Source: an uncultured Verrucomicrobiae bacterium (GTDB lineage: Bacteria; Verrucomicrobiota; Verrucomicrobiia; Chthoniobacterales; Terrimicrobiaceae). From it: a stretch of 64,000 nucleotides of DNA. This document shows, piece after piece, positions 1-64,000 of the stretch (its first letter is position 1; every line of letters begins with the position of its first letter). Both the position numbers and the translations under genes were made by a program. The notes under the pieces are model-generated. The model did no database searches and was not told the DNA's origin. It was given only the letters and a program-made list of their open reading frames with translations. Location: assembly GCA_963706955.1 (NCBI GenBank), contig CAVPOC010000002.1, forward strand, positions 224,001 through 288,000. Reading direction: 5' to 3'.

Positions 1-210
1 CCGTAACAGAGTAAGCATATCGCGAAGATCTCGAATCTTTGGACCTGACGAATTGCCACCTGCTGATTCCACCGCTTTGCACACCCGCTCAATCTCAGCA
101 TCTAACCGGGCCGCATAGCTGCTGGCCGACTCCCGCAATTCCGCCCGCAAGTCCTGCAATTCGCTCACGACCGCCTTGCTCGGAGAAGCTTCACTTCCGT
201 CGTTCTTCAT
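1..210 (-). CDS. Hypothetical helical protein, runs off the window start (partial)
   Basis: Not in the ORF track. ATG at 210-208 opens 70 uninterrupted codons to base 1 (MKNDGSEASPSKAVVSELQDLRAELRESASSYAARLDAEIERV...RDLRDMLTLLR). Confidence 0.6.
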   Translation of the reverse strand, partial: MKNDGSEASPSKAVVSELQDLRAELRESASSYAARLDAEIERVCKAVESAGGNSSGPKIRDLRDMLTLLR

Positions 211-372
211 TCTGCTTGGAGTATAACCACACTCTCTCCCGTTTCTCAACAATTCCGAAACAGAGCCTAAGCCATGCTCTGTGCGCTGTCGATTAAACGC
301 TCTAACCGACGCGCTTATAGTAGAGTAATCCCTCTCTCGCACCCCTCCACCCAAGATCGTCCTCACGTCACC

Positions 373-388
373 TGTTCCACGTGGAACA
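373..388. promoter_or_regulatory. parS site (ParB binding)
   Basis: Perfect 16-bp palindrome TGTTCCACGTGGAACA matching the known parS consensus. Confidence 0.85.
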
Positions 389-444
389 GCGGACCTATTA
401 AGACGAAACAATTTAGGAAACGCATTCTTCATCTCCTTAAGGTA

Positions 445-619
445 TGTGAATAACCGGCCAAACTATTGTTCCAGCATGTGCCAGATTCTGTTCCACGGCG
501 CCAGTCACCCGCGAATAGCATGTGGATGACTTCAGAAAAAAGCCCGGTCTGCCATCCACGTCTTCGAGCTTTACTCACGCTGGACGTCTTCTAAGGGGCT
601 TACTAACATCTCATTCACA
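445..619. promoter_or_regulatory. Cluster of DnaA-box-like 9-mers, candidate oriC
   Basis: TGTGAATAA 445-453 (TTATTCACA on minus strand), TGTGGATGA 521-529 and TCATTCACA 611-619 in a relatively AT-rich intergenic region between two parS sites. Confidence 0.45.
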
Positions 620-635
620 AACCCATGAAAAAAAG

Positions 636-651
636 CGTTCCACGTGGAACA
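636..651. promoter_or_regulatory. parS site (second copy)
   Basis: CGTTCCACGTGGAACA, one mismatch from the perfect palindrome. Confidence 0.8.
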
Positions 652-696
652 AGCGTGCAATCACTAGCTCGGACGTTTTTCGCTAGCGCAAGTAGG

Positions 697-1472
697 ATGC
701 TCGGAATCTGGCTCGCAGCAGGAATCGTCCTCCTGGGTTGCTCGTCGGAGAACAAGTCGGAGGCGTTGGCGGTGGGAATGGATCTCTCTTACCCTCCGTT
801 TGAGACGATTGATGAAAACGGAAAGCCGATCGGGAATTAGCATTCAGCCTCGCAGAGGCCCTGGCGCAGTTTCTCGGGCGTCCCTTGCGGATCGAGAACA
901 TTCCCTTTGTGGGTCTGATCCCCTCTCTCCAGAACAAGCGGATCGACTGCATCATCAGTTCGATGACCGATACCCCGGAGCGGCGGCAATCGATAGCATT
1001 TTCGGATGCTTATTTGACGATCGGACTTGCCCTGCTGGTAGGCGCGCGATCCGATCTCTCCAAGGCCACCGACCTGGATAGCCCCGAGCGCACACTTGTT
1101 GTCAGGCAAGGCACCACCGGTGAACTCTGGGCCAGGAGCAACTTGAAGAAGGCCAAGGTGCTTTCGGTTGAAAAGGAAAACTCGGCGGTGCTCGAGGTGG
1201 TGCAAGGCAAGGCAGACGCTTTTCTCTACGATCAGATGAGTGTGTGGCAGAATTGGCAAAGACACCCGGAGTCAACGCGGGCGATTCTCGCACCCTTACA
1301 GAAGGAGTATTGGGCGATCGGTCTTCGCAAGGACAACGATGAACTGCGTTTGAAGATCAACGCCTTCCTTAAGGAATATCGGGAGAAAGGGGGCTTCCAG
1401 AGGCTGGGCGACGAATTTTTAAGTGAACAAAAGAAGGCCTTCGAGCGAGAAAATATTCCATTCTATTTTTAA
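697..1472 (+). CDS. Polar amino-acid ABC transporter substrate-binding lipoprotein (frameshift near 840)
   Basis: Lipobox LLGC, then VGMDLSYPPFE, LIPSLQNKRIDCIISSMTDTPER, GTTGE and ADAFLYD motifs split over ORFs 625..840 and 885..1472. Confidence 0.9.
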
Positions 1473-1503
1473 GTGGTCGCGAGCGGGTTATAATTGCTGG
1501 ATC

Positions 1504-2236
1504 ATGAATTTTCGAGGGCTCATCGCCGGATTCGCCGCGATACTCATCGGAGGCTACGAAGGGAGGGTGGCTGTCGCAGAAGAGGCTTATACCAGGTCAC
1601 GAGAAGGAATGGTCAAGAACCAATTAATGGCCGGCGGGATTACCAATCCCGACGTTCTCAAAGCCATGTCGGACGTGCCACGGCACGAGTTCGTTCCCGC
1701 CGCCATGCGGCCGTTTGCTTACATGAACGGGCCCCTCCCGATCGGACATGGCCAGACCATTTCGCAGCCCTTCATCGTTGCCTATATGACACAAGCTCTG
1801 GAGCTTACGAAGGAGGACCGGGTCTTAGAGATAGGAACGGGCTCCGGCTACCAGGCGGCGATACTGGGCAAGTTATGCAAAGCGGTATATACGATTGAGA
1901 TTGTGCCGGAGTTGGCACATTCCTCCCAGCAGCTTCTCGCCCGGCTCGGTTTCGAGAATGTGCACGTGAAAGCAGGGCGACGGATATCTCGGGTGGCCTG
2001 AGAAAGCTCCTTTCGACGCAATCATTGTTACCTGTGCACCAGATCATGTCCCGGAACCTTTGGTGAACCAGCTCAAGGAGGGGGGACGATTGATCATACC
2101 GATAGGCGAACAGGGAACCGTTCAGCAATTGGTGCTGCTGAGAAAGAGAGAAGGCAAAGTACTAAAGGAGAACAAGTTAGATGTTAGATTTGTTCCCATG
2201 ACGGGGCAGGCGACAAACGGATTGACGGACGATTAG
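1504..2236 (+). CDS. pcm: Protein-L-isoaspartate O-methyltransferase (frameshift near 1978)
   Basis: VPRHEFVP, GQTISQP, VLEIGTGSGYQAA; the shifted frame continues GDGYLGWPEKAPFDAIIVT...VRFVPMTG to TAG at 2234-2236. Confidence 0.92.
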
Positions 2237-2256
2237 CCCAGCTGTTAGGAAGACGC

Positions 2257-3040
2257 GTGAGCAGTCTGCTTACCAATTTCCTCGATAAGCCTCGCTCCCC
2301 CGCCCCGTTGTGGGCGAGAATAGCTACCGTAGGGTTTCTGTTTTTGGCCCTTTCTCTCTCCTGTTGGGCTTTGCTGGCCTCCACTACCACGAATTGGGGG
2401 GCGGTGTGGAAATACCGAAACGCATTCTGGCAGGGCTGGCTGCTTACCGTCCTGCTCTCCGTGGTTTCGCTTGTGCTTGAGCACACTCGTCGGCCTGCTC
2501 GCAGCCCTGGCGCGCCGGTCCAACGTGTTGATAGTTCGATATGTATCAATAGGTTACATCGAATGCGTGCGAGGGATGCCGCTGCTGGTGCTCATTTTGA
2601 TGTTCTTTTATGTAGTGGCCAATGCCATGGGAATTCACGACCGCCTGCTGGTTGGTGTGGTGGTGCTTTCGTTTTTCGCGGGCGCATATATTGCTGAGAT
2701 CATCCGCGCCGGAATTGAAAGCGTGGGTGCATCGCAGCTGGAAAGCGCGCGCGCCATTGGGCTGACTGTAGGACAAACGTATCGTTACGTCATATTTCCG
2801 CAGGCGTTGCGGCAAGTGCTTCCCCCCTTGGCGGGGCAGTTCGCTTCCATCATTAAGGACTCTTCGCTGCTCTCAATCATTGGACTCGCCGAATTCACCT
2901 ACACCGCGCAGCAGGTTAATTCAGCCACTTATAGCACCTTGGAAAGCTACCTTCCCCTAGCCGTCGGCTATTTGATCCTCACTCTCCCGATCTCGCTCTG
3001 GTCGCACGGTTTGGGAAGGAGGTTGCGTTATGAAACCTAG
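2257..3040 (+). CDS. Amino-acid ABC transporter permease (frameshift near 2478)
   Basis: RGMPLLV, AYIAEIIRAGIESV, QLESARAIGL, IKDSSL motifs of HisM/GlnP-type permeases. Confidence 0.9.
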
Positions 3041-3404
3041 CCTTGTTCTGACCTTCGCTGCCGCCTTCTGCGCATCTGCCTGCACGAAGGGCACCCAGAG
3101 CAATGAACAGCCAGCGCGTGCAATTGAGGGGTTACGTTGGCCCAAGAAGGAGGATGCACTCGTCGCAACGCTTCAGAAGCGGCAGGACGCCAATCTTGTC
3201 CGACTCGCTCAACAACGCGCCATTGACCAAGCGGCAGCGAAACGAGCGGCCGCCGAATTGGCTGCTGCCGAACGAGCTTACAAGAGGAAATCGAGCCGTG
3301 CTCGGAGGGTTCCGCCGAGCATGTATCGCACCGCCGAACCGCCGTTGCCCGAGCCAGACCTCTCTCTCCCCATCCAGGAAATTCCACAGTCCTCTCCTCC
3401 ATGA
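3030..3404 (+). CDS. Hypothetical putative lipoprotein
   Basis: Signal-like N-terminus ending ASAC; overlaps both neighbours, consistent with translational coupling. Confidence 0.55.
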   Translation: MKPSLVLTFAAAFCASACTKGTQSNEQPARAIEGLRWPKKEDALVATLQKRQDANLVRLAQQRAIDQAAAKRAAAELAAAERAYKRKSSRARRVPPSMYRTAEPPLPEPDLSLPIQEIPQSSPP

Positions 3405-4127
3405 CTATTCAATGCGCGGACGTTGAAAAAACCTTCGGGGACCACCGGGTTTTGAAGAGCGTCAGCTTTAACGCCACTTTCGAGCACACGATGGCGTTCA
3501 TCGGGCCTTCAGGCGGCGGAAAGTCGACTCTCCTGCGCATTATCGCCGGGCTTGAACACCCCGACGCCGGCACGGTCCGTCTCAACGGCGGTCCGCTTAT
3601 CTATGAGGAGAAGGCACTGAGAGCGCACCGTCGCAAGGTCGGCGTCGTCTTCCAAGCGTACAACCTCTTCCCGCATCTTACGGCGATGGAGAATGTTCTG
3701 CTCCCATTGGAAAAAGTTCATCGATTTCCGGATGCGCATCAACGAGCCGATGCTGTTTTCGAGCGCTTGCGCCTCGGTGCCCACACCGGCAAGAAACCGG
3801 CGCAACTCAGCGGCGGTCAGCGCCAGCGAGTCGCCATCGCCAGAGCGCTCGCGATCGATCCAGAGTTCCTCCTGCTGGACGAGCCCACCTCCGCTTTAGA
3901 TCCCGAGATGACCGCTGAGGTGCTCGATGTCATCGCAGATCTCCGCGAGACCGGTCAACCGGTGGTCCTGGTGACCCATGAGATGGGTTTCGCTCGAGAA
4001 ACTGCCGATCTGGTAGCCTTTATCGCTGACGGATCTGTTGCAAGAGTGCACGGAAGCGCACGAGTTCTTCAACAGGCCCAAAACTGAAGCCGCGCGCAAA
4101 TTTCTGGCCCGAGTTCTCAAGTATTGA
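3401..4127 (+). CDS. Amino-acid ABC transporter ATP-binding protein (frameshift near the 3' end)
   Basis: Walker A GPSGGGKST, LSGGQRQR, LLLDEPTSALDPE, VTHEMGFA; the shifted tail FFNRPKTEAARKFLARVLKY ends at 4127. Confidence 0.92.
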
Positions 4128-5034
4128 GCGGCACCGCGGAGCGTTCGTTCAGCCAGGACAAAATGTCGGCAAGCACAAGCTCCTTGTCCCAATCGTTCCA
4201 AAGCAGGTGGTATGCCTGTGGGTAGAGGCGAAATGTTTTGTCGATGGCCGCCAGTTGATCGAACCACGCGCGGACCTGCTCCGGGCGGAGGAAAACATCC
4301 TGACCAGCGGCCAGCACAAGGCAGGGCGTTTTCATCTCGGCCGCGACTTGAGCACTGCCTTCAATCAACCGTCCCAATTGATGGAGAAAGCGAAAGGTAA
4401 AGGCGGTGAATGTAATGCGGTGCACTGCGGACGCGGAGTTCAAATTCTTCATCCCGCGTCACCTTCAAGGGTTCCAGCTTTCCGGATATGAACCAGGAAG
4501 GGAAGAAGCGCAGGCCTGGCGCAACACGCGCTATCGTCCGAACAATCTGGCGAACAATCCAGGGAGTCGGCTTCAATAAATCGACCACGGGCACCGAGAA
4601 AATCGCGCCGGCCATCGGCTGTGCGAAGCGCTTGCCGGCGAGCATCCACGCCAGAATGAGCGCCCCCATGCTTTCCCCGCACACCCACAAGCGGCCTTTC
4701 ATCGTTAATGGAGTGCATGGCGTTAGCAAAACTCGAGATGTCACGCGAAATATCCTCCAGATCGAGAGCCGCACCGCGACGCGGCCGATGAGGATCGCTG
4801 CCCTGGCCGCGCAAATTCAGCGCAAAGCACGCCAAACCTGCTTTGTGAAGAACCTCGCCGAACGTCAAGAAAATCTGTGGCCGCGCCGCTGAGGCCGTGC
4901 ACGCAAACCACCGTTCCGCGTGACTTTCCCTCCGGCAACCAACGCTCACACGGAAACACCACCCCGTCCGGGGCCTCCCATTCGAACTGCGTTAGACTAG
5001 ATTCGGATTGCTTTTCCACGCCCCTCGCCAGCAA
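4117..5034 (-). CDS. Alpha/beta hydrolase, lysophospholipase-like (several frameshifts)
   Basis: VCVHGLSG, LRGQG, GESMG nucleophile motif and YHLL catalytic His across successive ORF pieces. Confidence 0.8.
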
Positions 5035-5042
5035 TTTCGCGC

Positions 5043-5568
5043 ATGCGCACCGTGCTCGTCAATATTCTCGCGGCCTGCTCGAGCTTCGTCACTCTTCTTG
5101 CCGGCCAGCTCGACGTCGCCGTGATTCAGTTTCCGGAGCAGAAGACCCAGCTGAACTTCAGAGCGCTTTCGCGACAGTGAACCTCTTTGAGCTGACAATG
5201 CCGATCGGACACGAACCTCCAACGCCTACCTAAAAGGCGGCTACGTTCTCTTCGCTCAACGCCTCCGGGCTGTGCCTGGCTCGAGCTTCTCCACATCGAC
5301 ACGCCTGAAAAATTCAAGCGCCAGCGTGACCGGCCGCTTGGATCACGCCTCCATCGCGCTCTCGATCTCGCTCATAGAGGGCATCAAAGCCGGATTGCGG
5401 ACATTTCGGAAAAAGGTTTACACAGGCTCCGGCCCGCTTCCGCCCGGGGCACCCCATGTTCTCGGTGTTCGCCAAGTGCGCGGACGTTCTTCCAACGTCG
5501 TCAAGGACCAGACGAGAATGCAGAGCTATTTTCTTACGACGGTGGTTGTCGCGCAATATGCTCCCTAA
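5043..5568 (+). CDS. Hypothetical exported protein (two frameshifts)
   Basis: ATG 5043 MRTVLVNILAACSSFVTLLAGQLDVAVIQFPE joins through frame changes to AYLKGGYVLFAQRL and ORF 5272..5568. Confidence 0.5.
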
Positions 5569-5816
5569 GCCCAAGACGTTATCCTCGCCGAGACGCTTCA
5601 CTTCAGCGGACGCTGGATGAGACATGATCGGATAAGATTTGAATTCGAATACTCGATACATCTATTGGGAAGCGCGCTTCGCTGGCGCCCTCCATTTAGG
5701 GTTCATCGGCCGAGGCGTAATCTGAGTTCGTCTGCGGCACGCAGCAGTGGGCATCGCTAAGACCGGTGGAAGGCCTCGCTTGACGCGCCCAGAGGCCGCA
5801 GAGAGTATCCGCCGCA

Positions 5817-6845
5817 ATGCACGAGCGATACGATTTCGCCAGCGACAACACGGCTGGGCTTTGTCCCGAGGCGTTCAGGCGCTTGCTGACGCGAACGACG
5901 GTTGCTGCCCATCCTACGGAGAGGATGTTTATACCGCCCGCGCGACCGACATGATTCGGGAGATCTTCGAGACCGATTGTGATGTCTATTTTGTCTTCAA
6001 TGGAACGGCGGCCAACTCTCTCGCGCTGGCTTCGATGTGTCGGAGCTACCATAGCGTTGTTTGTCACGAGATCTCGCATATCGAGACGGATGAGTGCGGC
6101 GCACCCGAGTTCTTTTCCAATGGAACCAAGATCCTGGTGACAGCTCGGGCCCAATGGCAAACTTGACCTCGCCGGAATCGAACGGATGATCCTGAGGCGC
6201 TCTGACATCCACTATCCAAAACCGCGCGTGGTCAGCCTGGCACAGCCAACCGAGCTTGGCGGTCTTTATGCCGGAGAGGAGATACGCGAAATTGCCGGTC
6301 TGGCGCGATTTCATGGACTGCACGTTCACATGGATGGGGCTCGCTTTGCCAATGCCGCGGCAGCCGTGGGCGGTTCGCCGGCCGAACTTACCTGGCGCGC
6401 CGGGGTGGACGTTCTCTGCTTCGGGGGAATCAAGCCGGGTATTGCCTTGAGTGAGGCGGTGGTCTTCTTCGACCGCAAGCTTTCCGAGGAGTTCGACTAT
6501 CGCTGCAAACAAGGCGGACAGCTCGCCGCCAAGATGCGATTCTCCTCAGCGCCATGGGCGGCCTGCCTGGAGGATGGCATCTGGTTGCGCAACGCAGAAC
6601 ATGCCAATCGGGCCGCCCGCCTTCTCGCCGAGCAATTGCGCGTCGTCCCAGGCGTCGAAATTGCCCATCCGGTCGCGGCGAATGCCGTCTTTGCCGTAAT
6701 CTCCCCGTCGGTCCACGCGCGCCTGCAGAAAGCAGGCTGGCGGTATTATGAATTCATTGGCGGCACCGCCCGCTTGATGACTTCTTGGCGGACGTCGGAG
6801 GAGGATGTCGCCGCCTTCGTAGCCAGCGCGAGCGGCGAATGCTAA
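5817..6845 (+). CDS. ltaE: Low-specificity L-threonine aldolase (frameshifts)
   Basis: YDFASDNTAG, FNGTAAN, ETDECGAPEFF, HMDGARFANA, DVLCFGGIK (PLP lysine). Confidence 0.88.
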
Positions 6846-6905
6846 TACGCTACGGAGGATCGCCAGCTATTAGCTTATAGTTAGTGTCCCATTGCACAGA
6901 TAGCC

Positions 6906-6967
6906 CTGTAGCGGCGGTGTCCCCACCGCCGACCAGCCCCTCGACCGTGAGGACACGGTCGCTACAG
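6906..6967. repeat. GTAG-type REP inverted doublet
   Basis: TGTAGCGGCGGTGTCCCCACCGCCG ... CGACCGTGAGGACACGGTCGCTACA; the family recurs in other intergenic regions. Confidence 0.8.
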
Positions 6968-7136
6968 TGTGTGCTGCCTGCACTTAGTTTAGCGGCGTGG
7001 CGACGAAAATCAGCTTAGACGTATTAGTCAACGATTGGTCGACGGCGATCACCGCCGAAAACTGGTGGCGCCCTTACCCTTGGCTATATTTGCAGCATAC
7101 CGTAGCACTACCGGGGCGTCGTATTGCTCCTGAGGC

Positions 7137-8412
7137 TTAGCTTGTCCAAGTCTCGACGGGCAAGGTGAGCCGATCCTCGAATATCCTTAGCCTTAGCATG
7201 TCGAGAGCCGTCTGCGTGGCCAGCTGTTTAAAGGTTTCCCGATCGGTGGGAAACAGTTCGCGACGGCATTCGGTGGTAACGCCTCGTTCGGCAATCGCGA
7301 TGAAGACAGTGCCGACCGGTTTCTCGATAGTCCCACCCGCTGGACCGGCAATCCCAGTAATTCCCAAGCCGAAATCGGCGCCGGCTTTTTCAGCGGCGCC
7401 TTCGGCCATGGCGCGGGCCACCGGGTCGCTGACGGCTCCGTGCAAGGCGAGGAGCCTCTCCGGCACGCTGATGGTTCGAATCTTTGCCTCGTTGGAATAG
7501 GTGACGAACCCTTCCGAGAAACACGAGAGATGCGCCCGGGCACATTGGTGATGCGGTTGGCGAGCAATCCGCCGGTGCAGGATTCAGCGGCCGCCAGGGT
7601 CTTTCGGACCTGGCTGAGCCGACTTACCACGACCTCCTCGATATTGATCACCGTCCACCGAGACCAGGTGGGTTCCCATGGCGGCCAGGACAAGCGGTTC
7701 CACTTCTTCCAGGACCGCACGAGGGGCGATCAATCGGAAGTCCACTTCGTTCGGACGTGCGCAATAGCCGACTTCGATGTCACCCCTGCGGCTCAACTCC
7801 ATGCCGATGAGCTCTTCGACGACGCTTTCTCCCAAGCCGACGATATGGTAGGTGCGGCACTCCTGGTCGTTCAGATCTCCACGAATGCTTCGAAGCATCG
7901 GACGAACGCAGCTCTCGAACATCGGCTTCAACTCACGCGGAGGACCAGGCAGCAGAAACAAGTGCGGCGTCGAGAGCGCTGGAGTCAAGACGGGCGGGAT
8001 ATAAAGTCCGGGCGCGGTCCCATGACCGTTGGGAAGGACCGTGGCGCCTTCCGGAACCATCGCCTGGCGAAGCATGCGCGAGCGCAGGAGAATTCTTCTG
8101 CGCGCGAGCCTTTCCATGATGGCGCGGGCGACGGTCTCATCCTCAACCAGGCGAAACCCGAGCAACTCCGCAGTGATCTCACGAGTGATGTCATCACTGG
8201 TTGGTCCGAGGCCGCCGGTAACAATGAGGATATCGCAACGGTCGAAAGCCTCCAAGAGCGCGTCGCGAATAGCAGCGCCATCCGGTATCGTCGTTTGTCT
8301 CGCAATCCGCAGACCAAGCGGGAAAGAGTTGCTGACCGAGATAGGCCAGGTGCGTGTTCGTGACGCTGCCAAGGAGCAGCTCCGTCCCGGTATTGAGGAT
8401 CTCAACGTTCAC
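7137..8412 (-). CDS. cinA: Competence/damage-inducible protein CinA with NMN deamidase domain (frameshifts)
   Basis: EILNTGTELLLG, TGGLGPTSDDIT, GTAPG, LPGPPRE, AESCTGG, GAVS, GITGIAGP, KPVGTV. Confidence 0.92.
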
Positions 8413-8485
8413 AGCCGCTTCGAATTGGTGTCGCTTCGCATCCGTTAGGTTGGCGGTGCGACGAAGGTCGGGCCGCCGAAATCGC

Positions 8486-9313
8486 TCAGCGCTCTCGCGA
8501 GAGAGCCTTAATCCAGGCATTTACTCGCGTGTGCTTCTCGAGTTCCTTTCGCAAGTCGTAAACATAGAGAAGATTCGCGAGCACCCGGAGCAGGATCTGT
8601 CGCGGCGTCGCGGGCTCGAGATGCACGGCGCGCAAACGCAGGTTTTGCCGGGTGAGAATCTCCTCGCAATCCGCCTTCGTTAGGATCCGCCCTTTATGAA
8701 AGGGGTCGAAAAGCACCTCTCCGTGGCGGGCAATGAAATGTCCCGGCAAATTGATCCCATCGACTTTCATCCCCGCGCGGCCGGCGACCATCCGGTAAAG
8801 AATCGCCAAGGTGATGGGAATGCCCATGCGCGTCTCGATGACGTGCGGCAAGAGCGAATTGCGCTCACTGTAATAATCGTCGGTGTTTCCTCGAAAGCAC
8901 AATTCATCGGCCATGAAATCGGCGAGAGCTTGCGCGCGTTGACGATTGCTGACGGTCCCGGAGATCCTGACCAGGAACTGTCTGCCCCATTGATTGACCC
9001 GATGTTCAAACGCTTCGATATCAACGGAGGGATCCAGAGTGTGGGCAAGCATCCAACAGGCCCTTTCGAGATCGCTGTCGTCGTTGAAAAAGTGGCACAA
9101 GAGGAGGAATTCTTCGTCCGCCCCCTGACAAGCGATTTCCGCCAGCACGTCGCGGGCGTGACGCGAGACCCTCTCGTCATCCATCTGCGCCAAATCGCGC
9201 AGGCCGGAGATCCATTCCTCTCCAGCCAGGGCCAGTTGCTCTTTGACCAGTCGCACTGTCTCCGGATCGTCGTCCCGAAGCAGGCGCACGATGGCGTCAC
9301 GTTGCGCAAACAT
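8486..9313 (-). CDS. SirB1/transglutaminase-like domain protein
   Basis: FRGNTDDYY, NS..VIETRMGIPITL, GINLPGHF, DPF, ILLRVLANL motifs. Confidence 0.85.
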   Translation of the reverse strand: MFAQRDAIVRLLRDDDPETVRLVKEQLALAGEEWISGLRDLAQMDDERVSRHARDVLAEIACQGADEEFLLLCHFFNDDSDLERACWMLAHTLDPSVDIEAFEHRVNQWGRQFLVRISGTVSNRQRAQALADFMADELCFRGNTDDYYSERNSLLPHVIETRMGIPITLAILYRMVAGRAGMKVDGINLPGHFIARHGEVLFDPFHKGRILTKADCEEILTRQNLRLRAVHLEPATPRQILLRVLANLLYVYDLRKELEKHTRVNAWIKALSRER

Positions 9314-9433
9314 GGCGGTGATTTTGTACTCCGAAAGTCTGCCGAGCGCAAGCCGGCGGGAAGGTCAGAACCTCAGATGAGCTCTGGGCTTGGGAGCACT
9401 CCTTCATCGACGATCCGCTTTGGAGACGAGTAT

Positions 9434-9619
9434 TCATCCTGGTTGCGCCTCAACGGTCTCGACCCTGCCGGGACGGCAGCGAATCGACAAGGCGATCGGG
9501 CGGCAGCAGGTCCCACAATCCTCGATGGTAGAATAGGATCCTTTTTCCGTGTCGGCTTCGATCGTGAAGGCCGATCCGCAGAACGGGCAGATCACCTCAA
9601 TGTCCTCGATCAGGTTCAT
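9434..9619 (-). CDS. CPXCG-motif cysteine-rich small protein
   Basis: MNLIEDIEVICPFCG...IEDCGTCCRPI. Confidence 0.85.
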   Translation of the reverse strand: MNLIEDIEVICPFCGSAFTIEADTEKGSYSTIEDCGTCCRPIALSIRCRPGRVETVEAQPG

Positions 9620-9681
9620 CTCAGTGGCTTCCGTCCAGAATCTACACGCGACTCTTCGGCTTGCAAACGGCGCGTTGGCAA

Positions 9682-10029
9682 TCAAGCGAACTCGATGCGC
9701 TTCGCGTCGCTCCAAAGATTTTCGAGAGAGTAGAATTGGCGCTTGGCTCCATGGAAGAGGTGCACGATCACATCGCCGTAATCGAGGATGATCCATTGGC
9801 TAGCCGGGTAGCCATCCTCGGAAAAAGGCGTGCGTCCGAGCCGGTCTCTGACCTGTTCACGCACCGAGCTGGAAATGGCTTTGAGCTGCGGCTCCGAGGT
9901 TGCCGAGCAAATGACGAAGTAATCGGTGAAGGTGGAGATGCCGCGCAAGTCGAGGATGACGATATCGAGGGCTTTCTTGTCTGCCGCGGCGGCGGCGCAG
10001 GCCTGGCACAAGATCTCGCCGTCAGTCAT
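9682..10029 (-). CDS. rsfS: Ribosome silencing factor
   Basis: DKKALDI, TDYFVICSA, WIILDYGDVIVHLF, FYSLENLW; downstream of nadD as is usual. Confidence 0.95.
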   Translation of the reverse strand: MTDGEILCQACAAAAADKKALDIVILDLRGISTFTDYFVICSATSEPQLKAISSSVREQVRDRLGRTPFSEDGYPASQWIILDYGDVIVHLFHGAKRQFYSLENLWSDAKRIEFA

Positions 10030-10599
10030 TGCGGTAGAGCCCGAGCTTGGCGATCAATTGCGCAGACGGGCAGCGGCGCCATGTAGCGCACGGAAAGGCC
10101 GCGGGCCACGCGTTTGCGAATCTCGGTGGAGGAGATCTCAATATGCCGGGTAATGGTTGGAAATCGTGAGAGGAATGGCATCCCAGCGCGTGAGAGAACG
10201 ACAAACTGCGCGGTCTCAAGAAGCTTATGGCTTTCCTTCCAGGTTTCCAGCTCAGCCAGGTTGTCATCGCCGATAAAGTAGTAGAGTTGCGGCCTGGGGA
10301 TGGCGGGCGCGAAACGACTGGACGGTATCGATGGTGAACGAAGGTCCTTCGCGCTCAATTTCGCAGGCGTCCATTTCGAAGCGCGGCTCTTCGGCGATGG
10401 CGGCGGAGAGCATCTGGCAGCGTGCTTCCGGGGGCGCAGGGGGACGGTCGAGTTTGTGCGGAGAAATGCGTGCAGGCAGAAAGATCACCTTATCTAATTC
10501 GAGGCGCTCCATCGCATCGCGCGCAAGGATCAGGTGGCCATTGTGTATCGGATCGAAGCTGCCGCCATAGAGTCCAATCTTTTCGGTTGGTTTCGACAC
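10022..10599 (-). CDS. nadD: Nicotinate-nucleotide adenylyltransferase (frameshifts)
   Basis: GGSFDPIHNGH, SPHK, SFTIDT, IGDDN, ISSTEIR. Confidence 0.93.
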
Positions 10600-10621
10600 G
10601 TGGTTGTGTATTCACGCACTT

Positions 10622-11737
10622 ATGCCATCGAGCGATTTGGGTCAACTCTTGCTCGTCGGCGTTCCAGGCCCTACGCTGGATGCCGAAGCGGCGGCCTTCT
10701 TTCGGAGTCTTCAGCCGGGAGGATACATTCTCTTTGGGCGAAATATCAGCTCGCCGGCTCAACTGCGTAAGTTGATCGACGATCTTCGCGACCTAAGTCG
10801 GGTCGAACCCATTATCACCATCGATCAGGAGGGCGGCAGGGTTTCCCGCCTGAAGCTTATTGGCAATGAACCTCCCAACGCTCGCCAGCTCCGCGATAAG
10901 GGGGATCCAGCTCTCATCCGCCGACATGGCGACATTACGGGACGGCTGCTCAGGCTTTTCGGCTTCAATCTCGATCTCTGTCCGGTGCTGGACATTTCCT
11001 TCGACGACGAAGCTGACAATTCCTTGCGCGGGCGGTGTTACGGCCGCACGGCGGCAGAGGTCATCGCGAATGCTGAACACTTTAACGCCGCGCTGCGGGC
11101 GACCGGCGTCCTGAGTTGCGGCAAACATTTTCCCGGCTATGCCTGCGCTGGCTTTGACCCTCATCACGAACTTCCCGTGATCGTGCGCTCGCGCGAAGAG
11201 TTGGAGCGCAATGAACTCGCCGTCTTCCGCGAGTTCGTCCGAAAGGTGGATAGCATGATGATCGCGCATATCAGCCTCTCGGGTCTGGAACCTGGCGACC
11301 TGCCCGCTTCGCTTTCTCCAGCTCTTATCCGCGGCCTCTTACGCGAAGAGATGGGTTTCGATGGCTTGGTCATGACCGACGATCTGGACATGGGCGCCAT
11401 CCTCAATCACTACGGCTTCGAGGAGACCATCAGAAAAGGCATCGCAGCTGGCAATGATCTTCTCATGATCTGTCATCGCATCGAGCTTGCCGCCCAGGCT
11501 AAGACCTTGCTGGAAAGCCTGCCCGTCGCCGCCGTCGAGTCCGGCCTCGAGGCGATTGCAAAATTCAAGGCGCGGCTTGTCCCTCCCGACGAGTTCAGCG
11601 AGGCGGCATTCCAAGCGCTGGACGACGGAGGTTTGGGATCTGCGCGTTCGCACTTTGGGGAGACGAGCAGGCTGCCGCGCGAAGTCCCGAGGATGGCAAG
11701 CGCTCCCCGGTCGAGATCTATTAGGGCCGTTGATTGA
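10622..11737 (+). CDS. nagZ: GH3 beta-N-acetylhexosaminidase (3' end probably frameshifted, true stop near 11724)
   Basis: ILFGRN, IDQEGGRVSRL, KHFPGY, DPHHELP, TDDLDMGA. Confidence 0.85.
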   Translation: MPSSDLGQLLLVGVPGPTLDAEAAAFFRSLQPGGYILFGRNISSPAQLRKLIDDLRDLSRVEPIITIDQEGGRVSRLKLIGNEPPNARQLRDKGDPALIRRHGDITGRLLRLFGFNLDLCPVLDISFDDEADNSLRGRCYGRTAAEVIANAEHFNAALRATGVLSCGKHFPGYACAGFDPHHELPVIVRSREELERNELAVFREFVRKVDSMMIAHISLSGLEPGDLPASLSPALIRGLLREEMGFDGLVMTDDLDMGAILNHYGFEETIRKGIAAGNDLLMICHRIELAAQAKTLLESLPVAAVESGLEAIAKFKARLVPPDEFSEAAFQALDDGGLGSARSHFGETSRLPREVPRMASAPRSRSIRAVD

Positions 11738-11784
11738 TTCTGGGGAGCATTGCGGATCGATCAGGGCTTGTCCAAGCGCGCTGC

Positions 11785-11844
11785 TGTAGCGGCGCTGTCC
11801 CCAGCGCCGATGGAGCCTTTGACCGTGAGGACGCGGTCGCTACA
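11785..11844. repeat. GTAG-type REP inverted doublet
   Basis: TGTAGCGGCGCTGTCCCCAGCGCCG ... GACCGTGAGGACGCGGTCGCTACA between convergent genes. Confidence 0.8.
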
Positions 11845-11925
11845 AAGAATCGCGCCGCTCTGTGCGATAGCCTATGGCGACTTTCGGAGATCGCTCTCGA
11901 GACCTCTCAGGAGGCGAGTTCGCTA

Positions 11926-13374
11926 CTATTGCAGCATCGCGAGCAACGGTTGGGGGAAGATGCCAAAGACAATTATCCCGATACTCAGGAAGGCGATCAG
12001 GAATTTGCTCAAGGCGGGAACCGCGATCGTCGGGGCGCCCTCGGGCGCAGGTTGCCAGTACATCGCTCGGACCACCTTCAAATAATAATAAAAGCCGCTT
12101 GCCACCGTGACGGCTCCAATCGCGATGAGCAGGTATTGGTGACTTCGCATCGCCGCTTCAAAAATGAAAAACTTTCCCAGAAAGCCGACGGTGAAGGGAA
12201 GGCCCGCCAAGGAAAGCATCGAGATCAACATCCCTAAGGCTAAGAGCGGCGACCTTCTGCCCAGACCGTTGAAGTCTGAAATCTCATCGCTTCCGGATAC
12301 GCGGGCGACGTGCTGCAGGACGAGAAAGGCCAGAAAAGTCATCAGTAAATAGCCGGCGAGGTAAAATCCAATCACTGGGCCGGAGTGGCCATGCTCAAAG
12401 CTGGCTACCCCAATGAGGAGATAGCCCGCGTGAGCAATGCTAGAGTATCCGAGCAGACGTTTGAGGTTTGTTTGCGGCATCGCGGCAAGATTGCCGTAGA
12501 TCAGTGTGCAAGCGGCCAGGGCGGTCAGGGCAATGAGGAGCTTGGCTTCGATCGTGGAAATTACAAAAAAAGGCTCGAGCACCCTCAGCAGGACGATAAA
12601 ACCAGCCGCTTTCGAGGCGACGGAAAGAAATGCCGTGATGGGAGTCGGCGCGCCTTGATAGACGTCTGGCACCCAAAATTGAAATGGCACCGCGGCGATC
12701 TTAAAGCCAAGGGAAACCAAGACCATGCCCAGGCCAAAGAGCACCGCAACGAGGTAACCCTGCGATAGCAGCGGCAGCGCCTGGCGAATCTCGCGCAAGG
12801 ACGTCTGACCAGTGACGCCGAAGATCCAGGTGATGCCATAAACAATGAACCCGGTGGAGAGCGCTCCCAGGATGAGATACTTCACGCCTGCCTCGAGGCT
12901 GGCGGTATGCTTTCGCATGCTGGCCACCAGCACGTAGAAGCTGACGGTAACGAGCTCAAGCGAGACGAAGATCATGATGAAATCCGCAGCCGAAACCATC
13001 CACATCAAGCCCGCACACGTAAACAGTGGCAGCGTCAGAAATTCCCCCAAGCCGGCCTGTGGAGTCGCCGAGGGAATGAATTGCTCGTAGACGGGTGCGT
13101 ACTCAATCCCAAGGCAAATCGTCAAAATCGTCGAAAGCAAGATAAAGCGCTTAAAGAAGAGGGCTGGCTGATCTACCAGATAAAAGTCCGGAGGAATGAT
13201 GCTCTTTGGCATCGGACCGGTAAGAAATGAAAGCCCCAGGATCGCGAGTAAACCGGCGATGGCCGCCCAGCCAAGCGAGATTTTGTCGATCTTTGAAAAG
13301 CAATCCATCATCAGCAGGAAAATGCCGACGCAGACCACCGAAATCTCGAGCGCGAACGGAGGGATCCAAATCAT
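11926..13374 (-). CDS. nuoN: NADH-quinone oxidoreductase subunit N
   Basis: EAGVKYLILGA, FKIAAVPFQFWVPDVYQGAP, KRLLGYSSIAHAGY; last gene of the nuo run. Confidence 0.95.
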   Translation of the reverse strand: MIWIPPFALEISVVCVGIFLLMMDCFSKIDKISLGWAAIAGLLAILGLSFLTGPMPKSIIPPDFYLVDQPALFFKRFILLSTILTICLGIEYAPVYEQFIPSATPQAGLGEFLTLPLFTCAGLMWMVSAADFIMIFVSLELVTVSFYVLVASMRKHTASLEAGVKYLILGALSTGFIVYGITWIFGVTGQTSLREIRQALPLLSQGYLVAVLFGLGMVLVSLGFKIAAVPFQFWVPDVYQGAPTPITAFLSVASKAAGFIVLLRVLEPFFVISTIEAKLLIALTALAACTLIYGNLAAMPQTNLKRLLGYSSIAHAGYLLIGVASFEHGHSGPVIGFYLAGYLLMTFLAFLVLQHVARVSGSDEISDFNGLGRRSPLLALGMLISMLSLAGLPFTVGFLGKFFIFEAAMRSHQYLLIAIGAVTVASGFYYYLKVVRAMYWQPAPEGAPTIAVPALSKFLIAFLSIGIIVFGIFPQPLLAMLQ

Positions 13375-14842
13375 GGCCACATCAAAGCGGGCGTGACATA
13401 GTTCAGGACGATCTGCGGGAAGAATCCTGTCAGGAGCAGCAGGAAGATAAGCCCGGCGATGCAAATCCGGGGGAGAGCACCAATGTCCGGCAGGGTCTTC
13501 CATTTATCGCCGATCGGACCCATAAAAATCCGTCGGTAGGAGCGGAGCAGAAAGACCGCTGAAATCACCACGCCCCAAACCGCCACTACCGCTGCAATTT
13601 GAAACTCGTTGAGGCCGACCTTGACCGGCACACCGGCTGAGAACGCCCCGAAGAAGATCATCAGCTCGGCCGCAAAATTCGCGAAGCCAGGCAGGCCGAC
13701 CGCGGCCATCGTCGCAAAACCGAAAAGCAGCCCGAAGGTGGGCATGACTTTGGCAAGCCCTCCGAGCTCGGCGAAATCAAGTGTTCCTGTCCTTTCGCGG
13801 AGTTCGCCGCTGAGCGCGAAGAGCGCTGCGATCGATAATCCATGCGCGACCAGCATCAGCGCGGCGCCCGCCAATCCCAGCGTCTTCCATGTCAAAAGGC
13901 CCAGGAAAAGATAACCCATATGCATGACGCTGGCGTAGCCGAGCATCAGATCCAGCTTGCGCTGCGAGATCGTGACATACCCTACATAGAGGATGTTTCC
14001 AAGGACCAGGACCAAGAGAAGCGTATTCAATCCCTCGGAGAGGTTCGGCGGAAAGACCGGCAGGATCAGTCGGAAAATCCCATAGAGTCCAAACTTTTTG
14101 AGAACGCCGGCATGCAAGCATTGCTGCCGGTGCGGGCGCCGACGCGTACGCCTGGGGCGCCCAGGTATGAAACGGAAAAAGGGAGACCAAAATCCCAAAG
14201 CCAAGCACGATCAAGATGTAGACGGTCGCGCTGGGTTGGGCGGCACCGGACGAGGCCAACTCCGCGATGCGCCGCATGTCAAAAGTGCGATCGCTCTCCG
14301 GCAGGCTCAGGTAGAGGCCAAGCAAACCGATCAGAAGAATGAAGCTGCCAAAGGCCAGGTAGGTCGTCACTTTCCAGGCGGCGGCCTGGCGGTCGCCCGA
14401 TCCCCAGATGCCGATCAGCAAGAATGTCGGGATGAGCGCGAGCTCATGGAACATGTAAAAGAAAAATGTGTCGAGGGAGGCAAAAGCGCCGATCGCCCCG
14501 GCGGAGATGAAGAGCAGGACTGGCATAGAACCAGTTTCCGTTCTTCGGAGGCGTCCGCGCGACACAAACCGCCGCCAGCGTTACCGCCGTTGACATGAGG
14601 AGAACGGCAACGCTCAATCCATCCGCTCCCAGCGTGAAGTGAATGCCCAGTGATGGAACTACCGGATACGAGCTGATGAACTGGTAGCCTCCGGTAGGCT
14701 GGCACATGCCAAAGATGATCAGACTCGCCAGGAAGTTTAGCATGGATGCCACCACCGCCGTGTTTCGGGCCTGTGTTCCCGCGATAATCAGGATCGCACC
14801 CGCGATCGGCAGGACAACAAGGCAAAGCAACGGGCTGATCAT
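13371..14842 (-). CDS. nuoM: NADH-quinone oxidoreductase subunit M (frameshifts)
   Basis: LGADGLS, ELALIPTFLLIGIWG, PFHTWAP, AHGL, GLPGFANF. Confidence 0.92.
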
Positions 14843-16643
14843 GCCAACAAGATGTAAATCAGACCTACTACTCCGGCGCCAAAGAAGAAGGAGTAAGCCT
14901 GGATGTTCCCCAATTGAAGAAAGCGTAGGACGTATCCGCAGGCCCACGTGAATCGGGCGGGAAGTTGCACCACGAAGAGGTCAATAATCCAACGATCGAC
15001 CCAGCCACTGAGCATCGCCAAACCGTCCTGCCCGGTTCGCACGAACCAGTTGTAGAAGTCGTCGATGTAAAGCCGATTGGCAAAGAGCGGAATGACGAAT
15101 CGGATCCTTCGCCGGTTTCCAATAGAGCACGAGGGCGAGCCCGCCACCTAAAACGAAGAGCGCCAAGAGAGCGTAGTGCAAGGCCTCAGGCACGTGCTCG
15201 GGCTCCTCGATGTGAAAAAAGATCTTCTCGACCTGCGCATAGCCCGCCCCGAATGCCGGGATTGCCAGGAGCATGAGAGGGATAACCATCACCGCGGGTG
15301 ATTCGTGGGCATGCTCGGCAGTCTCGCTTCGGGGAGGACCGAGAAATACGACCGCCAGGAGCCGAAACATATAGAAGGCGGTCAGTCCCGCTGTTGCCAC
15401 GGCGATCCAGCCAAGGATCGGTTTTTCAACCACCGCCCAGGCGATGATCAGGTCCTTGCTGAAATAGCCACTGAATCCCGGGCAACCTGTCAATGCCAAG
15501 GTTCCCACGATAAGGCATGCAAAAGTCAACGGAGTCTTTCCCTTGAGCCCGCCCATCTGCCAGATGTCCTGTTCGTGATGAAGCGCGACAATCACGGAAC
15601 CCGCACACAGGAAGAGCAGGCATTTGAAAAAGGCATGCGTAAAGAGGTGAAACATCGGCACGTCGGGCACTGGAGCGACGCCGACTCCCAGCACCATGTA
15701 GCCAAGCTGCGAGATCGTTGAATAGGCCAGGATGCGCTTGATATCGTTCTGCTGTGTCGCCATCAGCGCCGCCGCCAGACAGGTGAGGGCGCCTACCCAG
15801 GCGATCACGTCCCTCGCCATCGGCGCGACAACCAGAAGCGGAAAGACGCGCGCCAGCATATACACGCCCGCCGCCACCATCGTGGCCGCATGAAGCAGCG
15901 AGGAAACCGGAGTGGGGCCTTCCATGGAATTCGGAAGCCAGACATGAAGGGGCAACTGCGCGGATTTTCCCACTGCGCCGCAGAACACTAAAATACAGGC
16001 GATGTTCAGATAGAGGCTTTGTGATTCGAGCAAAGGAACTTTGGCAAAGATCTCGCCGAAGATGACCGAACCGGCGGCATGCCAAAGCATGAGGATGCCG
16101 AGCATGAACCCAAAGTCACCGATCCGATTGACGATGAAGGCTTGCTTGCACGCGTCGGCGGCCGAAGCCCTGCCGTAGTAATGTCCAATCAGGATATAGG
16201 AGCTGACGCCGACCAACTCCCAAAAGATGAACATCATGACAAAGTTGTTCGCCAGGACGATGCCGAGCATCGAGAAGAGGAATAGCGCCAGCCCGGCGAA
16301 GTAACGCCAATAGCCCTCTTCATGAGCCATGTAGCCGATCGAGTAGATGAAGACCAGGGGAGCAATCGTATTGACCACGACAAGCATCGTCCTGCTGAGC
16401 GGATCGACGATCATACCAATGGGAACGGTGAAGACGTCGCGAATGTTGATCCAAGGAGACCTGATTCGGTGTGACGTCGCCTGGCTGAAAGAAGAGCCAC
16501 CAGCTAAGCGCCGATGAGAGCAAGGCAGCGCCAATCGCCAGGCCGGCACTAAACTTCCGCGAGTATTTTCCGAAGAAGAGGATGAGGGCAGCGGAAACCA
16601 GCGGCGCGAAGAGAATAATCCAGGGAACCGTGGCGGCGCTCAT
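14839..16643 (-). CDS. nuoL: NADH-quinone oxidoreductase subunit L (frameshifts)
   Basis: WELVGVSSY, NRIGDFG, GKSAQLPLHVWLP..MEGPTPVS, THAFFKCLLF. Confidence 0.94.
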
Positions 16644-16966
16644 CAGAATTTCATGCTGGTGAGATCCTCAACATGGATGGTCTGCTTGGCGCGAAAGAGC
16701 GCCACAATGATGGCCAGACCCACCGCCACCTCCGCGGCCGCCACGGTGATCACGAAAAATACAAGCACCTGTCCGTTGTAATTCGGCAAGCCGGCAACGT
16801 TAACATTGAAGCGCGAAAACGCTACCAACGAGAGGTTGGCGGCGTTGAGCATAAGCTCGAGGCACATGAATATTACAATGATGTTCCTCCGCACAATGAC
16901 ACCGGCCAGGCCGATGGTAAAAAGCAGGCCACTCACGGCCAGGTAATGTCCAAGAGTTGGGGTCAC
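16643..16966 (-). CDS. nuoK: NADH-quinone oxidoreductase subunit K
   Basis: [25 protein letters not shown]. Confidence 0.95.
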
Positions 16967-17464
16967 TTGAGCTCCCTTCTGCTGAGCACGACCACCCCGA
17001 CAGTGGCGACCAGCAGAAGCACACCGACGATCTGGAACGGGAGATTGAAATAACGAAAGAGCATTAATCCGATCGCGGTGACATCGCTGATCTGCGTGGA
17101 AACTGGCGGCTTCTCCAAATCAAAACCCAGTTCGGACGAAAGAACCTTTCCAAGCAAACCGACCAGCCCGAAGACCACAAGTCCGCCGCCCGTCCACGCT
17201 CCGATATTGAGATTGCGGGGACGCTCAGCTGCGGAGATCCAGAAGCATGATGATGAAGAGAAAGAGCACCATCACCGCGCCCGCATAGACGAGCACCTGC
17301 ACGACTCCTATAAAGAAGGCGTCCAGAGTCACGAAGAGGGCGGCCATGAAGACAAGGGAAACCACCAGGCTCAGGGCGCTCGACACCGGATTACGCAGGA
17401 AAATGACGGCCGCTCCAAAGATGAGCATGAGCAGGGAGAAAATCCAGAACAGAGCGAGCTGCAT
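16963..17464 (-). CDS. nuoJ: NADH-quinone oxidoreductase subunit J (frameshift near 17225)
   Basis: [41 protein letters not shown]. Confidence 0.92.
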
Positions 17465-17512
17465 ATTGGACGGTGGAGCGAAACGGGTTTTAGCAGCGTC
17501 GCGTGGACAGTG

Positions 17513-18043
17513 CTATTTCTTTTCGTTCCACTTATAGACCAGCCCCTCGACCACTCCGCCCATCTCGTAGAGTTTCTCCTTATCGTGGACCATTTCCCGG
17601 CGCGTGTAACCGGTAATTGAATACTCCTTTTTGAGAAAAATCGCCTCCTCAGGGCAGACTTCTTCGCACAACCCGCAATAGATGCAGCGGATCATGTCGA
17701 TTTCGAATGAGTGGGGGCGTTTTTCCACCTTCGCCCAGCGATCGGGGGAAGGGATCTCCTCGGGAACGATGGTGATGGCTCGCGGGGGACAGATGAACTC
17801 GCACAGTTGGCAGGCGACGCAACGATCTTTGCCATGCTCGTCCTTCACCAGGGCAGGGGCGCCACGATACCAGGGCGGAAGATGCGCGTCCCATCGCTGC
17901 TCGGGATACTGCATCGTCGTGTGCGTTTTTCCCGAAATGAGTCTCTTGAAGTGCTTTAGGGTGATGGCCAGCCCAGTAGCTATCGCCGGCAAATAGAGCC
18001 GCTCGACGAAAGTCAATTTCGGGCGCTTGACAACCATGGCCAT
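17513..18043 (-). CDS. nuoI: NADH-quinone oxidoreductase subunit I
   Basis: Two 4Fe-4S motifs, CVACQLCEFICP and CIYCGLCEEVCP. Confidence 0.95.
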   Translation of the reverse strand: MAMVVKRPKLTFVERLYLPAIATGLAITLKHFKRLISGKTHTTMQYPEQRWDAHLPPWYRGAPALVKDEHGKDRCVACQLCEFICPPRAITIVPEEIPSPDRWAKVEKRPHSFEIDMIRCIYCGLCEEVCPEEAIFLKKEYSITGYTRREMVHDKEKLYEMGGVVEGLVYKWNEKK

Positions 18044-18263
18044 TGTTCTCCTTGGAACTTGTAGAGAACGATCCCTCCGTGCAAGCCCGGATGTGGTTAT
18101 TCCCCGATTCGCAGCCAGCCTGTTCGGAGTTCAGCGCGAACGGTCGGCCAAGAGGCTGGAGCGCCCCTGAGCGGAAGAAAGAGAACACAGGGGCGGTTCG
18201 CATCGGATAGATGAATATGACCAATTCTTGCGCTATTGGTCATTCCAACCGGGACATTGGACT

Positions 18264-20606
18264 GTGCAACTCACTGAAAAATTTCTCATCGCGATGGGAG
18301 GCTGGCAGGCGTTTAAGGAGGCCAGGGCGCTCCACGCCGCCGGTCGCGTCCTCGAAGCGAGCTACGAGCCGCCCTTGCTCAAGGGCAGGCTCACGGAGGG
18401 AGGCAAGTCTTTTCTCGCCGGACTGCAGTTGCGGAACGCTATCGATGTCGAGAATCTCTGTTTGTGCCGCGATTCGCGGGTGCGGGGAATCATCTGCGCG
18501 CATTCGCTCGCGGTGGCTCTGCAGGTGATCAAACCGGTCACGGGCGGGCAAACGACCGCACCCCGTGATCCGATCACGAGATCTTCTCTTTCGCGCCGGC
18601 AAACCGAGGAAGAACCACAGGTCGAGCTCAGGCTGGAAGGTTCGCTGCGACACTTGGAAGTCGAAATCCACTTTCGCTATACCAAACCCGATGTCGGCAA
18701 TAGCGCCCGCGAAACCGAGGCAATCGCGGAATTGGTGGGATGTGGATTCACCGAAGACAATGGCAAAGCTGTGCTCCGAGGCGAAGACGCGATCGTGCGC
18801 TTCTTTTCGGCCGGACTTCCGAGGCTTCGCCAGAAATGGCAGGTGAACGAAGGTGAGCGATTTCGGCATGTCACTCGCGACTTCGTTCGCCTCGAGCCTC
18901 AATTTGCGATCCGGGAACAGAGCGACGGCTGGCTGGACTTTCATGTCCACTATACAGCGGGCAGAGAAGCGATCTTTTCATCAGCCGACGTGAATCGGCT
19001 TCTTCAGACCGGGAGCGGCCACTTTCGTCTGAAGGACGGAAAGATTGCCGTCGCGGATTCTGAGCTTGCGTCGGACTTGGAAGAAGTGCTGCGCGACTGT
19101 GATCCGCGGCAGGAGGTCGGCGGTTACCGCATCCCGACCGTCCAGCGAGGATATCTTGAAGCCAGTGTCGCATCGTGGAAAGGAAGGAACGCTTCGGAAT
19201 CAGGCTCTCCTCTAGACATCCCGGAAACCGGCCTCGGCACGATGAAGGAGAAGCTGCGACCGTATCAAGTTCAAGGTGCCGCCTGGTTGCTGGAGCGCGC
19301 TCGGCGCAGAGAGGGAGCCTTGCTGGCAGATGAAATGGGGCTTGGCAAGACGGTGCAAACGCTCGCGCTTGTTGAAGCCCTCCCCGGCACCATCCTGGTG
19401 GTCTGCCCTTCGTCGCTTGTGTGGAACTGGAAGAGCGAGGCGGCCCATTTTCTCCCCGACTTGCCTGTGCTCGGGCTGGACGGTCCGGACCGCGAGAAAC
19501 GCTTTGCTGACGTGTTTACATCACGTCTGGTTATTACCAGTTATGCCCTCTTGCGGCGGGATATCGATCGCTACAAAGGCATGACTTTCTCTGCCGTGGT
19601 CTTGGACGAGGCCCAGCACATCAAGAACCCGGATAGCCAAAACGCCCGGGCGGCCTGCGCGCTGCAGGCGCAGAGTCGTTTCATCCTCACGGGAACTCCC
19701 CTGGAGAATTCCCTACGCGACCTCTGGTCTCTCTTCGAGTTTTTGCTTCCTGGCTATCTCGGTAGCCGCCGTGATTTTAAAGATCGTTATGAAATCCCGC
19801 TTCTAAACGGCGAACGCGGGGCGCTCTGGAATCGGCTTGCCCGGCGTTTGCGCCCTTACCTGATGCGCCGTCGCAAACAGGAAATTCTTTCCGAGCTTCC
19901 CGATAAGATCGAGCAGGTCCTCGAGGTGGAATTGAGCCCCGAACAGAAGTCCGCCTACACGGAGCTCCAGCTCGCGGCGCGGACTCAGATCGATCAGCTT
20001 CGCCAGCAGTCCTCGGGAGCAGCTCGCATGCGCGTGCTGACAGCCCTTCTTCGGTTGAGACAGGCGTGCTGCGATCTACGGCTGCTGGGCAAGGAGGGCT
20101 CCTCATCCGCGAAGCTCAACGCCTTGCTCGAGCTCCTGCAGGAAGCAATCGACAGCGGTCACCGCACATTGGTCTTCAGCCAATTCACAGCGATGCTCGA
20201 TATCATCGCGGACGCCCTCGAGAATACAGGCATTGCGTTTTGTCGCCTTGACGGCGCCACCCGAGACCGTCAAGCGGTGGTCGAGCGTTTCCAAAACGAT
20301 GAAAGCATCCCGGTTTTTCTCATCAGCCTGAAGGCCGGCGGTGTGGGACTTAATCTTACCGCGGCCGATACCGTCATTCACTTCGACCCTTGGTGGAACC
20401 CGGCCGTGGAGGCACAAGCCACTGACCGCGCCCACCGCATCGGCCAACGGCGCGTAGTCACCTCGATCAAACTCATCGCCCGAGACACCGTGGAAGAGCG
20501 TATCGTTCGGATGCAGGAGAAAAAACGTGAGCTGCTCGAGGGAACGGTCGATGCACAGACGGCTCTCGAGCAGCTTTCGCCCGAGGATCTTGGCGAGCTG
20601 GTCTAA
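18264..20606 (+). CDS. SWIM zinc-finger SNF2/SWI2 family helicase
   Basis: CLC...CAH SWIM motif; LRPYQ, LADEMGLGKT, LDEAQHIKN, TGTPLEN, DPWWNPA, DRAHRIGQ. Confidence 0.93.
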   Translation: MQLTEKFLIAMGGWQAFKEARALHAAGRVLEASYEPPLLKGRLTEGGKSFLAGLQLRNAIDVENLCLCRDSRVRGIICAHSLAVALQVIKPVTGGQTTAPRDPITRSSLSRRQTEEEPQVELRLEGSLRHLEVEIHFRYTKPDVGNSARETEAIAELVGCGFTEDNGKAVLRGEDAIVRFFSAGLPRLRQKWQVNEGERFRHVTRDFVRLEPQFAIREQSDGWLDFHVHYTAGREAIFSSADVNRLLQTGSGHFRLKDGKIAVADSELASDLEEVLRDCDPRQEVGGYRIPTVQRGYLEASVASWKGRNASESGSPLDIPETGLGTMKEKLRPYQVQGAAWLLERARRREGALLADEMGLGKTVQTLALVEALPGTILVVCPSSLVWNWKSEAAHFLPDLPVLGLDGPDREKRFADVFTSRLVITSYALLRRDIDRYKGMTFSAVVLDEAQHIKNPDSQNARAACALQAQSRFILTGTPLENSLRDLWSLFEFLLPGYLGSRRDFKDRYEIPLLNGERGALWNRLARRLRPYLMRRRKQEILSELPDKIEQVLEVELSPEQKSAYTELQLAARTQIDQLRQQSSGAARMRVLTALLRLRQACCDLRLLGKEGSSSAKLNALLELLQEAIDSGHRTLVFSQFTAMLDIIADALENTGIAFCRLDGATRDRQAVVERFQNDESIPVFLISLKAGGVGLNLTAADTVIHFDPWWNPAVEAQATDRAHRIGQRRVVTSIKLIARDTVEERIVRMQEKKRELLEGTVDAQTALEQLSPEDLGELV

Positions 20607-20691
20607 GAGGATTCCGGAAAAGCCGCTGCAATGCGCCGTCGGACCTGAGTGAGACCATCGCCGCAAAGTATCTGCGGAGCGCACGCGTCTT

Positions 20692-20751
20692 TGTAGCGGC
20701 GATGTCCCCATCGCCGGAAATACCCTCGACCGTGAGCCCACGGTCGCTACA
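20692..20751. repeat. GTAG-type REP inverted doublet
   Basis: TGTAGCGGCGATGTCCCCATCGCCG ... CGACCGTGAGCCCACGGTCGCTACA. Confidence 0.8.
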
Positions 20752-20953
20752 GATGTCTTCGGCGACACGTCCGACAGCTGCCCGACACTCCAAAAATCGC
20801 CGTCGCCATCGGTGCCTAATTCCCCTGAGGCTCAATGGGCGCGATTCACCGATGGCTCGGCCGTGGCATCGTTCTCACAAGGCGATGCTCTCCGCGCTTG
20901 CACTCCAGCGGTCTTTTCCGGAAAGCTGTGGATCCCTCTAATCAATTAAGCAC

Positions 20954-21938
20954 ATGAAAAAGCGGACGTTTGACAAAACTGGTGTGGAAGTATCGGAAGT
21001 TGGTCTGGGTTGTTGGCAACTCGGCGGCGCGGATTGGGGAGATGTTTCGGACGAGAAGGCGCTCGCAATCCTCGCCGCTGCTGTCGAGGCGGGGGTGACC
21101 TTCTTTGATACGGCTGACGTCTATGGGAATGGTCGCAGCGAAAGCTTGATCGGACGCTTTTTAAAGCAGACTTCCGAGCCAATCTTCGTCGCTACCAAGC
21201 TTGGCCGAATGTCAGACCTTTACCCCGACAAGTATTCCGAAGAGGGAGTTCGAAAAGCCATCGAAGCATCCTTGCGCCGGCTCGAGGTCGAGGCGCTCGA
21301 CTTGACGCAGCTCCATTGCGTTCCAACAGAAATCATGCGCCAGGGTGAAATCTTCGAATGGCTGCGCAAATGTCAAAAGGAAGGCAAGATCAAGAGTTTC
21401 GGAGCGAGCGTTGAATCGATGGAGGAAGCGCTGATTTGTCTCGAGCAACCGGACTTCGCTTCGCTCCAGATCATTTTCAACATTTTTCGGCAGAAGCCGA
21501 TCGTCTCGCTTTTTCCTCATGCGAAGGAGAAGGAAGTGGCCATCATCGTCAGGCTGCCTCTGGCTAGCGGATTACTTTCCGGCAAAGATGAACAAGGACA
21601 CGAAATTCGCCGCGACCGATCATCGCTCCTATAACCGCGACGGGCAGCAGTTCAGTGTGGGGGAAACTTTTGCCGGCCTGCCATTTGAGAAGGGTGTCGA
21701 GTTGGCAGAAGATTTGAAGGACTTTGTGCCCGAAGCGCTAACCATGGCACAATTCGCGCAGCGCTGGATCCTCGACCACGAGGAGGTCTCCGTGATCATC
21801 CCCGGGGCCACTTCTGCCGACCAGGCCCGAGCCAATGCGAGTATCTCTGAGCTTCCCCCTCTCAGTCAGCCGCTGCACGAACGTCTGGCGAACTATTATC
21901 AGGGCAAGGTGTATCCTTTCATTCGTGGCCCGTATTGA
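20954..21938 (+). CDS. Aldo/keto reductase (frameshift near 21585)
   Basis: GLGCWQLGG, FFDTADVYG, ATK, QLH, PLASGLLSGK, IIPG. Confidence 0.92.
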
Positions 21939-21982
21939 GCGGAATCTTGCCGGCACCGTTCTTCTGACGTAGTGGTGCCTTC

Positions 21983-22432
21983 ATGCGTATCGCCTCATTA
22001 ACAATCGCTTTCGCGCTCGTCTTTATGTCCTTCACAAACGCGCAATCCGGCCTTCAGGAAGGGGAGCGTTTTCTCAAGGAAAATGCCACCAAACCTGGCG
22101 TCAACACGACTTCCTCCGGTCTCCAGTACAAGGTGCTTCAGGAGGGGACGGGCAAGAGTCCGAAGGCGACAGATGTCGTCGTCGTCAATTACCGTGGGAC
22201 GCTCATCAACGGCAAAGAGTTTGACAGCTCCTACAAGGCCGGAAAGCCGATCGAGTTTCCTCTGAATCGTGTCATTCCTGGTTGGACCGAAGGTGTCCAG
22301 CTGATGAAGGAAGGTGCGAAGTACGAATTCTATATTCCTCCGAATCTGGCCTATGGTTCTCGCGGGGCCGGCGGGGTCATTGGTCCGGACGAAACCCTGA
22401 TCTTTGAAGTGGAATTGCTTAAGGTCAGGTAG
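21983..22432 (+). CDS. FKBP-type peptidyl-prolyl isomerase with signal peptide
   Basis: SGLQYKV, YRGTL..EFDSS, VIPGWTEG, LIFEVELL. Confidence 0.95.
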   Translation: MRIASLTIAFALVFMSFTNAQSGLQEGERFLKENATKPGVNTTSSGLQYKVLQEGTGKSPKATDVVVVNYRGTLINGKEFDSSYKAGKPIEFPLNRVIPGWTEGVQLMKEGAKYEFYIPPNLAYGSRGAGGVIGPDETLIFEVELLKVR

Positions 22433-22463
22433 GCTGGGCTGAGCGCCGCTGGTCATCACCCTG

Positions 22464-23735
22464 ATGTTCTCGATGACTCGAGCGTTTCGGTCGGCGACTC
22501 GATTCTATCTCTTTGTTCTCTCTTTCGGCGCGATCTCCCTGTTTGCTTCCGACGACCTGCGGCCGGGCGATGTGGTGGCGATTTGCGGTGATTCGATTAC
22601 CGAACAGGGCCTCTATTCGGCTTTCATCGAGGCCTACCTGCTCGCGTGTCAACCTGTCAGCGGTGTCCGCACCCACCAATTTGGCTTGAGCGGCGAAACT
22701 TCCTGGGAATTTCTTACCCGCATCGACTCTGACGTCCTGCCGTTTCGGCCGACGGTGGCAACAACGTGTTACGGGATGAACGACGGCGGGTATGGACCGT
22801 TCGACCCGGAACGCGAGATGGGCTATCGACGCGCCACTACTGAGATCGTCCAAAGGTTGAAGCGCGCCGGCGTGCGCCTTATCATTGTCGGTTCGCCCGG
22901 GGTGGTCGACAGCGACGCGTTCGATCAGAACGGCCCGATCTGGACCAACGCCGAAGAATATAATCGCCAAACGCTTCGACGGCTTGCTCAGATTGCCCGG
23001 GAAGTTGCCGCGCAAGAAGGCGTCCGATACGCCGACGTTCATGGAGTTTTTTGGCACGCGATGGAGAGGGCAAAGGCGAAGTTTGGGCCTCGTTACCATG
23101 TCGCAGGTGCCGACGGCGTGCACCCCGCCGCCAATGGTCATCTGATTATTGCTTACGCATTTCTGAAGGCCCTGGGATGCGATGGAAACATCGGGACTTT
23201 CACGGTCGATCTAGCTGCCAGACGGGTAACCGTAAGCGAAGGGCATCGTCTCCTTTCCTTCGCCGATGACAGCGTCAAAATTCAGTCCACCCGCTATCCA
23301 TTCTGCTTCTATGGAGAACCGACCGATCCGGAGAGCACGCGTGGAATTCTCGAGGTGCTCCCCTTTAATGCGGAACTGAATCGGCTCGAGTTGTGGGTTA
23401 CCGGTGCTTCAACACCCCGGCTTAAGGTAACGTGGGGAAACTCGTTCAAAATTTTCCGCGCGGAGGAATTGGCGAAAGGGGTGAACCTAGCCGCCGAGTT
23501 CCTGGACAACCCGTTCAGCGCGCCCTTCCAAGCGGTCGAATATGCCGTCTCCAAGCAGCAGCAGTACGAGGCCCCGCGCGTTCACATCATCGAGGAAAGC
23601 TGGGCGGAAGGATGGCGCAAACAAAAGACAATGCGCGGTGCACCGAGTCTGGAGAAGATCCGGGAATTGGAAGCTGCTGCGCGCGCCGCCGTTAAGCCCG
23701 TTACACACACCCTGACAATCACGCCTGTGCCATAG
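22464..23735 (+). CDS. SGNH/GDSL hydrolase, exported
   Basis: GDSITE, YGMNDG, DGVHP; signal-like N-terminus. Confidence 0.9.
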   Translation: MFSMTRAFRSATRFYLFVLSFGAISLFASDDLRPGDVVAICGDSITEQGLYSAFIEAYLLACQPVSGVRTHQFGLSGETSWEFLTRIDSDVLPFRPTVATTCYGMNDGGYGPFDPEREMGYRRATTEIVQRLKRAGVRLIIVGSPGVVDSDAFDQNGPIWTNAEEYNRQTLRRLAQIAREVAAQEGVRYADVHGVFWHAMERAKAKFGPRYHVAGADGVHPAANGHLIIAYAFLKALGCDGNIGTFTVDLAARRVTVSEGHRLLSFADDSVKIQSTRYPFCFYGEPTDPESTRGILEVLPFNAELNRLELWVTGASTPRLKVTWGNSFKIFRAEELAKGVNLAAEFLDNPFSAPFQAVEYAVSKQQQYEAPRVHIIEESWAEGWRKQKTMRGAPSLEKIRELEAAARAAVKPVTHTLTITPVP

Positions 23736-23790
23736 CGGCGACGATGTCCCCATCGTCACGATCTTCGGCGGCGGGGACGCCGCCGCTACA
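23733..23790. repeat. GTAG-type REP doublet (left unit degenerate)
   Basis: GCGACGATGTCCCCATCGTC ... CGGCGGCGGGGACGCCGCCGCTACA. Confidence 0.7.
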
Positions 23791-23838
23791 GACGCTTGCT
23801 CGCATTACCCACGAGATTGCAGGCGCTCGTGATGACTA

Positions 23839-23930
23839 AGCGCCAACGGCGCGACTTCAACGTCAGCCTGGGGCGGCCGCCCCAGGGACGGTCCAAAGAA
23901 AAGATGAACAGCGCTGAAGGCGCGATTCAT
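23839..23930. repeat. Second REP-like hairpin element
   Basis: GCGCCAACGGCGC, CCTGGGGCGGCCGCCCCAGG and GCGCTGAAGGCGCGATTCA hairpins; the GGCGCGATTCA piece recurs near 20838 and 29657. Confidence 0.5.
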
Positions 23931-23969
23931 CACAGGCCGTGTTCGCCTTGTTGCGCGCGCCCTGCGCCC

Positions 23970-24347
23970 CTAATTCTTCAAGCGATAGCAGACCTCGAGC
24001 CTGTTACCGGCGGGATCTTCGAAGAATACTCCGTAATACGCCTCGGAGCCTTCATAGCTGGGACCTTCGATATTTCGCGCACCGATCTTCCTGAGCACTT
24101 GTGCGATTTCATCGACTTCGGCGATGCTCGGCGCCCAAAAGGCTATTCGATTTTCGTTCGGCCTGTGTCCCGGCGACTGAGTCACACCGAAGAACTCGGT
24201 TGGTCCCTCGCCTTGAGTAGAGAATTGCAACCAGCCGGGAATGTTCATGTCTTCGGTAAAGCCGAGCCGGGGCAGGAGCGCGCCGTAGAACTCTCTAACC
24301 GATGCAAGGTCCGCAACGCGAAGATCAATGTGGTCGAAGCGACGCAT
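23970..24347 (-). CDS. VOC/glyoxalase family protein
   Basis: DHIDLRV, FY..LLPRLGF, FEDPAGNRLE. Confidence 0.9.
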   Translation of the reverse strand: MRRFDHIDLRVADLASVREFYGALLPRLGFTEDMNIPGWLQFSTQGEGPTEFFGVTQSPGHRPNENRIAFWAPSIAEVDEIAQVLRKIGARNIEGPSYEGSEAYYGVFFEDPAGNRLEVCYRLKN

Positions 24348-24361
24348 GCGGAGCTTTCAAG

Positions 24362-25360
24362 TTAGCAGTCGGCGATTGCTCGAGCGACAGGCTCGACCTG
24401 ACCCCGGCACCATTCGGAAAGAAACTCGACGATCCTTCGTTCAGCCCAGCTTTGCTTGCGCGAGAGGGAATCGTAAAAGCCAAGGTGGCCGCCCGCGGTC
24501 GGCGCTTCGAGGAACACGTGTGCGCTCGCCTTCGCTTCCTCGAAAGGAAGACAATTTGGAGTTAAGAACGGGTCATCTTGCGCACTAAGGATGAGGGTCG
24601 GAACGGTAATCGCGCCAAGGAATTGCCGCGAGCTGCACCGCGTCCAGTAGTCACTGGCGTCGCGAAATCCATGGACTGGCGCGGTAAATCGTCCGTCGAA
24701 ATCTTCAAATCCACGAATGCCTTTGGTTTGGCTGGCGTCGATCTGCTCTGGGAAATGCTTCGCCTTGGCCTTTACCTTCCGCACGAGCGTGGCGATCAAT
24801 CGCCGCAGATAAAGGCGGTTGGTCCTCCGTTGGTCGAGCGCACGCGCACTCGCCGTCAGATCGACGGGAGCTGAGATCGCGGCGGCGCAAGCGACCGCGC
24901 TGTGCGGACGAGCTTCACCGAGATATTTGAGGACGAGGTTTCCACCCAGGCTGAAGCCGATCAAAGCGATTCGCGAAAAGCGGCGGGCCGCGTGCTCAAT
25001 GACGAGCGCCAGATCTGCCTGTCTCTCCGCTATGGTAAAGGCGTGGTAGGCGATTTAGTTCTCCGCTGCAGCCGCGATAATTCCACGCAAGGACGTTCCA
25101 GCCGCTCGCTGCAGCGTCCGGGCCATGCCGCAGATGGTGGCGTCCTGGGAAGATCCTTCCAACCCATGTGAAAGGATTGCCAGATCGCAGCCGAGAGCTG
25201 GCAACCAGTCTAAATCCAGAAAATCGCCATCGGCAAGTTCCAGCCTTTCGCGCTGATATGGCAGACGCATCTTCCTCCTGGAGATAACTGGCAGCAGCGT
25301 TTGCAGGTGCGCGTTGCGCAACAGAAAGGGCGGATGGAACTGCGAGCGAATGACCGGCAT
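24362..25360 (-). CDS. YheT-like alpha/beta hydrolase (frameshifts)
   Basis: NAHLQT, DGDFLDLDW, HGLEGSS, GFSLGG, AQDDPF, GGHLGF. Confidence 0.88.
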
Positions 25361-25460
25361 CTTAGAAAGCTTCTCTACTCTAGCGTTCGGCGCATCCCGC
25401 CGGAAGCCATATTCCCGAAACGGTGCTACGAAGAAGCGTAACAGTGTCGACTTCTCTTGT

Positions 25461-25491
25461 TGTGGAGGCGGTTGTGCCAACCGCCCCTACA
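25461..25491 (-). repeat. Single GTAG-type REP of a different subfamily
   Basis: Minus strand reads TGTAGGGGCGGTTGGCACAACCGCC, a GTAG followed by a hairpin. Confidence 0.5.
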
Positions 25492-25512
25492 ATGAAGTGC
25501 CACAGGCCGCCT

Positions 25513-26612
25513 CTACTTTACGTCGATGATGGTGTTCTTTTCGACAAGCTCGCTCATGAGAAAAGCATCCCAATTGGACATTCGAATGCAGCCGTGGCTT
25601 TCGTTTCGTCCGATCTGATCCGGGTGGGGCGTTCCATGCATGCCCACACTGGGTTTGTTGATGGCCATCCAGACGACCCCGACTGGGTTGTTGGGCCCGG
25701 GGGGCAGGTTGTAGGCATTGTCGCTGCGGACCCCATTTTCCAGAACCGACTTGTCCCAGCGAAAGTAGGGCATGAGGACATTCGCTGGTCACTTTCCATT
25801 GCCCGTCCGGAACCGGCACCTCGCGCGACCCCGGAGTGCAGGGAAAGCAGGCGACCAAGCGATCACCTTCATAGAGCTCAATGAGTCGCTCAGCACGGAG
25901 GAGTTCCAAGCGCCGAATCGGAGTCTCTCCACCCGAAGCCGGTGTTGCCGACGCGGTTCCATTCTCGGCCGGCGAGGGAGATGGCGCAGCTGCTTGCGAG
26001 GAATCGTCCTGCTGTTCTCTGGAACCTTTTTTCGCTTTCTCCTCCTCCTTGCGCTGCTTTTCAAGTGCTACGACTTTGGCGATTTCAAATTCGGTGACAT
26101 CCGGCACGCGCAAGACTGAGCCTACGGTCAGCTCGCCCTTGGGAGCCTTCCCATTGAGCTCGCGCAAAAAATCCAAGTCGCAGTGGAATCGTTCGGCGAC
26201 AAGCTCCCACAGGTCCGCATAGAGCATCGCCTTGAGCGTTTCTTGCTCCGGCGGGCTCCGAGGCCTGCGGGCCTATCCAATCCAAATCCTCTTTGGTAAT
26301 GGTGTAGTCGCGATAGGGCGCGGAGATGCTCGAAACGTCCAGGCGGGTTCCCTCGGGCAGACCGTTCGCGCGGCAGTAGCGATCCGCCGCCTTTTGCGTG
26401 AACTCTCCACCGAGCCCGTCGATCTTGCCTGGTCGAAAGTTCGCGCGGTCCAAAAAGATCTGCACGCGCACCATCTCCATGCGTTCTGCTGAATCGGGCG
26501 ATTGCTTCTGCAACCGGGCGATCTGCGCCTTCAACGGCGTCTTGGCATCCAGCTCGATCCCCGCACCGCACAGGAGCGCGGCAAACAAGATTAGTCGGAA
26601 TCTGGAAAGCAT
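25513..26612 (-). CDS. L,D-transpeptidase (YkuD family) with peptidoglycan-binding/LysM-like regions (frameshifts)
   Basis: QIFLDR..F.PGKIDG, LVAERFH, PPGPNNPVG, GMHGT, SHGCIRM. Confidence 0.9.
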
Positions 26613-26861
26613 TGAGCGCAGGGCAAACGTTTTGTCCCTGCCGCAGGGGATGCCGCTGCAATCCGCAGTGCGCGTGGATCTGGGGTGGTCTTTCAATGGA
26701 AGATCTCGTTTACGGTCACGAGTTTATCGAATTTCGTGCGTGATGGGGATGCCTGGATGGGGACGCCGAAATTCCGTGGCAAGAGCGACACTACTCCTTC
26801 ACTTTCGAAGGAAACGCCGCGACTCGAGTTAAACGCTGAACTCAGCGAGCTTGCGGCTTCA

Positions 26862-28147
26862 CTACGGCCGGCGTCGATTCGGAGAGCCTGCCTGCGAGGA
26901 GCGAGATCTTCGAACCTCCAGAACGACCCAGCTGAGAAACATCAAGACGAATGAGACAATCAGCGGTGTCTTTTCGTCGATCGCCTGCAAGCCTCCGCCG
27001 AGGAAAGAAATCGTGCCGAAAGCGAATGCGTTTATGGCAGCGGTAATGCCCATGATCTCTCCCTTGGTATCCTCGGTCGAGAGATCGGTAAACAGAATGA
27101 TGAGCGCGCCAAACGAGACAGCAGTGGCAACGGATATCGGAAGGATAATCATCCATTGCGCGATCATACTCGGTGCGAAGGTGCTCACGACGATGAAGGC
27201 TGCGGTTGCGAGAAGGCTTCCGCTGGTGATCGCGTGCGCTGAAAAACGCTTCGTCAGAACAGGCATCGCCAAAGCAAAGCTGATGCAGAATCCGATTCCC
27301 ATGACTGCCATGAAGAGACTGGCATCCGTCACCGAGGCGTCAAAGCGATCCATTACGAAGTGGGCGACGAAAAAGAAGTATGCTCCCCAAGCCATCTCTT
27401 GAAGCAGGAAAACGCTGGAAACCCTCCGCAGGCCGGGCCGCTGGAATGCATGCGCCAGACTGTGCAATCCACTCAGCAGAGAAAGAGGCGTCTCGCTTCT
27501 GGGCCGAAGTTAGGCGCGGCGGTTCGCGAAAGAGGAACAGAAGCAGGCAAAAATTTAGCACGGCGAGAGCTACTGTGGCGAGGAGCGGGGTCTGTGTGTT
27601 GAACCAGGGCATAATGCTGCTGTCGGACAACAACCCACTGAGGGCGGGGCCCACCACGAAGCCAACCGAAGACGCAAGTAATCCCATGCTCAGCCAAAAA
27701 TCGCGCTTCTCGGGCGCGGAGACATCGACGAGCGCAGCCAGCGAAATCGGCTGGCTGGCCGCGGTCATGCCGCCGAGAGCTCGGCCGACCATTACGAGAA
27801 TGATCGAACCGAGCGCAAAGGCGCTGCTGAGTATTGTGTAGCTCAAGACGATTCCTACCGCACAAATCAGCAGCATCCGCTTACGTCCGACACGATCGGA
27901 AAGCTGGCCCAGGATCGGTGCACCGAAAAACATCATCATCGGGTAGAGTCCCGTGGCGACTCCGTAGATAATGTAGCGAGCATCTTCGCTTAACCCCGCG
28001 CCAATAGCCGCTGTCGAGTCTGGCGCGAGCTCCGCCGCCAGCAGCGGAGTCAGCATTGCGAAGCCCATCGAGTCGATCAGGACGATCAGCAGGAGGGGCA
28101 ACGCCGCCGCCGGTGAGGAAGCTTTCGCTTGTTCGCGGCGGAGTCAT
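26862..28147 (-). CDS. MFS transporter, TetA/DHA1-like (frameshift near 27470)
   Basis: IDSMGFA, GAPILGQLSDRVGRK, GFVVGPALSG; about 12 hydrophobic segments over two ORFs. Confidence 0.88.
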
Positions 28148-28235
28148 TCCTGAAGTGGGAAGGCAGGCGCCTTCATCGAAAGAGCTCGCTCATACAAACG
28201 GAGGCAAATTCAGGACGCGGTGGAAACGCGCCCAG

Positions 28236-29192
28236 CTACCATTCCAGCCCGGCATCCTGCCAACGCTTGAGCTTCTCAGGCTCAGTCGATGCGAACGCTC
28301 CACGGTAGTCACCTTCGGAGTATTTGAGATTCATAGCGCGCACCCCGCCCTGGACCACGCGAATCGAACCGGACTTCGCCTGCTTAAAATCGTCGCTGGC
28401 TCGATGGATAATACCCAAAGTGCTGTGAGGCAAGAACGGCTCTACCAGGCAGCCTTTTTCTGCATCATACATGGGAAACGCCTGATGGCACATCCAGTTG
28501 CACGTGCTCGGCAGGAACTCGATGCCGTTCTCAATGTGTTCCTCGAGATTCTCAAAAATCTCCAGATTGAACGAACATTGCTCGACGTGAAAATTCGGTT
28601 CCTTCTCCAAGGCACGCCGAATGCGATCGTCGACGCGGTCCCAAATAACCGACTTCGCTGGCATGGCAAACACGCCAGTATTGATGATCGGATAATCGCG
28701 ATACTTCTCAGCGTAATCCGAGCCGTGCAAATCCTTATAGATCTTTGTCAGGAACTGACGGAACGACTTCGAATTTCTGTAATTGGATTTGTAGGAACGA
28801 TCGATCTCCGGCGTCACGGCCATGACGCCTTTGCGGGCGCCGGCAATGTAGAGCTCGACCGCAAACCAGTCCTGGATCCAAGCGTCCGCGTCGATATGAA
28901 AATAGACTTCGTAGCCGGGGAAATATTTGCGGACATGCAAGCGCGCCAGCAGCGCCTTGAACCCGATCGGGAAGCCGGACGACGCGCTCAGCCCGTACTC
29001 CCAGTCGGGATTGGCCACGGTCACCTTCTGATCTTCGAGCCACTCGATCTGTGCGGGGGACATCCCGAGGTCCACGACCGAGATGTCAATGGTCGAGCCC
29101 TGCGGCTTTTCTCGGACGGAAAGGACCAAGCCTTGGAAGAAGTGAAAAAACTCGGCGTTGCAGCCGCTCGTAATGGTAGTCGTATTGCCCAT
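28236..29192 (-). CDS. Putative GT-A fold glycosyltransferase-like protein
   Basis: DLGM, YFPGY..YFHIDADAW (DxD), INTGVF, EQ..FN, NW motifs reminiscent of GT8-like enzymes. Confidence 0.6.
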   Translation of the reverse strand: MGNTTTITSGCNAEFFHFFQGLVLSVREKPQGSTIDISVVDLGMSPAQIEWLEDQKVTVANPDWEYGLSASSGFPIGFKALLARLHVRKYFPGYEVYFHIDADAWIQDWFAVELYIAGARKGVMAVTPEIDRSYKSNYRNSKSFRQFLTKIYKDLHGSDYAEKYRDYPIINTGVFAMPAKSVIWDRVDDRIRRALEKEPNFHVEQCSFNLEIFENLEEHIENGIEFLPSTCNWMCHQAFPMYDAEKGCLVEPFLPHSTLGIIHRASDDFKQAKSGSIRVVQGGVRAMNLKYSEGDYRGAFASTEPEKLKRWQDAGLEW

Positions 29193-29763
29193 ACTCGATG
29201 AGAAAGGTGGGAGGATTCGAAACTGGCGGACTCTTTCACATCAGGGCGCGAAAAGAATGTCAAAGTGATGAATGGACCAACACGGGGTAAACGGCTTGGC
29301 CCAAACTTCCCAGCCCTCGAGACCGCATGGCAGCAGGGCCGCGATGTGACAAGCCCCACTGCGGTCTAAGAGATTATATAGGCGACCGCGAAGAGTGTAG
29401 GGGAGCTTGTGTCAAGCGGCAACGAAAGCCACAGGCGCTTGGCAAGCGTCTCCACAAATGGCTTCTCGTGACCGGCACCCTGTTATAACACGACTGCCCC
29501 TGATCGGGTAAAGCGCCACGGGCGCGGCTTGAATCGTTAACCCGGGGGCCAACCGTCCGAGGTATCGGTGTCACCGCCGCATTGATCGCCTCCGCCGACG
29601 ACAATTTCAGCCCGGGAAATCGCCAGGTCCGCGCAACAAATCACAAAGCAGCCTGAGGCGCGATTCACTCAAACACGTACGCTGACTGACTTGAAAGCTT
29701 CTTTTCCAGTCCGTTGCTACGATGAGAATTGCCACATCGTCGCTCGGTTCGGAATATCGGGCC

Positions 29764-30401
29764 ATGTTTATCGAAAACGTAAGCCGTTCCGTTGAGGCCG
29801 GAGCTGAGAACCTGCGAAGAGCGCTCCTACGCTTAGTTTACGAGAGCCGGGGAATTCATCTGCCGCCGTAGCTTTTCGCTGGGCAGAGGCACCCGGCTCG
29901 TCTCTGCTGGCCAAATGCGACGCCGAAATAAGAAATGGTCTGAACCTTGGCGACTATAACCTGCTAAAAGTTTACGAGCCGTCGAGAATCGTCTTGGGTG
30001 AGAACTTCACCACGCGGAGAAGTTGTATTTTTCAGCTCTTCGGAGGCGAGTTGGCCATCGGCGACAACGTCTTTTTTAACAATCATTGCTCCGTTACTTG
30101 CTTTGGAAAAATCGAAATTGGCGACAACACGTTCTTTGGAGAAGGGGTGAAAATGTACGACCACAACCACAAGCATGAGTTCCGGGAAACCGGCCTCTAC
30201 GCCTTCCCAACGGAATTCAAAATCGGGCAGATCAAGATCGGAAGAAACTGCTGGGTGGCGAGCAACGTGACGATCTTAAATAACGTGACGATCGGCGACA
30301 ACGTGATCGTCGGAGCAGGTTGCCTGATTCACAAGGCAGTTCCCTCCAATACCATCGTCATGCGAAAAGAAGAACTTATCTTCAAACAGGCAAAACAATA
30401 A
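29764..30401 (+). CDS. Hexapeptide-repeat acyltransferase (5' part frameshifted, start uncertain)
   Basis: IGDNVFFN, IEIGDN, DHNH, IKIGRNCWVASNVTIL..VTIGDNVIVGAG. Confidence 0.8.
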
Positions 30402-30477
30402 AGATTGTCGCGGCCGTGTCCCATCGCTACGCAGTCGTGCCGCGCCGGATCGGGCTCACGGCCGACCCACCTTAGGG

Positions 30478-31169
30478 TTAGGGATTCCTCCTGTCGCAGA
30501 CGAAAACCCAGTTTTCGGTTCGCCCGAACGATATCGGGCAGAACTCGGTTTTGCCGACCAGCGACTCCATTTTCCTAAACAGATCTTGGCATTCAGTTCG
30601 CACCTCTTGGTTATGAATGGCGACATTAAAAAAGCAAATTCCCTGAGGCGCTAAGAGTCGGCCCAATCCTCGCGAGAAATTCCTCTTGTTTGAATTGTTG
30701 CGGAACCTCGACGCCCACGAAAACATCCACCACGATCAGGTCGAACTGCTGATCACACCGCGCAACGAAAGCGCCGGCATCCTCCAGGTGCAGCGAAAGG
30801 TCTTTGTATCGCTCTATCCGAAAATACTTCTTCGCCAGATTCGATCACCACGGGATCCTTCTCGACGCCAGTGAGATGAACTGCCTTCTTATATTCTTCA
30901 CACAAGATACTGGCCACGCTGCCTGCTCCGAAGCCGAGGATGAGCGCATTGGCGATTTCCCTTTCCTGGACATCGAACTGGGAAAAAGCCTCGCGAAAGA
31001 CTGCATCGAGTCCTCCAAATGAGTAATTAACACGGACCGCATCGAGGACGTATCGACCTTTGGAGAGGTAAATTTCAAGCCGTGGCGTGACCACGCCTAT
31101 TCGTTCTTCGACCTTCATCGGCGCAATGAAACTGGCGAAGAACCGCAGAAGATTCGCTGTCTGATTCAT
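30478..31169 (-). CDS. SAM-dependent methyltransferase, spermidine synthase-like (frameshifts)
   Basis: NYSFGGL, LILGFGAGS, GVEKDP, LAPQGICFFN. Confidence 0.8.
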
Positions 31170-31170
31170 T

Positions 31171-31196
31171 TGTAGCGACGATGTCCTCATCGTCGA
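31171..31196 (+). repeat. Single GTAG-type REP
   Basis: TGTAGCGACGATGTCCTCATCGTCG. Confidence 0.7.
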
Positions 31197-31254
31197 CGAT
31201 GGCATCGAGCGGTTCAACCCTTACCCGAGCATCACTCATGGAGTGACATCTTGC

Positions 31255-32679
31255 TCAGAGTTCAGCGGCAATCCGCGGAATTACGCATTCCAATAGGGCG
31301 GTCAATCGCCCCGGCAGCTGCTGTCCGAACGAAAGCACGTCATTATGCGCGATCTGCTGCGTCTCCACACCAGCTGCAATATTCGTGATTGCGCAGGTTG
31401 CCAGGACGCGAATTCCCAAGTGCCGCGCGGCGATGACCTCCGGGACGACCGACATTCCAACGAGGTCAGCTCCCTGGTTGCGCAGCGAGCGGACTTCGGC
31501 GGGCGTCTCGTAGCTTGGTCCGGTGTGCCCGGCGAAAACGCCCTCAAGGAGAGAAAATCCAAGATTCTCGGCGCTCGAGCGGGCGATTTCTCGGTATCTT
31601 CGGTTGTAGACCTCGCTCATATCCGCGAAACGGGAGCCTAGTCGTTCGTCCGAAGAGCCCACCATCGGATTGCTTCCGAGCAGATTGATGTGGTCGGAGA
31701 GAAGAACGAGGCTTCCGGGCGTGAATGCCGGATTTATGCCGGCGGCAGCAGAGGTAAACACCAGCGAGCAAATTCCCATTCGCGCGAGAATCCGGATCGG
31801 GAATACAACCGCATCGAGTCCCAGGCCTTCGTAATGGTGGAGGCGACCGCAGAGCACGGTGAGCGGCACGTCGGCGAGTTTTCCAATTATTAAGTGGCCT
31901 ACGCGGCTTGAGCGGTTCACATGCGGAAAGTGGGGGATTGTCTCATATTTTACGGTCGTCACTTCCGTCAGCCGATCGGCAATCTTGTCAAAAGCGGTCC
32001 CCAAAAGAAGGGCGATCCGCGGTCGGAACGCCGTCTGGTTCTCGATGAAACGGGCGGCTTCTTCCGCTCGCGCAAAGCTTCCTTGAAGCGCAGCAGCGGT
32101 TTTTTTCGTCTTCTCGACGCCACTCGGACCGGGGCTTGCGATGGTGTCGGGCGGCGGGAACATCGGCTCGACGAGCTCCTCGGCGATAATGGGCAATTGT
32201 GCGCCCTGCTTCGGGAAGCGCCGACGGTGTTGTCCCGTTAAGAATGCAAAGAGGCGTTTGTAACCCAACGGGCTGTCCAACAGGAAACTGGTAGCACCCT
32301 TAAGCGGCGACGGGATAAATTTTCTTTCAGAATCGGTAAAGACGACAGGAACAAACTTGATCGTGTTGAGCTTGTTCTCGTAAAGAGCATTGTAGATAAG
32401 GTTAGCCTCCCAGCAGACTCCCTGGCCGACATCGTTCGGCACCTTCTGCCGCACCTTGTTCCAATACAGTTCCGTGCAGACAAGTAGCACGTAATCGGCG
32501 CTCTCAATCCTGTCCTCCATCCAAATAGGCCACGGAATTTTCTCTTCATCGTCGCCGCGATTCTGGTCGATGAAAACCGTCAGACCATCTCGCATCAAGG
32601 ACGCGGCCAGCCGAAGAACGTTGTGGCTATGCTCCGGATTCGCCGGATCATGGCTGTAGCTTACGAAGACGCTCGGCAT
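31255..32679 (-). CDS. SEFIR/TIR domain fused to a purine nucleoside phosphorylase (PunA/XapA type)
   Basis: One open frame. N-terminus VFVSYSHD, VFIDQ, W..WM..I..AD.VL.VCT, GVCWEA, KFVPVVF. C-terminus GRLHHYEG, DHIN, GPSYETPAE, ADLVGMS..PE, ITN.A. Confidence 0.9.
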   Translation of the reverse strand: MPSVFVSYSHDPANPEHSHNVLRLAASLMRDGLTVFIDQNRGDDEEKIPWPIWMEDRIESADYVLLVCTELYWNKVRQKVPNDVGQGVCWEANLIYNALYENKLNTIKFVPVVFTDSERKFIPSPLKGATSFLLDSPLGYKRLFAFLTGQHRRRFPKQGAQLPIIAEELVEPMFPPPDTIASPGPSGVEKTKKTAAALQGSFARAEEAARFIENQTAFRPRIALLLGTAFDKIADRLTEVTTVKYETIPHFPHVNRSSRVGHLIIGKLADVPLTVLCGRLHHYEGLGLDAVVFPIRILARMGICSLVFTSAAAGINPAFTPGSLVLLSDHINLLGSNPMVGSSDERLGSRFADMSEVYNRRYREIARSSAENLGFSLLEGVFAGHTGPSYETPAEVRSLRNQGADLVGMSVVPEVIAARHLGIRVLATCAITNIAAGVETQQIAHNDVLSFGQQLPGRLTALLECVIPRIAAEL

Positions 32680-32848
32680 TTCTCCTCCATAGCACACGTG
32701 GATGCTCCGGCACGATTGGCTTCTTTAACGATGCTCCCAAGGGAGCATTAACCTTCCTCCTCGGTCTCCACCTTGAACCGACTCCCTGCTTGGGTTATCA
32801 GAGAGTTCGGCACCCGTAGCTCAGTGGATAGAGCACCGGTCTTCTAAA
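32495..32848. repeat. Direct repeat copy 1 (SEFIR 5' end, promoter region and tRNA 5' half)
   Basis: Aligns with 39038..39393: near-identical around the start codon and tRNA, diverged further into the SEFIR codons. Confidence 0.92.
32810..32848 (+). pseudogene. 5' half of tRNA-Arg(TCT), putative att junction
   Basis: GCACCCGTAGCTCAGTGGATAGAGCACCGGTCTTCTAAA is identical to 39355..39393, then diverges just after the anticodon loop. Confidence 0.9.
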
Positions 32849-32849
32849 T

Positions 32850-33060
32850 CCGTTTCTGGTATTTTACCCTCATTTAGACGAACTCGGACAGCTTCGGACT
32901 GCTCGCTTGGCATAAGGATCGGCTTTGGATTTGGAACGGACTGATGCTGACAGCAGAGGTCCCAATCCCAATCGGCGTTAGTTTCCCTACGCCAAAGGAA
33001 GACAAATTTTTTGACAATGGCACCGGCTGTTTTTGAAAATTCCTGAAGGCTGGCATGCTA
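32850..33060. repeat. Island left-end non-coding sequence, diverged copy at about 36185..36410
   Basis: Shared CCTCATTTAGAC, GGACAGCTTYGGACTG, CGGACTGA, CCCAAT and GTTTTTGAA blocks in the same order and similar spacing. Confidence 0.65.
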
Positions 33061-33205
33061 GAAAGGCAGAACGGCCCTCTTTCTATATTCTCAAAAGCAG
33101 TGCGAGGACTGGCAGGAGTGAGCTTTCACCCGATATACTTCGTGAAGAGCGTTCAGGACATCCCTTTCAGGCCGAGGAGCTCTTGCGGAGTTTTAGGCAG
33201 TTGCG

Positions 33206-33660
33206 TCACCCGGCTTTAGTCTTCTCCAGTTCCGCCCGCACGGCATCGCGTTCGCGCGGCATGTTGAGCTTCGTAAATATATCAACGGCGGCAGCGAGCT
33301 TTTCCCGCTCTACCTGGCGATCACCTTGTTCGCGCGCGAGAAGGCCCCAACTCCAGTAGCAGTAAGCCATACTGGCCAGATTGCCAAGCTCCAGGCAGAT
33401 GGCTTCTTTCTTCTTGAGGAGCGCCATAGCCTCCTGCAACCGTCCCGACACACGCATAATCAAGGCCTGATTGCCGTAGCTCGCCTGTAAACCGTTCTTG
33501 TTGCCAAGCTCCACGCAGAGCGCCTCCTTTTTCCTGAGCAGCGACATGGCCTCTTCTAGCCGCCCGCAGGCACTTACGATCAGAGCTTGATTACCATAGC
33601 TCGCCTGCAAAACGTCTTTATTGCCCAGCCTCAGACAGAGTGCTTCGTCCTGCCGAGCGT
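33206..33660 (-). pseudogene. C-terminal fragment of a TPR-repeat protein
   Basis: Repeats of about 40 aa (EALC.ELGNK..LQASYGNQALI...GRL.EAM.LL) and an intact C-terminus; upstream sequence is unrelated. Confidence 0.8.
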
Positions 33661-33884
33661 GGCGAAGTGCAGTTTCCAATTCTCGAGTTCTCATTCTAAT
33701 TACAAGACCTCCTCGAATCGATACGAGTGTTTCACGCTCCAAGCCGGAATCCGTCTCCGTAGACGCCCAAGATCTAGGCCGCTGACGCCCACGTCAAGGC
33801 TCGGCAGCTTCGTACAGTAGTGGCATACACTCAACTGCATGCGTACCTCTTGTCGACGCCAGCCTCCCGGGTTCCCGCCTATTT

Positions 33885-34679
33885 CTAAAAAGATACAAGA
33901 ACATTATCGATGTGCGGTATATTAAACAACTCTTCCAACTCCTGTGTTACCGTATTTCCTTCCGCATCAAGCGTGTAGAAAGATACTCCATAACACGCCT
34001 CGTATGATTTAAGCATCTCTCTTAAAGGCACAAGCTCATCTCCCAAAGCGCCGGCATTCAACTCAAAAGATATAACATCCACCTGTCCGTTTTTAATGAG
34101 GCGCTCCATTCCTAACAATGCGTTATATTCTCCACCCTCAACGTCGATCTTAACGAAACCGATTCTGCCGACATTGTTTATGTGGTCATCGAGACTGACC
34201 GCTTTCACCTCAATAATTTCGAAAGACTCCGGTGGAACATTAATCGACAATGATTTTTGTGCTTCTTTAATTTTTAAGGACCCACAACCTCTGAATCTTG
34301 ACGGTTCAAGAAAGGGTAATGCTGCTTCTTTCTTATAAACGGCCAGCTGAAACAGATCCACATTGGACAAGTAATTCATTTTAGCATTTGCGACGGCAAA
34401 CTCGTAGTTCCTTGGGCTCGCCTCATAAGCAAAGACTCTGCCATGCTTGCCTACCCTGCGTCCTAAAAGAATCGTTGTATAGCCAATGTTCGCGCCGACA
34501 TCAATCACCGTGGAACCTTCGGGGATATGTCGTATTATAAAATTTGTTAGGGCAATATCAAATGCTCCATCGAGTACTAAGTCCGGCGTTATGCTTAGGT
34601 CGTCTGAGGGAGCAAGCATCTTGCCGCCCCATATAGGTGAGATTAGCACCTTCCCATGACCTATATATGTGCCTCTCAT
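33885..34679 (-). CDS. FkbM family methyltransferase
   Basis: IDVGANIGY, AYEASP, SLDD, VKIDVEGGE; AT-rich codons. Confidence 0.92.
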   Translation of the reverse strand: MRGTYIGHGKVLISPIWGGKMLAPSDDLSITPDLVLDGAFDIALTNFIIRHIPEGSTVIDVGANIGYTTILLGRRVGKHGRVFAYEASPRNYEFAVANAKMNYLSNVDLFQLAVYKKEAALPFLEPSRFRGCGSLKIKEAQKSLSINVPPESFEIIEVKAVSLDDHINNVGRIGFVKIDVEGGEYNALLGMERLIKNGQVDVISFELNAGALGDELVPLREMLKSYEACYGVSFYTLDAEGNTVTQELEELFNIPHIDNVLVSF

Positions 34680-35242
34680 TGCCTCGTTTGACAAGCTACC
34701 ATCATAGCCGTTTGAAGATTGCCGGAGTTCTTGATCCGTCGGAAAGTGACATATGAGTCTCTGCTAAAGCTTAGGTATCTGTGAGTTACGGAGCAACGTA
34801 AACGGAAAACCGCCGCCGCCCTCAATACGCACGCATTTAGGACGGGCCCGGATGGAGTCCGGAAGAGCGATTAGCGCCTCGTTGATCATTCGCGACTTGG
34901 GAGCGCGATACGCATAAACATAAATAGTGGCGCAGTAAACTTTAAGGATGTGCGAGAGGCGTGTTATAAATAATACGACTCTCCTGCTGAGATGTGGGAG
35001 AGCAGCTTATCGGCAGGGTTTCGGCTTGAGCTCGATCGAGCCCGCGGTTTCCTTCGGCAACGGGGTAGGTCTCTCCTCAGAATCTTGGTATTCGATACCA
35101 TACGCTCTCCTGTATTGATGACCCGATAAGCCCGTCTGAAGAGTCCGCGCCCTTCGGCAGTATGAGCTCCCGTGACTTACACAAGCCTTCCAATAGACGT
35201 GTAGCTCGGTCGTTTGTTACGAGCACTAGTCGGGTCGCGATG

Positions 35243-35608
35243 CTATACGTTCTTTTCCATTAGCGATCTTCGTACCAAAACACGATCACGTCTTCCCCTG
35301 TTCGATGTGGCGGCTGAGGCCTCAAAATCCTTCCTGCGGCGCAGCAACGACTGTTCCCACTGGTCAAGGAGTCGGAAAACGCCTTTCCCACGTTTGGCGC
35401 AATGAACCGAATACAGCAACGCGACGAGCCAGAGGGAAAACTCAACCCACCCGAGTTTCGTGAGACTCTCGAATGGACACTCGAAACGCAGAATTAGAGG
35501 AACGGCTAGAAGGAACAATAGACCTCCTCCGAGGTAGACAGCAACGGTAACAGACAAAAAGTGATCATGCTCACGATTCAGGGCCTTATCGCGACTAAAT
35601 TCCCTCAT
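35243..35608 (-). CDS. Hypothetical membrane protein
   Basis: ORF with two hydrophobic segments; no recognisable family. Confidence 0.4.
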   Translation of the reverse strand: MREFSRDKALNREHDHFLSVTVAVYLGGGLLFLLAVPLILRFECPFESLTKLGWVEFSLWLVALLYSVHCAKRGKGVFRLLDQWEQSLLRRRKDFEASAATSNRGRRDRVLVRRSLMEKNV

Positions 35609-35794
35609 ACATCCCAATTGTGCAGTTAACCGGGCGATGACAGCAGAAAGCGACGAGGTGGTTAAGAGTCCAGTAAACAGCTATTGCGTCCGAAAAACGA
35701 CATACATTGCAAGGACTTTGGTGCAGTGTAAAAGTTAAAGATGAACGACTTATCGGATTCTTTAGTCGGTTTTTTTGAGTCGCGTCATGCCGCC

Positions 35795-35867
35795 CCCCAG
35801 CCGCGGCAATCCAGAGTTTTCGCAGTACGGGGTTTTGCAGTGCTGCCCAAGTGGAGCTCGTAATCAT
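35795..35867 (-). pseudogene. N-terminal scrap of an MFS transporter
   Basis: SSTWAALQNPVLRKLWIAA resembles typical MFS_3 N-termini, followed by unrelated sequence. Confidence 0.35.
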
Positions 35868-36184
35868 GATCGCAAGTATCTTCACTCGTTACAAACGCGG
35901 CGGGGTCGCGGAGTTTCAGGAATTTCTGTTCCTAAAATTGCTTTTCATCCGCTATCTGTTGGTCAAGGCCGATTCTTTGGTGAAACCCGACCATGATCCG
36001 CGGACGAGGTGCTTGTACGCGACGCATTCGACTGTTTGCGACGGCAACCATTCTCTGGCCATTCCCAAGGTTCTCTCAAGCAGTCGTCGCGAATACACAT
36101 CTGCCAGTTTATCGAACGTACGCCGATAAGAGTCCGCCGGACAGAGTCTTACAACCTTTTCTTAAGAATGCCAAGGGGAAGATC

Positions 36185-36410
36185 TTATTCGTTTTCGATA
36201 TATTTGCCTCATTTAGACCTTGGACAGCTTTGGACTGTTCTTTTGGGATGAAGATTTGGGAGCGAATTTGAAGCGGACTGACGCGGACGGAAAAGGCCCC
36301 AATTCCAACATGCGGGTTACTTTTCTGGGTTACTTTCCGGAATGCCGAAGAAGGGGAGTCTTTTGGCTCATGCCACCCGGTTTTTGAATTTTCCGAACGG
36401 TTGGCTGCAG
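36185..36410. repeat. Second diverged copy of the island left-end sequence
   Basis: CCTCATTTAGAC 36207-36218 and GGACAGCTTTGGACTG 36222-36237 match 32868-32879 and 32886-32901. Confidence 0.65.
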
Positions 36411-37597
36411 AGAAGATCGGTACGGTCTCCATTCAATTTTCTCTAATCGCCTGGGGCCTGGGGGAGGTAAGAAGGCTTGGCCTCCTCTCTCGACCTTGCC
36501 GACCTGGAATCCGAATCACGGACGCCGGCAGCAGAAACGTTTTCTCCGAAGAACCTGCGCGGGCTTGCGTGCCGTCGAAAGCGTAGCGGCGAAGTATCGA
36601 TCAATTCGTAGACGATGCAATGCACTTTTTTTGGTGAATCTCCCTTAATGAGATCCACAACATCCGACAAGGTAGAGCTGCGGGATGAGTGTGAGCACGT
36701 CGTTCGGCGTCGAACAGCAGCCACTCGAAGCCAGCGAGGCCGAGGAACTTTCTACGCTCGCGAAAACTCGGGTTCGACCTTTGTCCACTTCCACCCGTTG
36801 CTCGCGGATCCGTCGGAATACAAACGGCGAGCACGCTTGAATCCGTATCTCTTCAAGATTCTCCCAATCAATGGATTCCAATCCTCCTAAACGGCAATTG
36901 TGGAGAATACTTCTTTCGCGGCTGCCAACTGAAAGTATGTCCAGTCTATCGCCGGAAACATAAGCAAGACCTCTCACTCCGTGCGTTGTGTCGAACCTGT
37001 TGTATCCGTTTTAAGTGTTAGACTCCTCGGATCCGGCTCGAACGAGGAGAAGAATTGGGGGTTACTCTTGTGACGCTTTACGCGAGGCAGACCGGAGTTT
37101 ATCGCCCTCTCTTGGTTCATAGGATCAGTGTGACGGAGATTTCACATTCTTCTCATGGCATCTTATCGTAACGCCAATAGCTTCTCGTTATGATGTAGGG
37201 ACCCTCTGATTTTGCGGGGACCAAAGCTTCCTTAAGCTGGAACGCGAGCAATTGCATGAACGACCTCTAATTGGTCGTGTCGATCACTGGCGCTGATGAC
37301 GACTCCCGCACCAGATCAATCGAATCAGAGCAGTCTTTTTTGTTTTCATATCCCTCTCCGGAGATGGCAAGGGTTATTCGGTTTTTGGCACGCAGCCTCC
37401 ACCGGTATTCTCCAGCCTGATCTTTGAATATCGTGTAAATCATAAATGAGCCTGATACGCTGCTTCAGCTGCGGCGCGCAAACATTTCATGCATGCGAGC
37501 TTGTCGCGATACTGTTGCCAAAAGGTGGAGCTTTTCGCCAAATGCCGGCCAACCTGAAGCGTTGCCAAACTGCAAACCGCGGAAATTGCGCGCGCTG

Positions 37598-37711
37598 TCA
37601 GCTTCTTCGAACTGGGGAGAACATCGTCTTGCCCAGGAGGTCGGGCTGTTTCGCGATGTCTTGCTTCATCGAAGGAATATGAAGGAAATCCTCTTCTTCT
37701 TCCAATGGCAT
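37598..37711 (-). CDS. Candidate 37-aa micro-protein, copy A
   Basis: MPLEEEEDFLHIPSMKQDIAKQPDLLGKTMFSPVRRS*; lies in a ~150-bp repeat shared with about 38762..38910. Confidence 0.35.
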   Translation of the reverse strand: MPLEEEEDFLHIPSMKQDIAKQPDLLGKTMFSPVRRS

Positions 37712-38083
37712 TTATTCATATTGGTGATAACTCAACCTTATACGTTGCTTTCGCGTCCAACCGTCGTACAGAGCTTCCGCGTGCTCCGCTCCCTTAAGCG
37801 CAATGGCTGCTTAGTTTCAAGTTGTAGGCCTGAAGGAAAAGAATAGTTTCAAATCCCTCTCTCTAAGGAGAAGCGAATAGCCAATCCCTATCAGAGAGCA
37901 TTTCGACTTTATGGGACAGCCGCAACCACCGTCAGAAGCCATGATCTCGTCTTAATATAAAATTAGATGCGTTTCCTCGTGCATTATTCAAAAGGTATGA
38001 AAATCGGCCAACTTTCCAGCTAGAAAGCGCCGTTTTGAGTCAATCGTGTTCCGCCAAACGATCATGCCGCTGAATCCCTGCTG

Positions 38084-38515
38084 CTAAAGGCCTCGTCTCG
38101 TACGGAAGAGAACACTTTGCCTACGAGAAAACAAAACCTCCTTTCCGTCCCTTAAAAGAAAACTGAGGCCTCCATCTTTCAGGAAACGTGGTTGCTTCAC
38201 TTGGCTGAGATTGACGATACAATCACGGCTGGCGCGAAAGAAGATTGAGCTGTCCAACCTGCGCCCAACTTCCACGAGGGAGCGACGAATGAGGAACTTG
38301 TCGTCGGCGAAATGGACGAGCGTGGTATTCCGGAACGCCTCAAGAATGGAAATGTCTTCGATCCGCGCGAGCCGACATTTGCTATCGTCGTCGGTCAGGA
38401 GAACGAAATCGTCACGATGAAATATGTGTCGCTTGCTCTCCGCAGTTGGAGCCGGCGACCGCTCCGATTGTATTTGGACTGCCACTAAAGAGTGGTATGT
38501 GGTTTTCGAATTCAA
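38084..38515 (-). CDS. Stand-alone LytTR DNA-binding domain protein
   Basis: DISILEA.RNTT.VHF, LIRRSL...RLD..FFRASR..IVNL, FSRRQS; no receiver domain. Confidence 0.88.
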   Translation of the reverse strand: MNSKTTYHSLVAVQIQSERSPAPTAESKRHIFHRDDFVLLTDDDSKCRLARIEDISILEAFRNTTLVHFADDKFLIRRSLVEVGRRLDSSIFFRASRDCIVNLSQVKQPRFLKDGGLSFLLRDGKEVLFSRRQSVLFRTRRGL

Positions 38516-38768
38516 TAGGGATGATCTCTGCTTGATGCCGTTCTTCTGCCCGCCTTGAAAGAGCTCGAGATTCCGCCAAAACGATGCTCACGGAGACAAG
38601 GACTCAGACAAGCTTAGGATGCGTATACTGAAAGCTGGTTTGGAACCTTCGGGTGCTGGCGGCGCGCTAAGACGGGTATGACCTTTCGTTAGTGCCAGAT
38701 CGGCAGAGGTACGAATACCAAAGGCCCTGCCGTACGAGAAAAGCGTGGAAGTTGCGCGTCGCGCGCTA

Positions 38769-38881
38769 TCAGCTACGCTGAACTGGGGAAAGCACCATCT
38801 TGCCCAGGAGCCGGGGCTGTTCCGCGATGTCTTGCTTCATGGGAGAATGTGACGGAGATCCTTTTGTTCTTCCAATGGCAT
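38769..38881 (-). CDS. Candidate micro-protein, copy B (1-bp indel relative to copy A)
   Basis: MPLEEQKDLRHIL / MKQDIAEQPRLLGKMVLSPVQRS*; same start and stop positions as copy A. Confidence 0.33.
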
Positions 38882-38976
38882 TTATTCATATTGGTGATAA
38901 CCCAAAGTTATGACATACCTTCGCCGCCCAAGGGCTAAAAGGAACGGCTGCCAATGGCTCAATTTATTCTGTTTAA

Positions 38977-39222
38977 CTAATCAGCGAGACATCTATCTGT
39001 GCAACTTGGTCCGAAGCACTTTCCGCACCCTTCAAATTCGGCCCTCTCGATCCTGTCCTCCATGCAGATAGGCTGGGGAATCTTCTCCTCGTCCGCGCTC
39101 CGATTCTGGTCGACGAAAACCGTCAGGCGATCTCGCATTAAGGACGCCGCCAACCCTAACACGTTTCGACTATGCTCCGGATTCGCCGGATCATGGCTGT
39201 AGCTTACGAAGACGCTCGGCAT
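38977..39222 (-). pseudogene. Truncated SEFIR/TIR N-terminus, paralogue of 31255..32679
   Basis: MPSVFVSYSHDPANPEHS...MEDRIERA, then similarity is lost and an early stop follows. Confidence 0.88.
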
Positions 39223-39393
39223 TTCTCCTCCATAGCACACGTGGATGCTCCGGCACGATCGGCTTCTTTAACGATGCTCCCAAGAAGGACATCAAGCTTC
39301 TGCCCTCGGTCTCCACCTTGAACCGACTCCCGGCTTAGGTTATCAGAGAGTTCGGCACCCGTAGCTCAGTGGATAGAGCACCGGTCTTCTAAA
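39038..39393. repeat. Direct repeat copy 2
   Basis: Aligns with 32495..32848. Confidence 0.92.
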
Positions 39394-39427
39394 CCGATGG
39401 TCGCAGGTTCGATCCCTGCCGGGTGCG
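39355..39427 (+). tRNA. tRNA-Arg(TCT), CCA not encoded
   Basis: Acceptor stem GCACCCG/CGGGTGC, D arm GCTC..GAGC, anticodon loop CTTCTAA, T loop GGTTCGATCC. Confidence 0.95.
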
Positions 39428-39519
39428 AATGATTAACTTATGGTCCACTCTTATCATGGAAATGGGTGAAATCCGCGATTTGTAGATTTTGCACGGAGAT
39501 AAGAATTGCCTTGCGACGG

Positions 39520-39717
39520 TCGGCTTGCGGGCACGCAGGGCGATGCCCTCCTCGCGAGCCCACTGGACCGCGTTGACCACGTCCTGCGTGTCGCGGCAGA
39601 ACACGATTGCCTCGGGATAGCGGGAATACAGCGGTTCCAGCCGATCCGCGCCGCCTCGTAGCCGGCATCGCCGGCCCGCACCACCTCACCCGTCAGCTTG
39701 GTGGCCGCAGTAGTCAC
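39520..39717 (-). pseudogene. Truncated FAD-binding oxidoreductase (berberine-bridge-like N-terminus)
   Basis: LTGEVVRAGDAGYEAARIGWNR / PEAIVFCRDTQDVVNAVQWARE...RAR; breaks off before the expected SGxH motif. Confidence 0.8.
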
Positions 39718-39732
39718 AAGTTCGTCTCTGGA

Positions 39733-41208
39733 TCAATGCTGGAAGACGTTCACTTCCCCGGGCTCGGTCTCCAGGACGTCGCGGTGGAAGAAGAGCAGGG
39801 AGAGGAAGTACAGCCCGCCCGCGAAGATCAAACCGACCACGATCACAATGGGCACGATCGCCGACGGCGGTGTCACCACCACAAACACGACGATGACCGA
39901 CCACACCAGCGCGCTAATCGCGACCGGCAACTCGAAGCGCCCGAGGTCGAACGCGCCCTCCTTGCGATCCAATCTTCGTCGCACTGACAGGTAGAGGATA
40001 ACGATCGCGCCGTAAAGGGTCGGCCCGATGATCGTCCCGGTCGTTATCAGCTCCAGCAGTGCGCCACCCGGCAGCGCGACCATCAGGACGACCCCCACGA
40101 CAACGATGAGGATCGTCGCGGGGATCGGCGTATGCGTGCGCGGATCGACCCGCCGCATCAGCCCGTGAGCGGGAAAGCGAGCATCGCGTGACATCGCAAA
40201 GACGATTCGCGAGCAGGTGGTGAGGGTCACCATCCCGGCGCCGAAGAACGCGAACGTGATCGCGACCAGGAGTGTCCCTTCCATCACCGGACCGAGCTGA
40301 TCGCGCATGATCAACACGACCGGTGACTGGTTGGAGCTGACCTGGGAAATGTCGTCGATCGCGACGGTGAGCGCGATCAAGAAGACCAGTCCGAGCAGCG
40401 AGGCCGCCATGACCGATCCCACGATCGCGCGCGGGACGCTGCGGTAGGGATCCTTGGCCTCCTCGGCGAGGTTCGCCGCGGCGTCGAAGCCGACGAGCGT
40501 GGTGAGGCCCATGACCATGGCGAGCATCAACCCGCCACCCACGGCGAAGTAGTTGGGGTCGTTCTCGGTGACACCGCGCGAGATGAGGTTGCCAATTGAG
40601 CCGTTGCCTGTGACCGCGACGGCCACGACCAGCGCGACTGCCAGCACCACAACGATCACCAGTTCGAGTCCCACCGCGATCCCGTTAATCATGGCAACGA
40701 TCCGCGTCGAAGCGATCGCGAGCGCGGCCTGAACCACCAGCACTACCAGTGTGATCACGCGCGCGGTGTTTTCGTTCGGATCCATGCCCAACAGCGGCAT
40801 CAATGCCTGACTCGCCAGCGCATTGTCGACCGTCACCACGCCGAGCGCCAGGTAACAGAAGGTCATCCAACCGAACCACCAACCAATCTTCGGGTTGGCC
40901 AGGCGCGAGGCCCATTGGTAGGAGGAGCCGCTGAGCGCGATGCGGGCGGCGAACTGCGCGATCACCAGTGCCACCAGAGTCTGCCCGATCGCTACGATGA
41001 CCCACAGCCATATCCCGACCGGCCCCGCGTTCCGCAGCACGTCGTCGTAGGTACCGAAGATGCCAACCGCCACCGAGATGAAGGCGAACGAAACAGCGAA
41101 GATCTGAAAGGAGCCGAGAGTCCGTTTCAGCTGGGGCTCGTAGCCACAGTCTTCACCGAAACTGTCAGCGGCCTTCGTGTCGTGCAAAACTTTTGCCATC
41201 TCAGTCAC
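39733..41208 (-). CDS. APC family amino-acid permease
   Basis: LKRTLGSF..FAVSFAFIS, GSSYQWA, GFDAAANLAEE, SR..FAMSRD; about 12 TM segments. Confidence 0.92.
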   Translation of the reverse strand: MTEMAKVLHDTKAADSFGEDCGYEPQLKRTLGSFQIFAVSFAFISVAVGIFGTYDDVLRNAGPVGIWLWVIVAIGQTLVALVIAQFAARIALSGSSYQWASRLANPKIGWWFGWMTFCYLALGVVTVDNALASQALMPLLGMDPNENTARVITLVVLVVQAALAIASTRIVAMINGIAVGLELVIVVVLAVALVVAVAVTGNGSIGNLISRGVTENDPNYFAVGGGLMLAMVMGLTTLVGFDAAANLAEEAKDPYRSVPRAIVGSVMAASLLGLVFLIALTVAIDDISQVSSNQSPVVLIMRDQLGPVMEGTLLVAITFAFFGAGMVTLTTCSRIVFAMSRDARFPAHGLMRRVDPRTHTPIPATILIVVVGVVLMVALPGGALLELITTGTIIGPTLYGAIVILYLSVRRRLDRKEGAFDLGRFELPVAISALVWSVIVVFVVVTPPSAIVPIVIVVGLIFAGGLYFLSLLFFHRDVLETEPGEVNVFQH

Positions 41209-42000
41209 CTCACATCCGATGTGGGGGTCATTGAAATGTAGCTAACGAGCCGGACTATGAGCCGCAAATTGCCGTTCTCGAAAATCATCTGAAATCGCCA
41301 GAACATTAGTCTCGGAATTTGGACCTGGTAACCGGGATCGTTGTTGACGGGGTTCCGGGCTATCAGAGCAAGCTGCTTAGTCCCACTGTCCATTTCGGTT
41401 TGTCCCCTAAGGTTGCAATTCTACGATACTAAGCATAAAGCGAAGCGAACAGGACAATGGCCCATGGATTGGCGTGGGCTGTAGAATGACCATCGACTGC
41501 CCATACCGTCAGAAAACCGAAGGATGACGAATAGTGCAGATCCATATCGTGGCAACGTCAGGCAGCGAAGTGGCATTCTATTCTATGCTGAAGCGGCCGC
41601 TGCGGATACCGCGCAGTGACTAATTGCTCGTATCCATGTTTGAACGGTTCTCTACGACGCTTTGGCAGCCCTTATTTCGAGTCGGAGCAAACTCAAAGTA
41701 AATGGACGTTCACGGACGGCGATGCGCGGAATCTCACGGCGGACTCAGGACGGTTTCGTTCAAACTAATTCTCGGACGGCAAGCCAGCCTTTGCGTAGAG
41801 GCGGCATGGTTTCCGATTCGAACAGATCTTTCTTACAAGAGACATTCGGAATCCGGTTTCTCTAAGCAGCGTTGCTTTTCAACATCGGTTTTCTGCGTAG
41901 CTTACGTCGGAGTGCATCATCCACGACACTGACTTGTGTTCCTTAGCGATCCTTGGCATCCGGCGGAACGCTTCCCCGTGGTTCCATCATCGCAGCCTAT

Positions 42001-42088
42001 CTCCTCCTCGTTCTCGTGCTCGTCCTTCGTCCTCGAAGTCTTGCACAAACGATCGAGGACGAGGAGGAGAACGAAGGACGAGGACGAT
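42001..42088. repeat. Low-complexity inverted repeat (CTCGTN arms)
   Basis: CTCGTTCTCGTGCTCGTCCTTCGTCCTCG faces CGAGGACGAGGAGGAGAACGAAGGACGAGGACGA. Confidence 0.6.
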
Positions 42089-42233
42089 TTGGGCAACATG
42101 GGCACCAAGCTTCGTTGGAAAGATACCGCGGAGTCGGATAGCCTAGTTCACCCACCCCGATGCGCTCGGTTGGGCGCTGCGCTTCGATGCTCGAGGTCCT
42201 CTTGCGTGCTTGAGCAGTCTGAGCAGTCGAATA

Positions 42234-43861
42234 TCACTTCTGCGTTTTTTGTCCGGCGAGCGCTGCCGCATCACGCGCCCACATCTGCCCGCGATATGGA
42301 ACTGCGGAGAGGGAAGCATTCGCCGGAAGCAGGTCGGACCCCCACGTGCGCCATCGACCCGACCAGCCGGCAGCCGGCAGCACCGTCCGGCCGATATCCA
42401 GGAACGAAGCATAACGTTGATCGATACGCGGTGGCATATCGGCCCCGAGGATCAGCAACGGCACATACTCGCGCTGCACACCGTCCACCCGTTCGATCGT
42501 GCTGGATGGCAGCGCTGCCGCATGGTCGCCGAAGAGCACCGCGAATCCGGAGGGAGCACGTTGGAAGAAGCCGTTGAGTAGCCGATCGAGCTGCGCATCG
42601 ACGCATGCCAACGCGTCATAGTAATCATTGCCGCTACGAGGTCCCGACCACCAGGCACGATGGTGGGTGAATGGCGCGTGGCTCGTCATAGTGACCACGT
42701 GCAGCACGAAGGGTGACGGGAGCGAAGGCAGACGCGCGAGAACCGCATCGACCAGCTCGCTATCCCGGGCGCCGAATTCGCGCGGGTGCTCGATGAGCCC
42801 GAGGCCGTCGAGATCCCATAGTTCGTAGCCGAGGTGTGGCATCACCTGTGCGAAATTGAAGTAGGTTCCAGGCAAGCCGTGCGCCAGGGCCGCGGACCAG
42901 CCCGCCTCGCGCAGGCGGCGGACCCACGAATTCGGCCACGAATATTCAGATTGGTCGAAGGAAACCGCATCCCAGAGCGGTTCGCAGCCTTCGACGACGG
43001 CCACATCGCAATCGGAGGAGCCGCCGGGTCCGTGATAGGCGAGGCAACGTGGATAATAGACAGCGCTCGGAATGCGCGCGGCCAGCAGTGGCATGGCCCG
43101 TTCAATGCCGCCAACGTCAAGCGATTCGACCTGCACCAGAAGCACGTCGCGACGCTCCGTCGTCGCGGGGGTGATCGCGACTTCGGGACCATAAAGGAAG
43201 TCCGAGGAGCGGTTCTGCGTTCCGGCCTTGACCACTTGAATCGGCAGCAAACCCAAATCAGCGATGAAGACCGCTGGAGCGGTGTAACGATTGTCGCGTT
43301 CGGCGGCCGCCCACTCCAACGAACGTTGGGCTTGCGCGGTTAAGAACGCGAGTAACGCGAACTGGGGGACCGCCGCCACCGCTGACCACCGCCACCGCCA
43401 GCGTCTGCGATCCATGATACACCACGCCAGCACGAAAGGAAGGTCGACCAGCAGCCAGAGCATGCCGATATCCAGGGGCAACCCGGCGTGGCGCACCGCG
43501 GTGGCGCCTTCCACAATGACGCTCGCAGTAGTCGCGAAGGTCAGATAGAGGCCGAAATAGACGAAGTAGCTCCAGCAGATTACTAGATACACCGTTTGCA
43601 GCAGCCAAGCTCCGACCACCCCGAAATGCCGAGCCCGCGGGCCATCCACCACCACAATCCAGCTTGAAGGATGCTGACCAGGAGACCTAGCGTCCCGGGT
43701 CCAAACCCAAACGAGAGAGCATTCAAGAAGGCGGCGAATTTGGCCGTGGTCGCCAGAACGAGAAGAACGAACAGCCAGGATGGGCGCCAGTTCCCCGCAA
43801 GGAGGCCTGCTTGCGAGTGCCCGCTCATCCTCATTTCATGGGGACGTAGTGAGGCGCTCAT
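42234..43861 (-). CDS. Membrane-anchored sulfatase/LTA-synthase-like protein (frameshift near 43655)
   Basis: N-terminal TM helices; VQVESL, GGSSDCD, TMTSHAPF, FGDH, VPLLI motifs. Confidence 0.82.
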
Positions 43862-44144
43862 TTGTGGGTCATCGATACGAAATCGCCTGCGGGGACTGAG
43901 GCGGTCTTACGAGGGATCGTCGTCGGGAAGGTATGGATGCAAACTGATAAAAGCCAGCTCGAAGTGCGAAGTCACCGGCGCTTTGATAGCGCCGCTTTCG
44001 ATTTCACCTGACGCTGCAAAGACCAGACTATTCTTCTATCTAAATAATACGCATTTACCGATTCACAGACGATCTGTGTTAATCTGTGGACCTGCTGGAG
44101 ACTGAGCGAGGTCCCTGAAATCTGCCGTTCGGCAACGATATGAC

Positions 44145-44969
44145 ATGCTGAAAATGCCCTTTATGAAAGTTCCCCATAGATTTCTCGTCCTAGCGGTGGT
44201 CGCTCTCCTGGGAAGCCCGGTGGGGGTAAGGGCGGGGGACAGCGCAGCGGCCAAAAATGTCGAGATCAAATTCGTTGTCCGAGTCTCTCAGGTTCAGATG
44301 GCCCTCCAAGCACTTGGGCTCGACCCGGCTGAGGCCGAGAAGAAGACCGCTTATTTTTTCGACACGAAAGATCTCTCACTTTTCCAGCAGGCGAATGCCA
44401 GAGTGATACTTCGAGCACGGACGACCGCTGGTGAAGAAGAAGGCGAGACAACCGTTAAGCTAAGATCAACGGGGAGGTTGGAGATCGAGGAGGAATGGAT
44501 GCAAAAGAGGCGGAAGGGCGAAAGACTGGATCGAAAGTTCGAAAAGGATCAGGTGGTGGGGAGGCCAGCGGTGGAGGCGTACTCACTCGACGACAAGGAG
44601 GATTTGAAGGCGATTGAAAATGCTGTCGCCGGCCGGCAATCCGTGAAGAAGATCTTCTCCGCCAACCAGGAGGATCTGGTCGAAGCGAAGACCAAACCGA
44701 GGCTCGATTGGGATAAACTTCTGGCGCTCGGTCCGGTCAAGGTGATGAAGTGGGAATTCAAGGCACAAGGGCTCGACCTGGTTGCGGAGCGCTGGGACTT
44801 TGGCGATCACGCGCCAACGTTGGAAATTTCAACCAAGGCGGATGCGTCAGACGCTGAAGAGACGAAGAAGAAGCTGGTCGCTTTCCTCCATGACAAGGGA
44901 CTTCGACAGGATCCGCATCCGGAAACGAAGACCAAGGAGGTCCTCGAATATTTCTCTTCCAGGAATTGA
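44145..44969 (+). CDS. CYTH-like domain protein with signal peptide
   Basis: EIK, YFFDT.DL.L, ILRAR, TVKLR, AERW, LEISTK, KT...L.YF pattern. Confidence 0.65.
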   Translation: MLKMPFMKVPHRFLVLAVVALLGSPVGVRAGDSAAAKNVEIKFVVRVSQVQMALQALGLDPAEAEKKTAYFFDTKDLSLFQQANARVILRARTTAGEEEGETTVKLRSTGRLEIEEEWMQKRRKGERLDRKFEKDQVVGRPAVEAYSLDDKEDLKAIENAVAGRQSVKKIFSANQEDLVEAKTKPRLDWDKLLALGPVKVMKWEFKAQGLDLVAERWDFGDHAPTLEISTKADASDAEETKKKLVAFLHDKGLRQDPHPETKTKEVLEYFSSRN

Positions 44970-44995
44970 GCTAGACTTCGCGACTGAGCGCGCCC

Positions 44996-45081
44996 TGCAG
45001 CGACCGTGTCCCACGGCCCGAGGGCCCTTCGACCGTGGAGGCACCGCTACCGCAACGATCGGCGGTGGGGACACCGCTACA
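44996..45081. repeat. Degenerate GTAG-type REP cluster
   Basis: GCGACCGTGTCCCACGG ... CGACCGTGGAGGCACCGCTAC ... CGGCGGTGGGGACACCGCTACA. Confidence 0.65.
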
Positions 45082-45395
45082 ACAACAACGATCGCGAGGT
45101 TCCATCATCCTGGATGCGGATGGGCCTTCACGTCGTTCCGTCCAGGCCGGCTGGTTTCTAGGCTAGCCTAACCGAATCGAAGTTGGAGGAGACTAAGATC
45201 GCAGGAAAACTGCCCGCTGGACCAGCGATGCAAGCTCGGCGAAGCGACGAAAATCGACTGGGGCTTTCCGCACGATTTCCTGATCAACGATTTTGTGCTG
45301 CGGATGCTGTTCGGTCGGTCATAGTGCGTCCATCGATAATCACCGCCGATAAGCGAAACGTAGATTCGCCGCGAACGGGGACGCGGGGATCACCT

Positions 45396-45998
45396 TCACA
45401 GCGCCGCGAGCCACAATGCGGTCGCAGCCAGAAGCACGCCCATGGCAACGTTAAAAATTCGCATACGTGGGCCGACGCTGAGCCAGTGTCGCAGGGCGAA
45501 GCCAACCCACGCCCAGGTGATAAGACTGCCCATTGCAGCAATCGAAAACACGATGACAATAATCGCAATGCTAACGAATGTCGCATGGTTCGTCATGAAC
45601 GATCCGGCTGTCGCCGCAGCGAGCATCCATGCCTTCGGGTTGGCATACTGAAAGGCAGCGGACTGCCAGAACGAAAGCGGTTTCATGGTGGTCCCTTCGG
45701 ACTCTTCGCCGATCACATTCGGGCGCGCGAGCTGCCAGGCGATGAAAAGGAGATAGGCAATGCCGGCCCACTTGATCAAGGCTGCGATAAATGGATAGGT
45801 GAGCAAGAGAGCCGCGACGCCGACAGTGCCGGCGATCAGCATGCTTGCAAATCCAAACGGCACTCCAAATATGTGCGGCAGTGCGGCGCGAAAACCGTGA
45901 TTCGCGCCTGTCACCGTTGCGATCATGTTGTTGGGTCCCGGCGTGAAGGAACCTACGAACGCCAGTATTGCCAGCGCGAGCAGTTGTTCGAACGGCAT
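45396..45998 (-). CDS. LysE family translocator
   Basis: TPGPNN, G.AYLL.IAW, FQYANPKAW. Confidence 0.92.
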   Translation of the reverse strand: MPFEQLLALAILAFVGSFTPGPNNMIATVTGANHGFRAALPHIFGVPFGFASMLIAGTVGVAALLLTYPFIAALIKWAGIAYLLFIAWQLARPNVIGEESEGTTMKPLSFWQSAAFQYANPKAWMLAAATAGSFMTNHATFVSIAIIVIVFSIAAMGSLITWAWVGFALRHWLSVGPRMRIFNVAMGVLLAATALWLAAL

Positions 45999-46335
45999 AG
46001 CGAATTTTACTCGGTGCTGTGAACCACTCGTCAAGCGGGCACCTGGTCCAGACATGCGGAGGGGATCAAGCGCCAACAGCGCGATTAGATTCAAATGGGG
46101 AAAGCCGAGCTCAGAGTCCTTTCGAAGCAATATCGGAGGCGGTGCGCATCTTGGACCCTGGTCTGTAGGAGGCTAATTACAAGCGCCTTGTGCACTAAGG
46201 TTCTTGCCATACCTACTCATCCAGGCAATTCGGAGCCGAACAAAGTAGCGTCGAAGAATTACTTGGGAATGACTTTTAGCATGACAATCTTCAAGCCTTG
46301 TTACACAAAAGCGCGCGCCAAATCGCATCGCATTA

Positions 46336-47164
46336 ATGAAGACCGAAGACCGGACACTCTCGCCGAAGCACAAGCGATCCTGTCGGGCTTGGCCGCACTA
46401 CGAAGTGTCCCGGCTGCTGGACGCGATTGAATGCCTTCACGCCCAGGATAGCCTGACGACCTTTCACCTGGGAGTATTCAAGGCTATCGCCGCCTTAGTG
46501 GAGGATGTTGAGCTCACGATGGATCGAATACCGCTCGTGGATGGCAAGCTTGAAAGTCGACACACTCAAGAGGGCGTTCGTGACGCAGGAACAGCAATCT
46601 TTACTAGTGAAATTGATTCCGCAGAACCCTATGTTACCGGCGGTTTCCCATGGTGCCAGGGGTTTGATGACAATTACAGATTTCGTTACGCAACGCGAGT
46701 TCGAACGCACCGGGCTCTACAATGAGGTTTGGCGACCCTACAACATACGTTTCGAATGGGCAATTCCCCTGGAACTCCGCGGCAATGTCGTGATGGTCAC
46801 CGTAAATCGTGGTTCGCGCTTTTTGCCAGGCGAGGTTCAAAAACTTCGCTTGCTCTCCCCGCATCTGGCTCAGGCGCACTTGAAAGCTCAAACCTTGGCG
46901 AGACTTCAAGGTTTGGCGTCCGAGGTTCCGCGACCTGCACTGCTTCGAAAGCTCGGTCTTACCACGCAGGAATCTCATATTATGCATTGGTTGATTCAAG
47001 GAAAGCGCAACAGCGAGATCGCTTCAATTTTGAGTTCAAAGACGCGGACTGTGCAGAAGCATGTTCAAAACATTTTCAATAAGTTAGGTGTTGAGACTCG
47101 GACCGCGGCTGCGCTTCTTGCCCTAGAGAACTGCGCCGAAAGGCAGATAGCGTCGCGTAGCTAG
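46336..47164 (+). CDS. LuxR-type HTH transcriptional regulator (frameshift)
   Basis: C-terminal GLTTQE..IMHWLIQGKRNSEIA..L....RTVQKHVQNIFNKLGVETRTAA. Confidence 0.88.
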
Positions 47165-47699
47165 AAACGAACTGTGCAGTTAAGCGTTGCATTCCGCAGA
47201 ATCGCGATCGAGCACCTGATTAGCAAGCGGCACTTTTATATCTTCGACTCTGAGTTCTTCGGAGGGCTCACACTTCTCTTTCGCCGGACGCTACGATGTT
47301 AGGAGTACTCGGCGCAAAGTTCGATGGCCTTGCAGTGAAATCCTATTCCAGAACCCGGTATCGAGGAAGTCGTTAAGCGAGTCGATGCCGTCTCGATCTG
47401 GGCGAATCGCGGAGGACTTTTGCATTGCAATACGCATTCTGACGTATAGCTGAGCTCGGATGCGTGTGATAACGGTGAGAGAAGCGTTGTTTAAAGAGCG
47501 CAAAACATCACAACAAAGAAACGCAGCAATGTTTGTTACATGCTTCCGAGTCAGTGCTGTCAGTGCAACGGCTTACTACCTCGCGATGGTAATTCTTAAA
47601 ATATTACTCAGGAAACCCGCCTCGGACTCCTAGCGGTGCTATAAGACTCGTCACCTTAACTAAGCGCGCGAAAGCTGCCGTGCTCAAGGAGAGTTAGGT

Positions 47700-48738
47700 A
47701 TGATAGTTCTCGTCATTACCATCAGCATAACAGTTGTCTGCGTTGTGCTGCTGATCGGCGAAGTCCGAAGGCACCGAGCGATGGGCACGAACAAACAGGG
47801 AGAATTGCCTCCGAGCCAGACTTTCAAGAGCTCGCGAGTTAATTCGTGGAGCATGGCATGGATGATCTCTCTGACAGTTCTATGTCTTAGCATAGTTGCC
47901 TACGGCTGGCTGTATCCAAGGGCTCTATTCCTGACAATCGTGCCGAGCCCGGCCTTTATTACTCCTGCGTATCTCCAAGCCTACAACGTGAGCTGCGGAG
48001 TGCTCATCTGGCTCGTTTTCAGAAGCACGATCGGCCGAAATCAGGGCGAACTGAAGAGTGTCATTTCGCTGCTGGCGATTTCCGGGTCAGTGCTTGCTAC
48101 CGTACTCATCAGCAATCGGGAAGCCAGCATCGCGATGGAAGAGATTCAGAGACACGTGTCGTCACTGGCAAGCTCGGGCGGTGAGGCGAACTCCACTGTC
48201 ACCCGGGCACGAGGCGAGTTCGGCGAGATTGAGCGCTTCTTCAAGACGCAGCTTTCCGAAATGGCGTCTCTGACCAAAGACTATGAACGGAAACTCGCTG
48301 CAATCGGTTGGGAGACGATTCTCGACCCAGAGAGCCTCGGGCGCGACCCGACTCTGATCATGAGTGATTCGATCGTAGAAAACGCTAAAAAGATCGTCGC
48401 AGATCAAAAGACTTCGACCTACGACTTGTGTGAGGATAGCAAGCAAGCGGTTTGGGACATACCGATAAGCGAATGGGCGAAACAACATATGGTCAATGAT
48501 CTCCGTCAGCTCTTGGAGGAGATGCATGCGGCGCTCGACGAGCGATGGAGATTGGGAAGCTCAAATCATTGCAGTGGTTGAGCAAGTCGTTGCTTGGCTC
48601 TCTTCGAGGCCCGATGCATGGAGCGTCGAAAATGGCGTTTTGGTGTTTGCTAACGAGAGCGACCTAAGCCAATTCAAATCCTACATGATCCAACTTGATA
48701 AGGTAACAAACCAACAAGGAGCGTGGAAACGACAGTAG
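47700..48738 (+). CDS. Hypothetical membrane protein (frameshift near 48555)
   Basis: Long ORF with several TM segments and a helical C-terminus; AGGAG upstream; continues in ORF 48496..48738. Confidence 0.6.
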
Positions 48739-48909
48739 CGGGCTGAACAAGGAGCTGAAAGCGCTGGAGTATTGAGAGTAAACTGCAACAGGCGACGGAG
48801 GCCGTATCCGGAAACAAGAGGAGGTCGAATGCTTTGCTTTCAGGGATCAAGCTAACTCAGCCGACTTTATTCGTGACCTTTGCGGACCTAAGTCCCGATT
48901 GCCGGAAAT

Positions 48910-49323
48910 TTATCTTTCGGAGATATTCTCCAGGAGGGCCTCGAGGAACAGCGCTCGTTCTTTAGTAATTTCCATCACCCTTGATGCGGAAACGGGTCTC
49001 CACATCGTTCCTTCCATTCTCGAATAAGTAGCTTCGATGGAGGCAATCTGAAGGTCACGGTAGTTAACCCATGCCTTTTGCGCCGCAACGAGGGATTTCC
49101 ATTCGTCCGGTTCCATCGCCTTCCTGAGAGAGGTATAAAGGGAGTTCATCCTCTTGTCCCATTGAACGTCGGCATCGGAAATGGCCTGGATCATGCCCGC
49201 AGTTGAAGGATCCTTTTCCATGGCGGCTTCCATGGCTCGATCGATTGGCTCCTGCTTGGCTGCATTTTCGCCAAAGAGAACCCCTGACGAGAAGATGAAG
49301 AGAGCCAAAAGATAATGTTTCAT
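48910..49323 (-). CDS. DUF1311/LprI lysozyme-inhibitor-like exported protein
   Basis: Signal peptide; STAGM, WDKRMN.LY, AQKAWV.YRD. Confidence 0.88.
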   Translation of the reverse strand: MKHYLLALFIFSSGVLFGENAAKQEPIDRAMEAAMEKDPSTAGMIQAISDADVQWDKRMNSLYTSLRKAMEPDEWKSLVAAQKAWVNYRDLQIASIEATYSRMEGTMWRPVSASRVMEITKERALFLEALLENISER

Positions 49324-49409
49324 GGCGCGCTTGATTTAGATCAGCCACTAGCCGGCGGCGTATTTTCTACTGGAGTGCGAAAAGGGCGGCCCCTTTTTTA
49401 ACATACTTA

Positions 49410-50009
49410 TTACGGGAGCACCTTCCTGTCTTTGTAGTAGTACTCCTTGTCGCGCTCATTAATTGGTCGCAAAACCCGGCATGGATTGCCTACGGCGACC
49501 ACATTTTCGGGGATATCTTTCGTGACCACACTACCCGCGCCGACGACGGAGTTCTTTCCTATGGTAACGCCAGGAAGGATGACAACATGTGCGCCTATCC
49601 AGACATCATCTCCTATCCTAATGGGAAACGAAAACTGTGTTCCGCCTCTGCGCAGATCGGGATGCACCGGATGCCCGGTGGGCGAAATCGTCACGTTGGG
49701 AGCTATTTGGACGTTATCACCAATGTAAATGTCGCCGTCATCAACAAGCACAAGATTGAAGTTGGCGTAAAATCCATCGCCGATGTGAACATGCTTGCCA
49801 TAAGCCATGTGAACTGGAGGTTCTATCCAGATGGAGTTTCCGCAGCTCCCGAGCAGTTGTTTGAGCAGGTCTCTTCGTTTTTGCCCATCACTTGGTCTGG
49901 TTAAATTATAATCATACGTCAGTTCTTTGCACCTCTCCCTCTCTTCATCAAGACCCTCGCCGAGATCTGTGTAGAGATGTCCCGCTTTCATTTTTTCACG
50001 TATCGTCAT
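49410..50009 (-). CDS. maa: Sugar O-acetyltransferase (maltose/galactoside type)
   Basis: EKMKAG.LY, IEPP..AYG, IGDDVWIG, VAVGNPCRV. Confidence 0.9.
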   Translation of the reverse strand: MTIREKMKAGHLYTDLGEGLDEERERCKELTYDYNLTRPSDGQKRRDLLKQLLGSCGNSIWIEPPVHMAYGKHVHIGDGFYANFNLVLVDDGDIYIGDNVQIAPNVTISPTGHPVHPDLRRGGTQFSFPIRIGDDVWIGAHVVILPGVTIGKNSVVGAGSVVTKDIPENVVAVGNPCRVLRPINERDKEYYYKDRKVLP

Positions 50010-50111
50010 ATGCGTTGTCCATTAGTGATAGGCCTAGAGCCTCTGCGTTAATCTTGTGACTACCGAACCGGCCTTAAGGCGTGCCAGCTTCCGGCGGGTT
50101 TGCTAACACGA

Positions 50112-50564
50112 TCAAGTCTTTGGCGGCCAATCGACGCCTTCCAGTTCCGGCGGAAGCTGGGTCGGCTCGACGGGATAGATCAGACTCATATTTCCGACTT
50201 CGTGTGGCTCGAATTCCTTTTCTGGTGCACCCACGATCAGCCAAAGAACTTCTGAATCGGAATCATTGAAAACCTGCCGTAATACCGACGGCCCGACCAA
50301 AACGCCGCCGAGCGGCGGGATGGTTATCGTCTCTTCACCAACCCGCATCCGTCCGATTCCCGCGATCACAAAATAGAATTCTTCTGCTCGCATGTGCTTG
50401 TGCAGCGTGTTCGCGCTTTTGGGCGGCAACCGCCACAGTCGCGCGCCAAGAATCTCGCTGCCGGTGCGCTCGAGATAATCCGCATTCGGGATGCGCATCA
50501 AGTTGGATGGGCGCCAAGTAAGCTGCTCGGACGTAATCAGACGATAACCCTCAATCGGTTTCAT
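50112..50564 (-). CDS. Cupin domain protein
   Basis: LHKH..AEEFYFV..G.GRMRV. Confidence 0.85.
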   Translation of the reverse strand: MKPIEGYRLITSEQLTWRPSNLMRIPNADYLERTGSEILGARLWRLPPKSANTLHKHMRAEEFYFVIAGIGRMRVGEETITIPPLGGVLVGPSVLRQVFNDSDSEVLWLIVGAPEKEFEPHEVGNMSLIYPVEPTQLPPELEGVDWPPKT

Positions 50565-50698
50565 AGCGGGTCTGACGTTGACCACTCACACCTTAAGAGT
50601 GCTGGCGCGCGTCGCGCGAAAGCACAGTGCCGCGAAAGGCGGGACGCCGAGAAGAGCGCCGCAGAGTTCATCGTCGGTGCATGGCCGAATGCAGGAGT

Positions 50699-51079
50699 TC
50701 AGTTTTGGTAATTTGAAATCTCAATCAGGTTGCCGTCCGGATCTCTGAGATAGATGGAACGTATCGGACCACAAGCTCCGGTTTTCGAAACCGGACCCTC
50801 GACGATCTCAATCCCATGACTCATGAGACTTGAAGTGACCGAGTCAATCGGCGTGTCTGAAATAAAGCACAGATCCGCAGAGCCTGACGTTGGACGCCTC
50901 GCCTTAGGCTCAAACTCCTTGCCTTCTTCATGCAGATTAATCTTCTGGCGGCCGAATGACAGGGCGACGCGTCCGGCGCCAAAAACGACTTTATCCATGC
51001 CAAGAATCTTCGTGTAAAAGGCTACCGATCGCGGGATATTCTTCACGGTCATGACAAGATGGTCGAGATGCGTGATCAC
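50699..51079 (-). CDS. VOC family protein
   Basis: LDHLVMTV, QKINLH, GSADLCF, YLRDPDGNLIEIS. Confidence 0.92.
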   Translation of the reverse strand: MITHLDHLVMTVKNIPRSVAFYTKILGMDKVVFGAGRVALSFGRQKINLHEEGKEFEPKARRPTSGSADLCFISDTPIDSVTSSLMSHGIEIVEGPVSKTGACGPIRSIYLRDPDGNLIEISNYQN

Positions 51080-51254
51080 TTGTTTTCAGCAAGAAAGTTC
51101 AAGGTAACTAGACAAAGTTGACCATAGTTGACCGTAATAGGAAGTAGGAACAAGGCATTAGCAGAAAGATAACGCTGGGAGGCTGCCGATTTGCTTCGAT
51201 CACCGCCGCTTTTCGTGGCCTTGTCCTGCGCCGGCGGCATGGGTAGGTTTTTCG

Positions 51255-52455
51255 GTGGGCTTTTACAGACCAACTGATACGCGCGCGTTGAGCGCACCTC
51301 TCATTCGAGCGCTTGCCCTGACAGGCTGCGGAACCGGCATGCCGCGCCCGTCAACGGAGAGCGATCCCGCCGTAGCCGAACGCCAGGCGCAGGTCTTCGT
51401 CGAGGCGTTGAAACCCCGCCGCGCAGGCAAGCCGGTGATCGCAATCGTCGCCTTGAATGAGGGCACCGAGATGACCGACTTCCTGCTGCCGCATGCAGTG
51501 CTGCAGCGTGCTGGCGTTGCCGACGTGAAACCGGTGGCGGCTCGCCGCGGTCGCGTGTTGTTGTATCCGGCGCTGCAGGTGGAGGTGGCGCAGGATCTCG
51601 CCAGCTTTGACCGGGCTTACCCCTCAGGCGCCGACTACGTGGTTGTTCCCGCGATGCGCGACGACAACAACCCTGCGATTACCGCCTGGTTGAAGCAGCA
51701 GGCGGATCGAGGCGCCCGCATCATCGGGGTCTGCGTGGGGGCGCTGGTTGTGGGCCGCTCCGGTCTCCTCAATGGGCGGCGCTGCACGACCCATTGGTAC
51801 TACCGCAGCACCTTGCGTAAGCGCCATCCCAGCGCCGTCTACGTGCCGCACCAGCGGTATGTCGTCGATGGTTTCGTCGCGACCACCACCGGCATTACCG
51901 CCTCGGTGCCAACCATGCTCGCTCTGGTGCAGGCGATCGGCGGACGCGACAAAGCCCAGGCGCTGGCTGCAGAGCTGGGGGTGGACTCATGGAGCCCGGC
52001 GCACGATAGCTCGCTCTTCGGGCTCACTGCCAGTCGGGCGTGGAGTTATTTGCTCAACAAGGCGGCCTTCTGGCGCCACGAGCGCTGGAGGGTCGATGTG
52101 TGGAACGGCATGGACGACATCGCACTCGCCTTCGCGGCCGATGCCTGGTCGCGCACCGGGCGGGTCAGCGTGGATGCCTCGGCTTCCGGTCCCGTCACCC
52201 TTCGCAGCGGGTTGGTGCTGGTGGCGGAGCCTGCTGCCTGAAGGGATACCGCGCTTGCCATTGACGACCGGACTCAAGCCGGTTCAGCAGCTTGAGCGGA
52301 CGTTGCGCGAGATCGCGGAACGCTTCGGCGAGGCGCGATCCGAGTGGGTCAAGATGGAACTCGAATATGCCGGCGCTACCAGCGGCATGACTATCGACCG
52401 GCCCCAAGGTCAACCGAGCCTCCCCAGCGACCCGTCCAGCCAGCCACCCGGATAG
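51255..52455 (+). CDS. DJ-1/PfpI family protein (frameshift near 52238, start uncertain)
   Basis: GTEMTDF, VVVPA, GVCVGA, TTHW, TTTGITAS. Confidence 0.85.
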
Positions 52456-52475
52456 TTACAGAGGACTGGGTATTC

Positions 52476-52500
52476 TGTAGCGACCATGTCCTCATGGTCG
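52476..52500 (+). repeat. GTAG-type REP
   Basis: TGTAGCGACCATGTCCTCATGGTCG. Confidence 0.72.
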
Positions 52501-52646
52501 AGGGGCTCTCTCGGCGGCGGGCCCACCTAGACGCGCTCTGTTCGGAGACGCCCCTGTTACAACAACGCGTTCCAAGCCTGTCGTCCGTTCAGCCGGCCGC
52601 TTCCGAGCAGGCCTTTACGCTGGCAATGGTGAAGCGAGATCTTCTT

Positions 52647-53060
52647 TCACTCCTGATTCGAAAGAAAGCCCCTGACAAACGCGTCGGTCTTTTCGAACCA
52701 GGCGTCGGCGAACTGACTGGCCACCTCACCACCGGTCTCAAAGCTGACCACAACAAGACCAGAACCAACTAAGCGAGCATCAAGATCGTGATAGATAAAA
52801 AGCGCGATATCCTGGGTAGATTGTTTTCCCCGGACCGTCGTTCGAAGCGAGCAGTAGCGCCCGAGCACAAGTCCTCGCGCCACCTGTGCCTCCACGCTGT
52901 CGGCCTTGCCCTTGGAGCCGTAGCCGATCACGCGCATGTATCGACAGATCTCCGAATAGCTTTCGAGGAAGAAGCAGGTGACGTCTTCGTCCGCATCAAC
53001 AAGCTCCGCGCGGTCTTGGTAAATACTAGTCGCCCAATCTTGATCCTGGCGGAGGCTCAT
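52647..53060 (-). CDS. Hypothetical protein
   Basis: 137-aa ORF with protein-like composition filling the gap; no family recognised. Confidence 0.5.
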   Translation of the reverse strand: MSLRQDQDWATSIYQDRAELVDADEDVTCFFLESYSEICRYMRVIGYGSKGKADSVEAQVARGLVLGRYCSLRTTVRGKQSTQDIALFIYHDLDARLVGSGLVVVSFETGGEVASQFADAWFEKTDAFVRGFLSNQE

Positions 53061-53225
53061 ACGAAAACGAAGTAGCTGTGTGAAGCGTCGCGTCGCGAGT
53101 CAGGTTCGCCGCTAATTCCAGAGTTGAGGCAACCCAATTTGCTTGACCTCCTTTGAACCCGCCGCTTGTCTTGCGGACCACGCGGGGCGAGAACGCGTGA
53201 GTCGCTCAGCCTTTTTCAACAATCT

Positions 53226-53810
53226 ATGTTCTCCTTTGATTCGCTCGGACACATCAATGTGGTCGTAACGGATCTCGAAGAGGCAACGCGATTCTATGAA
53301 GCGCTTTTCGGTGCCAGCGTCGAACAAACCTTCCCGCACTTTAAGAATGTGGGATTCGCGAGATCGGCGGGTTTTTTGGACGACGCGGAATCCGTCGATG
53401 TGAGCATTCGTTTCTTGAAGTTTTCCTTAAAGCGATCTGAGGATTTGTTTCTCGAGCTGTTTGTCTTTCACCATCCGGCGGGCCGCCAGGAGATCACCCC
53501 CAGGAAGACGAACGACGTCGGCGGCCCGAGGCATGTCTGCCTGCGGGTTACCAACATCGACGAAGTGTTCGCGCATGTGAAATCCATCGCTGGCGTGCAT
53601 TTGATCAACGAGTCGCCCGAGTATCGCCCATATTTCATCAGCCCGATCAAACCGCGCGCGATCGAGCTTCCCGATGCCGGAGGAGACACCGCGGACGCCA
53701 AGGAGGCGATTTGCGAAATCGTCAAAGCGATCCGCTTTTTTTACGCCATCGACCGCTATGGCATCGAGTGGGAGTTTGAGGAAGGACACGCTGACATTGG
53801 GACCGCCTGA
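53226..53810 (+). CDS. VOC family protein
   Basis: GHINVVVTDLEEA..FY, LELF, GPRHVCLRV, DRYGIEWE. Confidence 0.85.
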   Translation: MFSFDSLGHINVVVTDLEEATRFYEALFGASVEQTFPHFKNVGFARSAGFLDDAESVDVSIRFLKFSLKRSEDLFLELFVFHHPAGRQEITPRKTNDVGGPRHVCLRVTNIDEVFAHVKSIAGVHLINESPEYRPYFISPIKPRAIELPDAGGDTADAKEAICEIVKAIRFFYAIDRYGIEWEFEEGHADIGTA

Positions 53811-53879
53811 ACCGCCAAACTCCAGCGCACTACCGAATCGACGCTCTAACCATCTTGTAAATTCCACCCGGCATTCCGA

Positions 53880-54674
53880 ATGAAAGCACCGATTCCCGAC
53901 CTTTCCCGAGACCTCTTCGACCTGACCGGATATTGCAGCATTGTAACTGGAGCGAGTGTCGGAATTGGCCTCAGCATTGCCGAAGCACTCGCTTACAGGG
54001 GCTCGGACATTGTCCTAGTCAGCCGCAATGCCCAACGCCTCGAGGAGGCGGCCGAGAAGGTGCGGTCGATCGGCCGGCGAGCTGCCGCGGTCGCGACCGA
54101 TGTCTCCGCCGATGACGCCCCGGCGCGGATCGTCGAAGCGGCGCTCGGGTTGAGGGACCGCATCGATGTCTTGGTGAACAATGCGGGGTTCATGACGTTT
54201 GCCGACCCTTTCAACGTGAACGACCAAACATGGGATGAAATCTACAACGTAAATGTCCGTGCGCCGATGCGCATCACCCGGGCCGTCTTGCCGGAGATGG
54301 TCAAGGCGTCCCGCGGTAGCATCATCAACATTGGAAGCTCCTGGTCGACCCGAGCGTCCGTTTTCAACCAGGACGGAGGCGGGGTGGACTATTGCTCATC
54401 GAAGGCCGCGCTTCATGCGCTGACGCGAGCAACCGCACAGGATGTGGCTCCGAAGAACATTCGTGTGAACACCATCGCTCCCGGTGCCGTGGATACCCCG
54501 ATGCACGCCGACCATCGCGCGCTCCTCTTCGAGTTCGAGAAATACATCCCGCTCGGGCGAATCCAAGTCGCGGAAGACCTCGCCGGCGCGGTCATCTTCC
54601 TGGCTTCGGATGCCAGCGCCTACATTACCGGTCAGACGCTCCATGTAAACGGGGGCCTGCTGATGGTGGACTAA
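53880..54674 (+). CDS. Short-chain dehydrogenase/reductase
   Basis: TGASVGIG, NNAG, YCSSK, IRVNTIAPG, GQTLHVNGG. Confidence 0.95.
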   Translation: MKAPIPDLSRDLFDLTGYCSIVTGASVGIGLSIAEALAYRGSDIVLVSRNAQRLEEAAEKVRSIGRRAAAVATDVSADDAPARIVEAALGLRDRIDVLVNNAGFMTFADPFNVNDQTWDEIYNVNVRAPMRITRAVLPEMVKASRGSIINIGSSWSTRASVFNQDGGGVDYCSSKAALHALTRATAQDVAPKNIRVNTIAPGAVDTPMHADHRALLFEFEKYIPLGRIQVAEDLAGAVIFLASDASAYITGQTLHVNGGLLMVD

Positions 54675-54804
54675 AAAGGAGAGGCGCCGACGCCAAGCGC
54701 CTGTGGATTTGCCCGGCCCTTGAGAGATACGCCGCCTACAACGCGTTGTCGACCACGGCGTGCGGACATACACAGGCCTAAAGTTCCGGGGTATTGCTAA
54801 TTTT

Positions 54805-54921
54805 GGGAGCGCACGCGTCCCCGCGCGTCCCCGCGTGCAATTTCCGGCGTCCCGCCGGAAAATCCTTGTTCGGCGAGACGCCAAACACCACACGCGAGAC
54901 GCTGCGAGACGCTTATGCTCC
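54805..54921. repeat. GGAG-type REP-like hairpin element
   Basis: GGGAGCGCACGCGTCCCCGCG..TGC ... GCGAGACGCTTATGCTCC; the GGAGCGCACGCGTC start recurs near 20676. Confidence 0.55.
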
Positions 54922-54999
54922 TTAGAGCGTTGCGTCGATCATCTTACTCGAGTTTGTCGGCGGTGAACCGCACTTCTACGGAAACATCGGTGCGTTTCT

Positions 55000-55367
55000 T
55001 CAAGAGCGCGCCGAAGCAACCGCAGACACGTTCAACCATCTGCCTTCGCGCTTCGCCCAGCCCGATGTGACGGCATTATGCATCGACATCTCTTTCCCTT
55101 GAATGACGGCGCGAGCATCCACGTTGTAAGTGACGATGGCCGCATCGGGATTTAGCATCGTCACCCTGAAGTTAGTGAGTTCGTACTTCTTAAGGTCAGC
55201 GTTGCTTAAAAATTCGAGAAGCTGCGATTGAGTGCTCTTCTCCATCGGGGAAGATGTCGCAAAAGTCCTCCGCGAGATAGGTGGCAAACTTCTCCAGATC
55301 TTTTTGCTGAATGAGCGCCCATGTCTGCTGTTCATGTTCGACTAATATGTCTGCTACGGAAAGCCAT
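55000..55367 (-). CDS. NTF2-like (DUF4440) protein (frameshifts)
   Basis: EQQTWALIQQKD...LAEDF; PDAAIVTY; WAKREGRW. Confidence 0.75.
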
Positions 55368-55381
55368 GACGTTTCTTACGT

Positions 55382-56284
55382 TCAACCAAGTTCGAAACTG
55401 GTGACTCCAAAGATTCGCTCGAGAGGCAGATCAGGCTTCCCGTTCGCATACATGCGCGCAGTCTCGAAGACCGCTCTCATGTTGTGGCGCCTAGCGAGAT
55501 CGAGGGCGGCGCCGTTTACCGCCGGCGTGTCCAGGAAGATTGGCGCGTCGGGCGGGATGCCTTGCTGCAATGCCAGGAAGAGGTCTTCGGCGATGACCGG
55601 CGTATCTGCGAAGAGCGGGCCGACCTTGTATCCGGAACGACAAGGGCGCAGGACTCCATAGCCGGAGAGGACGCTGCCTTGGACAAAACCGAGCGCAGCG
55701 CCTAGCGGCTGGTTGATCCAGCATTTGAGAAACTGCACGCGCGTGTCGGGAAAGAACTGCTGATCGTAGGTCGATATCTCGTCGAATGGCAGCTTGGAGA
55801 GCGGGATGATGGCTGCCTTGGCGTTCGCGCTGCGAACCCCCGTGCCCTCGTAGCGAATGTTTCGATGCGCCAAGACAAACCCGGACTTCTTGTAATTTTC
55901 CTGCTGATCAATTACCCCGTCCAGACCGACAGTCCGGCCTTGCAGGCGCGCGAGCCCGGTGTTCCAGATCTTGATGCCGTAACCACATCCCCGATGCACC
56001 GGTGCGACGATGTAGAAGCCGACGAAGCCAAAGGAAGACCCATATTTCACCACAGAGATCGTCGCAACCGGCTCGTCTCCGAGCAGGCCGACAAGGAAGC
56101 CCTCTGGGTCTGCTGCATAAAAGCAATTCGCATCGTGCAAACCAGGATTCCACCCTTCCGCGGCCGCCCAATCTATAGCCAGGCCCACTTCCTGGCGGTC
56201 CATCGTTCTGACCTTGTATGCACCTTCGGCCACGCGATTCGTTCTGTCAGTTAATGTCCGCTGTGTCTCAAACACGCAGACCAT
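55382..56284 (-). CDS. GNAT acetyltransferase, YitH-like (start uncertain)
   Basis: DWAAAEGWNPG, GFYIV.P.HRG.GYG, GLDGV..QQ.NY, GPLFAD, FETARMY, TSFELG. Confidence 0.92.
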   Translation of the reverse strand: MVCVFETQRTLTDRTNRVAEGAYKVRTMDRQEVGLAIDWAAAEGWNPGLHDANCFYAADPEGFLVGLLGDEPVATISVVKYGSSFGFVGFYIVAPVHRGCGYGIKIWNTGLARLQGRTVGLDGVIDQQENYKKSGFVLAHRNIRYEGTGVRSANAKAAIIPLSKLPFDEISTYDQQFFPDTRVQFLKCWINQPLGAALGFVQGSVLSGYGVLRPCRSGYKVGPLFADTPVIAEDLFLALQQGIPPDAPIFLDTPAVNGAALDLARRHNMRAVFETARMYANGKPDLPLERIFGVTSFELG

Positions 56285-56331
56285 TCGATATTCGTCGTCG
56301 AAGCGGAATCGATATCAGAGGGATCACGAGT

Positions 56332-56788
56332 CTATCTCCATAGCGACCGGACTATTGTTTTGATACTCCGACGCGAGAACCAGGCGATCAAAAATATCGG
56401 CCAGGAAATCGCCGGAAACAAGCCAATGAACAGCGCGGACAAGGGGACGATCCCGAGGGTTCTGCCATAGCCAAAATGCACGATCCCGAGAAAGATGCCT
56501 AAGTTAACTGTGCAGACAAGCAAGACAAGTGCCGCGCCACTGACGAGGCAGACCACGGTCCACCGACGCCTCAGAACAGAGCCGACGGCGCCAAGCAGTA
56601 GAAGAGAAGCCGCAATCAGGTTTGGCAAGCTCGGCCAAGGAACTGTCTCAGACCGCTGTGGTTGAAAGTAGAGAACCAGGTAGAGCGAGGCGTAGAAGAA
56701 AGTCACCGTCGAGATCACCGTCGGCCACCTTTGATCTTTCGGTGGTCGATCTTGATTGATTCTTGTGTCGCTCGTCGTGTCCATCATG
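56332..56788 (-). CDS. Hypothetical membrane protein
   Basis: Four hydrophobic segments. Confidence 0.55.
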
Positions 56789-57286
56789 CCTGCGGCCACT
56801 TCGTAATACTTTTGCTTAGATTTCAGCGAGTAAAAACATAAGGGTGCTGTTAACGATTCCTAACCAGAGCCATCGAGTCTTGGCGGGGGAGTGCATCGAC
56901 TATCGGAATGGGAGGGAGGCGTGCTGAGATCGAGGCAGTTAGCGGCATTGACGATCAGAGCGCTCAATTTAGCCGCCACGACACTGAACTGGGCCTGTAT
57001 TGGCTGGTGGGTTGTTTAGAGGACAGCCACCCCAGACCGGCACTCTGGCGTGACCGCATTCTTACGCCTCCGTCTTCTTCACGAGCGCCGCCTCATCGTC
57101 GACAATTGGCTAGATTGTGAGGATGCCAGTCTCGAAGAAACGTCCAAAGTTTGAGACTGCCGAGGAAAGTTTCAACTTTGCTTATCGGTCTCGCAATCCA
57201 TTGCGTCCTTCAATGGAACCTTCAAAGCAGTTGCCGCGGATTTCCTTCGCTTGACTTAAGCGCTTCGTCGAAGCTAACAGACCGAG

Positions 57287-58321
57287 ATGCTAGAACTGTT
57301 TCGGGAGATACCTTCTCGTGGCGCCTCGCGGTTTTCCATTGTGCGGCCATCGACTGTAAATTTGCCGCAGATCGGGCCAAAAAGTCACCAGCAGGGAATT
57401 CAGAGAACTACAGGCGGCGACTTCGTGGTCTCGGGTAGCGGGCTGCGGTCCGGATACATCTATTTCGCAGATCGGAGCAGCTTAAAGATAGGGGAAGTTC
57501 TCACCCCTGTGGTCAGCAACTATAATCATTTCGGCGGGATCCAGGTTACGGACGATATTCTAGCCGCAGGATATGAGCGCTCCGAAAGCGGTGCGGCGGG
57601 CACGTCGGTGGTGCTCTTTTATGATGTCAGAAACGCGGCGTCTCCGGCCGCTCTGGATCACCTGACGATTGAGAGGGCTGCGGCTGGGGAGACTGCGGGA
57701 GCGGTCGGGCTGTGTCGCGAGGGCGCAAGCTGGCTCCTTCTCGTGGCGAACTGGGATTCAGATCGGCTCGATTTTTACCGCAGCGATGGCGACGATTTGG
57801 TCGCGCCGACGACACGCTTTGCGCTCGTGGGAATCTGGCAGCTTGGCGTGAATGGTCTTGGGGCCGGTTCCATAGACGATCGCTGGGGGGTTTACGAGAA
57901 CATCAACATGTTCGTTGATGAAGATGGGTCGCTCTGGTTTGTCGGCATGGAGACAGTTCTCTTTCGCGCGGATATTAGCATCGATCCTCTTAAATTGGAG
58001 TCCGAAGTTCTGGAATCACGCATCGACGACCTGCTAACATCGGGTAGCGAAGTGCTTAGACCGGGCAGCGATTTACTGACGTCAGGCATCGATTTGCTGA
58101 TATCAGATTGGGCGGATCTGTATCAGCTCAGCGTTGCTTCGGATGGCATCACCGTTACCAAGCGAGCCAACAAGCGTTTTTTTCGCAGCGGAGCAGGTCC
58201 ACGTTTCCGGTATGGCTCTGGCTTTCGCTTGAATAACGTGACTGGCAAATTTGAAGTTTATTCGTGCGAGGCAAACCTGAGTAACGTCGGGCGCGTGAAC
58301 CGATGCAATCGCTGGGGCTAA
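57287..58321 (+). CDS. Hypothetical protein, possibly beta-propeller
   Basis: 344-aa ORF with SHQQGIQR and NHFGGIQV blade-like motifs. Confidence 0.6.
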   Translation: MLELFREIPSRGASRFSIVRPSTVNLPQIGPKSHQQGIQRTTGGDFVVSGSGLRSGYIYFADRSSLKIGEVLTPVVSNYNHFGGIQVTDDILAAGYERSESGAAGTSVVLFYDVRNAASPAALDHLTIERAAAGETAGAVGLCREGASWLLLVANWDSDRLDFYRSDGDDLVAPTTRFALVGIWQLGVNGLGAGSIDDRWGVYENINMFVDEDGSLWFVGMETVLFRADISIDPLKLESEVLESRIDDLLTSGSEVLRPGSDLLTSGIDLLISDWADLYQLSVASDGITVTKRANKRFFRSGAGPRFRYGSGFRLNNVTGKFEVYSCEANLSNVGRVNRCNRWG

Positions 58322-58362
58322 GGAGAGCTTGTCAGACGGCGGAAGGTTGCAACGGCGCGCAC

Positions 58363-58424
58363 TGTAGCGATGATGTCCTCATCGTCGGGGGCATAATGTC
58401 GGCGGTGGGGACACCGCCGCTACA
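58363..58424. repeat. GTAG-type REP inverted doublet
   Basis: TGTAGCGATGATGTCCTCATCGTCG ... CGGCGGTGGGGACACCGCCGCTACA. Confidence 0.8.
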
Positions 58425-58432
58425 CAGCACCG

Positions 58433-58795
58433 TCAAGCCCTTCGACGAGGAGAAGCAATGGTGTGTGTCTTAGCTTTCTTTAGCGACATTCGAAACTTTG
58501 GAGGCGCCCCGACAACCCGTTGAGCAGCAGTGTTCTTAGGGAGGCGATTTTTTACAGGCTGCAAGAGCCTTCTCTTGAGCGCTGTGAAATTCCAATCGCT
58601 ATTTTTTGCGATGGGTCGCAACTTTTCAAGGCTGGCGCGCTGGGCGCAGGTAATACCTTCCCGGGCAAGGATTGCCTCGATGCCGTCTTTGATCCCTCGA
58701 AATGACCCCAGAACGGCGGTTCCATTCTCAGCCTTCCACATGAAGAGCACTTTCGATTCATGTCGGCCCAGAATCAGATTGTTGAAATTGATCAT
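58433..58795 (-). CDS. Hypothetical basic protein
   Basis: 120-aa ORF with a purine-rich stretch before the ATG. Confidence 0.45.
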   Translation of the reverse strand: MINFNNLILGRHESKVLFMWKAENGTAVLGSFRGIKDGIEAILAREGITCAQRASLEKLRPIAKNSDWNFTALKRRLLQPVKNRLPKNTAAQRVVGAPPKFRMSLKKAKTHTIASPRRRA

Positions 58796-58855
58796 GTGTT
58801 CCCTGTAACGGTTTCCGTTGATAGCATCCTTGTCAAACTGGAGGCGCAGCCGGCT

Positions 58856-59323
58856 CTACTCGGAAACTGTTGTTACCGGGACAATGATCAACGGGCATTT
58901 GAGACGACGCAGCATCCCGGTGAGCGCGTCTTGGCGTGAGACCAGATGTTGGCTGGCCTTCCCGCGAGAGCCCAAGATAATGTAATCGGCGCGGCATTTG
59001 ACGGACTGGTCAAGGATTTCATCGGCGAGGAGTCCGGCGACGACGCTGGTCTTAACCTCGATGCCCGCCGTCTTGAGCGGTTCGGCAACGGCGTTCAAGC
59101 GCTTCTCGAGCTGGGCTTGGCTTTTCGGTGTCCGCAAAGGCCACGCTGCGGCCGTGGGGGCACGCTCCGCTTTGCCGGCAGGAAGGACGGCAGCCTTCGG
59201 CTCGACCACGTGCAAAAGGAGGATGTCGGCGGAGAGTGCCTGCGCGAGCTCCGCGGCTCGGCTAGCGACGGAGGTCGAGGCTTTTCCGAGGTCGACGGCG
59301 ACGAGGAGTGTTCTTGTTGCCAT
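58856..59323 (-). CDS. Universal stress protein
   Basis: LLVAVD, LLHVVE, ADYIILGSRG, CPLIIVP. Confidence 0.9.
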   Translation of the reverse strand: MATRTLLVAVDLGKASTSVASRAAELAQALSADILLLHVVEPKAAVLPAGKAERAPTAAAWPLRTPKSQAQLEKRLNAVAEPLKTAGIEVKTSVVAGLLADEILDQSVKCRADYIILGSRGKASQHLVSRQDALTGMLRRLKCPLIIVPVTTVSE

Positions 59324-59357
59324 TGGTATGCTCGCGTGGAAAGGATGGCGGCCTTGC

Positions 59358-59753
59358 TTATTTGCTATAGACCTCGGCCTCGTTGAATGTTTTCCGTTCG
59401 ACGATTGCCAAGGCGTTGGCCTTTCGATCAAATTCCTGGAAGAAGCAGCTGTTGTATCCGGTGTGGCATGCTCCCCCGGCCTGCTCGACCTCGAAGAGGA
59501 GGACGTCGCGATCGCAGTCGGCGAACCAGCGTTTGATCTTTTGGGTGTGGCCGCTCGTTTCGCCCTTGAGCCAGAGCTTTTTTCGTGAGCGACTCCAGTA
59601 GTGCATCAGACCGGTCTCCAACGATTTTTCGAGTGCTTCGCGATTCATCCAGGCGAGCATGAGGACCCGACCGACCGGCACCTGATCATCAGAGGCCTGT
59701 TGGACGATTGCCGGGATAAGCCCGTCGGAGGAAAATTTGAAATCGAGTTCCAC
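59358..59753 (-). CDS. hisI: Phosphoribosyl-AMP cyclohydrolase
   Basis: GLIPAIVQ, YWSRSR..LW.KGETSGH, DCDRD, ACHTG..SCF. Confidence 0.95.
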   Translation of the reverse strand: MELDFKFSSDGLIPAIVQQASDDQVPVGRVLMLAWMNREALEKSLETGLMHYWSRSRKKLWLKGETSGHTQKIKRWFADCDRDVLLFEVEQAGGACHTGYNSCFFQEFDRKANALAIVERKTFNEAEVYSK

Positions 59754-59794
59754 TGTTGCAGAATAGCAGACTGTCGGATAATCGGAAACGTCGT

Positions 59795-61135
59795 GTGAAA
59801 GAACCAGAGATTTCCCTAACGCTCGAAGATGCCGCCTGGCGGGTGCCTCACACGCCACGCTATCGTTATCATTCGAACCCGCCAACGACCGTCTCGCTGC
59901 GGCTGGCTGACCTGGCCCCGCAGATCCCGGAAGCGGCTCGTTTGCCCGGTTTTAATGCGGAAAAGACGGTCGAGTTTTCCTGCGAGGAGATCTTTACTGG
60001 TCCTGTGCCGAAGCTCTCGCTCTCCCGGCTGGCCGAGCTGGCGAACGAGGATGTTCGATCCAGCGAGGTCGCTGAGGGCTCGATCAGGTTGCCGGTTGCC
60101 CGGCTGGCGCTCGCGTTTCGGTTCATTAATCATCGCGAACTAATTGAGGAGCCGCCTCCTCCCAAGCCGGCCAAGCTGGAGCGGTCATTGGAAGATTTTG
60201 CAGCAAAGGATGAGCGCCCCAAAGCTGGTCAGGAACTCGCGGGTGAGGGGGGGACGATTTCGCCTCCCGCGGGAAGCGCGCCTGGAGCAAATGAGACCGA
60301 GTCAAACTCTCCAACGGATGCAAGTGAGGCGCGGCAACGTTCGGTGCCGCTGGCGGGATCGCCATCTCAAATAGCCAGCGGAGGCGCTGACACTGAAGAG
60401 ATCAAGCCGGGCGAGCCGGAAACTTGGAGACCGATTACTGTATTTCCGATTTTTCGGCGCAAGGCCGCTGAACCTCAGGTGAGACCACCAGTCGCTCCGC
60501 TTCGACCGGTGGTCGAGAGCCGGGCACCGCCTCCGTCAAGTGCCCCCTCCGATTTCGCCGAACCGCCGCAAGAGACGACCAAGGCGCCCCCCACAGCTCC
60601 TCCGACGGACTTTGCGCCCCAAGTCCCGGAAGCAGTGCTGATCGAAGCCGAGCGCTCTCATGCGCCCTCCCGAGGGATCGAGCTTGTCGATCAGGATGCT
60701 CTCCAGGCGGTCTTCATGACCGAGGAGATGCTGTCGATTGATCGCGTGGTCGAACTCTGTGGAGTTCTTCCAGGGATTAAGTCCTGTATCCTCGCACACG
60801 GCGCTGAGGTTCTCGCTTCGCACAATGTGCCGGAATCGATTGACTTGGTCTCGTTGAGTGCGCATGCACTTGAGATGCTTGCAGCGATGCGGCAATCCGC
60901 CTCTCGGATGGGCATCGGAGCGGTGCCTGCCGTGACCATTCATGCCGAAAAGGGACCAATAACCTTTTTTCATCAGGATGATTTGTGCTTGCTGGTGATG
61001 CACAAGGATCGCGGCTTCGTTCCGGGCGTCCGTGAAAAGCTCCAGAAAGTCGTTGAGCATCTTGCGCAGGGCGATCCTGCGCTGGGCGGCGACGATTCAC
61101 GACTTCGGTGGGCCGCCAAAAAGCCGGCCACGTAG
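59795..61135 (+). CDS. Proline-rich protein with a probable C-terminal Roadblock/LC7 (MglB-like) domain
   Basis: Long P/E/A-rich linker, then LPGIKSCIL..G.EVLA...VTI......TFF....L.LLVMH. Confidence 0.65.
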   Translation: MKEPEISLTLEDAAWRVPHTPRYRYHSNPPTTVSLRLADLAPQIPEAARLPGFNAEKTVEFSCEEIFTGPVPKLSLSRLAELANEDVRSSEVAEGSIRLPVARLALAFRFINHRELIEEPPPPKPAKLERSLEDFAAKDERPKAGQELAGEGGTISPPAGSAPGANETESNSPTDASEARQRSVPLAGSPSQIASGGADTEEIKPGEPETWRPITVFPIFRRKAAEPQVRPPVAPLRPVVESRAPPPSSAPSDFAEPPQETTKAPPTAPPTDFAPQVPEAVLIEAERSHAPSRGIELVDQDALQAVFMTEEMLSIDRVVELCGVLPGIKSCILAHGAEVLASHNVPESIDLVSLSAHALEMLAAMRQSASRMGIGAVPAVTIHAEKGPITFFHQDDLCLLVMHKDRGFVPGVREKLQKVVEHLAQGDPALGGDDSRLRWAAKKPAT

Positions 61136-61155
61136 GCAGTTTCGGCGTCTCTGGC

Positions 61156-61785
61156 ATGCTAGATCTTGTCCAAAAAGGTGGGCCGCTGATGTGGCTCATC
61201 ATTCTCTGCAGTATCACCGCCCTGGGAATTTTCCTGGAGAGGCTTCTCTATCTTCACAGAGCTTCAATCCCGGTCGGAGACCTGCTTCGTGGGCTGGCTA
61301 ACGTTCTGCGCAACGAGAACTACGCCGAGGCTCTGCAGGAGTGTGCGGGAACGCCCGGGCCGGTTGCCCGTGTGGCACATGCGGTCATTTTGCATCACGA
61401 GGCGCCGCGTTCGGAGCTTCGTGAAGTCGCTCAAGAGGCGGGGCAGCTGGAGGTGCCGCGACTGGAACAAAATCTTCCCTTACTCGCGACGATCGCCTAT
61501 GCGACCCCGCTGATCGGTCTGTTGGGAACACTGCTTGGTCTTCTCGTTGCTTTTCAGCAAATGGCCGCCCATAGCGGCTATGCGACCGCAACGGATATCG
61601 CCTCAGGAGTTTACGAGAGCTTGCTTACGTCGATCGCATCCCTGGCGGTAGCGATTCCCGCGTTCGTTGCCTACAGCTATCTCTCGGCGCGCGTAAACAC
61701 AATTGTCCACGAGATGGAGCGGGCTGGAATCGAGATTCTGGCGATCCTGGATGAGGTGCGAAGGCAGAAACGGCCGAAAACGTGA
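61156..61785 (+). CDS. exbB: MotA/TolQ/ExbB proton channel protein
   Basis: GGPLMW, FLER, TPLIGLLGTL.G, L.VAIPA. Confidence 0.88.
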   Translation: MLDLVQKGGPLMWLIILCSITALGIFLERLLYLHRASIPVGDLLRGLANVLRNENYAEALQECAGTPGPVARVAHAVILHHEAPRSELREVAQEAGQLEVPRLEQNLPLLATIAYATPLIGLLGTLLGLLVAFQQMAAHSGYATATDIASGVYESLLTSIASLAVAIPAFVAYSYLSARVNTIVHEMERAGIEILAILDEVRRQKRPKT

Positions 61786-62195
61786 AACTTCGGCGTTCAC
61801 CTGCTCCACATCCGGTCTTGGTTGTCTTTGCTCCAGCACTTGGTCTTGCCCTGATATTGATTTTTTTCCTTCTGTTGGGGACTTCATTCATGCTGCAGCC
61901 CGGCGTGGCGATCGATGTTCCGCGCTCGCCGTTTCTCCTCTCGCCGCAGCGGAATCCGCGGATGATAAGTATCACGGCACCACCGCTTTCAGCCGTTTTC
62001 TTTGAGAACGAAGAGATGGATCTTCCGCGGTTGCGCGAAGCTCTCCAGAAATTGCAGGGTCGGTCGCAGACGATCATCATCAAGGCCGACAAGCGCGCGC
62101 TTTATGAGAATGTAAGCGCGGTCATGAACGTGGCGCTGGAGACAGGCTTCCCTGTCGTCCTCGCGACCGCCGAGGAGCAAGGAGAGGGTCTGTGA
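61782..62195 (+). CDS. exbD: ExbD/TolR family protein
   Basis: LILIFFLL TM segment; IKADKRA.Y..V..VM. Confidence 0.82.
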   Translation: MKLRRSPAPHPVLVVFAPALGLALILIFFLLLGTSFMLQPGVAIDVPRSPFLLSPQRNPRMISITAPPLSAVFFENEEMDLPRLREALQKLQGRSQTIIIKADKRALYENVSAVMNVALETGFPVVLATAEEQGEGL

Positions 62196-62944
62196 AGCTT
62201 CGCATCCATTTGTTCGAGTGGCCCTCCCGCCACAACGTACATTTGGCTCTGCCGCTCATGCTCGTGCTGTCGTTCGCTCTGCATGCGGCGAGCATGTTCC
62301 TCTTTCACACTAGCTTTCCTCGATCGAATGGCAGCGCCGAGCGCATCGCTTCAGTTACTTACATTTTACCGGGCTCGCCGGAAGCTTCCAAGCTTGCCCC
62401 GATTCTTGCAGCGTCGGATCCGGCACTATTCTCATCCGCGGATGTCGGTCCGAACGTCTGGAATCTGCCCAAGACATCCTACGTGGCGAGCTTTGACGAA
62501 GAAACTCCCGAGTTGAAACCGTTGCCACGGCCGGGTCCGTCCGAGTTCCTTCCCCCAGATCCAGGCACCGCGCCGGTCACCGTGGCTACGATTGTGCCCA
62601 AGGCGAGTCCAGTTTCCCAGCCGGCTCCGCCCACGACCCTGCAGTTTGGAGGCGGATTGGAAAAGCGCGCCTGGACTCCGCCGGAAGGATTCAAATTCTC
62701 CGATGTGAGGGCCTTAACGCAGCAAGGGCGAGCCCCCGCCGAATTCCTGGTCGCGGTCTCGCCCGACGGTCGGCCGTTACATTTCTTCCCGCAACAATCT
62801 TCGGGGGACGAAAACCTCGATCGAGCGGCCATTCGTTACCTTGCGGGCGGCCGGTTCGCGCCCGCTCCCTCGGAGACTGAACCGGCCTGGGGCACCGCCC
62901 TGTTTCTCTGGGGAGGTGATATTGCCACGGAGACTCAGCCATGA
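62192..62944 (+). CDS. TonB-like protein
   Basis: TM with SFALH (SxxxH), Pro-rich linker, C-terminal V.PDG...SSG...LDRAA...RF.PA. Confidence 0.65.
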   Translation: MKLRIHLFEWPSRHNVHLALPLMLVLSFALHAASMFLFHTSFPRSNGSAERIASVTYILPGSPEASKLAPILAASDPALFSSADVGPNVWNLPKTSYVASFDEETPELKPLPRPGPSEFLPPDPGTAPVTVATIVPKASPVSQPAPPTTLQFGGGLEKRAWTPPEGFKFSDVRALTQQGRAPAEFLVAVSPDGRPLHFFPQQSSGDENLDRAAIRYLAGGRFAPAPSETEPAWGTALFLWGGDIATETQP

Positions 62945-63180
62945 TTCGCGTCGACCTCGCAGAACTGGTTTGCATCTACCTGGTGGTTTTTCTTGCCGCA
63001 ATTTTGGCTGTTTGGATAGCCTACGAGATGGCTCGGAGAGTTCGCGAAAACCGCTCTCGTCGCGGGTGGCTGCGCTGCAGCGTTTGCGCGATGGAGTTCG
63101 AAGATCTCACCCCCGAAGGTCTCCCACGCTGTCCACGTTGCGACAGCCTTAACGAACGAGAAAAATTGAAAGTGTACTGA
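62941..63180 (+). CDS. Small membrane-anchored zinc-ribbon protein
   Basis: One TM segment followed by CSVC...CPRC. Confidence 0.7.
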   Translation: MIRVDLAELVCIYLVVFLAAILAVWIAYEMARRVRENRSRRGWLRCSVCAMEFEDLTPEGLPRCPRCDSLNEREKLKVY

Positions 63181-63181
63181 A

Positions 63182-64000
63182 ATGGGAATGTGGATTGGAA
63201 GGAACCGAAAGGCCCGCGTCACCTATGGCTTCGATGAGATCGCGCTGGTGCCTGGGGATATCACCATAAATCCGAATGAGGTTGACATCTCGTTCCGAAT
63301 TCCGCGGCGGGACGGTGAGCCGATCACGCTTAAAATTCCCATTCTGGCCAGTGCGATGGATGGGGTCGTCGACGTCAAGATGGCGATCGCCATGGGAGAG
63401 CTCGGCGGCCTGGGGGTGCTCAACCTTGAAGGGGTCCAAACTCGCTATGAGAACCCCGATGAGGTCCTCGCCGAGGTCGTTTCGGCGGATAAGGAGAAGG
63501 CGACCACCATGATCCAAAAGCTCTACCAGGAGCCCATCCGCGAGGATCTGATTGCCCGCCGTGTGCAAGAAATAAAGAGCGCCGGCGTGGTTTGTTCAGT
63601 CAGCTCGATTCCGCAGAAGGCGGAGCGCTATGGCGCCATCGCCCAGGAAGCCGGCGTGGACGTTTTTGTTGTCCAGTCGACCGTCTCGACGGTCCGGCAC
63701 ATTTCCACCGAGTATAAGACGCTCGATATCGAAAAATTCTGCGCTTCGATGAAGGTGCCGGTAATTGTTGGCAACACGGTTACTTTCAATGCGACTCGCG
63801 AGATCATGCAAACGGGAGTGGCCGCTGTTTTGATTGGCGTCGGTCCGGGAGCCGCCTGCACGTCCCGTGGTGTGCTCGGCCTGGGTGTTCCCCAGGTGAC
63901 TGCGACTGCTGACTGCGCGGCGGCGCGCGATTACCATTTCAAGAGGAGCGGGCGCTACGTTCCGATCATCACGGATGGAGGCATGAGTAAGGGAGGTGAT
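63182..64000 (+). CDS. GuaB3-family IMP dehydrogenase-related protein (partial, runs off the window end)
   Basis: Not in the ORF track. MGMWIGRNRKARVTYGFDEIALVPG, ASAMDGV, GVLNLEG, GVGPGAACTSR, IITDGG. Confidence 0.92.
   Translation, partial: MGMWIGRNRKARVTYGFDEIALVPGDITINPNEVDISFRIPRRDGEPITLKIPILASAMDGVVDVKMAIAMGELGGLGVLNLEGVQTRYENPDEVLAEVVSADKEKATTMIQKLYQEPIREDLIARRVQEIKSAGVVCSVSSIPQKAERYGAIAQEAGVDVFVVQSTVSTVRHISTEYKTLDIEKFCASMKVPVIVGNTVTFNATREIMQTGVAAVLIGVGPGAACTSRGVLGLGVPQVTATADCAAARDYHFKRSGRYVPIITDGGMSKGGD

Follow-up and report, generated by a model that had tools for sequence, protein, structure and literature searches.

A rare single-gene fusion of a SEFIR domain with a PunA/XapA-type purine nucleoside phosphorylase in a soil bacterium

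In a 64-kb stretch of DNA from a soil bacterium (here called the window), we identified a gene for a 474-residue protein that joins an N-terminal SEFIR/TIR-fold domain to a complete purine nucleoside phosphorylase (PNP). The gene is a real but rare fusion. Its N-terminal half resembles the effector module of the bSEFIR anti-phage system, and its PNP half, judged from residue conservation, appears to have kept its nucleoside pocket and to have had its phosphate pocket remodelled throughout the fusion clade. Our leading, still tentative, reading is that the product is a bSEFIR-type, NAD+-depleting abortive-infection protein in which a nucleoside-binding trimer derived from the PNP would serve as scaffold or switch.

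The fusion gene

The longest open reading frame covering the gene extends from 31255 to 32697 on the minus strand and opens with GTG (480 aa). The internal ATG at 32679, which gives the 474-aa product, lies downstream of a Shine-Dalgarno sequence (GGAGGAG, 32682-32688) and is the common start point of all fusion orthologues and SEFIR relatives, in agreement with the gene end at 32679 given in an earlier note on this DNA. The features of the gene are as follows.

31255..32679, minus strand: SEFIR-PNP fusion gene, 474 aa plus stop (ORF call, Pfam, NCBIfam, PADLOC)
32224..32679, minus strand: SEFIR/TIR-fold domain, residues 1-152 (Pfam, PADLOC, profile against PDB, structure model)
32098..32223, minus strand: linker, residues 153-194, about 40 residues, Pro-rich and predicted to be disordered (pLDDT, alignment)
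31258..32097, minus strand: PunA/XapA-type PNP domain, residues 195-474 (NCBIfam, alignment, Foldseek, VIA)

The earlier note had described a single ORF carrying a SEFIR/TIR domain, a Pro-rich linker and a complete PunA/XapA-type PNP, a description borne out by Pfam, NCBIfam and PADLOC. All of its motifs were also found, namely GVCWE (with E91, codon 32407-32409), GRLHHYEG, GPSYET, GMS and N433, with GSG changed to GTA and TNAAGG to TSAAAG. In the structure model, residues 153-194 had a pLDDT below 50 and were flanked by two well-folded domains, the SEFIR domain having a pLDDT of mostly 77-96. The early part of the linker, up to about residue 176, was still conserved with SEFIR-nSTAND1 relatives in the alignment, which places the fusion junction at about residues 177-200.

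Misassembly of the junction, raised earlier as a possible artifact, was ruled out by contigs from four runs in four studies, which bridge it as independent assemblies, and by independent orthologues: the architecture was also found in three further 90% clusters, giving a total of four clusters at 90% among 5.8 billion. Record 10 of run X5 spans 31536-32661 of the gene with no differences, and DNA near-identical to the locus was found in 14 runs from nine studies; RNA runs contained just 0.05-0.07 of the words. A contig joint in X6 omitting 31277-32625 was not accepted as a deletion allele, one of its sides being only 26 nt long. Searching the ESM Atlas gave no usable match.

The SEFIR domain

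Pfam assigned the N-terminal half to TIR_2 at residues 4-116 (6.6e-11) and to SEFIR at residues 3-134 (8.8e-11), with nearly equal hmmscan scores (43.2 and 42.7 bits, respectively). For their SEFIR system, Millman et al. required, in the methods of their preprint (HHsearch; 10.1101/2022.05.11.491447), that the N-terminal SEFIR match exceed the TIR match. By VIA, the full-length model was closest to SEFIR domains (Z of 15.6 for 9ot1_E, 14.4 for 4nux and 13.5 for 5y8f), with TIR domains next at 12.1 or less. A profile of the module matched the B. cereus SEFIR structure 5y8e at 1.2e-15 and aligned E91 to the Glu of 5y8e, a residue that the signalling SEFIR of Act1 lacks.

In PADLOC searches with E values up to 0.1, bSEFIR (PDLC03957) was the sole match to the fusion (E value of 4.4e-36, 123.6 bits), and the Cap17/DtcC-type models gave no match; a control search gave no match in any of 14 well-known genomes. 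The fusion shares with the bSEFIR system of Bacillus sp. NIO-1130 (10.1101/2022.05.11.491447) its single-gene form, its N-terminal SEFIR domain, the PADLOC match and the residues Asp (D38) and Glu (E91), both of which were invariant in all nine aligned SEFIR modules. D38 is probably the equivalent of D40 in the tested bSEFIR protein, whose D40A mutant lost defence according to the same preprint. The fusion differs in that its match to the 412-position model covers just positions 39-212; positions 213-412 are without a match, and the PNP takes the place of the usual C-terminal region. According to a further preprint (10.1101/2024.02.11.579819), the SEFIR system consists of one protein, whose N-terminal SEFIR domain brings about NAD+ depletion.

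Over residues 1 to about 190, the nearest relatives were SEFIR-nSTAND1-HEAT, WD40 or TIR proteins at 55-65% identity, nSTAND1 being listed for 19 of 25 longer matches. The NLR-like SEFIR-nSTAND1-HEAT/WD40 proteins among them (such as L022, L049 and P0149-P0168; uncharacterised) share the SEFIR module and early linker with the fusion, but have their own P-loop STAND NTPase and repeat sensors over about 1,000 further residues, both of which the fusion lacks; a Pfam scan found no nSTAND, NACHT or AAA domain in the fusion, unlike in its sister SEFIR proteins. Among 102 scanned representatives of the bSEFIR family, the C-terminal partners were mostly switch- or sensor-like: nSTAND1 (seven), TPR (three), FGE-sulfatase (three), AAA_35 (two), and NB-ARC, ROK, protein kinase and CHASE2 (one each). 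By sequence, then, the assignment of the N-terminal half to a bSEFIR-type immune effector module was upheld by the PADLOC match, the kept Glu and the NLR-like proteins as closest relatives.

The PNP domain

Pfam PNP_UDP_1 matched residues 221-465 (8.8e-41), and the domain scored above the cut-offs of NCBIfam NF006054 (300.6 bits versus 218) and TIGR01697 (268.3 versus 197.1). Scores for the individual equivalogs were below their cut-offs (PNPH, 256.4 versus 293.35; PUNP, 228.8 versus 302.6; XapA, 206.6 versus 370.9). The model of the PNP half superposes on trimeric PNPs with a TM of 0.94 (Foldseek against 8swu, rmsd of 1.6), and VIA gave a Z of 33.6 to 4uc0. The NCBIfam placement and the lack of a PADLOC match to Cap17/DtcC models support the earlier assignment of the PNP to the trimeric PunA/XapA type. 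The defensive PNPs of CBASS and Detocs, the ATP-nucleosidase effectors Cap17 and DtcC, likewise place a PNP-superfamily domain within an immune protein, but form a separate, MtnN-related clade (Rousset et al., preprint 10.1101/2023.01.24.525353), whereas the fusion PNP lies in the housekeeping PunA/XapA clade.

Compared with the trimeric PNPs (TIGR01697; 8swu, 4uc0 and human PNP), the fusion retains the complete fold and the base, ribose and inter-subunit residues, but differs in its replaced phosphate-site residues, its long stem branch and its N-terminal immune domain. Across 131 stand-alone PNPs, 72 alignment columns were at least 95% conserved, and 12 of these were changed in all four fusion copies. 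Nine of the 12 fall in phosphate-pocket elements: four in the GSGLG loop, two in the GH loop, the Asn of TNAAGG, the Tyr192 equivalent and the Thr after Ser220. With human PNP numbering transferred by motif-level alignment rather than superposition, the equivalents of Ser33, Gly34, His64, Asn115, Tyr192 and Thr221 were replaced in every fusion copy. In all four fusions, Ser had become T or A, His had become R or G, Asn had become S and Tyr had become F, at positions conserved in 130 or 131 of the 131 stand-alone PNPs; several of the changed positions also vary within the fusion clade (T/A, R/G, V/I).

Conversely, Y283, F351, Y390, E391, M409, S410, N433 and H445 were kept in all fusion copies. 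Apart from S410, these correspond to the nucleoside-binding and catalytic residues Tyr88, Phe159, Phe200, Glu201, Met219, Asn243 and His257 (residue roles in the pocket from PMC10226123 and PMC9916683). Three phosphate-ligand equivalents were also retained, R279 (Arg84), H281 (His86) and S410 (Ser220), so catalysis may survive. The pattern suggests that the phosphate pocket was remodelled clade-wide and the nucleoside pocket kept. The GSG and TNAAGG motifs, which the earlier note had described as drifted, do not reflect random drift but belong to this clade-wide remodelling. A drain by classical phosphorolysis is made less likely by it, and the switch or sensor option of the earlier note is mildly favoured.

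Ancestry of the PNP half

In a PNP-domain phylogeny of the kind suggested earlier, the fused PNPs formed a clade with 100% support and a stem length of 0.55, separate from the 99%-supported PunA clade of the host family and order. Forcing them into the host-order PunA clade cost 35.1 lnL units (p-AU of 0.021). Within the genus, the only TIGR01697 matches were the fusion or its remnants, in three of 19 genomes, and 16 of the 18 other genomes were without a PunA-type PNP. Among the conditions that would refute its defence proposal, the earlier note had named, in part, a fusion that was the genome's only PNP and vertically inherited. The fusion is indeed the sole PunA-type PNP of its genome (92.5% complete), but a vertically inherited housekeeping punA was ruled out by the tree, the p-AU value and the genus-wide lack of PunA. 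These comparisons indicate that the PNP domain was acquired horizontally.

Proposed function

The ancestry of the two halves indicates that the SEFIR effector head was taken from NLR-like SEFIR-nSTAND1-HEAT proteins, whose NTPase switch and repeat sensor have been exchanged for a horizontally acquired PNP of the trimeric PunA type. We propose that the fused PNP keeps its pocket for 6-oxopurine nucleosides, together with the loop with which each subunit completes the site of its neighbour, and, with conserved phosphate-binding side chains lost, would probably be no ordinary phosphorylase. Its trimer would form an oligomeric scaffold holding three SEFIR domains on flexible 40-residue tethers. 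On binding a nucleoside-like ligand that rises in infection, the SEFIR domains would assemble into an active NADase, cleaving NAD+ to ADP-ribose and nicotinamide and so, we infer, protecting against phage. The proposal is favoured by the bSEFIR resemblance with its kept Asp and Glu, the NLR-like relatives and mostly switch- or sensor-like partners of the SEFIR module, the foreign PNP, its remodelled phosphate pocket, purifying selection on both domains, the two well-folded domains joined by a disordered tether in the model, and the accessory status of the gene, seen in its island location, variable flanks and broken copies elsewhere. Speaking against it are the partial bSEFIR match, the near-equal TIR_2 and SEFIR scores, the retained phosphate-ligand equivalents, the missing defence neighbourhood, the tiny and mostly decaying clade, and the head-to-tail geometry of known active TIR assemblies, which a C3 trimer does not have. 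A more specific form of this proposal, which we hold to be possible though rather doubtful, is an immune receptor exapted from a housekeeping-type trimeric PNP. With its phosphate site dismantled and its nucleoside pocket kept, it would sense free purine nucleosides or deoxynucleosides, or analogues of these, made in phage infection, thereby switching on the three tethered SEFIR NADases.

Less probable than either form, and in our view unlikely, is that the PNP half acts as a second effector. It would then still be a glycosidic-bond enzyme (a phosphorylase, or a hydrolase after loss of the phosphate ligands) working beside the SEFIR NADase. It might, for instance, break down or divert nicotinamide and nicotinamide riboside and so block the resynthesis of NAD+, or it might deplete purine nucleosides. 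The retention of all base and ribose contacts and of the Arg84, His86 and Ser220 equivalents is consistent with this, as is a dN/dS of about 0.2 for the PNP domain. Published work also fits: XapA of E. coli, a member of this PNP family, converts nicotinamide and nicotinamide riboside into each other (PMC3923242), and, according to 10.1101/2024.02.11.579819, nicotinamide is the SEFIR product and phages remake NAD+ from it, some of them being predicted to encode a NadR/PnuC pathway that uses nicotinamide riboside. A SEFIR domain and a PNP-superfamily effector can, moreover, occupy one polypeptide, as in P0264, which combines SEFIR, TIR and a Cap17-type PNP effector and, as a positive example, matched PDC-M60C and the CBASS PN-superfamily effector model; the PNP of P0264, however, belongs to the other clade and has no BLASTP similarity to the fusion PNP. 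The replacement of the near-invariant Ser33, His64, Asn115 and Tyr192 by variable residues would be unexpected if phosphate were still needed, and two effectors in a two-domain protein would leave no evident sensor.

If the switch proposal is correct, the effector heads of immune proteins can pass from an NLR-type chassis to a metabolic enzyme, and the 474-aa protein would offer a single-gene, easily mutated model for the gating of SEFIR/TIR NADases. A core salvage enzyme would be convertible into a small-molecule sensor or, were the second-effector reading true, a phosphate-independent co-effector. In the receptor form of the proposal, the PNP would further stand in, compactly and without an NTPase, for the entire STAND-plus-repeat sensor found in NLR-like proteins. 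Within the PNP superfamily, only the separate Cap17/DtcC clade has so far been linked to immunity, and such a role for a PunA-type PNP would widen the range of "housekeeping" folds worth considering in searches for defence genes.

Genomic location

The gene lies in a lineage-specific island of 12.7 kb, compared with 1.2-2.4 kb in four genus relatives, and 6.7 kb from an intact tRNA-Arg(TCT) gene. The features of the region are as follows.

26700..39354, no strand: lineage-specific island, from conserved gene block to tRNA-Arg (comparison with genus relatives)
32495..32848, no strand: left copy of a 354-bp direct repeat comprising the gene 5' end, upstream region and tRNA 5' half (blastn, 89%)
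32810..32848, plus strand: partial tRNA-Arg(TCT) copy, first 39 nt, ending just past the anticodon loop
32849..39037, no strand: low-GC (0.50) 6.2-kb insertion between the repeats, polymorphic among near-identical strains
39038..39240, minus strand: truncated second copy of the fusion 5' end, about 63 codons, 83% aa identity, inside ORF 38977..39240
39355-39427, plus strand: intact tRNA-Arg(TCT) (tRNA search)

The partial tRNA copy is located 130 nt upstream of the fusion ATG, and the final 90 nt of the direct repeat (D1/D3) are 98% identical. In run X5, positions 32906-33200 were without cover, and a contig ran from 32663 via 32848 straight into the tRNA 3' half; alternative flanks were found at the fusion gene in other strains. 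The polymorphic insertion duplicated half of the tRNA together with the fusion 5' end, and the gene itself abuts tRNA-Arg. The tRNA hotspot of the earlier note is thereby upheld in sharper form. The insertion encodes TPR-like, FkbM methyltransferase and LytTR proteins, with no integrase among its ORFs of at least 50 aa.

No other defence genes were recognised in the window or around the G001 and G016 copies of the fusion; PADLOC returned just generic ATPase, methyltransferase and SNF2 similarities in the window and in the relatives' surroundings. An SNF2 protein at 18228-20606 that matched the DpdE and ZorD models was taken to be generic, as it has a bacterial SNF2_assoc domain and stands alone. 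Comparison with viral contigs confirmed a phage origin for none of four candidate stretches. Some nearby genes are broken, such as a split MFS transporter.

Selection and decay

The ratio dN/dS was 0.075-0.15 for the SEFIR domain and 0.17-0.25 for the PNP domain, so that both are under purifying selection. The dS values behind these ratios were about 0.5-1, with a maximum of 2.2 for a single short alignment. Uninterrupted reading frames of 447-475 codons are present in the window copy, P0003 and P0004. Most fusion copies elsewhere are frameshifted or remnants: frameshifting indels were found in G016, L048, L047 and L079, only remnants were found in G001 and G005, and P0005 contains a garbled 70-residue stretch. 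The broken copies share 92-97% identity and differ in their indels, suggesting that the decay is recent.

So small a clade with mostly decaying copies would also fit a dispensable or dying gene, a chimera that arose once in a soil lineage and persisted with little or no currently selected function. The four clusters, the many broken copies, the truncated duplicate in the window, the broken genes around it and the missing defence neighbourhood all suit this reading. The low dN/dS in both domains, the three open copies, the recency of breakage elsewhere, the recurrence of near-identical DNA across 14 runs and the non-random way in which PNP residues were retained or replaced argue against it, and we judge it slightly less likely than a second effector.

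The least probable reading is that of a non-immune purine or pyridine nucleoside phosphorylase with SEFIR as a mere interaction or regulatory appendage: the sole PunA-type PNP of the genome, the score above the NF006054 equivalog cut-off, GC and GC3 similar to those of host genes and an older view of bacterial SEFIR domains as general interaction modules (recounted in a passage of 10.1101/2022.05.11.491447) are set against a genus in which most genomes dispense with this activity, the foreign PNP with its replaced phosphate ligands, the scores below the PNPH, PUNP and XapA cut-offs, frequent pseudogenisation and a SEFIR domain nearest to NLR-type immune proteins, with the Glu missing from Act1. 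AMP nucleosidase (Amn; 7uwq and 1ybf, VIA Z to the PNP half of 19.8 and 19.4) likewise has a PNP-fold catalytic domain after an N-terminal regulatory domain; with a different N-terminal domain and a metabolic role, it resembles the fusion in architectural principle only.

Architecture and occurrence of the SEFIR-PNP fusion

The earlier note had described one ORF joining a SEFIR/TIR domain to a complete purine nucleoside phosphorylase (PNP) of the PunA/XapA type, and Pfam, NCBIfam and PADLOC agreed on this reading. The ORF and its Pfam domains are as follows.

31255..32697, minus strand, SEFIR-PNP ORF, 480 aa from GTG, uninterrupted
Residues 3-134, SEFIR (8.8e-11)
Residues 4-116, TIR_2 (6.6e-11)
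Residues 221-465, PNP_UDP_1 (8.8e-41)

An ATG at 32679, preceded by a GGAGGAG Shine-Dalgarno sequence, gives a 474-aa product, and all orthologues and SEFIR relatives begin at the equal position in the alignment. By NCBIfam, the C-terminal half falls in the PunA/XapA family (NF006054, 300.6 bits versus a cut-off of 218; TIGR01697, 268.3 versus 197.1) and does not reach the PNPH, PUNP and XapA equivalog cut-offs. The single PADLOC match was bSEFIR (4.4e-36; residues 2-198 on profile positions 39-212 of 412). The AlphaFold2 model (mean pLDDT 81.9, pTM 0.60) comprises two folded domains, 1-152 and 195-474, with a disordered stretch, 153-194, between them. Its PNP half superposed on the trimeric PNP 8swu with a TM of 0.94 and an rmsd of 1.6 (Z 33.6 with 4uc0). 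The N-terminal half was nearest to the SEFIR of Act1 (9ot1_E; Z 15.6, rmsd 3.6, 153 aligned), with IL-17RA (4nux) at Z 14.4, the B. cereus SEFIR (5y8f) at Z 13.5 and TIR domains ranking behind at Z 12.1 or less.

Misassembly of the domain junction was excluded, as contigs of four sequencing runs from four studies bridge it and three further clusters share the architecture. The bridging contigs were the following.

X1 record 1, 30803-32462
X5 record 10, 31536-32661, 0 differences
X6 record 19, 31908-32654
X7 record 26, 31421-32667

Near-identical DNA was present in 14 soil or rhizosphere runs from 9 studies, a run being counted if at least half of the sampled words were present. The whole-protein search gave 6,279 matches from 8,000 candidates scored, and among the best 120 of these 6,279, on which the architecture counts rest, the SEFIR plus PNP architecture sought at the suggestion of the earlier note occurred in four 90% clusters, namely the window's own and P0003 (81%), P0004 (78%) and P0005 (68%). 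A full-text literature search returned no paper describing a SEFIR-PunA-type PNP fusion. The fusion is thus far restricted to soil bacteria, in a clade that is very small and in part decaying. One low-depth X6 contig joins 31277 to 32625, omitting nearly the whole gene, with 26 nt on one side; this joint is too weak to be taken as a deletion allele.

The SEFIR half is related to NLR-like proteins

The Glu of the GVCWE motif is kept, as had been noticed at the outset: E91, like D38, was invariant in 9/9 aligned SEFIR modules, and a profile comparison with the B. cereus structure 5y8e (1.2e-15) aligned it with the Glu of GVGTE. The eukaryotic signalling SEFIR of Act1 (9ot1), in contrast, has no Glu at this position. 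Preprints describe SEFIR as a one-protein defence system in which the N-terminal SEFIR domain brings about NAD+ depletion (10.1101/2024.02.11.579819), and defence as lost in a D40A mutant (10.1101/2022.05.11.491447).

A search with residues 1-200 returned relatives that were split by length. Among the 31 proteins of 260-830 aa, 4 were the PNP fusions, 8 had nSTAND1 and others had NACHT, AAA_16 or AAA_35. The 25 longer proteins (831-2370 aa) included 19 with nSTAND1 listed, almost always together with HEAT repeats, and a twentieth whose domain list is cut short. Full relatives at public-collection loci were 1,074-1,168 aa long, in the order SEFIR, nSTAND1, then HEAT repeats or TIR, and each SEFIR-nSTAND1 relative fetched matched PADLOC bSEFIR (7e-32 to 6e-44). 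Between residue 1 and about residue 190 these proteins and the fusion were 55-65% identical, the likeness covering the first linker part (LTGQHR..FPKQG...) and stopping at about residue 176-184. The SEFIR module is therefore an effector head from an NLR-like family; in the place normally held by the NTPase switch and repeat sensor, it carries the PNP. Within the start of the linker, which is predicted to be disordered, LTGQHR..FPKQG..L.... (residues 146-176 of P0001, the window's own cluster; window about 32152-32244) is shared by PNP fusions and SEFIR-nSTAND1 proteins alike, a hint that the stretch works as a peptide motif and is more than a passive tether. The SEFIR protein at L054:5466-8969 has two consecutive nSTAND1 modules, repeated linker sequence and a C-terminal TIR_2, and arose by internal duplication or else is a chimera of the assembly.

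An exhaustive profile search yielded 9,639 SEFIR-family representatives with an E of 0.001 or less, and 1,815 of them reached 1e-30 or better. A PunA-type PNP profile gave 0 matches in the best 150 of these (positive control, 9e-125). In a Pfam tally of the first 102 of the 150, the partners were a second TIR_2 (11), nSTAND1 (7), TPR (3), FGE-sulfatase (3), AAA_35 (2) and NB-ARC, ROK, protein kinase and CHASE2 (1 each), and most other C-terminal regions carried no annotation. Unusual partners in this tally were ROK (P0226, 632 aa) and FGE-sulfatase (P0224, P0249 and P0262). One representative, P0264 (917 aa), combines SEFIR, TIR_2 and PNP_UDP_1. Its PNP matched PADLOC PDC-M60C (1.6e-23) and the CBASS 'PN-superfamily' effector model (6.5e-13) and showed no BLASTP similarity to the fusion PNP. 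The joining of SEFIR to the PNP superfamily therefore has a precedent, with the known defensive clade and not, as in the fusion, with the housekeeping one.

The PNP half derives from outside the host lineage

The fusion was the only TIGR01697 match in the window's genome (92.5% complete), where the search for a separate housekeeping punA found none; its one further PNP_UDP_1 protein belongs to the MTA/SAH nucleosidases (239.8 bits versus a cut-off of 169). Across 19 genomes of the genus, the PunA family model matched only the fusion (in G000) or, in G016 and G001, fragments of it, and a PunA-type PNP was absent from the other 16, 7 of them at least 90% complete.

A quick IQ-TREE tree (LG+G4, 58 rows) was built from 4 fusion PNPs, 38 of 115 stand-alone PNPs (the first 12 and every fourth one thereafter), 10 PunA of the same family or order and 6 from other phyla, with the frameshifted P0005 and P0006 excluded. 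The fusion PNPs formed one clade (100% support) on a long stem (0.55), sister to a stand-alone group (97%) whose few named members are labelled Acidiferrales and Limnocylindrales, and the ten PunA of the host family or order formed a separate clade (99%). Forcing the host PunA and fusion PNPs together cost 35.1 log-likelihood units (p-AU 0.021), in an AU test made after the tree was seen on a hypothesis that came from the earlier note. Being the sole PunA-type PNP would by itself fit a housekeeping role; the absence from the genus, the tree and the AU test speak against it. Of the possibility raised earlier, that this is the genome's only and vertically inherited PNP, the first part held and vertical inheritance was rejected. 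The gene has host-like GC (0.571) and GC3 (0.66), and the acquisition is therefore not recent.

The PNP domains known from defence group apart from XapA, DeoD, Udp and MtnN (10.1101/2023.01.24.525353), and the fusion therefore has a SEFIR immune effector on a new partner, a housekeeping-clade enzyme with a rebuilt active site.

The phosphate pocket is rebuilt

Four fusion PNPs (the window's, P0003, P0004 and locus L047) were aligned with 131 stand-alone relatives, in which 72 columns were at least 95% conserved. Of these columns, 53 were the same in all four fusions, 7 were altered in some and 12 in all four, and phosphate-pocket elements held 9 of the 12.

Altered elements, stand-alone residues (counts of 131) and fusion residues
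GSGLG loop: S 131, G 131, L 130, G 125; fusions T/A, A, F, D
GH loop: G 130, H 131; fusions S, R/G
Asn of TNAAGG: N 130; fusions S
Tyr eight residues before the F/Y-E pair: Y 131; fusions F
Thr after GMS: T 130; fusions V/I

The drift of GSG and TNAAGG remarked on earlier was borne out as part of this wider set. According to extracts of PMC10226123, human PNP binds phosphate or phosphonate directly by Ser33, Arg84 and His86 and through water by Ala116, Tyr192 and Met219, binds the base by Glu201 and Asn243, and forms the ribose pocket from Phe200, His257 and Phe159 of the adjacent subunit; an extract of PMC9916683 places His64 among the active-site residues. By motif-level mapping, the fusion keeps R279, H281, Y283, F351 and Y390 (Arg84, His86, Tyr88, Phe159 and Phe200) and E391, M409, S410, N433 and H445 (Glu201, Met219, Ser220, Asn243 and His257). 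The alignment thus points to a loss targeted at phosphate ligands, one that spared the nucleoside pocket and the inter-subunit loop. Because several altered positions differ among the four close copies (T/A, R/G, A/G, V/I), the phosphate pocket looks to be under relaxed constraint.

Selection and decay

When five other copies were compared with the window's gene over aligned codons, the Nei-Gojobori dN/dS was 0.075-0.15 for SEFIR, 0.26-0.37 for the linker and 0.17-0.25 for PNP, with dS of about 0.5-1 (2.2 in the short L065 comparison). Selection has maintained both domains. The reading frame is open in the window's copy, in P0003 (475 aa) and in P0004 (447 aa); most copies in genus genomes (G) and public-collection loci (L) are now broken.

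G016 (L018), indels -1, +1, -2, -1 nt
L048, indels -2, -2, +1
L047, indel -2
L079, several indels
G001, pieces with stop codons, residues 222-391 missing
G005, remnant, residues 14-115 only
L065, stops after residue 131

The -2 at codon 231 is common to G016, L048 and L079 and matches P0005's garbled stretch. After this deletion comes a second indel near codon 300 that differs between copies, so that about 70 codons are out of frame, and the P0005 ORF stays open over 474 aa despite the frame shifts, so that gene callers report an apparently intact protein. The broken copies share 92-97% mutual identity with differing indels, and decay has therefore been recent and repeated. Such turnover is typical of accessory, costly genes and also fits a gene on its way out.

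Proposed mode of action

The best-supported reading of these sequences is a bSEFIR-type putative NADase whose regulatory chassis was swapped for a PNP-derived module. We tentatively favour a PNP half acting as trimeric scaffold and nucleoside-binding switch, because the family C-terminus is usually a switch or sensor, there are only two domains, and the nucleoside pocket is kept with the phosphate ligands shed. The PNP-derived module would trimerise as a scaffold for the SEFIR domains, nucleoside binding would gate their activity, and the SEFIR module, as NAD+-cleaving effector, would bring about phage defence.

A still-active PNP or nucleosidase serving as second effector, which may act on nicotinamide or nicotinamide riboside, is an unlikely alternative to the scaffold and switch; XapA offers a precedent in an extract of PMC3923242, and phage NAD+ reconstitution is described in part of 10.1101/2024.02.11.579819. 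Slightly less probable still is a decaying chimera without current function, given the broken copies on one side and the dN/dS values on the other. A purely metabolic enzyme appears improbable.

The gene lies in a variable island at tRNA-Arg

The fusion gene is in a lineage-specific island at a tRNA gene, in line with the tRNA-linked location proposed before.

39355-39427, tRNA-Arg(TCT)
32849-39037, insertion between direct repeats, 6.2 kb, GC 0.50, with TPR-like, FkbM methyltransferase and LytTR genes

A 354-bp direct repeat (32495-32848 versus 39038-39393; 89% overall, 98% over the last 90 nt) contains the fusion gene's first 203 nt, the stretch upstream of the gene and 39 nt from the start of tRNA-Arg, ending just past the anticodon loop. 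The right copy leaves a truncated 87-aa ORF (38977..39240) beside the intact tRNA-Arg. It is the 5' half of the tRNA that is duplicated, where the 3' half would be usual, and no integrase was seen among ORFs of 50 aa or more in the 6.2-kb insertion. In all four runs, contigs ending at 32848 run on into the 3' half of tRNA-Arg; one X5 contig extends from 32663 through 32848 into the tRNA with 0 differences, and 32906-33200 is uncovered in X5. The insertion, absent from the near-identical strain of run X5, is therefore polymorphic, and the native order is fusion gene, 130 nt, tRNA-Arg. Other strains have other left flanks, beginning at 31252 and 30803, and G016 has a similar layout with a different 3-kb cargo, an amidase.

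Seven fetched stretches were compared at the tRNA locus. A conserved block (window 20954-26620) lies 1.2-2.4 kb from tRNA-Arg in G011, G012, G013 and G015 (with an LtrA gene between in G011 and G013) versus 12.7 kb in the window. The G002 and G004 stretches had only the tRNA in common with the window, and the G001 stretch had neither block nor flank. No recognised defence system was found in the 64-kb window or beside the relatives' fusion copies, and no relative in viral contigs.

Several other features were observed. A 792-aa SNF2 helicase with bacterial SNF2_assoc (18228-20606, plus strand) scored down to 3e-139 with PADLOC DpdE and ZorD; none of their partner genes was nearby, and it probably belongs to the generic, RapA-like helicases. 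An MFS transporter is present as two overlapping minus-strand ORFs of 201 and 253 aa (26862-27467 and 27340-28101, both MFS_1), probably a frameshifted pseudogene within the island. In the insertion, a 178-aa TPR_MalT-like ORF (33206-33742, minus strand) with a 120-nt tandem duplication (33381-33620, 73% identical) may be the remnant of a larger repeat protein, and a 166-nt segment occurs twice (37589-37754 and 38760-38924, about 83% identical, 1.17 kb apart), flanking the LytTR gene (38084-38515). In contig C26 of G006, another species of the genus, a 100%-identical copy (73989-74034) of the 3' 46 nt of tRNA-Arg (83925-83998) lies 10 kb off, the pattern classically left when an element integrates at this tRNA.
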